Shown piece by piece: positions 1-64,000 of a stretch of DNA of 64,000 bases. Every line of letters begins with the position of its first letter. The first letter of the stretch is position 1. The notes beneath the pieces were generated by a model that saw nothing but the letters and a program-made list of their open reading frames with translations, was not told the origin of the DNA and searched no databases. The DNA is from Monocercomonoides exilis PA203 (Eukaryota; Protista; Preaxostyla): NCBI GenBank assembly GCA_001643675.2, contig LSRY02000009.1:1240001-1304000 (forward strand), given 5' to 3'. Made by a program: the position numbers and the translations under genes.

Positions 1-2732
1 CAATTACAATAACAATAACAAAAAAGCTTTTAGGAGCTTTCTCAAGAAACCTCCAGCTCAGCTTGAGTTTTGCTATTTTATTTGTTAACCACATGTTACC
101 TAATTGAAGCGTGTATCCTGAATTGATTATAAACGATAAGTAGTAATGTGTTTGTTCAAATAGCTGCATGTGTGGAATGGGTTTATTCAACAAAAGTCTC
201 AGGTCAGAAATGTCACCGGATAAATTCTGTGTGGAGAAAATGTTCTAAAACCCATTCCAGAAAGTGTCACCGGATAGTGTGACCAACTTCTTGAATGGAG
301 AAAATGTTCTAAATCCTATTCTAGAAGTCGGTCACTGTCACCAGAACTGTCACCGGATGAGATTTAATCGGCGAGATATTATCTGGTTGACAGATGAGTT
401 GAACAAAAAAATATGAAGAAAATGATTTGTTCTTTTGTTCTAATTATTAAAAAATTATTATTATTTAGCGAAATTCGTCTTTCATGGTTGGTTTTATTTA
501 TGAAAAATTTAAAAAATAACGGGTGTGATCATTGTTAAAATATGTTCTTTCACATATCTCCTCATATAGCAAGCTAATTTAAATGAACTTAGCGAAATGC
601 AAATAACATGTTTGCGTCTGTTTTTTCTTCTGTTTTGTGGTTTAATTAATGTTGCACAGGTTGAAATTATCAAAACATGTTTGAATCTTGAAAAAAGATG
701 AAAATTTTGGAAAATAAATTGACATATGTTTATATAATGGCTTGAAATGTTCTCATCAGAATAAGAATTTCGATTTAAAACTGGTATCATTTTGTTTCTT
801 GAATAAATAATCGATCACATCAATAATTTTAGATTAATATTTTTTAACAGAAATACGAATTGTCTGAGCGTATGTGCCTTATTGAATTCACTAGTCATTG
901 CAAATGACATAGTGAAATATTTTAATTGGAGCAGAAAAAAACTATATTATGAACAAAGTGATTGAAGAAGAGAATTTAATAAAATAAGCCAAAAAGAACG
1001 AAGGAAAGATTGAAAAATTGGTTAAAAAATTTTCCAAATCAAATCATTTGTTTTTTAATGAGTTTTCAGAAAGCCGATATCAATTGGTATGCTTTGTCTG
1101 CTATTAGTTGCGTTGATGAAAGAGGAAAATGAGGAAGCTCAAAAAGAAGTGGAGCAAACACTTTCAGCGCTGAATTGCATTAACGAACAATATGTTTTAA
1201 CGTTTTTGTTTTGTTATTGACGTTTTAAAATTTCTTTCTTTTTTTATGAGGAAATAGTGCATGAACTGTTTATGAACGAGATCAAAGAAACCATTCAGTG
1301 TCAGCAAGAACATCGCAATCTGACTCGATTTTCCAATCAACCTTCTTCATTTCATGATAAAAAGTTTTTTTTTTGGATATAAGCATGGAAGAAGTTCTTT
1401 CAAATGTACTTCATTTTTTTTTTGAAACACTTGAAAATTTGTGATGATGAAAAAAACTTTATGTTTTTTTTTCAGTTCATATCTTGTTTCTAAACAAAAC
1501 AAAACAAAGTTTTATGAAATCTCATGTATTAAAATTCAATGATATATTAACTTGAATGGAAGATAATTTTCGAAAACTCGATTTGGCATTCCACAAAAAA
1601 ATCAAATATTTTTTGTTTCGTTCTTCATTCATCTCATCCACAGCCATATTCAAAAAAATAAATGTTAATTGATGATCTTTTAAGGAATAAATATTTTATG
1701 TATTTTAAAACTTAGAAACATAATATTTGTTTCAATGAAAGAGGCTTATGAACCAATAGCAGCTGATCTTCAACAACTCTTTCACATTTTATTGAATTGT
1801 ACAAACATTTCTATTTTTCACGTTTCTTTTTATCCAATTAATTTGAAAATCTGCTAATTCATTAGATTGCGTGTTTCTAATTCGCAAAAAGCAAAATTTA
1901 TCGTTAAGAATTGTTTTTAACTGATTATAATCAAAATCACAAATATTCAATATTTTAAATCAAAAACTCTCAACTGAAACAAAAATTTCTTCATTATTGT
2001 ATGTGCTAAATATTATGTAATACTTGCGTAATCTCAATCAAATGTAGTTGAAAAATTGGATATGATTCAACCACTGGAAACAATTTGGAAGTTTTTTATT
2101 TATCAAAGATAAAATTTCCAAAAAACTAATAACAAACATCCTTGCTCAGCAAAATTTGAAAATCATATAAAGAGATACAATAAATTGTGAGTTATGCAAA
2201 TGATCATACACATTATTTTTTTAAATTTTTCATAAATAAAACCAACCATGAAAGACGAATTTCGCTAAATAATAATAATTTTTTAATAATTAGAACAAAA
2301 GAACAAATCATTTTCTTCATATTTTTTTGTTCAACTCATCTGTCAACCAGATAATATCTCGCCGATTAAATCTCATCCGGTGACAGTTCTGGTGACAGTG
2401 ACCGACTTCTAGAATAGGATTTAGAACATTTTCTCCATTCAAGAAGTTGGTCACACTATCCGGTGACACTTTCTGGAATGGGTTTTAGAACATTTTCTCC
2501 ACACAGAATTTATCCGGTGACATTTCTGACCTGAGACTTTTGTTGAATAAACCCATTCCACACATGCAGCTATTTGAACAAACACATTACTACTTATCGT
2601 TTATAATCAATTCAGGATACACGCTTCAATTAGGTAACATGTGGTTAACAAATAAAATAGCAAAACTCAAGCTGAGCTGGAGGTTTCTTGAGAAAGCTCC
2701 TAAAAGCTTTTTTGTTATTGTTATTGTAATTG
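1..2732. repeat. Long inverted repeat (arms ~1-535 and ~2197-2732) around a ~1.7 kb spacer; left arm probably continues beyond the window
   Basis: Bases 1-30 are the reverse complement of 2703-2732, and near-identity continues to ~519/2213. The arms contain repeated TGTCACCGGA motifs and a ~64-bp tandem unit. Confidence 0.92.
930..1400 (+). pseudogene. Decayed copy of an expanded lineage-specific protein family (Monocercomonoides-like)
   Basis: Fragments read LLVALMKEENEEAQKEVEQTL and IKETIQCQQEHRNLTR. A paralogous decayed copy lies at ~52850-53920. Stops and frameshifts are present. Confidence 0.55.
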
Positions 2733-2910
2733 TTATTATTGGAACAGATGCACCATTATTTATAACCTCCAGCTTTTAGTGGACATGTAGGTGGCCAGCC
2801 CACAAGGATCTTACACTTTGTTTTTGAGAAACATTATTGGCCCGACCCGGACTCGAACCCGTAACCTCTCATTAACAAGGTACTTGACCATACCACTAGA
2901 CTAACTGTGC
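2702..2910 (-). mobile_element. tRNA-derived SINE-like unit (pseudo-tRNA head 2910-2838, body, AAT/AAC tail)
   Basis: Minus strand reads GCACAGTTAGTCTAGTGG...GGGTTCGAGTCC...CCA. Pol III A and B boxes are at tRNA spacing, but acceptor and T stems pair poorly. An (AAT/AAC)n tail and the first T4 follow at 2705-2702. Confidence 0.55.
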
Positions 2911-4146
2911 AGTAAAACTTTTCTGTATTGAGTGTGTCATTTCAAATTCATCACGAAAATTTCATAAAGAACAATCTAATCGAAATTATATCAATCTTTT
3001 TCAAATTAGGATCAACTTTTTTTGTCGTTTTCAGGAATTATCAAATCTTCCATGTTGATCAAACATTATTTTAACTTTTTGTATATCTTTGTTGAAAGAA
3101 AAAATAGTGTTGCCAAATTTCAAAAGTGTGTTTGTTATGTTTCAATTAATCTGTTTCCACATTGTTTTTCTTTGTTTAATCTGTTCAAGTAGCAGAATTC
3201 GTTTGTATTCATTTTTTGTGTTTTCTACTATGTTAATCAACATTTTTCAATTTATAGCAAGCAAATTTGGTGTCTAAACAGAAATCGAAGTATTTTTCAA
3301 TAATTAAGTGTTTATTATGATTATAAAGTGAAATAATGAAATTCACATCCATTCAAATAGTAAATTTCAAAAATTTCCAATAAAAAGGAACTTTTTACAT
3401 GTCATTTTATAATATTTTGCAATGAAATCATAAATAAAAATAAAAATAATCTTTGACAGCTTGATTTTGTTAAAAATAAAATTGAGTGAATGTGTTTCTC
3501 CTAAAAAAATAATAAAAGCATTAATTATGACTTGATAGCAGCTCCTGTAACACGCTGGGCGTGATTCTTTTTTCTTTCTGGTGAGTTAATGAAGCAGAAG
3601 TGGCAGTTGAGGAAGAAGCAGAAGATGAAGCAGAAGATGAAGCTGAATCGTAAGAAAAAGAAGAAGGAGTAGTGGCAGCAGGAAAAATTGAAGGAAAACA
3701 ATCAGATGATGAAGAATTGAAAGATCTAATGGATTTCCACTGATTTGGTAAATGCCATGATTTGGAAAAATCTTCATGATCATCGCTTTCGATTTCTTTT
3801 TCTTTTTCATTTATTATTTTCTTATTTCTTTCTTCTTTTTCAATGATCTTCAATTTTTCTTATTTCTCAATTTCATTCTTTTCTGAAGAAATTCGAATAT
3901 CTGGTTCTTCGTCGATATCAGAAGATTCTAAAATATTAATAATTGATATTTGTATGACATCAAAAATATTATTTTGCACTCTTATTTTCAATAAAAAATA
4001 GAGAATAAAAGAAATGCAGGCCTTCTTCTTGAACATAAAGTGACGTGCTTCTTGAGGCAGGTGAGTGATCTGGATTGAGTCGATTTTTTAGTCGAATTCT
4101 ATATTGTTCATTTGATCTTTGTTTTGCTTCATGTCTGTGAATGTTT

Positions 4147-5138
4147 TTACCTTTGAAAATCTATGATAATACACAGACTTGCTTCCATGTCGCTTGTTGT
4201 TAGTGGGTTCTGTAAAATATGGAAATTTGTTAGACATGCTGCCACAGCAAAATATCTAACAATTTTGTCAGTATCAAATAGCCAGTTTTTTCAAAAAACA
4301 ACAAAAATCGTTTTCATTCTCCCAAAAAATCTTTCGATAATAACCCTATGTTTCGCCAACTCTGGGGTTCCTACTGGTTTTGAAATGACTGCACCAAATT
4401 CCGACTTTGCTCCTATATATGCAGAATCTGCAATAATTTTTGATCCTCCAAGTTTCGAACAGAATATGGGATAATGGTCCTTGAATATGGTATAGTCATG
4501 GGTTGAACCCGGGTAAATGTCACTAATTTTACTAGCAGTTCCAACTTTTTCAAATTCACTCCAACTTCAACCTTTGTGCAATATATATGGTGTTTTCCAC
4601 TAAAGTATTTTTTTCCACTTGATAATGTTCCTTCTGGTCTGTTTGTGGGGATTATCGTGCAATCCACAGCCAGCGCCACATCTCTTAATTCGTCAACACG
4701 ATCAGGCCTGTATGTTAAAAAAATATCAATAAGCGGAATTTTGATATCTCTGACAATGCTGTGAAGAAGTTGTGTTGTTGCTCCAAGAGTTTCATAGTAG
4801 GATGATGCAAGTTAATGATTAAGAGTTGTGGAACCCAGACGAAGAAAATTGAGTAGAAGAAATAGTTGATCATCAAAATTGTTAATTGATTTTTCTCTTC
4901 CTCTGTTCTGAATTGTTTCGTGTTGAATAATTCAAAGAAGAAGATCAAATTCGTTTCTGGTGAAACCAGTGAGACGAAAGAACCCTCGCAAAGGGTCTTC
5001 AATACGTTTTAATGCAAATTGGATTACTGTTTCTTTTTTGATTTCTTTCTTAATTTCAACGTGTTGCAAAAGTGCGATTCTTTTTTCTGCATGTTCCAAA
5101 ATATCCAATATTTTGTTCTGTGACATTGCAAAAAACAC
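4147..5138 (-). pseudogene. Frameshifted DDE_Tnp_4 (IS5-like PIF/Harbinger/ISL2EU) transposase
   Basis: Motifs across frames: AVDCTIIPTNRP...KYFSGKHHIYCTKVEV, GSTHDYTIF, IIADSAYIG, RVIIERFFGRMK. Confidence 0.85.
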
Positions 5139-8100
5139 TTTTTAACTGAAAATTGATGACAATTCCATAATTCAAAAATCTGTTTGAGGATCAATTTCCC
5201 AACATTTTATCAATTGAAATTCACTGAATCAATTTGAAATTGATTATGACTTATTGAAATTAGATTATCATAAACGCAATTTTGTTTGTCCATAAATAAA
5301 ATTGATAGAGATAATTTGAAAAAGGTCTAGTCTTAAATGACAATATTTGAAATATGGGTGATTTTTTTTGATATCATAAAAAATTCCGACGTTTGATCAA
5401 AAAATTTTTTCGTTAAGGGAGGGGTAAAATAGAAAATATTTTTGTAAAATTATACGAAAATATAGTTCAATATATTATTATGATAATTTATTTGTTGATT
5501 TTAATTTGTTTCAAATTGTTTTTATTTCATATTTTGAGAAATTGATATAATTTCTTCAAATATTTTCGAAAATTTGAAAAACATTATAAAACATAAGTTA
5601 TCTTGCTTTAAAAGCATGATAATGATTGTTTCAAAACTCAATAAATTAATTTTTTTTAAAAAAAGAATTGTTAAATGATGTTATTGAAAAGAAATTTCAA
5701 AATTGATGTTGAAGATCCAAATAAATATGTTGAAAACAAACAATTAGCATAAACACAAAAACAAAAATATGATAGTTATACAAAACATTTATCGGATAAA
5801 CAACAATTTATAATGAATTATAATTAAGAAACAATTAATTCTTTGGAGAAGTTATCTAAATAAATTGATCAAAGTTAAAAAAATAACTAAGAAAATATTT
5901 AAAAAATGAGAAGAAATACGAAAATTTCTGTTTTTTCCACTTAAAAATGTTTTTCTTAAAAGCAATTCTCTTTTATTCTCCTTCATCCTCCTCTCAGGCA
6001 TAGCCTTGCTTGAAAGCTGAGTCCTTCTTTAAGAGGGCTGTTCATTTTTCATGCAGACTCTACAAACATTCCTTTCGTCTGAGATGATTGATAATAAAGA
6101 AGTGGGTATGCTCATTTATTCAACTCCATCTGTGTTGTCTCATTGCCTGGCATGCGTCTCCACATCGCAACTGAATCCACTTTTGCAGATCTTGTATCCC
6201 TACAATTCACTTTCACTTTGTTCGATGATTCTTCACTTATGGCAGTTTTCCCGTCTGCTCTGACCGACTCAACTGCTTTGAGCTAACCTGTACCGGAACC
6301 CAGAACAGAATTTAGACGGGAAACTGCAAACAAGGCCACATTACGCTCTAATGCAAAGGGCAGGCTCTGGTGTGTTCTGAGAGGAAATGTTCAACCGACT
6401 GCACTGCCGGGATGCGTATGAACACCAGCTGTGTGAGCAAAGAGTCGGCCGAGCGAAGAGCCGCGATTGTGTGTCTCCACTGCGAGAAGTCATCATTGCG
6501 CTTGCTCGCATGCATCCTCAAATACTGCTTCGCCCTCAGAAACGCCTATCGAGGAAAGGACCTCTTTCTCCAGTGCTCCTCAATCCCCGAACAGATCAAC
6601 GAGTCCCTCTTTTCCATCGAGTTCACACAACCTTCTCTTGCTGCGAGCACATCCATCCAAAGCTCTGATTCCTCTCACACCGATCCCGATCACGACTTTA
6701 ACATTTTGCCCTTCATTTCTTTTCTTCCGCACCCACAGGATATTCCTCTGCAAAGACGCAGGCTCCTCTGCCAAGCTATGCTACTCCCCGCTTGGCCTCT
6801 ATTTCTCCTTCTCCGCAACCTTAATTTATATCTTCCTCCAGAATTGCCTTTCCAACATTCGAATTTGGTCTTACTCAAACAATCGTGTTTTTGTTCACTT
6901 TGCATTTTCCCGCTCGTTGATATTGCATTTTGCAACAGCTGCATCCTCATCTCATTCCACTCCTCTTTCCACTCCTCCTTTGCTTCAATCAACTTCTAAG
7001 TCTTTTGCCTTTTCGATGAATTCCTCCGTTCATCTTCCTAATTCTTTTCTCTCTCAGAATAGCACATCCACTTCTTTTAGTACGATCTTTTCTCTCTTAT
7101 TTCATTTTCTCCTCCTTCAGTCCTTCACAGCCTTGTACGTGATTGAAATTGGATTTGGCAACTCTGTTGAAAATCTCTCGCAACAGATCTCTCCATAAAA
7201 GCAGACAGCCCCTTTCTTCTTATTCTATGTCAAATTTGTCATGAAGCTCCTTTTGAATGATGAATTCCTTCTTCACTCACATCTTACTCTCCAAGATCAG
7301 CAGTTGTGCACATGCCAAATACAGTGAGTTCGCCAACAACAGCCATGCCGTTTGGAATTACCACTTCTCCCACGGCAACTTCGTCTGCTCCGATGCCGGT
7401 GGACTCAACATCGCTTTCATGAATCCGCTTGTAACATATACACCGTTGTTCAACGCCATTCACTGTCACTCAAAAAGCATTCCCCCTGGTTCATATGTTC
7501 CTGCTTCCAAGCATTTTCAAATTGCAAAATATCTTCTTCCCAAGAACCGAACTTAACAAACGCTGCAAGAATGAAAATATTAGTGCAAAAAGAGAAAAAG
7601 AAGAGTTAGAAATGTTCTTTACTTCGAGCGACTTCAGTAAGAGCAAATAAGAGTCTGTTGCAGAAAATGAAGGAGTTGGTGACTTCACCGGAGTTCCAAC
7701 AAGAACAGAAGGGGCTGACAATTGTGTGTGTGTGGGAACAATTAAAGAAGGAGTAGCAAATGTTGAGGAGGCTGTGATGATTTCAATGAACAACTTAACA
7801 GAAGACAGTGTGTTGTCGAAAGAGTAAAATGTCTGCTGCTGTTCATCTTCAATATCACCTCGTCCTTTAATTCCCATGTCCCTCCTCTTTTCTGTTGATG
7901 CCTGTGGAAGTCTTGTGTCGAAAGTGCCAACTTGCATTGTGCAAAATTCGTCTTTCTCCTTCGTCTTTTTCTTCGCTTCTGTTCTTCCCGTGATTCCCTT
8001 TCCTCGTCTCCACTCTTAACTTGATTCTGAAATCCACCTTCTTTGCCTCTTCCATTTGAACTTGAACTTTTCTCTGTTCACTCCTTGGTGGTATCATAAA

Positions 8101-9987
8101 GCGAGCGGATGAATGCGATGTTCCTTACCACTCCTTTTCCATCCTGCTGCTATTCCTCATGCGATGCCCATTAACTTCGTTCAACACAGCCGGAGCGCGG
8201 AAGCCGTATGAAGTGCTGAAGCAGAGCGGAATACGCCTCTGGGGAAGAGGAAAACAGTTCTAATCCACATTCAGCGAAGCTACAGAATGCATTGACTGCG
8301 ATGGTGATGATGATGAGAATAAAGAAAAAGGAGGAGGATGGGAAGAAGAAGATGATGATGAATGGAACACAATAAGCAGAAAACAACGATTTCAAAGCGG
8401 GAAGAGGACGAGGAATAAGAGAAAGAAGGAGCGGAGGGTTACCGAAATCCTGAAGCAAATTCCAAAGAAGACACAGAATCAGAAGAAGTTAACAATTTCT
8501 TCTCAGGTGGCAGAGGTTTAGATGAGATCTTCATTTCTCTTAAGGTATCCTTTGCATCGTCTGCATCCTACGGAGCAGAGCAGCAGAGGCCAAAGTGATA
8601 ACACAATTCAGCCAGCGCTGTGCGATGGTGCATGTCCAGAGGAGAAGTGGCAACTGTTGAAATGTTCAAAGCGCGCCAGATACAGGGAGGTGGAGTTGAT
8701 GGCTTATCGTCAGTGGGGTTGGGGGAGAAGAAGAAAAAGAAGAAAAAGAAGAAGAGGAAGGACGAAGAATGAAGATGAGAAGGGGAAAAGAAGGAGAAGA
8801 AGAGAAAGATTGTGAAAAGCAAGAAGAGGAGGAATAAGAAGAAGATGATGATGAGGAACTCTCATATTGTCGCACAGAAAAAGAGAAGGTCGAACCAAAT
8901 TCTTTCCCATCAAAAACATAAACAATAAAAAATCAGCGCTTCTTGTACTGCACATCACGCAACTTCCATTCTCTCCCACGCCTTTGACGTCCCTCATCTA
9001 ATTTTAATTACCATTTCCAACTTCCTCTTCCTTCTCTTCTTTTTCTTCCGTGACTGCGTTCACAGTTCTGGATAAATGTTCATCCAACAGCTTCACAAAA
9101 CCAGAAGAACAACCTTTTTTCACTTGAGATGTGCTTGGTTTATAAATTCTTGCTGAAAATGCACAAAAAAGCTGTAAAATATGGCTTTTTCTTATTGTTC
9201 AGCGACTGAGTTGTTTCATCCATGTGATTTTTAATCAACGCACTGAGAATCTGCATCAGATCTTTGTGGCTTATTAAAGTGGGTTTGTGCTTTCTTCTTC
9301 TTCTTCTTCCTTTTCTTCTTTTATTTGATAGAACGCAGTGAGCAGGATTTGCTCCGAAATAATGAGTTTGATCTTAAATTATGGGTGGTTTGAGTGAAAA
9401 ACTTCGCCCTCCCAAATGACGTGGAAAAAAGGGCGAGATGAAAAAACAAAACAATAGAATTAAAATTTAATAATAATAAAATAAAATAATGCATTGTCCG
9501 CTTCACTTCACCACCGACTTCGCCTTTTGCCATGGTCTCGAAGACCAGAGGGCAGGGGGCATACCCCTCGGAGCTCCCTCCTGCAGGCTGTGCAGGGATC
9601 CGGTGAGGCGAAAATTAAAAACGGAGCAGAAAGAAAAACCACTCTCGCTTTCGCGAGGCGTGGAAAAGAAAACTGCGTGTATTATGCTCTGCCTCCCACT
9701 CTTCTGCTGCATCAGCAGAGCAACCCCAATCATCACACACTACATATTAAATATTCAATTCTTCTCTGTAAAAACAATAATAGTCTTGTAAAGGAGTAGG
9801 ATCATGCTTGAACTTTTTATTTATTTCCACGTTTCTCAAAAAAGGTTCTAGGTGCGCATTAATATCTTCGGGCGGTTGATCTTTTCCTCTATCCTTTTAT
9901 ATCTCGCCCTTTTTCTCGTCATATTCCTCCAAATATGTTTCTCTCTTACGCACCCAGCCGCTCTGAGTCTCTCCATCCGCGTTAGTT

Positions 9988-10083
9988 TTATTTCGGAGCA
10001 AATCCTGCTCACTGCGTTCTATCAATTCGCAATAGAGCGAATATACGAACGCAAGGAGCAGGTTTGCTCCTCAATAATGAGTT
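9988..10083. repeat. DIRS internal complementary region (ICR)
   Basis: 9988-10025 is the reverse complement of the left terminus (9325-9362). 10025-10083 is the reverse complement of the right terminus (15341-15399). Confidence 0.93.
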
Positions 10084-10330
10084 TTGAAGTCCCTCGTTCT
10101 CCTCTCTCCTCTGATCTTAAACCCTCATGCCTAGCACCTTGTCGTGCGGCGGATGACCAGAGGGACTGCGGATGAAGGTGCGACCTCAATCCCTACTCCC
10201 TCCCCCTCCTGCGCTGTTTTCGGGGGGTTCTCGATCGAGTCTTCTGTACTTGAGCGGGCATAATAATTTGTCCTATGCTTCTCTCTCCGCGTTTCCCCCG
10301 ATCGGTTTCGAGCTTCTTCTGCAAGGCAGT

Positions 10331-12352
10331 TTATCTACCCTCCGTAAGCTCCATAATGTTGCGGGGAATTATGGAGGGTGTCTCATCACCCCTGGTGGGT
10401 TGTGTTATATCGTCCTCATGATGCGAACTCTTCTCTCGAGTCGACCCTCGTCTCTTCGAATTCTTTCTCTTGCTCGTCTCCGCTTCTCCCCCAGATTGTG
10501 ATGTTTCTTCAGGATACTCCTTTGTTTCAGATTCTGTATTCTCATTTGAAATTTCTTCTCCTTTGCTGTCCTTCTCCGACTTTCCTCCCTTCTCTGCCAG
10601 GGGTACTGGGCCACCGATTGTATCCAGGATCCATCTCGTGTTCTGAACTGGTAACACGGTGTAATACTCCTGGGCTACTCTAGAGCCTGGCGCCCATCTC
10701 GCGTACGCATTGATTGCTTTCCAATCTGCATCTTGTTGTCTTGCTAAGTGTGTTATCACAGCGTGTCTTATCGAGTACGCGGTAAATGTGTCGGGTATTC
10801 CGTTCTCTCTCAGGACAGCCACTAATTCTTCTTTGATCCTCTGCAAGTTTGCAGGTTGCCTCCCCCTGAGATCGAACCACACATGTTCGTCTCTAAAGGT
10901 TGTCTTTATATAATCCATCCAGCGTTGGAGCGCTACAACCGCATCGATACGTGGGTTTGGATGCTTATTTATAATAACCTTAACAGTCTCTCCCCCTGAT
11001 GTCTTTGTTTGTACTTGTGTCTGGACTAGATTCTCTTTAAATATCGTTGTATCACTTCTCATCCTCTCCAGCTCTGCTGGCCTTAGAGCTCCAAAGATCA
11101 TAGTCAGGATGAGAGCTCTCCTTTGGAGGGTCTGTGGGTCTTTCATATCGTGAGTGGCTTCTGCCCATTTCGTGATGATTGTCAAGTCCCACATCGATTT
11201 GTATCGTTTGCCTCTTCTTGGTTTCTCCCCCACATAGGTCTTTAGAAATGTCTCTATGTCTTTCACGTCAACCTTAGTCTCTCTGAAGAGGTTAATAGAA
11301 TCCAGCACCTTCCGTACTGTCTGATTTATCACTCCACTTGAGAGGTTTGTATTCGAAAGTGTTTCGATGAACTCTGCCATAATCCATTTAGCATCTTTCG
11401 TTGTGAGGGGGTCAGTGTCATCCATGCTCTCTCTATCTAGAAATTGCTTGAATCTTCGCAGGGCTCTCCACGTATCTCTCTCACTCTTCTGATTTCTAAG
11501 TATTGCTGCTGCTATGTCTTTTGCTCCCACGTGTTCTCCCCATGTTAAGAAGAGGTTTCTCCCCTGAATATTCTCTTCTCCAGTATAACGCTTATTACCT
11601 CTCCTGGGGGTAATTTCCAGCCTTCCCTTCTCATCTTCGTTCCCGGTGTCATGCACTCCTGAAAGGTCCCCAGGGTCTTTGTCAAATGCCCAGGCTGCAG
11701 TAGCGGGGTCCAGGTCTGCCCCCGCCAGGCTGGCAGAATCAGAATCGTCAGATTCCTCTGAGCTTCGTTCATCTTCTCTTTCATCACTCGCCCAATGTTT
11801 CTCAGGAACGGGTGGACTAGCACTATGTCGTCTTCTGGTGTTCCTTCCTCTCTCTTCCTTCTCATGGAGGATAGTCTCCAAGTACTTCCGCAGGGCACCG
11901 GCGCAATCTGTTCTGAAATTGTATCTTGTGTTCTCGGTGCGATTGACTGTAATATCTCTGCGACTTTCTCCCCCTTCAGTGCGTAGTCCGGCTTCTTCGC
12001 CATCCGGCTGAGTGCATCTGCTTCCGTGTTCTGCTCTCCCGGGAGATGTTCCGTCTGTATTGTTAAGTCCAGGCTGTTCAGCTTCTTCTCCAATGCTCTC
12101 AGTGTTGGGATGAGCGATGGCGCTCCCCTTTTCTTCTGGATTGTCCATCTCGTGGACATGTTGTCTGTCTTCAGACGAATATGATCTATCTTCTGCTGTT
12201 GCATCCACGCTCCCTTTCTCTGTAATCTCCTCAACACTGCTCTGGACTCCTTTTCGTTTATCGCTAACGCACTCTCCTGGGGGGTCCAACTTCCGTGGAT
12301 ATATATCTTCTCCTTTCTGTTTTCTGTCGGTATTGTTAATACTGCAACTCAT
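10331..12352 (-). CDS. DIRS tyrosine recombinase
   Basis: GALRPAEL, TKT, YSIRHAVIT and RWAPGSRVAQEYY give an R-K-(H/Y)xxR-W-Y catalytic set. Confidence 0.92.
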   Translation of the reverse strand: MSCSINNTDRKQKGEDIYPRKLDPPGECVSDKRKGVQSSVEEITEKGSVDATAEDRSYSSEDRQHVHEMDNPEEKGSAIAHPNTESIGEEAEQPGLNNTDGTSPGRAEHGSRCTQPDGEEAGLRTEGGESRRDITVNRTENTRYNFRTDCAGALRKYLETILHEKEERGRNTRRRHSASPPVPEKHWASDEREDERSSEESDDSDSASLAGADLDPATAAWAFDKDPGDLSGVHDTGNEDEKGRLEITPRRGNKRYTGEENIQGRNLFLTWGEHVGAKDIAAAILRNQKSERDTWRALRRFKQFLDRESMDDTDPLTTKDAKWIMAEFIETLSNTNLSSGVINQTVRKVLDSINLFRETKVDVKDIETFLKTYVGEKPRRGKRYKSMWDLTIITKWAEATHDMKDPQTLQRRALILTMIFGALRPAELERMRSDTTIFKENLVQTQVQTKTSGGETVKVIINKHPNPRIDAVVALQRWMDYIKTTFRDEHVWFDLRGRQPANLQRIKEELVAVLRENGIPDTFTAYSIRHAVITHLARQQDADWKAINAYARWAPGSRVAQEYYTVLPVQNTRWILDTIGGPVPLAEKGGKSEKDSKGEEISNENTESETKEYPEETSQSGGEAETSKRKNSKRRGSTREKSSHHEDDITQPTRGDETPSIIPRNIMELTEGR

Positions 12353-14031
12353 CCCAGCTCTGACGCATCCGTTGTTTGTACTGCTGGCCTAGTTCTCTTC
12401 CTTTGATAACTCGGTCTGTTCTCTAGCAGGATCTTCTTCCAATGTGTCAACTCTCCTAACATCATTGGTATGACTATCACCGTTCCCTTCCAGCTCCCGC
12501 GGGCTATTGCCTGCCTCAGCACGTGTTGCATGCGCTTCATCCACAAGCTCGCTGGTGGGTGTTGTAACCTCACAAAATTCAGCCTCCCGAGGAGTGCTGC
12601 TAAGTCCCTCGTCTTTTGTCTCCTCCTCTTCTTTGCATGTGCTATCCACTTTCGCACATCCTCCCGGAGCAGCACTCTCTTCCTCTCTTGGAGCGTCACT
12701 TCCATCTTCTCTGAATTCCAACTCCATCCCAAAAACTCCACGCTCCTTGCGGGTTCTAGCTTCAGCTTCTCCTCCGACAGTATCCAGCCCAGATTTCTCA
12801 GGAACTGGGCTATCTCCTGTGAGATCGATCTCAATGCATCCCTGTCTGAGTGCATGAGGAGAATATCGTACAGATATATTACTAACTTCACTTTCCACTT
12901 TTCTCTGATATATGACGCCGCCCGTCTCATTATCTTTGTGAATACTCTGGGCGCGTCCTTTGCTCCAAATGGCATCCCCACGTAAGTGTAGCATTGCTTT
13001 TGGAAGCTGAAGCACAGAAAGGGACTGAACTGCTCGTCCACTTTGACATGTTGATAAGCACTCGATATGTCGAGCGTGGTCATCCAATCGTTCTCCTCCA
13101 GGAGTTCCACAACTGTCTCCTGGGAATCCATCTTGAAGTGTTTCCCTAGCACTTCCTCGTTTAAAATTCTGCAATCCAGGATCTTTCTCCACTTTCCGTT
13201 CTTCTTCCGGACCATAAATGTCGGGTTGAACCACTTCACCTCCGACTCCTGTATGGGTTTCACCACTCCTTCTTTCACTTCCTCCTCTAAGAGGGATAAA
13301 TAATTGTTTGTCATCTCTGTTGTTCCCCGAAATTCTTGTCTGTGTTTTCTCTCCTCGAGTGAGATTGGGGATTGGGGACTCATCCATCGTGCTTTTATAC
13401 CACGGCTCACTAATTTGTCTCCCCCAATCTTCCTCCACTCGTTCAGCCTGTTCACCAGTCTCCCAGGAAGTGGCTCCTTCGGTGGTCCCACTGCTACGCA
13501 ACTCCCCACTTCTGGTGTCCTTTGACCAGTCTGTATCTGTGCGGTCTCTTTCCCTTCGAGAGTATCTGCAGTAGCTATCTTCCAGCTCTCCTCCAGGACG
13601 CTCCCAATTAGGGACTCGATAACAGTCCCAGAAGCTCTCAAGGCTCTCTTCACTACCTCCCTCTCGGTTTCCTGATCGTTCATCTGTACTGTCCCGTGGG
13701 GATGTACGGAGTCTTCCTCTGTGTTTACTCTCCCTGTTCCCATCTCGCAATCTATCGAGCTTTCTATCTCTATCCTCTTCTTTCGGTCGGAAGGGCTCAG
13801 CGCCTCTTCGTTGTTCTCGCAGACTTCCACGGGTTTCTCCCCTGTGATTGTCTGTCGATCGATTGGGATCTCCCGTAGTACTGTCATTCCCTTGAGCTCT
13901 GACAGCATCATGTCCGTCCCTGTCTCGCGGCGAAGCGCGGCTCTCTCTTCTCTCTCTGTCTCGCGGCATAGCGCGGCTCTCTCTTCTCTCTCTGTCTCGC
14001 GGCGAAGCGCGGCTCTCTCTTCTACGCCCAC
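11545..14031 (-). pseudogene. DIRS reverse transcriptase-RNase H-methyltransferase-like ORF, disabled
   Basis: RT motifs: KWRKILDCRILN, LDISSAYQH, MPFGAKDAPRVF, YLYD (YLDD mutated). RNase H: TDASELG*, INEKE, TDN, NTEADALSR. MT-like tail: LVHPF...LPAWRGQTW. An in-frame TGA at 12349-12351 replaces the usual Trp. Confidence 0.92.
13921..14022 (-). repeat. 36-bp tandem repeat x3 at the start of the DIRS RT ORF (EERAALRRETER)
   Basis: tgtctcgcggc...gcgcggctctctcttct occurs three times. Confidence 0.85.
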
Positions 14032-15260
14032 TGGCTCGTTCCAGAAGCTGTTCCTGCTGCTGATTCTCCCTGTGTCCTCGGGGGGGCTGGAGGAAGGGGG
14101 ACTGTGAACGAGGGGGCTCTCCCAGCTGTTGCTGGGGCCTGTTGTGGTCGAGTTTGTGTTGACCTCCTTCTTTGTTTGAAATTTGAGAAGCTTCCTTCGA
14201 AACCTTGCTTCTGGAATTGTCTGTAGGCAAAACCTTGAGCGTTCCTGCCTGTGCTGTACCTCCCTGAGCGCCCGCCCCTGACTGGGGCGGGGCCGAAGGT
14301 TGTGGGAGAAGCGGGGGATGCTCCATATCCTGGAGCATCCCCCCCTGGACGAAAAAAGCTGGTGCTATCCACCAGTCTCCTGAAACTCTCTGGGATGTCC
14401 TTGGACATTCCCCCGTCCAGAAAACACTTCACGTTCTCCCAGCTTGACTGAGGGATAACTTTCAGCAAGTTTATGCGGCTAATACAGTCTGCTATTAGGG
14501 CGTACGCGCAAAAGAGCCCCCTTAGTCGCTCTTTCTCTTCTTCCTCTAGGCGTGTCTTTTTCAATTCTCTTGTAGTGAGGGCTGCAATCGCCTTCGCGGC
14601 TTCAAACCCCGATTCCAGGGCGGGCTGAAACAGCTCGATAACCCGGGCGGCTTCTGGGGAATCTTTTCTTCCCTCCGCAGTGACCCCCGTCACTGCTAGG
14701 GCGTTCCAACTCATGTCAGTGTGTCTAGTGAAAAAGTTCTTCTCCGTCTCCGGGATAAAGGTGTTCAGGATATCATCATTTATTCTGATAGATCCGGCTT
14801 TGCAAAAGTCCATGAATCTCTTCAGTTCTCCTGCTTGTCTCCTAGGCGTTAACCATTCGTCTGGGAAAATTCCCAAGAAATCTTCGGATCTATCTTGCTC
14901 TTCTTCCCGCTTTTCTGTGTTTTCGGAATCGCTCTCGCTGGTTTCTACATCGTCCCATTTCTTCATCTGCTTACGTCCGCGACTGCCCCTCAATCGCTGT
15001 CTGTGTCTCTTCTTTGCGATCATCTCTGTGTCATCAGATTCGGACTCAGATTCGCTTGATCCCGATAGAGATCTTCCTCTTGGTCGTTCCCTCTTCGTCT
15101 TTCTCACTGGTAATATTCCTACTGCTCCCGAGCGGCTCGGAACTGCTCGACTTCTCGCCATTTCCTCAATCAAATTTTCTACTCTTGAAAGTCTAATTGC
15201 AAGATCAAATCCTCTGTCCTCGCTGTTACTGGTTTCCATTCTAACAGGATCCTGAGTCAT
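14022..15260 (-). CDS. DIRS ORF1 (gag-like)
   Basis: First ORF inside the 5' ITR, overlapping the RT ORF start. The likely ATG is at 15260, because the upstream ATG at 15347 lies in the ITR. Called by position. Confidence 0.7.
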   Translation of the reverse strand: MTQDPVRMETSNSEDRGFDLAIRLSRVENLIEEMARSRAVPSRSGAVGILPVRKTKRERPRGRSLSGSSESESESDDTEMIAKKRHRQRLRGSRGRKQMKKWDDVETSESDSENTEKREEEQDRSEDFLGIFPDEWLTPRRQAGELKRFMDFCKAGSIRINDDILNTFIPETEKNFFTRHTDMSWNALAVTGVTAEGRKDSPEAARVIELFQPALESGFEAAKAIAALTTRELKKTRLEEEEKERLRGLFCAYALIADCISRINLLKVIPQSSWENVKCFLDGGMSKDIPESFRRLVDSTSFFRPGGDAPGYGASPASPTTFGPAPVRGGRSGRYSTGRNAQGFAYRQFQKQGFEGSFSNFKQRRRSTQTRPQQAPATAGRAPSFTVPLPPAPPRTQGESAAGTASGTSQWA

Positions 15261-17978
15261 TATTACTGCGGACAATGGTGTGTAACAAAGGTTTATTTGT
15301 TTGCGAAGTTTGATCTTAAACCACCCATAATTTAAGATCAAACTCATTATTGAGGAGCAAACCTGCTCCTTGCGTTCGTATATTCGCTCTATTGCGAATC
15401 ATTTCATCTATCCTTTTGATGAAAAAAACTTTGGTCTCTTTCTTTCAATTCTTTTCCTTTCTTTTCCACTTTTCCACTTTCAACATTCATCTCTCCTTCT
15501 CTCTCATTCTCAATCTCGTTATTCTCCATTCCTATGTCATAATCAAATCCATCAACAACGTCAACTTCAGCCTCCTCTTTTTCTTTATTCATTCTGCTAT
15601 TGACTTCATCCATTCCTCCTTCTGAAGTCTCTTTCTCACTCTTCACATTTTTCGCATCTTTTTCCATTTCATTCTTCTCCTTAACCTCCAACCCACATCA
15701 ACAATCGCGCCCCATCTCCAATTGTGAATCCTTTGTGATTAACAGATTGTCTTCTTCCACTCTTTTCCTTCCTTCTGAATCGCCTAACAACGACCAGATC
15801 ATTTCACACGTTTGCATCGTCTCCCACGTTGCTGTTTCGCACAGTACCACAGCAACTGTCGTTAACTGAATTATTCTCATATCTCCTATTTTAATAAGAT
15901 TTAGCAGCAGTTGTCAGAATAACTTGAACAGCATGAGGAAGAATTTCAAAAGATTTCTCAAGGGAAATGTTCGATTCTCACACAACCACAGTTGATTCTT
16001 CAAGGTGTTTCAGGAAAAAGATGAAGAAGAAGATGAAGAGAAAGATGATGAATATCATCGAACAGTAACAATATCCAGCCAGCCTTCAAATTCGTGCTCG
16101 TTGTTGGGGAACTGGAGGCGCTCAAGCTGTTTCACACACATCTCAGTAAGAACTCAGAGCTTCACGTATATCTCAGAAGCTCCGGCCATATCTTTTTCTT
16201 CTATAAAAACTGCCCAGACGAATGAACAAAAAGCGGATAAAGGATATTCATGCAGAAGACAAGAGCAGTCGAACATTGCTCGTTTTTTTTCAGCGCGTGT
16301 GGCAAACTCTTTTTAAGTGCACTCCAGGCTTCCAGCTAGTGCTGCTTTGAAGAGTGGTAGAGAAGCGTGATCAACATCGATAAGAAGACAGAGAGAGGAG
16401 ATAAGCGCTGCTGCAGTGAGGAGGAATAGAAGGAGAAGGAGTAGGCAGAACCGGACTTTGAGAAAATAGTGGATGCTGCGAAAATAACGATGCAAAAGGC
16501 AACGCATATAATGTTGTAGCATTCTCTTCCGTTGTTTGAGCGAGTAACTCATCGAGCTGCTCAGGGCTTTCATGCCATGCAAACGGCACAGTCAACTCAA
16601 CGTCTTGCAGATTGAGTTGATTCTGCAATGAGCTTGCGGACTGTTGTCTCAACGCTTCTCTTTTCGAATCAACAACTTATTCAAATTCTTTTGCGGATCT
16701 CTGAAGAAATGATAGAGGGCTCCGTGTCAGTCAGGCAAGGCTCATTTGAAACAGAACGTTTCATCGCAGTCATTTCGTCATATGGGCTCATGAACACTCT
16801 TTCGTGATCGTAGAAATTGTCGACCCGATCAGAAATCGCGTATGAACATAAACTTGATTTGAGTGCAAAATACACAGTTTGTCTTTCGAATTCTGCTTTT
16901 TCCTTTTCTGATTGAGAAAAATCAGCGCGCTTTATTTCGCTTTGCAAGAAGCACACAGTCTCCAGCAGCTGCCCTTCCAGTAAAATTTCCTTTGACGCTT
17001 TTCTCTTTGGATTGAGCCTCTTGTCGTATGCAGATATGCCTCTAGCCTCTGCTGTTTTTGAGTATGCTCCCTTAAAAAATGTTGGAATAAAAAAATTGTG
17101 AAAAGAAAGTTGCGATAAAGCTGTGCTTGTAATACATGTCCTTTTCCAACAGCGGAAACGGCTTACACATCTAATCCCACTTTGATGAAGAGAAAAATAT
17201 CAAAGATGACAAAAACGATAACGAAAAAGAATTAGAGGAGGAGGAGGAAAAAGACAATGAAACAGATGAAGAACAATATAATTTCACTGCTCTTTGAATT
17301 CTATCAGATCCAGTTGATTTTGGTGTTCTGGCGAGCTTCACTTGAATTTGCATGATCACGCTTGTATGATCTTCTCTTTTTCGTATGTGATCTCGAGAAA
17401 CTTCTTTATGATCTTGTGGATGTTTTGTGTTTCACATAAACTGTGAAACTTGGCATTGTTTTTGGTTCAGTGAATTTTTTGAATCGGCCAACTCCTTCGA
17501 GCCTGATGAATGATGATTGGATGGAGAAGCATTTACAGAAGAATTATAAGCGATTCCCTTGTTGATAATTTGGGGTTGGTTGTTGTTGATGATGATAATC
17601 AAAGAGTGTGAAATGCCATTCGAACAATAAACAACACTCAAAGAAAAAGCAGTTTTTTCAGAAAGGTGTTCCATTAAACTCATTGAAATAATGCGCACCT
17701 TTTTTCAAAAAAAAAAAAAAAAAAAAAAAAAGATAAATGCCGAACTGTTTTCATAAAAAAACAAACAAAATTAGAAATTGAGATAATCTGAAAATGAATT
17801 GTTCAAATGATGGAATAATTGGAGTGAACACACGAAAAAAAGCACACTTCTTATATATTTTGCAAGCTAACAATATATTTTTTTTACGGTCAAATCAAAT
17901 ATTCATCAATTGTTAGCAATATCGATAAATTGATAATCTTTTTTTATTTTTCAAAAAAAATATTTTGTAAATTGACAT

Positions 17979-18115
17979 GATCATGCGTTGTGAGCATTTC
18001 ATTTTTTTTTTGCTCGAAAGAGCATAAAATGATATCAAACAACCATCTGGTGTTGGAAAGTCCTTCTCCACTTTTGCCAAAAACGCACAAATAATTTGGT
18101 TAACTTATGATCAAG
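17979..18115 (+). repeat. Orphan diverged left TIR of the GATCATG (USP-transposon) family
   Basis: GATCATGCG...TGCTCGAAAGAGCATAAAATGATAT...GCACAAATAATTTGGT...TATGATCA is colinear with 20370-20503. Confidence 0.7.
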
Positions 18116-18138
18116 AATTTTTAAAGTTTAAAAATATA

Positions 18139-20360
18139 TAGTCGGGGACAAAACCCGGGACAAGGACAAAACCCGGGACACTTCAGTCTAGAATATTTTT
18201 TTAGAATGTTTATTAAAAACAATTCCAAATCATGAAACATTTCTTGATTAACTTTCTTGATTTCATCCGATGAATGCATGTCAAAATAATGGTCTCTTCA
18301 ATAAAAAATTATATCAAGGAGAATGATCAAACTTCCACAAATCATATAAAAAAAGCAAACACATTATCGCCTCTCCCTTTCAATAAATTATCATAGATAA
18401 AGACCTCAGCAGAGATTAACAGGCTCCCTTTCAAAGCGGAAAAAATTGATCATTTTCTGAAACAAGATGGAATCAAACATTCAGATTTGTGAAAAGCAAT
18501 AATCAAATCCCATTCATCCATCTACAGGCATATGGCTTCAAAAAAAGCAGGGCGTGATCCTCAACATGCTGGTAGAACAGGGCTATTTTATAAAGAAGAA
18601 ATAGAAGAAATAGAAGATTGTGCAATTGCACAAATATCATCCACTAACAAATTGACAGTTTCAGACATTATCAGATTCGTGTGTTGCTTTTTGTTTGTTT
18701 TTATTTTTAATTGTGCATTTTTTATAGTAAGAAAATGTGATGATGAAGAAAAAGAAGGAATGCACACAAACGACTGTAGTCAGGAAAATCAGCAAAAAAT
18801 GGGCACGCAGGTTGATAAAGAAAAGTGGATTACTGAAATTAATTAAACCAACTTTTATAGATCTTCATCGCCTTCAAGCTTCCACAATAGAAAATATGAG
18901 GAATTGGTTTTCGTCGTTGAAAAATGTTATTGATGATTATAATAATTCATCAGATTTAATTATCAATATGGACGAAACTGGCATCTTGATGAAGCAGTCG
19001 GACGAGGAAATAGAAGTCACAAAAGAATCTCAACATGCTTTTTCACCAGAAGCACAGAGAAGGAAAAATGCTACATTATTTTTTTCGATTTTTGCAGATG
19101 GGACGTCACTTGATCCAATCATGCTATGGCCTTCTCAGACAATTTCCGAGGATTTAAAGGAATTGAAGTATCATCGAATTAACTGTTTGGCAAATGGGAC
19201 AGGCTGGATGATAAGAAGAGATTTTGAAAAGGTTATGATAGAAATATTATTGCCAAAAATTAATGAGAAAAGAGTTGAGCTTCAAAGACAGTCTTCCTAC
19301 GCTTTGATTACACTTGATGGGCATTCCTCTCGCCTAAGTTTTCCAGTGATATCTTTGTGCAGAGATCATTTAATCCATTTATTGATTCTTCCATCACATA
19401 CAACACATCTCACTCAGCCGCTGGATAGGTTTGTATTCGCGCATTTCAAAAACAGCCTAAAAAGAGCATTCTCGGTTCCTTCTGATTCGTCAATTTCTTC
19501 TTACAGAAAATCATTAATTCCAGCAGTATCAGAAGCGGTTAATAACTCTCTCTCTCCAAGAATTGTGAAAAAGTCATTTGAAGCATGCGGAATTTTCCCG
19601 TTAGACCCTTCTGCCGTATATCAGTGCCTCCCGCAGAACATTGAAGCCTCTTCGATAGCAGAAAAAGTGGTAAACAATTCTTCACTTTCATGCAGTATCA
19701 GCATGAAATTAATAACAGGAGATAATTTTTTCGAAAGCTTTTCCATGCAGTTCGAAAAAAAAAAAAGAAAAGTCAGCAAAATAACTCAGTAACAAAGCAG
19801 GATAGTGCAATGTCTGAGGTGAAGGAATTATCTAATGTTAAGGAAAAAAGCTCCAATGAAACAGGACCTGTTTTAAAAGTCAACGAAGAAAATTATGGAA
19901 TAAAAACAATTATTCGCGATGATGTTTCAACAGAACAATCTGATAATTCAGAGGATCGAAAAGAGCAACGAGATACATCAGAAGAAGAGATTCTTTTCCC
20001 CAGTGAAAAAAGGAAAAGAAAACTAACTTCAGAGAGCGAAAGGGGATCTATCTTCAATTACAGTTAAAAAAATATCTCACGTGATAAGAAAATTATTTGT
20101 TCAATTCATATTTCAACATGATTCAACGTTATTAAACAGTGCTTTGTTTTCTATTGCTTTTTAAGCGACAATCTTTTTAAACTGATATTTTAATTGCAAA
20201 TTCAATTCAGATATTTTCATTTGGCTTGTTCGATCCACCTAAATACACGAAAAACTCGATAATCAGTTTATTTTTCCATATAAAAGAGATGAATTGTGTC
20301 AAAAAAAGCTTGATGGAATATCCCGGGTTTTGTCCTTGTCCCGGGTTTTGTCCCTGACTA
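18139..20360 (+). mobile_element. pogo/Tigger-like (Tc1-mariner superfamily) DNA transposon
   Basis: 40-bp TIRs TAGTC(G/A)GGGACAAAACCCGGGACAAGGACAAAACCCGGGA at 18139-18178 and 20321-20360, flanked by TA. Confidence 0.93.
18532..19792 (+). CDS. pogo-family DDE_1 transposase (probable intron 18679-18727; TAA at exon 2 start suggests a disabled copy)
   Basis: NMDETG, TLDGHSSR and LPSHTTHLTQPLDRFVF motifs. Confidence 0.88.
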
Positions 20361-21386
20361 TATTAATAAGATCATGGGCGTTTTTGTCATTTTATTTTTT
20401 TGCTCAAAACAGCATAAAATGATATTTTCAGCTTGTAAAGTTCAGAAAAAGTGACTTTCGATGTTGACCAAAATGCACAAATAATTTGGTTTTTTATGAT
20501 CATTAATTTTGGAAATGTGATATTTGTTTGAATATTATTCATTTAATTTGTGAATATTATTGCTTTATTAATGCAAACAAGTCATCCAAAATTTGTTTTG
20601 ATTTTTTTATTGTTTTTATATAGGTGAAAAATGATTTTTTTATTTTTCATTGAATTTTCATTTCAAATGAGAAAAATATCTTTGAAAAATTAAACACGAA
20701 AAAATATTTTGTTTTTGAATGAACATGTTTATAATTATTGTTCTATTCAATATATAACTGTTTTGATATCAATATCTTCATTGTTGAGTAACAACAAAGG
20801 TTGATGAATATTCAGTGATGAGAATAACATAAAAATAAATTCTTTGCTAATTCGATAACAATCATTTAACAAAATAACACATAAATAACATTAGCGCTTC
20901 ATTGTATTAATCATCTGAAATATAGAAAGCAACATATAAGCTTCTTATTTTGTTGCATCACTTTCAAAAAAAAATATTTTTACCACATCGACAGCAAAAC
21001 AATCCACATTTGTCAATTCAATATCAATTTGTATGAACAATAAAAGATATAATAAAAAGCATTACAATATCAACAAATACATGGTGTCATAGTCAATTCA
21101 AAACACAAAAGAATACAAATGCTTTAGGTGCAAAAACAAACTTGACTGTTTTTCTTTTGTTTTCCATCAACTCGACACTTTCTAATATTTCTCTTGTCCA
21201 AACTCAAAAAGATCAAATTCAACAAAAAAAAAAGACAGACACAATGATAAAACATCACTTCACACTCTCAACAACTCTCCCTTCCAAAAACCTCACTTAA
21301 AGATCAATGAATTCCCTCACAACTCTCTCTATTAATGAATCTCGATATAAACATATATAAGCGGGACAATAACCAAGAAATAAATA

Positions 21387-21552
21387 GGGACATATCAGGG
21401 ACAATAACCAAAAGAAAACAATCGGATTCTAACTGCTGTGCACCTGGGAGGCTGTTCGTCGTATCCAGGTCCGAATAAAGCAGCCCGCAGGCTGCAGTAT
21501 CTAATACGAACAGTCATGTCCAGCACCCTTCCGATAGAGTGCCAGCTAAGCA
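21387..21552 (+). ncRNA. Candidate pseudoknotted structured RNA, copy A
   Basis: Conserved with 58401-58538. Helices ACCTGGG/TCCAGGT, GGCTGTTCGT/ACGAACAGTC, ATCGGA/TCCGAT and GGACA/TGTCC; two of them covary with copy B. Confidence 0.65.
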
Positions 21553-21597
21553 AACACAACAACTAGTTTCTTAAAAAGGGACACCATTAATACAATT

Positions 21598-24455
21598 TTA
21601 AGATTCATTAATAGAAGAAGAGTCAAGAAGAAGCTCAAATCTTCTTGAAAGAAGATCTTGAGAAGATTGAGTTAGAAGAGAAGAGTTTGATGATGTGATA
21701 TCAGAGTGAAATGTCTTTCTTGAACGTTGAACTTTTTCTTTCATTGTCGAAGATTCGAGGGCAAACAGAAAGCGTTGAGGAAGATATCCAACAGCTGAAG
21801 CACAGACAAATGAGCCCTTGCGTTCAAAGTATAAATAGTCCTTCATGTGTGGAACAGACAATGATGGCCATGAGATTTGTTGAGATGGTTCATATTCTTC
21901 AAAGTACCTCTCATTCTCAAAGTCATTGACAGATGTCGAAGATGGTGAAGAGTTTGATGATGATGTTGAGAAGTTGTTCGATTGTGAAGTTGAAGAAGTG
22001 GATGTCGAATTATTCATATTGTTTTCGAAGAAGTTGATCAAGTCATGAATTGTGGTGATGTGTTCATTTGATAAATTGTTGTCAATTGCATTAACTAACA
22101 CACCAAATTCACTATCACAGATATTCTTTCCATGGTGCTCAGCGAAAAAGTTGAGTTGAGTGTTTTTCATTTTTAGAAGTTTGGATTGTTTGGAGAGGAT
22201 TAAGTTAAGAAGGAAGCGATTTCGGTTGTGTAGACCCGAATCGCAGAAGAACTTAAAAGTGTGAGTGTGTGAGAAGAAGTTTCTTTTGATCACAGATTCC
22301 AGACACTCAATGACAAATCTGTGATCATTTGAGAGGCAGTCGGAGAAGAAGTTGAAAGTTCTTTTTATTTGTTGATTATTTATTTTTTGAAGTGAAATCA
22401 CAGTGAATTGAGAAACTTGTTGATAGTTGAAGAATTCTTGTTGAAGTTGGTTCTTTCTGATGGGGAGTTTCCATTTCTCTTTGAAGTCGAAGACGAAGAC
22501 TGCTTCTCCCTCTTTCAGATTATCAACAGTTGATTGATAATGTTTTCGTTGCATTTCTGCTACAAGACGATGTTGACGAAGAAGTCTGAGTGTATGAAAC
22601 TCAGCAGAAGAAAGTCCATTTTAGTTTTGAGATGACTTTAATTTGTTTTCCAGATAGTTGAGTTTCTCGCACATGCCGCAGAGGTCTGTACGTCTTTTCG
22701 CTTTTGAGAAGTTTGTTGTCAGCTTGTGGAAGTGAGATAATGAAACTTTGATGTCTGTTTCATCTGAAAACTCTTTCCATAATTTCGTCTTGGGCTTGAA
22801 GATTAATCTCTTTTCATTAAAAGAAAAGATGCCCGTTTTCTTTCTTTTTTCTTTTCGTGCTTCCAATCCATAATTTGTTGAAATTGACGAAGAAAGTTGT
22901 GGAATGGAAGAAGTTTGATGTGATGGAGTGATCAACGATGATGATGGAGTTGAATCTGTGTTTGCATTGTTGTTATTAAAAGATTGAGAAGAGGAGGAAG
23001 AAATAGAGGAACCACCAAATTAAATAGTTGGATGTGTAGATAGTGAGTTTTCTTTAACGTTGAATGAAAGTGAAGGAGTGTAACACTGTGTGTAAAGATC
23101 TTTCCAGGACTTAGCCCAATTGTCACTATCAAATGTGTTAATATCTTCATCGTTACAAGTGATCCACATCTTTCTTATTCCTTCCTTTCTTTCCACAACA
23201 GCAATGAGATGACCATTTCTGTTATCAAACTGTTTGTGAAGAACTTGACCAATGAAATGATAGAACGTTGTTTCTTTGTTGTGTTAGTGAAATGTTGAAT
23301 CTTTTTCATTTGCAAATCCTTTGCAAAATGAACGTTTGTTCGGCATGTCAGTCTCGATTAAAAGTGTTCGAGAAGGTGGAGAACTGGCAAGAACAGCACA
23401 TTCATGAGAAAGGGTTAGAACCTCTGGAAATGAAATCATTTCCTCTCACCGAGCTGCGCAGCATTTTTCTTTGCACTCATAGCAATATACGCTGTTTTTT
23501 CCATCAAGTATTTCAGTTGAAAATAGAGAAGATAAATTTTTGTGAGTAGATGATGAATTGATGATTACGTTGTTTTCAATTTTATCGATTTGTGATGTGA
23601 GTTTTTGACATTTGACGCATTTCCTGTGTGAAACTATAACAGGATTAAAACTATCATGCTTTCATAATCCGTCTTTTTCAAATAGAGTTTGAAGATAGTT
23701 GAAAGCATCTGACACATTCTGCTGCTGTTTGCTTCGGTATCCACAAAAATTTTCCCATCATCTTACAAACGATGGGATCCACGAATGCACTTTTGATTTA
23801 TCTTTAAGGATTTGTCTGCAAATACTCAAAATTTGAGAAGATAAAGTCTTGTTTGAATGTGATTTTGTGAAGATCGTTGGCTTTTGTGAAGTGATTGAAG
23901 AAAAACACTGAAGAAGAGATGCCAAGAAACATGTGTTTCCAAGATTTGCTAACCCTTTTGTTGCTTTTAATGGAATATTAGGTGTGGATTTAAAATCAAT
24001 TACCGTTGATTTGGATGAAGAAGAAATTAATGAATCAATATTTGTTGAATTGTCGCTTGACATGCATTTTGAATTTGGTAGTTGCGCTGAAATGTTGTTC
24101 TCTTTTGTGAAAGATGAGAAAAGATTTTGGAATGCGCGAGGAGGAATAAGAGTGGGTGAAGTGACATATTCCATCAGTTGACCACTTTCCCAAATATTTT
24201 CGTTGTTAAAAGATGAAATTGCTTCATCTGCTGGAGAAGAATTGATTGTCTCTTTTCTTTTTATTTTTATCGAAGAGGAGGATGAATGAGGAGTGGAGGA
24301 AGAAGAGGAAGAAGAGGAAGAAGAGGAAGAAGAGGAAGAAGAGGAAGAAGAGGAAGAAGAGGAAGAAGAGGAAGAAGAGGAAGAAGAGGAAGAAGAGGAA
24401 GAAGAGGAAGAAGAGGAAGAAGAGGAAGAAGAGGAAGAAGAGGAAGAAGAGGAAT

Positions 24456-24486
<31 letters not shown>

Positions 24487-25509
24487 GGAAGAAGAGGAAG
24501 AAGAGGAAGATGATGATGACGTTTGAGTTTTTTGTTTTATTTGTTTATGAAATGGTATTGGTGACGGAGAAGTTCGACTGTGATGAAGTGAATTATTTTG
24601 TTTGCTTTTTGTTGTCCTTCTTTCAACCCGAAGTTGAGTACTTATAGGATCGTTCACCAGATAAGATGGGACATTATTTTTTAAAGAAGGTTCTGCAGAT
24701 GGATAAACATCAGCATTGTTGATTGAAGGAAAAGATTTTTTTAATGACGAAGATTGTTTTTTGTTTGAATAATTTTTTTCTGTAATAATAATATCATCCC
24801 ATGCAGATTCCTCTATGAACTGTGCGTAATCTGGTACATTTTTTGATCTTTTCTTGGCTGATTGCAATGACGTTGATGCTTCTGTGGAATGGGCCAACAT
24901 CCAATTGTTGCCCTTTTCTCAATCTTGTTCATTAAGACCTTAAAAAAAAAAAATAATTGAAAAAATAAAAAAACAGTAAAAATAGAAATTATAATAAAAT
25001 TATTTACAAACCACTTTAACATGATGGTGGGTGAGGCAATTGTGCTGGTTTTAAAAATACTTGGTTTTTTGAAAGAGTTTGTTTTGCATAATTACACTTT
25101 TTTTCAGTGATGTCAAATCCATAGTCCAGAAGCTCAGATAATGATGCGTTGCGCGTGAGTGCTTGAAGGATCATCGTTTGCGTGTGAAATTGTGCATGCT
25201 TACACACAATTGAGAGATCTTTCAGAAGCATTTCGTAAAATTCTAAGTTTTCATTGGAACAAAAAAATAAGAAAAATTAACAAATAAATATTATAAAAGA
25301 TAAATAAAAGTTATTCACAATCAAAAAATCTTGAAGTCGAAACCATTCAAGGATTTCAGTAAATCATTAATTACTGAAGATGATTTTCTGTAGTTGAAAA
25401 ACAAATAGACGAGCAATGAATCAACGTCATCTCCACCGATGCGTTGTATTTCTTTCCAAAGAACGTTGCATCGTGAATTTAGAGTTGACACCTGTTTTGC
25501 AAATGACAT
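21598..25509 (-). pseudogene. Multi-exon USP(C19)-transposase fusion gene, copy A (several stops/frameshifts)
   Basis: Cys box GLANLGNTCFLASLLQCF; His box GQVLHKQ...GHLIAVV...CND (~23260-23150); RRTDLCGMC; transposase FDFKEKW...FFCDSG...FFAEHHGKNICDSEFG. Confidence 0.8.
24296..24510. repeat. (GAAGAAGAG)n minisatellite encoding poly-Ser on the minus strand
   Basis: Directly visible 9-bp tandem array. Confidence 0.95.
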
Positions 25510-26739
25510 TTTTGTGATAATCTCAATATATTATGGAATTATTATAAATAAATAAAAAAATGACAAGTCAACTTTTACTGATTTTTTTTGAATTTTCAAT
25601 TGAAAAATTTCGATAAACAGTAACAAATATCAATATTTTAGCTCAAATAAGAAATTTATGTTTCAGATTTTTTCATAAATTCAAATTGAACGATTAAAAT
25701 AACAAAACTATTTTCTGATGACTTATTTGCATTAATAAAGCAATAATATTCACAAATTAAATGAATAATATTCAAACAAATATCACATTTCCAAAATTAA
25801 TGATCATAAAAAACCAAATTATTTGTGCATTTTGGTCAACATCGAAAGTCACTTTTTCTGTTCTTTACAAGCTGAAAATATCATTTTATGCTGTTTTGAG
25901 CAAAAAAATAAAATGCCCACAACGCCATGATCTTTCGACATATTTGAAATTTAGAAAATACAAAATTTTGTTCTATATTAATTTTCAATTTTAAATGTTA
26001 ATTTATTGCAGATGAAAAAAATTATCAGCATATGTTGATGTTTATTTTTTTCTCAAAAATTCTGTTAGGTTAGAAATTTATTATTTGAGAAAAAATTTAT
26101 TTGCGAAAAAGGTTTTTTTATCTTTATCAAATGAATTTATATTACAGCTGGAAACGAATTGATAAAAAACCAAAACAACATAAAAATGTTAGCGTCTGCA
26201 GATTGTCGTTTTATTTATGAATAACAAATGCATTGAATTTGGTTTCTTAAGTTATGAAAAAAAAGTCTGTTCTATTTCATGCGCTAAATGGTACAATCAT
26301 TTGAATAATTCGAAAAATATTTGTCTAAAATAACTTTAATAATTAAATACTGAACATATGGGTCATTCTTTTTGAAAAGTCGCAAAAGTTTAATTTTCAA
26401 ATAAATCAAAAATTTAATATTTTGCCCAAAATAATATCAACATACACCAAACTTTACTAACATATAATCTATTTCTGGAAAATGCTATTTCAAACATTCT
26501 TAAGAAGATTAGTGAGTGGAAACAGAAATTTGATTAAGATATGAAATTTTTTATTTATTTGAAAATTAAACATTTGCGACTTTTCAAAAATAATCACCCA
26601 TATAATACATTTTTTTCGTTTGAGTGAAGAGGTTATGTGCTATGATGGAAAAGAAATAAATGAACATGATGATTGAAAATGTTGTCATTTTATTGCACTG
26701 GATGCAATTGAGGAATTTTTCCGTGAACTGTGATTTTCG

Positions 26740-27800
26740 CATTTGTGGAACGGAAGGTAGGTGTTTGAAGAGGAACAAATGTTGAGGTGAGGAGGGTGAG
26801 GGAGGCGTCTTGGAGGAGGGAAATGAAGCCGGTGAGGGCAAACTCGATGGTGGCACATGGGGCATGTTGGTGTCTGCCACAGGCATCGACATCACTTCCA
26901 CCATTTGAGACTATAATGTTCAGGGCGATGAGGGGGAGTCAGCCATTGAACACAGCGTTATCAGCTGTATTGCTGTTCCACACTCTTTTTACTTGGGTTG
27001 TTGAACCACAATTCTCAAATGGAGATTGTGTTATGGAATTACCATCGAAGAAACAGAATGTGATGAATTTGAACCCGCTCATCCAGGGATAAGTTGAATA
27101 GAAGAAAATTGCAGCACCTCCATAAGATTTGAAGCAGAAAGATTGTTATTGATGAACAGGCATTCTATAATTGGGAATTGACTTGGTTTGTTGCTTGGAG
27201 GATGATAAAATGTTAGAGAGCCAGCAGAATCACCACCAGAATTAGCAATGCACTTGCATTTGGTGAACAAGAATTGTCAGTTTGATGGAAAGGCACCAAT
27301 ATAGAAATACCATCCAGTACCTCACGAATTTGTGATAGAACAATTTTCGACTTTGTTTTCTGAATGGTAATAAGCAGAATTTTGCTGTGGATTTGTTGTA
27401 TGAACTGCTCCTCCATGAGCAGCAAATAATTTGAAATATTGGATTTCATGATATCAATATTCAACAAACAATTTCAGCACAACGCTCCTCCAAGATCATC
27501 GGTTTACCAATTATCGAATTAGCAAGAAATGATTGTGAGATTGGTATTTGTACAAGAAACATAAAGTGCACCACCATGATCACTACCACCAGTTGAATCG
27601 TTCCATTCGCACCATTCAAAGAGATAGCTCTTCAAATCAGTAAAGGATAATCTACTTAGTTTCTCTCTGTTTGATTCAGATCCATTATATTGTACAAGAA
27701 CATTTGATAAAAATCATGTCTGGTGAAGGAAAGAAGCGTTGAATGCACAAAGAGAAGTGTCAGGACTGTTGAAGTTGGGTAGGATAGCATAACAAATGAT
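26740..27800 (-). pseudogene. Decayed GGA-repeat (beta-helix/pectin-lyase-like) protein family member
   Basis: GSDHGGALY, GGAVHT, CLFINN, FCFFDGN and DACGRHQHAPCATIEFAL motifs; many stops. Confidence 0.6.
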
Positions 27801-29049
27801 AGTTTGTTCACGATGAAATATTGAAACAAATTTGAAAAAGATAATGTAAATAAAGAAAACTTTTACAGAATCTTTCTTTATTCACAAGAATCAATGTTAA
27901 TCATGACAATAAAAAATCAATCCACACGTTTTCAAAATTATTCTTTCGAAAAATCTTGCAGAAAATTTTGTAAAACAATGAAATTTAAAAAGGTTGTTAA
28001 TAAAAATCCGGATAGCATTTTTTCGCATTGGCATTTGAAAACTTTTATAATTGTGTAAACGAAATATCAAAATAACTCTTCAGTTGTTAACTTCATTCCA
28101 AAAACTAGAATTAATGAACAACTCACATTGAGAATAATCAAAAATGGGTTGTTGAAGAATTTCTAAAAAAAAAACTTTGTTTTCATATCTTCAAATTTTG
28201 ATTTTGTTAATAGAGATTTTTATTGATAATATTCATAAAAATGTTATTTGTTAGAATATGTTAAATAATGTGTTTTTGTTTTTGAGAATAATTCTAAAAC
28301 ATATTGTGACAATCGTTTCTTTAACAAGTTCAATTATGAAAATATATTCAGTTTATTGATATTGGTCTCTTAATTGGCATAATATCGTGCAAAAAATATT
28401 TTTCAATTAAAAACGATATTTTTATATGACAATTTTTTGTTCACATTTTCTTCACTTCACTCCTATTTTGAAATAGATTCCACTTGCATTTTAATTGGAA
28501 ATGAAATGAAATTTCTTGATTAATGTGGTATTTACCATTGCATCTTTAAAAAAAAAGAAAGCTAGCTATTCTTATTGAAAACATTATGACAAAATAAAAC
28601 AAATAATAAAAAAAAATTATTTCCAATATCTTAATCTCTGAAGAAAGATATGGAAAAATGATGATGGTATTGAAATTATCTTCCAAAAAGTTCAATTGTA
28701 TTATTAAAAACAGATATTTTAATCACACAAACATTTTTTATAGTTTAATATTTTTTTTTTTTTGAAAATAGGAAGGAGTGGTGGAGAGAGAAATATTTAC
28801 AACAAAAGAGTCTTGAGAATCAATTTGATAATTCAGGCTCATCGAGAATAAATAACTTTTCAAAAAGAGCACACTGTGATGGACATTAATATTTTGCATT
28901 TAATTATTGCTTGATGATGAGGAGATTGTTTTTAGGCTCTTTCTCCTCTTTCAAGTTTTTTTTTTTACAACAGGATCCTCTCATTTTTTCGTAACAAACC
29001 TTCATTTATCATCAATGAGAACAAACAGGTTTCTTTCATAATGTGATTC

Positions 29050-32036
29050 CCCATCCAAATCGTTCAATTGTCGAAAAGTTTTCAATTTCATCACAAAAGC
29101 ACCTCATCGCTGTTGAGCTCCCGTTGCTTTGCTTTCTTCTCCTTCACATGGTCAAAATAACGCTGTGCAGTCTCTGTCTGCATTTCTGTGTCTCTCTCTG
29201 GATCATTCAGCAGAGCAAGCGCCGAAGACGCACCTTCCACCAAAACAGATAGTCCGGACACAAAGTCCTCTTGGTTGCGCAAGAGATATTCCACAAGCTG
29301 TCTCTTCTTCGTTTCCAGCGCTACCAAAAATTCTGCATGAGTCTTCTCCAAAGCGCTGTACGATTCCGTCTCTCATTCAGAAGTTATAGAATCTTCTCGT
29401 TGCCTTCTGATCGTTATTTCACAAGCTGATTGATCTCTTCATTCACATCATTAAACTTTATCTGAAAACCGATTCTTCTGTCGAGAGAGTCTGAAAACTC
29501 TGATGAAAGTCTACGCATTTTGTCGATTTTTTCGGCTGAAACATCCACGCTTTGAGTCGTCTAAGTCAGCGATTCAACAATTATTATTATCCGATAACAA
29601 AGTTCAGCATCAAGTTGATACGCAAAGGCAGTCCGCCACTACAAAAGCTGAATAAAGAACTCTTGAATGACAGAGGCAAACGAAAGCACAACTGACGAGC
29701 TAACTAACGATGTATAAAATAAAATGACAAGGTTTGCAATCAGCGGCTCGGGTGGCGATTGGATCAGAACAGAACCTGATCGCGCAATTCCCATTGAAAT
29801 CTTGTCGAGTGAAAGCACATTCCGCGAAATTGCTCAGATTGAGCGGAAAATGGTGTTGCTGAGACTGGTCCATATTCGCTCACAGAAGAAGTTGAAGAAG
29901 AAGAAGATGAAGGCTGCATGAATGCCATAATTGAGGAAGGCAGCGAGGATTCAGTAGATAATGGAGAATATCGATAGTTTGAGAGTCCAGAAGTTGAAGA
30001 CGAGGAAACAGAGTCAACAAAGGCAGAGGTGTACGTGTTGGTTGAAGAAACTGTTATTGACCCTGATGAGACTGTTGCAATTGAAGACGTTGAGCCACCA
30101 GAATGTGAAAGACCACCGCCCATTCTGTTGAATTCGATTAGGCTAATTTCATCTCCTTAATGCTTCTTCGCATCTCCTCTGAAACTAAATGGAATCTTCT
30201 TTTCAGACAGCAAATCGAGGGAATAAGGCTGTGACGCAGATGCGCTTGCTCCAAATGAACTGAATTGTTGTTGTTGTCTCTGCTGTTGTTGGATCACTTG
30301 TTGAGAACGGGTGTTTTCTGTTGACTTCAGCGTGGACAGTCCATACGACAGGAGGATGTGCAAAACAATGTTCAGCGACTGCCCCCACACTGTTATCTTT
30401 TTCATTCCTCTAGTTGACACTCTTTCTCCGCTTCGAAAAACTGCTTTGTCAGCTCTGTCTTGTCCATCTTCGAGTGTGCCTGGTGGATGTGTGTTGTGAG
30501 CGATACAACAGAAACAAACCGCATTTCACACTAGCTACACACATATGGCCGGTCATCTGGAACTAACTGAAGAGGAGTTGTTGGATCGGGAGTTACTCGT
30601 GACTCCACCACGGCAAACTTGAGCTGCTGGTTCTTAAAAAAGAAAATAATATTCTGCTCGTGTGTCAATGCACGAACAGGCTGATGCGAGCTGACAGATG
30701 AAAACGATCTGTGGTTGAACCTGCCACATGCACGGAAAGAGAAGGAGCCGTTTCGAGAATGCCCAAAGGACTGGCGAAAAAACGAGGCTGTTGTGCTTCG
30801 TGATGTTGTTAATGAAAAAAACACAGAAAAAGAGACAAAGCTCCGTTATGGTATCTGCTGTCCAGTCGACTGAAAAAACATTGGAGCTGCAGACTGAATG
30901 AAAGGGTAAAAAGCAAAAGTCGTAAACGAAAATGATCAAGTTGATGGTGCATAGCCTGTTTTGATGACGGATTGGTCAGAAAACAACGAGGCAAAAGTTG
31001 ATTGTCTGTTTCGAGAGAATGAATAATTTTGCAAGAAAGAAATCTGATGCTGGGCAATATGCTCCAACGGAACGTGTGGTGGACTCTGTGACAACTGTGA
31101 GCTGTTCGGAGGAGACACAATCAAAGAGGGCTTTTCTGCTGTTTGCGTTGATGAGGCATGCCTCATCCACTGAATATAAAATGATTTTTGAAAGGAAATC
31201 ATTGCAGCAGTTTTGAGCCTCCCAGCCGAATTGATAATCTTCGACGTGGCTGCTTTACAAATACTGATATTTCCGTTCTTTCATCATTCCATCCTGCACC
31301 ACCATTGAACCCAGATGAATGGTGTGAATGTGAAGCACCATCGCTTCCTTCTCCCGGTTAAAGAAATAGCAACTCGTACAGTTGTGAAACGTGCAAATTA
31401 GGCAATTCACGATGATGAGTGGATGAACACACCGCTAACTCTGCTCGTCACGCACTTAAACAGGATTGGACTTGTACAGAAGATCGAAAAAATAAAACGT
31501 CGGTTAAGCTCTTCCACAAATTATGTGACGCTCTGCAAGGAATCCACAACAAATATCGTTTTCTTCAAAAAAGCATACCTTCTTGATAACTTATTCCAGA
31601 TATGTGGAGGCATTTTTTCAGGTTCGGCATTGTCAATCTGCTCGGAATGTTCAGGGTTGTCTGCATCAGCCCCCATCTCGTCATTTTGCAGAATGTTGTT
31701 GGTTCAATACTGCAGCGGAGAGAACAGATCTGTCTTCCCAAGAAGTGTTGTAGCTGATGAGGCATTTTCCTTTTCTGCAAGGCGGAATCCTTCCATTTCT
31801 AATGTCTCAAGTGTTGTTTCTCCAGACATCATTGAAAATATTCTGTTCAACGTCTCCGAATGAGGATCATTGATTAGAGAAATATTTGTATCGTTTATTC
31901 TGATTTGAACTTTTTCTGTTCTCTGGTATTTTTTCCTTGAATAATGACATTTCTTGTTTATCAGTTCTGACAACAAAATAAACACAATATCATCTTCGAA
32001 TTTTGCATTGATTTTTTCAGCAGTTTCAAGCCCCAA
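29050..32036 (-). pseudogene. Decayed Ser-rich protein gene with a C2H2 zinc finger
   Basis: DRPYVCS*CEMRFVSVVSLTTHIHQAH near 30550-30475 and a coiled-coil-like 3' part; multiple in-frame stops. Confidence 0.5.
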
Positions 32037-34499
32037 TTCTTGTTCAAATGATTACGATTCTTTCAATCAGTTCTTAATAAACTTCTTCAAGAACTTTTCC
32101 GAATGAAAGTTTCCAAAATGACACAATTTCAAGATATGAATGTTTAAATCAGTTTGAACTTCAAATCTCAGTCTGAGTGTGCAAAATTTAATTTTATCTT
32201 CATTAATAATAAAGAATAAATAACGAATTTTCATGTTTGGAAATTTTTGTTATTTCCATAGATCATGGCAATTTGGGCATGAATTGTTTTTGTTTTGTTC
32301 AACACAACTTGATCAAAAATTCAAATTGGAATAGGAAAATGAAGTTTTTTGGATCGCTCAAAATGCACAAGTTATTTGTATATTTCTGATCAAATAGCAC
32401 CGAAAAACATTTTTTCCTGTTTTCATTTTCTGTTCATCTTGGTGAAAGAGGTTGAGAACAGCACTGAATTCATTATTTGATATTTCATAATTTTGTATTT
32501 TCATTATTTTTAACTATCTTTAATCAATATTTATTTCTTGCTGAAAAAAATTGAAGAATAGAGATTTTTCTATGTTCAATACTGGAAGAAAACATCGTGG
32601 AATGAGCAGGAAGTCAATTAAAGCAGACGTTGACAACATCGAAGAGTTGTTACAAAATATGCCATACGATAGAGCCTTGATTGTGTTTTCGAAGTTCATG
32701 AACGAAAACGATTTAGGTAAATTGCTTTGTTTTGATTCCATGAAATCACCTCTTTGTTTGTTTTTTTTTTATTGAAATAATTCTAAATATTTTTTCATAT
32801 TTTTCCTTTGTGTGAACAATTTTTTCCTTATTTATTAATTTATCTTTCTTTCGAAACCTTCAATAAAGCACCTCTCACATGCCTTGTTAAAGAATTGAGA
32901 TTTGCATTTAATGATGCTTCAATTCCGATAAAGAATAAGATGATACTAGCTCTTACGCAAAATTACTCTCAAAAGGAACTACGCAATGAATTCGGATTCA
33001 ATATCGAAGTTTCCATTTATGATGATGCTGATTGGATTCAGCACAGAAAAAGAAAGCTGCTAACGAAGGAAAATTCATGCAGAAGAAGGGAAATAAATAA
33101 CAATATTAGAGAGGAATTTTTGCTAAGTTCAGATGATGAAAGTGAGATGTCGTCGAGCAAGAGATATGACGAAGAAGATAGTGGAAAAGAAGCATCTTCA
33201 TTTCTCCCTCTTCATGCACAATCGTCTTCTTCATCGTTGCCTTTATTTCCTTCTCCTTTCTCATCTCCACCTTCCATCTCACCTGACTCTCCTTTCAACA
33301 CATTTCCTTTATCCTCATTCGTTCCTTTTTCTTCAGAGAAAACTTCTTCATCTATCGCTCATTCTTCATCAAGTGCATCTCTTCCTTTACCATCTACTTT
33401 ATCACTTTTTCATGAGCCTTCTCTAACAGAGAAAAAACTCACCAAATTACCAAAAAATATTTCTTCAAAAAATATATCGATTCCTTCTTTTTCAGTTCCA
33501 GTCTCATCGGTTGCATCTCCACAGGATAATACATCAACGATCTCATTAACTTCATTCTCTTCGAATTCTTCATCCATTCATTCAACATTGCCACAATTGA
33601 AGAATAAAACTGATCAATCAATGATGTTGAAATTAACATCAATTTCAAAAACGAATAACTCTTCGGCTTCGAATCATTCTCAGCCATTATTATCTTCTTC
33701 ATTGCATTCCTCCTCTTTCGAAATATGTCCACTTGACATTTCTCCAACAAGCCCTCCTCCTCCTCCTCTATCTTCTTCTTCTTTATCCTCACCCAACCCC
33801 TTCACTAACCTCACAACTTCACGAATGGTTTCCGTCTCCAATGTCTCTTCTCCCACAGCCTCCTCTCCAACCCCCGCATCCCTCCAATCCCCTTCATCAA
33901 CTTCCTCTCCCTCTTGTCTTGGAACACCTCTAATCCCCTCCTCTTCTTTATCTGCTTCTGCTTATCACTCATTTCCTCCACATAACGGAAGCAATATTAA
34001 CTCCAAAATAGATCTTTCAAATGAATCACATTTTTCTCCTGCGAACACTTCTCAATTGAAAAATGAGACCAATTCATCTTCATCTATTTCCTCATCATCT
34101 CCTTTAGCATCGGCTTCCTCAGCAACAACAACTTCAGCTCAGCCTTCTTCTCTGTCTCCTTCCTCATCACTGGCTGCAGAAGCTATTTCAACTTCAACTT
34201 CTATCCAAGTATCATCAACTTCTGCTCTTCCTCCTTTGCCTCTGTTATCATCATCTTCCTTTTCCTCTTCCTCATTCTCCTTTTCTTCCTCTTCCTCTTC
34301 TTCTCCTCATCCTTTTTTGAATTCTATTCATTATTATTCATTTATTTCATCATCATCTTCTTCTGTTTCCTCCTACTCCTCTTCCTGTTCCTCTTCACCT
34401 TCCTCTTCTTCATTGCAACTTCACCAAACTTTACCATCCACGCAAAAAGATCTTATTCCTGCATCTTTTTTCTCTTCTTCTTCTGAACTGCCTCGCACT

Positions 34500-34578
34500 T
34501 CTTCCTCTTCCTCTTCCTCTTCCTCTTCCTCTTCCTCTTCCTCTTCCTCTTCCTCTTCCTCTTCCTCTTCCTCTTCCT
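34500..34578. repeat. (TCTTCC)n microsatellite, poly-Ser
   Basis: Directly visible. Confidence 0.9.
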
Positions 34579-35918
34579 CCTTTCCTTCATCTCCCTCATC
34601 TCCTTCACCTCCCTCCCCTCCCTTTTCAGCAACAGAAGACAGTTCAATTCATTCATCAGAATGTTCTATTGAGTCTCCATTCCAAAATGAAAAATACACA
34701 AGAACCTCTCAAACAGTTATTCAATAATCGCTTTTTGCGAACTCTTCTTCCACAACTGCTGTTGCATTCACAGCATCTACTCCTTTTGATTCAAATTCTT
34801 CATCACCTTCAGGAAACTCATCACAATCATCATAGCAGTTTTTGAACGCGAAAAATTCAACATCTGACACATATCATAATTTTTCTTTGTCCTCTCTGAA
34901 GAATTCTCCATCATTTGCTCCAGAACAATCATCTTTCTCACAACCACAAACTGCTCCAAATGAAAAAACAACTTTGCCATCTTCTTTAATTGATGGAACA
35001 GTTGATTATCTTAATAATTTTCAATTTGAAGCTGAAGAAAATATGGAAAAAAGAAAGAAAGATTCAAACGAATTGTTAAAACCGTTTTCAAATGCACTCA
35101 AACGAGATGATGAAATCGAAGAGAAATCACGTTTATGTGTATTTCAACAATTGGAGTCGAAAAGAGGGCTTGTAAACACAGGAAGTGTCTGTTCATTATC
35201 TTCTATTTGTCAATGTTTCGCTGCACTTGACATTAACAGCAATCAAGTTGCAATAATGAACGATGAACAAGCAGAGTTCATTCAATTATTCGAAATGCTC
35301 CGGAAGTCAAAAAAGAACAGCAAAGTTTGGAATGGAACAGTCATTTGGAACTTTTACGAATTGAAAATTAGACCAAGAAATGTGGCACAAAAACTGACTG
35401 ATGTTTTTGATCAAATGTTGGATATGTTATCTGAAAAAAAGAAAAAAATCTATCATATGTTTTCAATCTTCAGCCAAAACGTTCGTAAATGCACTCATTG
35501 TGAAAATTTCTTAGTCTCGGATCGTGAAACAAGGTATTATTTCACTATAAATGGATCTGACATTATCGGAGGCCTGTTAAAATTACTAACAAACATTAAT
35601 CTTATCACAGAACAAAGAAATCGAAGGTGTAACAGGTGTGAAACGGACCAACCTTGCATTCCATTCGTGCGTTTTGTATCATTTCACGATATTCTTACAA
35701 CTAATCACAATGATAAATAGACTTTTCGGGTTCTCGCACATCCAAAATCGATTGTGTTTGTTGAAAAGGGACAGGAACCGAATGACTTGGAAATAAAAAA
35801 CCCATTTAAGTTAAAGGAAGAAAGGGATCTGATTTTGAAGGATATAGAGCGATCTATCGTTTATGATTTGGTTGGTTGCATTATTCACTCAACAGCAATA
35901 TACGAACAAGGTCATTTT

Positions 35919-38900
35919 TAAGCCTCTGCGACACAAAAAATTTTCAGGTTATTTGTCGGTCGAGCTGGGAAGTCTTCGTCGAGAAAAAAGAGGATATTAA
36001 TTGTTTTAATTTTCAAATTTGCATTAACTTTTGAGAACAAAAAACATTTTGTCAATTTTCATTTTTTGAATTAAATGTTCATTAAAATATATCTATGTTA
36101 TTTGATGAAATGTGAGTAAAAATTTTAATTTTTTATGAGAAATATATAATAATATTTATTTGATCAATTAACAAATTGTTTTATTTTAAGTTATTTCTTT
36201 TCCTGAAATAACCGTGCATTCTCATGTGCATAGTACAAAAAATGCTACACATTTCTATAATATCAACAATAAAGAACAAGGTATTAATTCCAATTACCCT
36301 TTTTTTTCACTAATTGAAAATTTTAAAACAAAAGAGCACAAAAAATGATTATTTCTTTTTTTTCAGAAAAGAGAATAGAATAACGCATAGAGAAATGAGT
36401 AAGAGAATGCATCAGAATATCAATCATTTTCAATTTGCGATAGTTTTCATTGCGCATTCCATTTTTAATTAGCCTTTGTGTTCATGACAATGAAAATACA
36501 ATTCTCACTGTTGAGAATTCTTCATTTACAAGATGCAATTCTTCTTCAAAAGGTGGAGGAATATGTGCATTTAATATTGCTGAATGCATTGTTCATCATT
36601 CTTCATTTGATCAATGTTCTGCATATGGCACTTCAGATTTCGGAGGAGGTGGAATTATGGCAGAGCATGTGTATGTCCAGTCAATGGTTGATGATTGCTA
36701 TTTTCAAAACTGTTCTTCAGGTGATGACGGAGGAGCAATTGATCTGCGTGAAACGAATACTCAAAGGCAGAAAGAATGAATTATTAATTCGTTTTTTAGA
36801 TAACTGTCAATGCTTAGGATCAATCGATGGGGCAGGGGGAGCAATTATTCATTGGGGATGCAAGGATCAAGTTGTTATTTCGAATTGTCTCTATTGTCAA
36901 TGTCTTGCAATGTGCGGAGGAGGCGCTATTGGTATATTAATTAATAGTTACAATCACGGAACATTGTTTTATTTCTGCTTTTTCCATAATAATACGTGCA
37001 GAATAAGTGGACATGATATTATTCTTCACGGATCAACGGAAAAAAACATTGATTCCACATGCTATTCAACATTAAATTCAACAAATAGAGTTAGCACAGA
37101 TTCATTTGAAATGATTTATCAAAGCAGATGGCTTCGAAACAATTTTGGAATAATGAGATTTGTTTCTTCGACTGAAACACAACCAAGTGCAACTGATGCA
37201 TATGCATGTGGGCTGAATGAAATGCATCCTTGAGGAACTATCAGGCATTGCTTGACTCAGCTTATTCTTGGTAATGAAAATGACGTTCAGATACTCACAG
37301 GAACGATCACAGAAACCAAGAATGTGGACTGCAATATCAATTCTTTCACAATTATTAGGCAAAGAACTATGAGCACAGCAACACAAACAGAATTTGAAGT
37401 ATCTGTACTGTCTCTTTTTTTCTGTCTCAATAGGCACATTGACTGTCAGAGACTTTGTTCTTGTGCATGACTCTGCTCATCCGAATAATAGTGGTTCAAG
37501 ACAAATTGACATTACTGAAACTGAAGAGAGGAAGATAAGCTATCTGAACATATCTGCTGGAAGTGGACATTCGGTACAAACAGCATTCACCACAGAGTTG
37601 ATAAATATTCAGAATGGGATCCTTCAAATGGAAAAAGTGAACTGCGCAAAGACTATCTCCACAACTTTATTATTTTCGCGATCTTCGACAAATGAAAATT
37701 TTCATTCACTTTTTCAAAATGCTTTCTTTGCAATATAGAAAGAACAAAGATGAATCCATCTGTTGCAATTGAAAAGAGAAAGAAGTTGACTTGAAAACAG
37801 AAGCGCAAATCGAACAAGATAGCGATTCACAAGGAACACTCCACGCCTTGCCACAGATTGGAGATGAAAAAGTGATTCGAATGTTGATCAATAAGAAACC
37901 AAAGACTGAGAAGAAACAGAATAGAAAGAATGAGAAGAGGAGGTGCACATGTGAAGCGATGGCTCCAAGGTTGCGGTGAAGTTAGAGGCTAACAGACACT
38001 ATCTGGAGACCCATGTTAACGACGATTCAGCATTCATCCTTACACCAAAAAAGCTACCTGCGAAGCCACAGAAAGAAACTGTGTTCAACAAACATAAACC
38101 TTTCATCATGATAAGTTACATATGCATCAGAGAAATCAACCCAATCTTTTTTTCTTTGCATCACACTTACACCATTGTGTGTTTTTCATCTCGCTAAGCT
38201 GTCAAAGGCACACGTTACAGAGGCACAACTGCTCAACTTTCAATTTACTCATGTAAAATCACTCCTCTCAGCAAACATTTATATGCAACGATCTTCTGTC
38301 ATTTGCAAATCATTTGTTTGTTTTTGAATTCGAACATTTGTTCGCTATTTTATAATATATTGTCCTTCTTCCCCTCTTTTCCTTTTCTTTTCTATCAAAC
38401 TGTTTCTCTCCTATCAATGAAATGTTCCTTCTGCCATCAGACTGTATTATTTCTTCGGCATTCTTCATTTCCACAACCATTTTCCGCTTTGCATCCAACT
38501 TTATCTGCTCCAACGTCACAGTTGCCGTTTCCAAATGTTCATTGCAGCTCACAGATAAGGTCCATTCGATCGATGCTTCTCACTCTGCACATTTCGAAAT
38601 TGAAGGAACTTTTATCATTCACTTTTTTTTAAAAAAAGAATAAAATTTTCTTTAACTTAAAAATAATGTTATATGAATCTTTTTCGAAAACAAAAAATAT
38701 TAAAATTTTTATGTACCCTTTTTGTGGAACTTAATATTTTGCCATCAATTTGTAATAATGAAAGTTTTCACTCAAAAACTTCAGCATTTCACTCCATTAT
38801 CACAACAATTTTATATTTTGATTGTAACAACGTTATCTAATCTGTTCAAAGAATTTGAAACAAAATAATACAAACGAGGGTTATTTGAAAAACACTTTAC

Positions 38901-39399
38901 ACCATTTCCTTTTCAAAGTGATGAATAATAATTGGAGTTTGAAAAATGCAAATTTGAAACCAAGTTTATTCTTTTTTTATATTCCCTCATATAAAGTGAT
39001 CAAAACAAGAAAGAACCAAAAATGATCGTTAAATAAGATATGAAGTTGAAGCGTAACTTAAAAATGGAAAGCGAGAAATAATCAAACCTAAACAGACATT
39101 TTTTCTAAAATTAACAACTCGACTGATCTTTGTCATTCGACTGATCTCGACAAAGATCTGTCGATAACCCTATATTAAATATTTGAATTTTGAATAAAAA
39201 GAAGAATAATTTTTGGTTTATCATTTCCATATTAAATTATGAATCTTTATAGATAAAAAATTTGAAATAACATTTTTTTTCTTTTTTCAATTACAAAAAA
39301 ATAAAAAAATTTTCTTAATAATAAAAAAATTGAACTCAATTAAATTGTCGGTCGACATGTCGAGTTGTTTAAAAAATGTCGGTCGGTCGCAGAGGCCTA
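35919..39399. mobile_element. Non-autonomous TIR element (hAT-like, 8-bp TSD) carrying gene-fragment cargo
   Basis: TIRs TAAGCCTCTGCGAC / GTCGCAGAGGCCTA. TSD GTCATTTT at 35911-35918 and 39400-39407. Subterminal GTCGG/CGACTGATCT motifs. Confidence 0.9.
36400..37740 (+). pseudogene. GGA-repeat beta-helix-like gene fragment inside the TIR element
   Basis: SSFTRCNSSSKGGGI, GDDGGAID, GAGGAII, FYFCFFHNN and ACGLNEMHP*GTIRHCL motifs; frameshifted. Confidence 0.65.
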
Positions 39400-39609
39400 G
39401 TCATTTTATTGCGATTGTCAAAAAGGATGTGAATAGACTTTCATATTCTTCTATTTTTTTGGAGTGCAATGATTATAGTGTGTCAGAAATAATTCCAGAC
39501 AAATGGGAGGAATACTGGATTTTTATGTCACAAGAAAATTGGAAACCTTCGCTTTCATTTTATCAAAAAGTCATGTGACATATTGTTCACTTCAAATTTA
39601 TTTCTAATA

Positions 39610-40005
39610 CAGATATCGCATAAAATACCGGACATCGCACAAAATACCGGACAAGATCGATTTCTCAATAACAGCAAGAAGAAAAATTCTGATTAATTTC
39701 CTTAAAATATTTCTCATCAATGCAAACTCGCTTGACATAAAAGACTTTCAGGACAGCTTCGCTTGAGCTCAGAAAAAATTATTTTCAAAATCTCGGAGAA
39801 ATGGGATTTTGATTTTCTCCGAGATTTTGAAAATAATTTTTTCTGAGCTCAAGCGAAGCTGTCCTGAAAGTCTTTTATGTCAAGCGAGTTTGCATTGATG
39901 AGAAATATTTTAAGGAAATTAATCAGAATTTTTCTTCTTGCTGTTATTGAGAAATCGATCTTGTCCGGTATTTTGTGCGATGTCCGGTATTTTATGCGAT
40001 ATCTG
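39610..40005. mobile_element. Palindromic MITE (Tc1/mariner-type, TA TSD)
   Basis: 192-bp arms at 39610-39801 and 39814-40005 appear to be perfect reverse complements; 12-bp spacer; TA on both sides. Confidence 0.92.
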
Positions 40006-42429
40006 TACTTGTTTTTTCTCACTTCAGTTTTTGTAATAAAAATTAATAAAATGAAAACAAATTCATATGAATCATTCAGTTAACATAACATAAAGTTAAT
40101 TATTAAATAATAATTAATTAAAAAAATATAAAAAATAAATTAAATAGAATATTCAAAATTAATGATCATGAAAAAACAAATCAATTGTGCATTTTGGTCA
40201 ACATTAAAAGTCACATATTCTATGCTTAATGAGCTGATAGTTTAATATAATGATGTTTTGAGCACAAAAATGAAATGACTGAATTGCCATGATCTTTTCA
40301 TTTAATAAATTTTTTGAAATAATATAAGATAAATCAATTTACAAATATTGCGTTCAATTGATGAATATAGCCTTTGTGCTTTGATAAGAAAGTTATACAA
40401 TTGAATTGGCAATAACCTATGCAAGCATCATCTTCGTATTCTTCTTTTTCCTTTCGATTTTTTATTTTTTAATTTTTTCCCGCAATTTTCGTCATGGTTG
40501 TAATAATGTCTTTTTTTGTTAAAGCTTCATTTGTTGCATAATAGTTTTTTCATCCTCGCAATAGGAGATGATGTAGAAGATGGAGCTGCTTGAATAGATC
40601 AAAACCAAAGACACGAGATCATCGAACAGCATTTCATCGGAACTTGTGAATTTGATATAATGTTTGAAACAGGTTCTTCCAGAGAATCATGCTCTGAGGG
40701 TACTGAAGAGAGGAAAGAAAAGGAGCAGGAGGAAGGCAATGGAACAGATTTGGGAAGATGAGGAAGTGGAAGGAGCAACAGAAAAAGAGATTGAGAATGA
40801 AAAAAAGGACAGAAAAAAAAACAGTAAAAATTCACAACGGCACAGCTGGCTGAGGAGACTAAATGGAATGAGGAGTAAAAGGATTTATCATTAATTCCAG
40901 TCACAAATCGTATTCAGCTAAAGAAGATGCGAATTGAGGAAACAAAGAACAAAAACATGGACAAGATCTGCCATCTGCAATCGCTCATGAAGGAGAAGAA
41001 GAATGAGGAACAAGAAATAAGAGTCCTGAGGAAAGGAGGAGAGGAAGGCGCGTCAAGAGTGTCTGTGGTTTAAAGGATGTTTGACAAGCGGGACGAGGCA
41101 GATGACGAAGAGGTGAAGGTCAACATCTTCCATAAACACTTTATGCGAAGAATACTTAGCATGTTAACTGCGATATCTCTTCTCTTGTGCTTGCCCCACC
41201 GCCTTTGTCTGATCCTCAGCATGCTATGAACATGTTCAGTAGGCTGCAGCAGGAGAAGCCAACGAGGATACTTCAGGCTAACATCGAGTGCGCGCTGTAT
41301 ATTTTGTGTGCGGTGCGGAAAGTGGACACGAACCTCTTCTATGTGCTAAACGAGAACTGGATTGTTTATGACGGCAGACTCTCTGTCGATGAGAAGTGTG
41401 CGACGAACGACCTGCTCATTTTAGGTGCGGACCCCCTTGCAAAGTTCTTAAACCTGCACTGTTATCCGCGCAGCCTGGGAGGATACAACAGAAGAGAATG
41501 TGTAAGCTTCGTGAGGTTATATTTGAGTCACAACACGCAGACCAGTTACTGATGAATGTGGAAGAAGCAGCAGAGGAAGAGGGGGAAATGGAAACATCAG
41601 TGGGATCAATTTGTCTGCGTTGGATTCTTCGCTGTTTGTGTCAAATGGGGCAGAAACGCTGACAAAAAAGAATATCATACGGCCAAAGAAGATTGCGATC
41701 GAAAAAAAGACATAATTTATATCATTGGAGGAGTTTGGAGAAGAGTCGAAGTTGAGCGAGCGCAGAGCAGCAAGCATTGCGAGTTCAGTGAGTGAATGCT
41801 GCTATCTTTCAGGTAAATTTTGTGTTTTTCAGGTCAATATTGCCGAATTTCTCGAAGAAGAGGGAGGTCAGGAAAGCAGAAAAGAAGAAGAAGGGTGCAA
41901 AATTTTTGAGCTTGGTTGAAGAAAAGAAAAGAATTCCAAATAGATCGACTTCGGCAATGACGAAGATTTGAAGCGATGTGGTGTGAGTTGAATTTTTCAT
42001 TTAATAATAACAAAGAATTATTGAAATTTTATTTTTTAAATATATTTTTTTAAAATTTTGAAATTTTCAGAATTTTTTTCATTATTTTCTATGAACTTCC
42101 TCTTTTTCTTGTGTGCAGATTTCAACTGCCATTTTTGAGTGTGTGCATTGACAATATGCAGCACATTGCCTGTCTGAACTACATCGGTAGAGAAATCATC
42201 GATACACCCAATCTTTCCTGTCAGATTGGACTTGTACAATCAATTGCCAATATGTTCTGATCAAGAAGAGATAAAGGAGCAATTTTTCATTTTATAAGGT
42301 TTGCACTATTTTTTGATAATTGTTACAATTGTTTAAATCATATTTCTTATTTTTCTTTTTTTAACTTATTCAAACTATAATTTTTGTTTATTCAACCAAT
42401 TGATACATAAATATTTGAACTACCCCTTT

Positions 42430-45400
42430 TCATGTTTTTTTGATACAGCTTCTTTTTCTTTGATTGGGCGACTCGTCTCTTCCACAGTCGCTTCACATCA
42501 TTTCTATCATCATTGGTGTCAGAGCTGATGAAAAAGTCTGAACTGGGAACCATATACCCCGCCTTTTCTGCTTCCACTGTTGCCCCTGTGATACAACTGA
42601 CTGCCTCCTCTCCACACAGCAAGACTTCCTCTCCTCATCGGCTACTCAATAATTATTCTTTTCATCCCCATCGCCTTCGTCGTCGTCGTCATCATCATCA
42701 TCATCTTCTTCTTCTTTCGATTCTTCTACATCGTCATCAAAAACAACCGCAGTTAAATTCTATTAGAAAGAAAAGATTGTTAACGAATTATCTTCATCTT
42801 CCTCTTCATCCGAATAGTCAGATGTAAATTCTTCACAAGAAAGAGCCGAAAAAGCGGAAATCGACGAAATCATCGAAGACTTCAAAAGAAAACATGCACC
42901 GCGTCTGCCTCTTCCTGTGATCATTCCACCACAAGAAGCAACTCTTCGGAATCCATCTTATGTTCACTCGAAGACAAAGTCAGAGAAAAAGCAATCAAAA
43001 TTCAACACAAACCTTTTTGACTCATTCAATTGCTGGAATTGGCACAAGAAGAGGAACATTTCCTTCTTCATTGCCCAATGAATCTTTTCTTTCTCTTCCT
43101 CAGTCATCTCCTTCTCCCTCTCCTTCATCTTCCTCTTCTTCCTCTACATCCTCTTCATCTTCCTCATCTTCTCCAGCGGTAACTGACCTCTCTCTCCACC
43201 CCAAACCACCTCATCGTCTGAGATTGCAATAGCTCGCTGCATAAGAGCAATGGACACTCTCCTCCGCAGATGCTATCTCAACCGTTGTGCACAAGTTGAA
43301 GCAGCCCCAAGGTCGTTGCCCTCTTCACTATTTGCTTCTTCCTCGTTGCGTTGATTTTTTCGCAACTTATTCCTGACATAAGAAGAGCAACAGATAAGGA
43401 GAATGAAGCAACAGCAGAAAAAGAAGGAAAATACAATATTTTGTTCTCCCTCCCGATGTATTTGAGGCGCTGCCGCTGTTTGCATAATTTCGGATGGTGG
43501 AGCGGTATGCGGAGAATCTGGAGAAGAGGAAGAGAGAAAGAGAGAGAGCGAAGGAAAGAGAGAGAGAAGTTAGGAACGAGAGAAGAGAGGAAAGAAGAAT
43601 AAGAGAACTGATTAAGATGAGGAAGGCATTGATGCCCGAAAATGATGTAAATAATAATGATGATGAAAATGATAATAAAGCAAAATCAGAAGAAAATGAG
43701 AGTTTATCATTGATTGGAAGAGATACTCTGAAGGAAACCAAGAATAATGAAGGAAGTGAATGCCTTTCCGACAGCTCCATCATCAGTGATGAAGAAGAGA
43801 GAAGAGAGAAGAGGCACAAACAGAGAGAGAAACAGAGGCTGATGCGAAGGTATTACCAGGCGCTTGAGTTTCAACGTGATTTTGTTGTGAATGAAGTGCT
43901 TTTGATGGTCAGACCGAACCTTCTGCTTTCTCCGACGCGGATAGATGAATCGATTAAAAGACCAGGAATGAGTGTGAATGCTACTAAAAGTGAGGGGGAT
44001 GGCAAAGAAGACGGAAAAGAAGAGAAAGAATCAACGAATTCTGGAAATGGAAATGGAAACAAGGAAGAAGTTGAAGGCGATGAAGATAGCACGAAAGACG
44101 AGGATCAAGAAGTGATTTTGGAGGATTCAACAAACAACCGCAAAGCAGTTGATTGAAAAACAAAGATAATTAAACGGAAGCAGAAAAGAATTCAAACACC
44201 AAAGAATCAATAAGAAACGGCAGGAAAGACGAAATTCATTCCAATGAACCAAAACAGATCCACTTTCATCACGAGCACTGCAAAAACAACATCAAAAGCA
44301 GCAACAAATTCCTCTCCTTCACCATTTCCTTCTTTACAGCCTAAACAATAAATTTCTGGAAGAGGAAACTTTGGAACGATACACTTTACACGAGGGAAGC
44401 GAATGGACGGAGGATGGAGAGGAGTCGGAGGGAGAGCGTTGATTGCGTACAGCCAAGAGATGGAGATGGGGAGAGGAGCTGTAGGTACACCTACAACTCC
44501 GCTGTCACCTGTTGTTGTTGGAGAAGGAGGAGAAGTGGTGACGTTGGGTGTGATGGGGATGAAGGAGTTCAACAAAGAAGTTACAAGGGCGATGTCAGAT
44601 GAGTTTCAGAATGAGAAAGGGAAAGTGGACGATGAAGAGTCGAAAATCAGGTTCAATTCATTGGAATCTGATGATCAGAGAGAAAAACTGCTTCGGCTGA
44701 TGAAACTGCAGGGAATACAGAAGAAGAAGGAGGAGAAAGAAGAGAAAGAGAGGAGGCGGAAGAAGATAGAAGAGCGGGAGCGCAGAAAAATGGAGAAAAT
44801 GGCGAAGAAGATAGAGGAAAAAGATAAAAATCTGTTTAGCAGCATCCAAGGAATACTTCTACCATCCCGTGAGACAGGCACACCGATTAACCAGAAGGTG
44901 AACAAAATGGCAAGCGAGGCGCAACAAGAGGCGAAAGAAAGCCAAACGCCATTTTTAACAAGAGAACTGAAATTGGACTGCATGTTGAATGACCTCTTTA
45001 ATTCTGACTTTGAAGATTTGAGCTATGAACTGGATGTGCCTTTCAGCTATGTGCGTATCAAAAGCGAGGAAAACGGGCAATTTGCGTGGAAGATGCAGAA
45101 GGTACCTGTGTATGCAGCAGTCGACGCGAGGCAGACAAGAACGCGGTTGGATCTGATGAGTGCGCTGAAGAGCGGGCTGAGGCAGAGTCGTGCAGAGTTG
45201 AGAAGAGGAAGAGGGATGAAGTGGAGGGGCTGGTGGTCGCACAAAGAGGAAGCAGAAGTGACACACAGGAAGGGAAGGAAAGGAGCAGGGAAAGGATCAC
45301 CTCTGATGTTTCAAAAGGAGAAAGGGATAAGAACCTTTAGTCAGAGCTGCATGCCTGGGAGAAGAAATGCGCTGTCGTTCTCAAAATTGGTATCTTTCTC

Positions 45401-45830
45401 CGCTTTGCAGAATTCAATGGTGATGGATCTGATGTAGAAATATTCTGAACTTAATTTGGTTGCGCCTTTTGATTCAGCTGCTGATCTTGCTGTAAATACA
45501 AACATTGCTCTTCATCCTCTCTCTAACTGCAATTCTTCACTTGTCAATTCATCCTTTTTTATGAACATTCAACAGCAATCTTTTTTTTCTCTCAGAACAT
45601 CTTTATCTCCTTCACAGCAATACCGCGCTATAATTTCATCTGCTTCTAATCATGCTGCTCCTGGCTCCCTTTTTCCGCTTTCATTGCCTGCTCTTTCTTC
45701 ATCTCCTTCTTTTTCATTCAACTTTCATCGAATTCAGTTCCAGACCTCATCTTTCGTTGCTATTTGGAAAGAAACAAAGAAATACTTATTCTCGATGATA
45801 CATCAGCTTAAGTTATATGTCAACTGAAGC
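42430..45830 (+). pseudogene. Large low-complexity (Ser-rich, Glu/Lys/Arg-rich) protein gene of unknown function, interrupted
   Basis: Consecutive same-strand ORFs 42960-43232, 43494-44156, 44403-45437 and 45456-45827 with coding-like composition, separated by stops; no domain recognised. Confidence 0.4.
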
Positions 45831-46467
45831 GATTCTCCACAAAGCAAAGAAAAGTCTGCAAATTATCAACAACTGAATTAATTCTGACTTTTTCATTTGG
45901 AGGCTGAAGCATTCGAAGTGAAAAGGAAAGTTCAATGAGGCTATTTTTGATTGTAATGGCTGGGTTCCAAAAATAGCCTTCAGCAGATTTCGCAGCTACG
46001 AAATCACAACAAATAGTTGGAAATGAAACGATGAGTGAGAAAAGCAATTTAGAGGAAAAGGCATATTTGAAGAGAAATTATATGAGACAGTTGGGTGAAT
46101 CGTTCACGAACAAGTTGGAATAGAAAAATTGAGGAAAATATAATCTGAAGAAAATTACTAGATATGTATGAATATATTCTTTTTGAATATACAACAACAA
46201 TGAAATTTTTTTCATGAGCTTTATTTTCATTCGATGAAAAAGAGAAAATAAATGAAGAAATTTCGAAGAAATATTTTTGTATGAGCCAATGTCAGACTTC
46301 TCGAAAGACAAGTGATGATATAGACTTCAAATGAAAAGAAGATGAAATCTCAAGAATTTTTCAATGATATGGAAAATATTCAAAAATTTGTAAATGGAAT
46401 TAATAATAAAGAAATTAGAAAATGTTTGTCATTTCCAGTGATTTTTGTGTCAACCGCGTCGAAAGTG

Positions 46468-46596
46468 AGTGTTTGAATGGGAACAAATGTTGAGGTGAGG
46501 AGGGTGAGGGAAGCGTCTTGGAGGAGGGAAATGAAGCCGGTGAGGGCATACTCGATGGTGGCACATGGGATCTGTTGGGGTCTGCCACATGCATCA
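46468..46596 (-). repeat. Paralogous fragment of the beta-helix family gene (near-identical to ~26760-26887)
   Basis: gaacaaatgttgaggtgaggagggtgaggg...ctcgatggtggcacatggg is shared. Confidence 0.85.
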
Positions 46597-47162
46597 GAAT
46601 TAGTTCCTCTGTTTGAAACGATTTAATTCAAAGTGATGAAGATGATCCAGATATTGAACTTGACTTAATCCAACGTTCCACTATTTCGTTTAACGCTTGA
46701 TGAATTCGATGAAAGGAAAAAAAGAAATGGAGATTTGTTGGCTATACAAAGACGAAAAGAAAAAAGAGAAATAACTATTATTTATAAATTGGTTTCAATA
46801 TTTTTGTTTTCTTATCGTTTTTTCTGTTCTTATTTTAAATTTATTTATTCATTTTTTTAATATTTTTAATTTATTTTAATTAACTTGATCAAAAAAATTC
46901 TTTTTCATCTAAATCATATAAACATAGGTTTGTATTTTTGTTTAAATGAAAAAAACAAATAAATGTTTTGTCAACACATGCTAAATACTCATGAAAAATC
47001 AATTCTTGTTATTAGATCTAAAAATACCACAATAGATTTTATTATTTCAATTTTTGATCTTTTTTAATGATTTCAAAAAAAATCACCCATATTAATCCTT
47101 TATTTTAGGCCTTTGCGACAAGGAAATTTTTAGCGATGCGTGTCGGTCGAAAGTCTCGGCCT

Positions 47163-47209
<47 letters not shown>

Positions 47210-50200
47210 CAATAAATATTTTTAAACTTTTTTTATTTTTATGACTCTTTTATTTTTTCAAAATAAGTTATTGTTTGTGATTAACAAAGAATTTTTATCT
47301 TTTTGTGTTTTTGACAAATCGCTATACCCAATTTTGAATAGAATATTAATTTGATACTCATTTTTCTTGAACAAGAAATAAAGTTTTTCTTTTTCAAAAG
47401 CATCTTTTCTCTGAAACATCATCAAACTATTTTCATATCGTTTCAACTTTTCGTTCATAATTCTGAAATTTTCATTGGAAGATGAAACAATAATTCACAA
47501 AAATCAAATTCAAACCCAAAGCATATTTCAAAATCAAATTCAAAAACAATAATTTGATCTTTAAGAGCATTGAGATCCAGCTCAGATTATTTGGAAAATA
47601 TTAAATAAAGGATTATAAATCAGCGCTGTGTTTATACGTTTCGAGTCATCTGTTCCTGAACTTCCGCAGCATTAAATGACCAATCTGAAGACCGACCAAT
47701 TAAAGTTATTTTGCTTCCAACAATGTAACTTTATTTATTCATGGCAAAGGCAATTGGAAGATGATAAGCAAATGCAGGTTTGATGAAAAAGGTTCAGCTT
47801 TTTCAATGAAGAAGACAAAAAAAAATGGCTGGATTGCATTTGTTACAGGAAAAGATGTTGGAGCGACAAACAGAAGTTATTGCATCAATTATTTTTTCCA
47901 ACTGAAAGAAAACGAAGCAGCAAAGGTGGTGAGCAGATAGGGGCTCGAATTACAAGGTGAGAAAAGAGCAGGATTGTTGTATTGCCTGAGACGAAGAAAC
48001 GTTCCAGTTCAGCAGCTCAACTGTTTCAAACAAAATTCGATTGCACTTTGAAGTGCGGAGAGAAAGCAAAAGTTAAGATAGCGAGTGAAGATAGGGCACA
48101 GGAAGTGATATTCGATATGAAGAGACAGCTGTTGAAGGTGGCAGCGAATGTGTACGGGAACGAGGAGAATTCTGCATGGCATGACAACACAAAGCAGACT
48201 TGGCATATGGGTGCTGAGAGGACTTTTTCGTGATGCAGATGTTCCTTTTGCACCTCTGGTCTGTGCTTCCAATAGAGAACCTTCTTCAGCTAGGTTGCCT
48301 TCTCTGCTGCATGTTGAAAAGAAAATTTCGAACAGAACAATTAATCCTCCTTTCCCCTTCAGTCGAGTTCTGAGGACTGTTTTCATCCGTCACTGAGAGT
48401 TAAACAAAAGCGGGAGGTGGCCATTCATAAAACGTGTGAAGATGGCGTTTCGAGAGAAAAAATGAAGGCAGAAAGAAGCAGGTCGTTAAGCATCTTGTTC
48501 CTTTTTTGCATGGAAATTTGGATGTGCCTGTGTTCAGTGGAATCAATATTTGTTTTGAAGTCCGAGAAAATAAAAAAGATGAAGTTAGCGAGTCATATGG
48601 AAACATTGTGGATGAAAGCGCAGAAAATAATGCAGTCAAAGCATATATAATTCAAAATGTGGGGATAAGAACTTTTCCTTCCATCTGATGTTGCGAACCT
48701 GCAGCTGTCTGGGATGTTAAAAAAAATCGAGGAGACGCACTTAATCAAATACAAAGAATCGAGTTCGTCTCGTTGAAAAGGCTCCTCTTTCTGCATAATT
48801 CGTTCTCTTCAAACGGAAGAATGCTCTTGGCTTTTCCCGCTAAGCAATAGATCGCCTTTGTTGTCTTCGTTGCCTCTTTCTCTTCGTCTGCTTCATCAGC
48901 TTCAGCTCCTCTGCTTCTGTTCAGTTTCCCATAAAAACTCGTGAATCTTTATTTCCTTCTGTTCCGTCTTTTTCTTTTTTTTCCTCACCTCTTCTTTCTT
49001 CTCCAAATGCTTTCATCATGCGATTAAATATTTATTCTCCAACCGCTGTCTATGTTCCACAGCACAATCACTCAGGTTGTCAATGGAATTGTTTGTATTG
49101 AATGAATTCTGAATGATATATCAGTTTTATTCACCTTGTGCCTGTGATGTGAGATGATGAAAAGAATATACGCTTTGCAACTCATGTTGAACGAATGAAC
49201 ATCCAACTACAAGCGAGAGGATTGTGGCAGAAGAAGAAAAAGGAGGAATAGGCGGTGAGAAACCCACTGTTTTTTGCCTATTCTTTAAGGAGAAGGACCA
49301 TTTCTGTCCATTCTCATTCTGCTTGCACATCAGTCCTTGTGGAAGTAGACTGTGCTCCCTCTGTGTCTTCTCCTGAGAGTTTCTATGAACAAACAACGAT
49401 TCCAAAATGATGCCTGTGGAAGTTACAAACCTTCGCCAAATAAATAGATGGGTTCATTTATTACTCAATGTGGGACTTGCACAGCAACTTAGGATCTTCA
49501 CAGAAGTGCATTTTGCGCTTCCAGACGAAGATGAATATTTTCTGTGTTTTCAACGGAAAGATCACATGCTTTTCCTTTTGGAAATCTAACGCAGGATGGA
49601 AAAGATGATGGACATCTCTCAAGGCAGCACCAGAGTCACAGTTGGTGATTAACACTATTCCATCGAAAACATCTCTAATAATCCTTCTCTCATTCTGATC
49701 GATACACATGCAGAATAAAAATCAAACACTGGAATACGTAATGAAACTCCCTAACTTATTTGCTGCGTTTCACACATTTATCACACAGCTGGAGTCGATG
49801 ACGATGAGCTTTTTAACGACAAATATGAACAAGATGGAAATGATAGGTGATTGATGACTTTGTGCATTACTGTTGGAGGGATCGATGTCTCATCTCACTT
49901 TCAGTTGCTTGCTTCACATCACGATTTTTCTTTCTTTCTTCTTCAGCTTTTTTCCCATCGCAATCAGTCTCTTTCATCGCTTTGACTTTTTTCTTTTCTT
50001 TCTTTCTCCTTCTCTTTTCCTTTTCTATCAACGTTCATCAAAATGCTTTCTTTAACCTTTTCCAAAATGAGATGCATTTCAGCATTTGCATATACGTTTC
50101 TGCTTTTCTTTTCTGCATTCTCGTCTCTATATTTTGATGAATTAATTGTTTTGTCTCTTTCGCCTATTGACTGCCTGATGCGTCCAACAACTTCCTGTGT

Positions 50201-52849
50201 GTTTATTGACCTTCTTTTCATAAAGGGATTGCGAGAGGCTATGATCAAACATTGTATCTTTCCATTCAGTGCACCGAAGTGATGGCTTATGAATGGAAGC
50301 TCATCGACTCGTCGACTTCTATAAGATGGTCTTTCTGACAAGGGTAAGGAAGGCTTTTGTAGAGGAAAGAAGAAGATGAAGGAGAAGAACGGTGAGAGAA
50401 AAGATACAAATGATGGATGAGATTCTGAATAAAAGAAGTGAAGTTTGTTTCAAGATGAATGCTTGAGGGAAAATGTTTATTTATTAGAATTTGAAGAAAA
50501 TGAAGTATTTGTGGAAGAAGATAAGGAAGAAGATTAAGATAAAGATGAAAAATAAGAAGAAGACAAACGATGTTTGACAGAAGTTAATACAGTTACAGAA
50601 GCTGTCCTTTTTGCAGTCTTCTGCAGAATAGACTGCAGAACTTGAATCTGATTCTGAAACAAAATGCTTTCTGACTCTTTTGAAGTCATGCGTTTGTGCA
50701 AGTGGAACATGAGGCGGTAATCAACAAACTTTGCTTTGCGGAATAAAAGCAGCTCACTTTTTTTGCAGGCTCTTTAGCATTTCACTAACGCAAATCCGGC
50801 AACGAAGAGAGAAGAGAAGGATTCATAACATCATTATACAGCCTCATAAACATTGGCAGTGAAAAGTTCGAATAGACAATCATCAACGTAATTTTGCTTT
50901 GCATGACTGGATCAAAGATATGTTCATTTAAACCAACCGCAAAAATCAATGTGACTGTGGATCTGCTGCTCGTCGACTTTGCTCCCCAGTTTGTTCGACA
51001 GCACCCCTTTTTCCTCCTGAATTAGCTGCAGTATCAGGCTGTTTATCTTCCAGGAAATCAAAACACTCCAAGTTGTCAGATCAAATGCCATCTTCTCCTT
51101 CTTCCTAGTATTTGTCTTCTATGAAATAGCAAAGCCTTGCATGGCTTCCACATATTGAGAGAAATGAGATGCTTGGAATGAAGTTCGTATCTCTGTTCCT
51201 TTTGTGAAGCACACTGCAGAGTGATAATTGCACAGATATGCAGATGGATTAACCTTGGACCCGAATTTCTCTTGCTTCAATCCTGGGCTAATTAATAAAT
51301 AAATTGAGGAGAAGAAGAAAATTGAGCAATTCAAACTGAATGATACGAGATCTGACTTCTTTTCACTGGCTGCCTTTTAATGTGATTCGTCTTCACATCT
51401 TCGTGTTAAAAACCATTTCAATGAGCGTGTGAAAGGTTCAATGTCAAGTTGTTGATATGTGCCCTCCTGATAAAATCTGCATCCCGCGGTTATATCCCAT
51501 TGAACTTAAAACCTTTCAAAGTGTCTATGATTTTTCTTCAAGATGTCATACGAATGATTTTGATGATAGAAAGGCATAACAAAACAACTGTTCTTCTTTT
51601 TCCTTTATTTAACAAAGTTTTTTCATCTTCATTCTTCAAAATCTCGGTAAATTCTTTTTCTTTTTCTTCCTTTTGGAAAAATTATTAAATTGTAACTATC
51701 TTCATATATTCGCTTCTTCTTGAAATTTCCATTTGAACGTGTCTCTTTTCCTTCAGCAATTGTGATTTAATTATTCAAATCATAACAATTAATATCAAAA
51801 TATCTTCACAAGCATTGACAACTTGTCAAATCTCTATATCCTGCCCTTCGTATTCAAACATAAAAGCAAAGATATCAGTTAAACCTTCTGCATATCTTTT
51901 CCAGCTGTTTCCAGGAGTATTGTGTTTTTAAACAAAACAAAACAAAAATATAATTATGGATTCAATTCGTTTTCTTTTGACAGACAGCAATTATTTGAAT
52001 ATTAATATCCATAAACAGAAAAAGTGTGAAACAAAATGTGGTGTCAAACGAATGAAAATATCGAAAAATATATCAAAAACACAAATTCTATCTCTGTCAT
52101 ATTTTAATGAATGTTTCTTATAATTTTCTTTGAATAGAATAAATAAAAAAAACTATGTTTGAAAGACAAAACGATTTCGAAATAGAACATTCGTTCGACA
52201 GATTGATCTTTTCAACCGACTGATCTTTCAACCGACTGATCTTTGTCGTTCGACTAATCTCGACAAAGATCTGTCGATAACCCATTGAATATTTAAAATA
52301 TCAAAAAACTATATATTTGTTTTAGACCTGTGCGACACGACATGCAAATTTTTGTTGCTGTCGGTCACTAAAAAAAAAAAAAAAAATAAAAAAAAAAAAA
52401 AATTAATATAAAATATAAAACATTCATATTAATTTTTTCTATCGATTTTTTTCAATTTGAAAATCACTGACAAATATTTGATCGTTCAATCCATTATTTC
52501 ATAAATGGATAATGAAACAATAATTTCTTAAAAATGTATTGTTTATAATATATTATTTAAATGAATAATGCTTCCACTTATATTTCCATGAATAAATTGA
52601 ATTTCATTTTAACAATTCATTTAATCCAAACATGGTTAAATTCAAATAATTTGATGAAATAGTGTTGTTTTCATTCTGAAGTCTTCTAATTAAAAAGCAG
52701 AGGTTGTGCGCCAAATGAAAAAGCAGCGTTTGCATCCATTATTACACTCATGTTTTTTATTATTGGATTTTTTCTTTGTTTTTTATTCAGAATTGTTTTT
52801 TGAACTTGAACTCCGTCAAAAAAGCGAAAGGAAATAGAAATTAGCTGAA

Positions 52850-53920
52850 ATGAACATAATTATAGAAAAAATAGATGAAAGTGATTTTTTCTGTTTTTTC
52901 AGAGGAGTTATTCAACAAAATAGATGAAATGTCTGAAAAAAAGAAAATGCGATTGGAAATAGCGATGTTGCTGTTGAGACGCACCAGATATTGGATAGTG
53001 TTGAAAAAAATATGGCGTTATCATTTGAAATAATCTCTATTGAACAAAAAATTTGATAGGATGATGATTGATGAAGATAAAGAAAAAGAGGAAAAAGAAG
53101 GAAAGCTTCCAGTTGATGTTTGCGAATGCTATCTTTTTGTCAACTATTTCGCATCATGGGAATTTTTACAAAATATGTGTTCTATCTTCTGAAAGTTGCC
53201 TAAGAAAAAGAGGGAAACAAAGAAGCAAAGGAAAAAGTGGAGATGGCATTATTAGCTTTGACTGGTATTTGGAGATATGAGGTGTGAAAAACTTTGCCCA
53301 TATCGTTTAATTTACAGATTTTTATTATTATTTTTATTTTTTGTGAAAATATCAATGGAATTGTATTTTATGGAGTGCAAAGACTTAATTCAAAATCATC
53401 AAAAACACAACCTGACACGTCCAGATTTTCAATCAGCATGGAAGTTTATGATATAAAGATTTGAAAAAGATAAAAGTTTTGAAGAAGTTATTGTGAATGA
53501 ACTGAATTTTGTGAGAGATGCAACACAAGAATTGAAAGAGCTTATGATATGAATAGACATGAAGAAAAATGATAAAAAAATTGGGAAAATTTTTTAAATT
53601 CATCATGAAGAAAAGATAAAAGTGTTCTGTTGCTTTATATTCTGAGGGAGTCCGAAATGAAAAGAATGAAGAAAAAGATGCTGGATTATTTGCTCGTGCA
53701 GATGGGATGAATGAAGCAGCGAAGGTTGAGGAAAGCACGATGTGCAACGAATGTGTTCACGTTTTTCATTCCACTTCTGAACAGAACATGTGGAGAAACG
53801 AAAAATATGATAGCGCAAAATCTAATTTCAATTGGAAGATACTTGAAAAGATTGAAGAAAAAGGTTTCTTTCTTATTTTTCATAAGCTAAATCAAATATT
53901 CTATTTTCTTGAAGAATAAT
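52850..53920 (+). pseudogene. Decayed lineage-specific family gene (paralog of 930-1400) as cargo
   Basis: LKVA*EKEGNKEAKEKVEMALLAL and QNHQKHNLTRPDFQSAWKF motifs. Confidence 0.6.
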
Positions 53921-54369
53921 ATAAAGATAATTCACAAAAGATATTTCTAAATATTTTGTGAATATAAAAATTATGAAATGCATGGAATAATGAAACTGAA
54001 ATATTATCTTTTTTCCTTCGTCATTTCACAAAATGAAAACAACACAATTCTGCCATTCTTGATATCCTGTTTTTTCATATTTCAAAAAATGAAGTTAAAC
54101 TTAAAAACATTTAAAATGAAAAACACTTTTGAATGATCATACCATATTCCACTATTCTTCTTGTGAACATTTCCTCAAGAAACTCACAACTTTATATTTC
54201 TTTAAAAATTTCACATTTCAAATCCTTCTTTTTTCTTTCGTAGTATGAGCTGCCACTTATTTCTCTTTGGATCAATTCATTCCACGCTGCTCCAATGCAT
54301 CTGCAAGTTTCAGTTGTTTTGCTTTATTCAGACATTTTTCATCAATTTTCTGAAAAGCGTTGTATTTTC

Positions 54370-54536
54370 AAAAAAAGAAAGAAAGAAAAGAAAAGAAAAG
54401 AAAAGAAAGAAAAAGAAAGAAAAAGAAAGAAAAAGAAAGAAAAAGAAAGAAAAAGAAAGAAAAAGAAAGAAAAAGAAAGAAAAAGAAAGAAAAAGAAAGA
54501 AAAAGAAAGAAAAAGAAAGAAAAAGAAAAGAAAAAA
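54370..54536. repeat. (AAAAGAAAGA)n minisatellite
   Basis: Directly visible 10-bp array. Confidence 0.95.
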
Positions 54537-56029
54537 CCATTTGGATGGATAATCTCAAGGGAAAAAAAGGATCATCAAAGATAAAGAAGAGCAGGGAGAA
54601 AAAGCCTAAGAGGTCGTGAATCAGCAACAGAAGCGATAATATTTGAACTGTTGAATGAATGTTTGGTTTGCACTTTTATTTTCAAGTGATCATAAAAATT
54701 TTTTAACAGCATGTTCCTGGAGAACGTAGAAAGATTCTTATTTTATCGATTTCATTGGATCTTCCTCATTCAAATGATAAAAATTCTGTAATTTCTGTTC
54801 AGCTTACATAATAAATAAGGCCGATTTATTGCATTTGAGTAAATTGGTTCAATTTCTCTGCCTTTGATGTTGCACACACTTTGCTTTTCATTTCCATTTT
54901 CAATGCTCTTCAAAAAGGCCTTTATGTCACTTGCTTCTTCTATATTTAGAATAATATATTTTAGTCTTATATTTTGTAAATAATCCAAACAAGCTTTCAA
55001 AAACTGAAAGGATATGTTTTCATAACAAATAAGTTATGCACTTTCAAAGGACGAAATTCACATCACATGAAGGAACTTAAAAAACGAGCAAATCAAACAA
55101 AGTGTAAAGAAATCTTAAAAATAACAAATAAACTCATCTTCAAACGATCATTAATTGAAAGAGTCTATCAATGAGCATTCTTCAGACCTTTTTTGTTTTT
55201 TGTATATGGTTCTTTCTTTATAAAATAAGGATTATCTAATGTCAAACGAAAAGTTATGGTTGAACCAGATGGAAAAATGAAATCTCAAACATTTCATATG
55301 CTCGACAAGTTATTTTGTTATTCTGTTTCTATTTAGTACGTGTTTATTTCATTGACAAAATGTAATGTCAGTGACAGAAGTGACTACCAGTGGCATATTA
55401 AAATCCATGTTTCACAGATCTTGTCAGTTAAAAATATATTATGGAAAATTTGATTAATTGATTTTTCAAAAATATTGCAAAAAATATTCAATATTTCTTT
55501 ATCATATATTTTTTTATCATGTTTGACAAAGATTAAAACACTATTGATTTCTTTTCTTCTCTTTCTGTTTTCTTTCTTTCTTTCATTTTGTTGAAACAAA
55601 TATTTCCTGCCATGTTCCAACAAAATAAGGAAATTTTGTTGAAACATGAAACATTCTGTCAATTATTTGAAAAAATTTTATTAGCATATTTTATTTTTCT
55701 ATTCGAAAAAATACTCCCAAAAATGAAATAAATAAAAAAATAATGGTTGTGATCAGTAAAAATTGTCTTGTCGGTCACCTTTGTCAGTTAATGACAAAAT
55801 TTGCCACTTGTCGCACAGGTCTATATTTGTTTGCTCGAATCTTGTGAAATTTTATTTTTATAAATTATTAAAAATATAACTCAATGAAAACAAAAAAGCA
55901 ATATTTAAATATAAATGTTTTTTCATCTAACAAAAAATTAAATTCAAGCGAACTGTTTTGTCTGTCGACTTGTCGAGCTGATGAAAAAATGTCGGTCTGT
56001 CGCAAAGGCCTTCTTTATTTTTTTGAAGA

Positions 56030-57370
56030 AAATTAAATTTCGATTGAAAGTTTTTCGACTTTGAATTATTTTTGGTGTAACATCAGAATAATTATCACAT
56101 GAATGCACAAAAAGTTTGGAACGGAACATTGAATTTTTCACAAATAAAAGAAGTCTGTCCAACCTTCACACTACTATGGTATGTGTGGAACAGTGTTTAA
56201 AGAAGAATTAAATAAACCAGATAAATTGTTTGAATAATTAAATGGGTAATTCTTTTTGATGTCATAATTTTTTACGAGGTTTGATCTGACTTTTCATTAT
56301 TTTTTTTGAATAATTGAAAAGACATGCGGAAATCATTCATTTGAATAAGTGTATTACAGTATTTGGAATTTTCAATAATTTTATCTATAAAAAATTTGAT
56401 ATGATCCATAATTATAAAATTTTTAGTTGATATTAAAGTGTAAATATGCGAATTTAACAAAGAAAACCATGTGTTGATTATGAACTTTTTAAATGTTCAT
56501 GTGAATATTCGTTATATCTATTAATGCGAACAATTGTTTATTTATCAACAGATAACACAGAAAAATCTTAAAGTTGATGGTTGTGATTTCGAAAGTTTGA
56601 ATTCTTTATTTCCATTTTTCTCTCAAAGTCCATTTTAAAAAAGCAAATTTTTTATCTGCCTTTGAAACAGTTTGTGAAATGCGGTATGTCAAAATTTGAT
56701 TGAAACTAAGTTACTCATTATTATTGTTATTTCATGATTAAACTCACTTTCAACAATTTATTCGACTTTTGTTTTCTGGTGGCAAATGAAAAGCAAAGAG
56801 AATTTTTTCAATGGTTATCATATTCTATAAGATAAGTTGTTAGCTTTTCATATTTAATATTTGTTGATTTTTCATAATTCATCTCACTCAGGAAGATTTC
56901 CGTTGTTTATCCGTTCATAATGCCAAATCAATTGGACGCTTGGAATCTGGGTTTCGATAACTATCGATTCAAAAAAATCTACAATGAATTATCATAGAAA
57001 TTGATTTAAAACTTATTTCTTTCGATTGTTTTATAATTGAGAATTTCTATCATTCAATTCATAGAGACGACATTATCCATTTTTATAACCATATAAAAAT
57101 TTTTCTTCATGATTTCCTTTTTCACATCACTCTCAATATCTTCGTTCGCAAAGTCAACTTCATCGTTATGGAACGAAATATTTCAATATTCATTTCTATT
57201 ATGTGGTTATTTGGCATTTTGATATTAACAATGAAAAGTTCATTTCTTATAATTAGTTTAATTCTCATTCATTTTTTCATTCTTTTTTGTCAACATAATT
57301 TTTTCTATACAGGCAACTTTTCAGTCCTTTTAGAGAGAGATGATGTCATTAATAATCACTTGACAAATTG
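56030..57370 (-). pseudogene. Possible highly decayed Mutator-like transposase remnant
   Basis: Weak motifs only (HNH-like; VPHIP**CEGW resembling TNNxxEG). Confidence 0.2.
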
Positions 57371-58400
57371 ACGCAATTAATGTTTAACTCCTAATTATCA
57401 ACATGAAAATACAAGTTCATTCAAACACCATTTATCGAGTCAAAAAAATAACTAAGAGAAAAAAGATGCTTGCACACAAATAAATAATAATACACATCCA
57501 ACGACAAATAAAAATAAAGTTCTTTTTATTTCCGACTGAAAAACAATTAACATAAAACGAATTTATGATTTATTGTGATGAATGGAACGATAGAAAATTA
57601 AACAATCTACGTTCAAAAACTATTTCAATGATCGAAAAAGTTTTTTAATGAAATCATCGTGAAAAAAAAGTTAATAAATTGAAAAAATTTAATATCAACA
57701 CTAGAAAAAGATGATAAACGAAAAAAATACATGGAAAATATAACTTTATGAAAGATACAATTTATTGTATGTTGTGTTCTATTCAAACCACAAACATTCA
57801 CAGAATTTTCAAGATAATTATTGAACACATAACATAATCAGAAATAATTCAAATAATAAAGTTTGTCTTTAAAATTAAATTTGTAAACTCAACAAAAAAA
57901 AGAACATTTCTTCATGGGCAAACATCATCAATCTTTAATTATTCAAATCATATATTGTTCACCATTAAACATTACAAAAAAAGCATTAATAAAAAAGTGA
58001 AAATTGCTTATTGTCGTAAAGCTTTCGGAAAAACTGAAATTTTTCAAACAAATTATTAATAAATGAGATCAAAAGATCGTATTTCAGTTGAATAAAACAT
58101 ATAGCACAAATAGTATGTTAAAATTATTGATTTAAATTCATTAATAACAAATACAAAATAATTATTAAAAATAAAATAAGTAAATAACTATGTTTAAAAA
58201 TATTACATAAGCATGAAACAATAGAAATACAAATGAAAAGAAACAATAATGAAGAAAAATGAGAATGAAAGAAAAATGAAATAGAAAACAATAGAAATAC
58301 AAATGAAAAGAAACAATGATGGGAAATTTAGCAGTCTAAAAATTCTTCTTCGTATCGAATGAAGCACTTAGAATTGATGGATATATTGCTTTTATAATTT

Positions 58401-58538
58401 GGGACATATCGGTTTTCGTCATATGCACACCTGGGAGGCAGTGTACCGTATCCAGGTCCGAATCTTACAGTTTGAAGCTGAAACATTTAAAGTACACAGT
58501 CTTGTTCAATATTCAACCGAATAAATATTGACTTAGCA
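58401..58538 (+). ncRNA. Candidate pseudoknotted structured RNA, copy B
   Basis: Helices ACCTGGG/TCCAGGT, GGCAGTGTAC/GTACACAGTC, TCGGTT/AACCGA and TCAATATT/AATATTGA; same order as copy A. Confidence 0.65.
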
Positions 58539-59114
58539 TGCGCATATAGACGTTTTTTTGCTTGACGGACAAGAACTGGAATTAAAAAAATGCAATAAAT
58601 ACACTATGTTCGATGAAAACATAAAATTATCACAAAAAATATGAAAAGATAAAAAACTAGGTTGAATAGTAATGGAAATAAAAAACAAGTTGTGAAAAAA
58701 CGTCAATGACAACTTTTCCAATATATAATCATGGAAATAACACAATTTTGCATAAAAACATTTAACTATCCAAGAAGATCTTACAAAAAATAAAATCAAA
58801 TGAAGAAAAATGATAATACAAAGAGAAAATAATAATGCCAACAGATGAAATTCGCCATATATTTATTAAACGTTGTTCTATTTTGAATAAACAGTTATTA
58901 ATAATTTGAATAAAAACTTTCAATCTTTTCGATGAACTTTGTGAATATAAGCAATTCTCATTTTAAAGAAATAAAACAACAAATAACTTAAAATTGATTA
59001 AAAAATATATATTTTTATAAAGAATATAAAAGAAAGACAATGATGGCCCATGAATACAGTTCAAGTTTTTGCAACATTTCTTATCAAACAAGGCAAACAA
59101 AAATGAATCAAAAA

Positions 59115-59258
<144 letters not shown>

Positions 59259-59304
59259 AAAAAACAAACAAACAAACAAAAATCGAATTTTTTGAATAAA
59301 TAAT

Positions 59305-62300
59305 TTAATAAAGAGCATTTAGCACAGAAGAATCACGCAATAGTTGATATCTGTTCTTTATCAAATTACCTGTGAAAGTTGAAAGTGTTGACTGGTGAAA
59401 TGAAGTATTTGGTGTGTTTGGTTCCTTTTCTCCACTTGTAATAATTTCTCTTTTCTTTGTTGAATTAACAAGAATGAGAGAACGTTGTGGAAGAAAGCTT
59501 GTTGCGGATGCGAGTATTTGTTTTCCTTGACGTTCAAAATAGAGATAATTTTTCATGTTTGCAATCGTCATTGATTGCCAAGCACTTTTTCGTTTTGGGA
59601 TGTATTCGAAGAAGAAGCGAGTGTGAATTGCAGAAGGGTTTTCATTTCTTTCCTTCGATTTTGAAGAAAGATTTGTTATTGAAGAGATGTCATTTTTGTT
59701 AAAAGAGGAAGGAATTGATGAACAAAAATGTTGGTTGAAAAATTTCAATAAATCTTGAAGGGAACTGATGTTTATTGATGGAAGATTATTGTTTATTGCC
59801 TTCACCATGATTCCAAATTCTCCATCACACACATTTATTCCATGATGTTCGACGAAAAAGTTGAGCTCACATTTTTTGTTACGAAATAAAGGAGTTGAAG
59901 GTGAAAGAATAAAATCCAGGAGAAATCTATTTCGATTGTGAGGACCTGTGTCACAGAAAAATTTTAAAGAAGAGGAGTTTCGAAAGATTTGATTTTGCAA
60001 TGTTTGTTGAAGGCATTCAATGACATATTTGAAATCATTAGAAAGACAGTTGGAAAGATAGTTGAATGTCTTTTTTTGAAGCACTTTATTGATGATTTGA
60101 AAAGTGACAATAGTGAAATGAGACAGTTGCCTTTGATTGTAGTATTCATGCTGAAGCTGACAATTACTAAATGGTATTTTCCATTTTTCCTTAAAATCAA
60201 ATACGCAAATCACTTCTCCTTCTTTAAGATTTGAAACAGACTCATTAAAGTAGGTTCTCTACCACTCTGCCATTTGTTTATGTAGCTTCAGCAATTTCAG
60301 GTCTCTGAGGTCTTTTTCAGAAGGGTTTTCCTTCTTGTTCAGAAATTTTCTTTCCATTTTCTCCAACAGTTGACAAGTTCCACACATATCTGTTCTTCTT
60401 TTTGCCTTTGTGAAGTTTGATGTCAGCTTGAAAAATGTTGAAAGAGATACATTTACTCCCGTTTCATTAATCATGTCCTTCCACAACTGATTTTTAGGTT
60501 TAAATATTAACCGTTTTTGATTTGGTGAAAACATTCTGAAACACTTTTTGTTGTTTATCTCCTTCAAGGATAAAGGAGAACAATTTTCGTTTCCACAAGG
60601 ATTTGGATGACGCAACATCGAAGTTTTCATAGAATTTCCAACAAATTCTTTGGAAGATAAAGCTGATTTTTCATCATATGAACATTTAAGAAGATGTGTC
60701 AATGGTTCTTCGTTTGAATTGTTAAATAACAATTGTAATTGGTTATTATCTGTGTGAGTTTGTAAACAATTGTTTTTCTTATTTTGAAGAAATTGTGTTC
60801 TTGAATTATCATCCTGAGTTGATTGAACGATTTTTGTCAAATAATCCTTTGAATGATCAGTATTATATTTTTTATCAATTGAACTGTTGGAATAACGATC
60901 GCTTGACATATATAGCATATGTTCTTGAAAATGATTTTTTGCATACAATGCAGATAGTGGATGAGTTTGTGGAGGAGAGGAAAGAGGATGAGTGGGAGAG
61001 GGAGTGGATAGTGGATATGATGAGTTGTGTAAAATTTGTTCATGAAGAGCAAAAGGAGAAGTTGGATGATGCGTTATGGTTGGCGAAGTTTGCTGAAGCT
61101 TTGCAGATGAAGATGTTGGCTGAAGCGTTGCTGGAGGAATTGGAAGCATGTGAGCTGATGTGGGAGAAGATAAAAGATGAATTGAGGTGGGAGAATTTTG
61201 ATGAAGAGTTGCGGAAGAAGAAGTGATATGAAGGTTTGCGTTTGGAGAAGTTTTCTGAAGAGACACAGAAGAAGAAGTTTGCTGATGCATTGCGGAAAAT
61301 GTCGAAAGCGATTGAGTTGACAAAGGAGAGGAAAGTGTGCGAGCTGCACATTGGGTAGCTTGCTGAAGCATTGCAGATGAAGAAGAAAGAGGATGAGTTT
61401 CAGAAGAAGAAAGAGTTTGGTGGAGCACTGGAGAAGAAGAAGAAGAAGTTTTGTGAAGTGTTGTTGTTGGAGGAGAATTCTGGAGAGTTACAGAAGATGT
61501 TGAAAGTGGATGAGTTTGTGGAGGAGAGGAAAGAGGATGAGTGGGAGAGTGATTATATATTGAATTTGTTATTAATGAATGTTTGCTTGATTGAAACATC
61601 GAATTTGGGATTTTGTTTTGAATCGAAGTTTCCAAACTATTTTTGTTTTCAATAGATTTATGATTATTTTGATCGAATTGATTTTGTTCTTCATTAGGGC
61701 ACATGATACACTTATCTTGTATTGACACTTCCGTAAACTCATCATTTATTCCTGTTGATTGATTATCAAAGCTTTGTGAAGATACATCGATCTTTGAAGG
61801 AAAGATTGAACTGCACTGAATTCTTGTTGATTCCGATTGAACAGAGTCAGTATGATTTCCAACTTAACGAAATTTCTTTGAGCCACATTTCAATAATTTC
61901 ATAGAATCGATAGTTGTTTTCTTTCTTATGAAAAACGAGATTGATGCTTGATATCCTTTTTTGTACAGTGCGCTCCATGTATTTTCCCAGTCATTTTTTT
62001 GAATGAGAAATATCTGACCATCACTGCAAATGCACCACGGATTGACTGAGTCCATAGAATTTGAAACAAATGAAATATTGTGACCTTGTATTTTGTTTTT
62101 CTGCTTGAACAGTATTTGACCTCCAAAATTATATTCAGCTTTCTCTGCATCTTCATTCTGCTCGAAGCCTTCTTTAATTGTCTCAGGAAGATAGGCTGTG
62201 CTCTTTCTTTCTTCAATAAAAGAGCTAATTGCAAAACTTTTAGGAGGAAAAGATTCATTCATATCGTTGCATTCATGAGCCAAAACAAGCAGTTCAGGAA

Positions 62301-63837
62301 AAGCAGAAACATAGCTACACCTTTTTGCGCAACTGTTCTTCTGACATGATTTGCAAAAAATCTTGTTAGGATGTTTCAATTGTTCTTTGTCAAACAATTT
62401 TGATAATCCATAAAGCACGGATTTATCATGAACAATTGTGTAATCTGATAAATTTTCTATTTTCGATGTGATGGAATGACATGTTTGACATTCCACACAG
62501 TTGATCAAAATTTGTATTGTACAATTTTGGTTTATAATTTTGTTGGTTTTGAAGAGATGTGCAATTTTCACAAATGCTTCGACTGCATTTTGTTGCTGTC
62601 TGCGTCCTTTGCTAAAATAATCGTCCCACATATCAATGAATTGATTTGTCCATAAATCAAAAACAGGAAAGTTCGTAAATAAATTGTAACAAATTTTGAA
62701 AAGTGAAGAAGCCAGGCAATTATTGACTCTGTCTGAGTCAGAAAATGTAAATATGGAAGTTGATGCAAAACAAGTTGAAAAACATTGCAAATTTGATGCT
62801 AGGTAACAAGTGTTGCCAAGGTTTCTCAAACCTTTCCTTTCTAAAAGATTGTAATTGCACTCCTTTTGTTTTGAAATATCAGACATTCTCGTCAAACGCT
62901 GTGAAAGTGGTTCTTCTAATTCATTGCACTTCGAAGTTAATTTGTCAATTGTTATGAAGGAATGTGTACTTTGTGTAATTAAACTTTGTGATATTTCTGA
63001 TTCAGAAAAAAAAAAAGATAATAACTTGTGGAGAAAATAATAAAGAAAATTACTAACATGTCAAAAAAATAATAAAAATATAAAACCTGTTTCTTTCTTT
63101 TTTGTTTTTTCATCTTTACATAAAATATATTTATCCCACCCTTCTTCATCGATCATTGGATCTATTTCCATTTCTTTCTTGGTGCTTTTTCTGGTTTTCA
63201 AAGATGACGAAGATTCAGAAGAGTGAAGAAGCATCCAATTATTTGCCGTTTCCCACTCAATTTCAGGCAGTCCTAATATCGTTTGCAAAAAACCAATTAA
63301 TGTTAATTATTATTAAAAAAATAGTCAAACCACTTTTGCATTCTGGTTGTTGCGGATTTTGAGGAATACATAATTCATCTCTATTTTTTTTCAAGGTTTG
63401 CTTCGCGTAATTCAGTTTTCCAATTGTGACATCATAACCTCTATTTTCCATTTGTTCCAAGTTCATTGTGCGACTTAGGGCTTGCAGCATCACGGTTTGC
63501 GTATGTAGTGGTGCGTTATTGTATACTTTTGCCAATTCATCCAATAAAATATTATAAGTTTCTTATTCGAATGTGTATAATAGGACATATATATTCATAT
63601 TCAATAATAGATCGAATCAAATTTTAAATAACCAAATATTAAATCTCAAAAAATTTAAAACAAACTATTTAGATTGGTTCTTATTATATTAATGAAAGAT
63701 GAAGCTTTTCGATAGTTCGTGAAGAAATACATAAGCAACTGGTTCACATTTTCCCCACCAATCCGTTTCACTTCTTTCCATAATGTTTCCGAGCGGCTGT
63801 GAAGAGTGGAAATAGAAATATCTGGCATTTTCATCAT
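59305..63837 (-). pseudogene. Multi-exon USP(C19)-transposase fusion gene, copy B (near-intact)
   Basis: 62895-59305 is one frame broken only by TAA (61864) and TAG (60259). Motifs: GLRNLGNTCYLASNLQCF, GHNISFV...CSD, Ser/Thr linker, RRTDMCGTC, FDFKEKW...FFCDTG...FFVEHHGINVCDGEFG. The 5' exons are homologous to copy A. Confidence 0.85.
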
Positions 63838-64000
63838 CTCAAAGATTATATTTTTAATGTTGGGTGAACTTCCTTTAAAGATGAAATGAAAAGGATATAA
63901 TACAATCCAAAAAACGAGAGCAAATTTCATGAACGCTTATTTGTTGAGCAAAGTTTCAGTCCTTTTCAAATGAAAAATACAATCAAAGAAAAAAAAGATT

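Follow-up and report, generated by a model that had tools for sequence, protein, structure and literature searches.

A conserved structured RNA at a short fixed distance from the transposase stop codon in transposon families of Monocercomonoides exilis

The window, i.e., the whole stretch of 64,000 nucleotides of Monocercomonoides exilis DNA that was analysed, holds two copies, A and B, of a short conserved motif. Both copies lie 3′ of homologous, degenerate transposase genes (Table 1), so the flanks, described as unrelated in an earlier reading made from the sequence alone, are in fact related. Copy A belongs to a transposon whose terminal inverted repeat arms are 94% complementary, and its RNA module is found about 1 kb inward of the left end. 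The minus-strand transposase gene encodes a ubiquitin-specific protease (USP) domain (PF00443), with the Cys box GLANLGNTCF in copy A, and a transposase with the DDD/DDE-type core motifs DFKE, F.D.G.H.RN and EHHGKN.CD.EFG. This core has 582 relatives in a library of 1.8 billion proteins, and an atlas search places it nearest to DUF7869 proteins. Copy A as it stands in the window is degenerate: it has a premature stop, and its closing helix is mutated. Elsewhere in the genome many family-A copies are single ORFs of 1050-1300 aa, which indicates that family A was recently active. Across families, intact copies are single ORFs of 988-1429 aa.

Table 1. Features of the two copies in the window and parts of the fold of copy A. 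Positions are those of the window; RNA letters are read on the minus strand.
Feature	Position	Strand	Remark
Transposon, copy A	20377-25926		5.5 kb; 238-nt terminal inverted repeats 20377-20614 and 25689-25926
USP + DDD-type transposase gene, copy A	21598-24900	-	Degenerate; ORFs 21598-22554, 22621-22935, 23758-24900
Whole unit, copy A	21421-21573	-	Ancestral stop, 10-nt spacer, fold of ~126 nt, 3′ tail site
Family-A stop codon	21571-21573	-	TAA, as in intact copies
Spacer, stop codon to helix g	21561-21570	-	10 nt
Helix g, 5′ strand	21553-21560	-	Closing helix; two-sided changes at 6 of 8 pairs across families
Junction J1	21546-21552	-	UGCUUAG (consensus UGCUYAG); nearly invariant; G10, C11, U12 invariant
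Hairpin f	21520-21545	-	7-10 bp, 2-3 G.U pairs
Hairpin f loop	21530-21535	-	AUCGGA
Junction J2	21516-21519	-	ACAW
Helix d, 5′ strand	21506-21515	-	GACUGUUCGU; two-sided changes at 8 of 10 pairs
Hairpin e	21475-21500	-	Inside helix d; loop UGCG here
Junction J4	21470-21474	-	CGGA; conserved
Helix c, 5′ strand	21465-21469	-	CCUGG (CUUGG in six families)
Junction J5	21460-21464	-	AUACG, in helix c loop; conserved
Helix d, 3′ strand	21450-21459	-	ACGAACAGCC; within helix c loop
Helix c, 3′ strand	21443-21447	-	CCAGG
Helix g, 3′ strand	21435-21442	-	Contiguous with helix c 3′ strand
3′ tail	21421-21426	-	UCCGAU; complementary to hairpin f loop; second pseudoknot
Fold and tail, copy B	58409-58546	-	Fold 58422-58546, tail AACCGA 58409-58414; single-copy family
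USP + transposase gene, copy B	59305-62895	-	Degenerate; PF00443 UCH, E 1.9e-8

The motif was recognised from exact blocks common to 21387-21552 and 58401-58545, namely GGGACATATC, CACCTGGGAGGC, CGTATCCAGGTCCGAAT, ACAGTC and CTWAGCA, and these blocks are indeed present in both copies. A scan of the genome (82 Mb, 101 contigs) with the core pattern returned 134 matches, versus none for a reversed-pattern control. The covariance model search that the sequence-only reading had called for finds at least 141 copies among the 150 candidates scored. The folded RNA is present in at least 10 transposon families of M. exilis. Besides A and B, eight further variants were read, C, D, E, F, G1, G2, H, and I, with families H and I known from 80-nt pattern matches only. 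The proposed linkage to the USP-transposase transposon is strict: in all checkable copies of families A-H the fold adjoins the ORF, always on its 3′ side and on the same strand. The published M. exilis assembly, also of 101 contigs, leaves its repeats mostly unclassified (PMC8767320).

Within the window, the covariance model matches only 21435-21560 (copy A, 129 bits) and 58422-58546 (copy B, 116 bits), both on the minus strand. The conserved unit of copy A is thus 21435-21560 plus the tail at 21421-21426, which makes the RNA about 125 nt long; counting the 3′ tail, it reaches about 150 nt. The interval first proposed therefore holds a conserved core, and its 5′ part, 21387-21420, which includes GGGACA, is unconserved in other families. 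A helix GGACA/TGTCC had been drawn with that part; it has no support beyond families A and B and was dropped, as C, D, E, and F do not have the GGGACA word in their flanks. Within family A, nucleotide diversity is 0.026-0.043 in the fold versus 0.08-0.2 in the flanks, and in the region compared only the best coding stretches are as low. The fold is under purifying selection.

The layout of the fold, read as RNA on the minus strand, is as follows. Helix g, of 8 bp, closes the structure and has the family consensus GTTGTGCA/TGCACAAC. Its 5′ strand is mutated in the window copy A (GUUGUGUU, where the family consensus is GUUGUGCA), which is why the first reading overlooked it. Helix d has 10 bp and helix c has 5 bp. 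Helix c crosses helix d, forming a pseudoknot in which the helix c loop carries both J5 and the 3′ strand of d. The covariation first seen in helix d, GGCTGTTCGT/ACGAACAGTC in one copy versus GGCAGTGTAC/GTACACAGTC in the other, is real and extends to at least eight more variants. That is, the variable segments differ among the eight further variants yet still pair.

The statistics of pairing are drawn from 40 distinct sequences. Standard pairs form in 90% of 1635 cells, and two-sided changes are found at 29 of the 41 pairs. None of 500 shuffles matches the observed pairing and covariation, and in slid controls the pairing is 32-42%. Two-sided changes occur at 6-9 pairs in each of helices g, f, d, and e. 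Helix c is different: it shows C-G to U.G alternation only and never a two-sided change, so the c-d pseudoknot rests on conservation. In the DNA letters of the first reading, ACCTGG/CCAGGT is conserved and is without two-sided covariation. About 28 junction nucleotides are invariant across families whose transposases are just 44-56% identical. The description of the motif as a covarying, pseudoknot-capable, RNA-like element is borne out. To our knowledge, RNAs this covariant, with so many invariant junction nucleotides, are nearly always functional.

A second pseudoknot joins the loop of hairpin f to the 3′ tail. In copy A the pairing is 6 bp long, and 6 of 500 shuffled tails do as well; in family B the compensated version UCGGUU/AACCGA also gives 6 bp (16 of 500). 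Families E and F pair over 5 bp (8 of 500) and 8 bp (0 of 500), respectively. The compensation between ATCGGA/TCCGAT and TCGGTT/AACCGA pointed out from the two copies is therefore genuine, the pairing being better than that of shuffled tails in A, B, E, and F. In these four families the tail site lies 7-9 nt past helix g. A search for loop-tail pairing in families C, D, and G did not find it, and in family H a GCAA tetraloop caps hairpin f in its place. One further site deserves mention. Helix d pair 2-9′, an A.C in six families, is replaced by G-C in family E, by A-U in G2 and H, and by G.U in I; it is treated as a conserved non-Watson-Crick site.

The structured RNA is a sense-strand one that is co-inherited with the transposase and stands at a short fixed distance from its stop codon. 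In intact copies, the spacer from the stop to helix g is 10 nt in family A, 8-11 nt in C, and 9 nt in D, E, and F; in family G it is 14-18 nt. In all eight family-A copies checked, 41 nt separate the aligned end of the ORF from the fold. The stop codon ahead of the fold varies, being UAA, UAG, or UGA, and the C-terminal peptides before the fold are unrelated among families. In C and D the tails exceed those of A, E, and F by about 190 nt, with the distance from ORF end to fold unchanged.

The two window copies depart from this spacing, each in its own way. The ORFs of the intact family-A copies L033 and L034 (1142 and 1236 aa) end in ...ESQNCSFGVPF and a stop, whereas the ORF of copy A ends in ...INES at a premature TAA, 21598-21600. 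In copy B a microsatellite-rich insertion of 758 nt separates the stop, at 59305-59307, from the fold. The premature stop and the 758-nt insertion account for the distances of ~50 nt and ~770 bp given by the sequence-only reading. The former is true of the premature stop of copy A; the ancestral stop stands 10 nt before the fold. A ribosome with a stop codon in the A site covers about 8-10 nt downstream. The constant distance of 8-10 nt ties the RNA to translation termination and offers a concrete, testable handle.

Such a distance is also that expected of a recoding signal. In murine leukemia virus (MuLV) and at -1 frameshift sites, a stimulatory pseudoknot follows shortly after the recoded codon, and a pseudoknot 8-10 nt past the stop might stimulate readthrough or frameshifting as in MuLV gag-pol. 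The spacer and the stable pseudoknot do match the geometry of known stimulators: a structure is looked for 5-9 nt downstream, and it is found at 8-10 nt in families A, C, D, E, and F, much as the MuLV-type pseudoknot lies about 8-10 nt past the A-site codon. The fold is, however, much larger than the H-type pseudoknot of these stimulators. An in-frame extension would add just 10-48 codons and end within the fold; families differ in their frame relative to the fold, and the extension peptide is unconserved. Nor is there a conserved slippery heptamer or a downstream ORF of 60 aa or more. Recoding is thus largely refuted already and is reckoned to be highly unlikely. Readthrough, frameshifting, and reinitiation were all rejected, there being no conserved extension or downstream ORF.

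The strand of the RNA is indicated by the G.U wobbles, the UNCG and GNRA tetraloops, and the folding energies. Overall pairing is similar on the two strands, at 88.7% for minus versus 87.3% for plus. With one representative per family, the minus strand has 20 G.U versus 11 A.C wobbles; six of the latter fall on a single conserved site, leaving 20 G.U to 5 A.C elsewhere. Hairpin f is paired in 95-97% of cells on minus versus 83% on plus, and helix c in 100% versus 94%. The CUUGG/CCAGG form of helix c, found in six families, has a U.G on minus and a C.A on plus. The hairpin e loops of family A read, on minus, as UUCG in most copies and otherwise as UGCG or UCCG, all UNCG-type tetraloops. The minimum free energy is lower on minus in five of seven families, and by 6-11 kcal/mol in B and E. 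We therefore favour an RNA read on the minus strand, where it opens the 3′ UTR of the mRNA for the USP-DDD transposase.

This is the reverse of what was first suggested, when the conserved G-U pairs were taken to prefer the plus strand and the motif was cast as an independent plus-strand non-coding RNA or ribozyme that has a group-I-like core and runs convergent with the transposase. The sole feature favouring plus is helix d pair 2-9′, which in six families is A.C on minus and G.U on plus, though the plus strand also folds well, with a z-score of about -5 in families A and D. Against it stand the 20:5 balance of G.U to A.C in favour of minus when that pair is set aside, UNCG and GNRA loops that occur on minus only, the C.A mismatch in helix c of six families, and the poorer pairing of hairpin f. 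The constant distance to a sense-strand stop likewise indicates a sense transcript. The suggested P3-P7-P8-P9 core of a group I intron has no match in Rfam, either at the gathering score or at E up to 10. Further, there are only 2 nt where P4-P6 belongs, and the helix order fits the disfavoured plus strand only. We regard the plus-strand reading as very unlikely.

It may also be asked whether the conservation is of DNA rather than RNA, i.e., whether the element is a binding site for a protein or a structure that single-stranded DNA adopts for transposition. The element does lie within a transposon and is conserved at the nucleotide level, and DNA hairpins also tolerate G.T pairs. Cut-and-paste DDD/DDE transposases act on double-stranded ends. 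The strand-asymmetric wobbles, the tetraloops typical of RNA, the distance of about 1 kb from the terminal repeat, and the coupling to the stop codon make a DNA-level role extremely improbable.

The fold matches no known RNA family in Rfam, against which the sequence-only reading had advised checking it. At the gathering score the whole window has no meaningful match, and cmscan with 4227 families, on both strands of both copies and at E up to 10, gives chance-level, unrelated matches only. None of the known ribozyme classes, including twister-sister, VS, and glmS, is matched by either copy in Rfam at E up to 10. Resemblances of words to HDV-like, hairpin, hammerhead, and twister ribozymes and to the TPP riboswitch have no Rfam backing. 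ARAGORN finds no tRNA-like gene. An origin from 5S rRNA, suggested by the words CTAAGCA and CCTGGGAG, was rejected: the organism's own 5S shares short words only, and RF00001 recovers the true M. exilis 5S genes and not the motif.

A guide or scaffold RNA for the transposase had also been proposed. In a guide RNA, such as the omega RNA of TnpB/Fanzor or the bridge RNA of IS110, variable segments would be expected to stay free to match target or donor DNA; here those of d, e, f, and g are paired with one another within the RNA, and the guide proposal was rejected. The proteins differ as well. Omega and bridge RNAs serve an RNA-guided nuclease or recombinase, whereas the protein here is of the USP plus DDD/DDE type.

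The closest transposase relative outside this genome is P0006, with 31% identity, from JGI sample 3300010163. Past the P0006 ORF, positions 2092-2245 of its environmental contig (L055) contain the blocks UGCUUAC, GGACUUGUGG, and UUCCCAGG in the order kept in M. exilis. Helices can be drawn at the places of g, f, d, and e, a c-type strand is contiguous with the closing helix, and the folding z-score is -5.7. The covariance model gives this segment no score. From the blocks and their arrangement, we take it to be a probable distant homologue of the fold. Beside more distant transposase relatives, the model finds nothing in Blattamonas (L054, L064, L065) or Streblomastix (L063), and no fold on the metagenome contigs L056-L060. 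Metagenome and viral contigs, scanned with the exact pattern, yielded 0 matches, and a protein-guided metagenome scan found no relatives. A pattern scan of bacteria and archaea gave two matches, about four being expected by chance; both are inside bacterial ORFs, have no covariance-model score, and were set aside.

What might such an RNA do just past the stop codon? We tentatively propose a putative stop-codon-proximal, cis-acting 3′-UTR element that would guard the mRNA of the transposase against decay, a plausible reading that we rate somewhat below an even chance. With the stop 8-10 nt before helix g, the spacing would be about the reach of a terminating ribosome. The ORF could then be read to its end with the fold unmelted, abutting the terminating ribosome, and the element would act at or just after translation termination. 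The message to be shielded is intron-less, with a long 3′ UTR set by the insertion site; the 3′ region of the transposon mRNA is about 1 kb and may extend into host DNA. Intron-less mRNAs with long 3′ regions are typical targets of nonsense-mediated decay. The proposed threats are nonsense-mediated or 5′-3′ decay, against which the element may serve as an insulator or roadblock, as does the stability element of Rous sarcoma virus (RSV), to which its fold is unrelated. UPF1 is expressed in another oxymonad, Streblomastix (PMC1501061).

The comparison with RSV is instructive. The RSV stability element lies directly after the gag stop, has a minimal length of 155 nt, and acts independently of stop codon identity (PMC2925335). 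Like it, the M. exilis fold is a non-coding RNA of about 150 nt directly past a stop and followed by a long 3′ region, and both are owned by selfish genetic elements. Both are indifferent to the identity of the stop codon, a matter of function in RSV and of conservation here: the fold is found 8-10 nt after the authentic stop whether this is UAA, UAG, or UGA. The two differ in that they share neither sequence nor fold. The RSV element does not form a compact pseudoknotted domain with fixed spacing, and a need for such spacing or for a pseudoknot is not known for it. Further, its host is a retrovirus, whereas that of the fold is a eukaryotic DNA transposon.

Several observations weaken the insulator reading. 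The A.C on the minus strand at helix d pair 2-9′ and the absence of two-sided covariation from helix c both tell against it. The fold of the probable homologue on L055 begins about 52 nt past the called stop. Lastly, some 28 invariant junction nucleotides exceed the needs of a simple roadblock and resemble the core of an RNA that is catalytic or binds a specific partner. Owing to these nucleotides, to the loop contact of tertiary type, and to the conserved A.C, three rivals are still in play, a ribozyme, an RNA akin to exoribonuclease-resistant RNA (xrRNA), and an RNA partner of the transposase. The broader proposal that the fold is a new catalytic or cofactor RNA class of a eukaryotic cut-and-paste transposon, i.e., a putative ribozyme or transposase subunit, is possible if somewhat unlikely. 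In that case self-cleavage might process the transposase transcript, or the RNA might be loaded onto the USP-DDD transposase as its translation ends.

A putative new class of self-cleaving ribozyme would act in the sense transcript and cut just past the ORF. The cut would set the 3′ end of the mRNA or free the downstream 3′ region as a separate RNA. The size of about 125 nt and the pseudoknotted core suit a ribozyme, as does a tertiary-type loop contact made by the loop-tail pairing in A, B, E, and F or by the GNRA loop in H. So do the invariant junction nucleotides around the helices, the conserved A.C, and the lack of a match to any known RNA family. Ribozymes of other mobile elements, i.e., the HDV-like ones of R2 and other non-LTR elements and the hammerheads of Penelope-like elements and retrozymes, are likewise small, conserved, pseudoknotted, and located in the element's transcript, with conserved junction nucleotides. 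These are at the 5′ end of the element RNA, however, whereas the fold is at the 3′ end of the ORF, is hosted by a DNA transposon, and matches no known ribozyme family. A ribozyme does not require a fixed stop distance of 9-10 nt, and a transposase mRNA deprived of its poly(A) tail would normally suffer. No signature of hammerhead, HDV, twister, pistol, hatchet, or hairpin ribozymes is seen in Rfam at E up to 10. Self-cleavage is considered unlikely.

The fold might instead halt Xrn1 where the 3′ UTR begins, leaving a stable non-coding RNA of the transposon 3′ region. The xrRNAs are about 45-70 nt long, and the fold, at 125 nt, is larger. In flaviviruses they have a three-way junction, a PK1 pairing of the 5′ end with the junction, and a ring of about 15 nt round the 5′ end (PMC8374639). 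Like the xrRNAs of flaviviruses and plant viruses, the fold stands at the head of a 3′ UTR and combines a compact junction of several helices with pseudoknots. Its closing helix, multi-helix junction, and pseudoknot between apical loop and 3′ tail resemble the flaviviral latch (PMC8374639); pairing of the apical loop with sequence 3′ of the closing helix is found in A, B, E, and F, over 5-8 bp. A passage of PMC13556198 describes xrRNAs as frequently in tandem, and at one M. exilis locus, L042, two RNA units stand in tandem. The PK1 pairing, from 5′ flank to junction, was not found: the multi-helix junction is present, and the spacers of intact copies show no conserved complementarity of the spacer or 5′ flank to the junctions. 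Families C, D, and G are without loop-tail pairing, no xrRNA family of Rfam is matched, and a placement exactly 9-10 nt from the stop would be unneeded. An xrRNA-like function is quite unlikely.

In the third rival, the newly made transposase binds the fold on its own mRNA upon release, with autoregulation or an RNA-protein complex used in transposition as the possible result. Such a putative RNA partner would account for the strict co-inheritance with the transposase lineage, in at least 10 families and, through the probable homologue, beside P0006. A site next to termination would favour capture in cis, and invariant unpaired nucleotides suit a protein-binding surface. The transposase has no recognised RNA-binding domain, however, Pfam giving UCH only. 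The internal pairing of the variable segments leaves no free guide-like segment, and the distant transposase relatives of Blattamonas and Streblomastix show no such RNA. We judge this role decidedly unlikely.

We know of no such structured RNA in any eukaryotic cut-and-paste DNA transposon. If the fold is an insulator, as we tentatively prefer, or a block to exonuclease, then DNA transposons would share post-transcriptional tricks of retroviruses and flaviviruses, and the fold would be a compact, portable mRNA-stabilising element. Should it prove to be a ribozyme or a cofactor of the transposase, the fold would represent a new RNA class. M. exilis offers a natural experiment: more than 130 copies in at least 10 diverged families, many of them with intact ORFs, are found in one culturable protist.

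In old copies, the surroundings of the fold, the structured RNA lying 3' of the transposase ORF, have been invaded by microsatellites. The 3' region, from the fold to the terminal repeat, is modular in family A. About 350 nt 3' of the fold are common to all family-A copies, and beyond this shared stretch homology ends at 2–3 fixed points, giving way to subfamily-specific segments. These fixed break points suggest that elements have recombined with one another. A shorter sequence, GGGACA (UGUCCC on the RNA strand), is repeated near both window folds, with four occurrences around fold A and two around fold B; families other than A and B lack this word.

One family-G locus, L042, has the fold twice: diverged copies G1 and G2 are arranged in tandem, with 23 nt between them, 3' of a single transposase ORF. 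The sister locus, L043, has one chimeric fold unit, in which the pairing of helix d, the 10-bp pseudoknotted helix, is lost. The chimeric unit looks like a recombinant of G1 and G2.

P0006, a transposase with 31% identity, is encoded on an environmental contig, Ga0136175_10120470 (JGI sample 3300010163; L055). A segment 3' of its ORF is probably a distant homologue of the fold; its block order and its helix layout both match those of the M. exilis fold. The covariance model of the fold, R1, when run on L055, did not pick up this probable homologue. Three further transposase copies in M. exilis represent additional families, at 52–54% identity, and one keeps a 1093-aa open frame. Among the 150 RNA-search candidates scored, no covariance-model match lies near these three copies.

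Positions of features (G000, M. exilis genome assembly; C, contig; L, locus)
Feature	Position	Placement
(GT)n + (GTTT)n	window 58547-59304	between stop and fold, copy B
long (AAAT)n	L032:1660-1800	directly 3' of fold, family-C copy
modular 3' region	window 20614-21082; corresponding parts of L003-L030	fold to terminal repeat
GGGACA, fold A	window 21363-21412 and 21577-21582	around fold
G1/G2 tandem	L042:1339-1609 (G000:C1:334015-334285)	
probable fold homologue	L055:2092-2245	
additional-family transposases	G000:C49:534205-535086; C9:352484-353419; C7:1572361-1573290	
USP-bearing ORF, copy A	window 23758-24900 (-)	
DDE_1 ORF	window 18737-19792 (+)	directly left of transposon copy A
GC-rich block	window 6001-16000	
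5S rRNA arrays	G000:C15:1360580-1435538	

Between family-A copies, transposase divergence is highest in the N-terminal part. The USP-bearing ORF of copy A includes a near-pure serine run of ~90 residues. The neighboring ORF, which encodes a DDE_1 domain (PF03184, E 4e-10), belongs to a separate transposon, of the pogo/Tigger type. Elsewhere in the window, the GC-rich block (0.42–0.50 vs. ~0.30 outside it) has strongly negative GC skew and AT skew. In the genome, 5S rRNA genes form two large, opposed tandem arrays with a period of ~1.3–1.4 kb.
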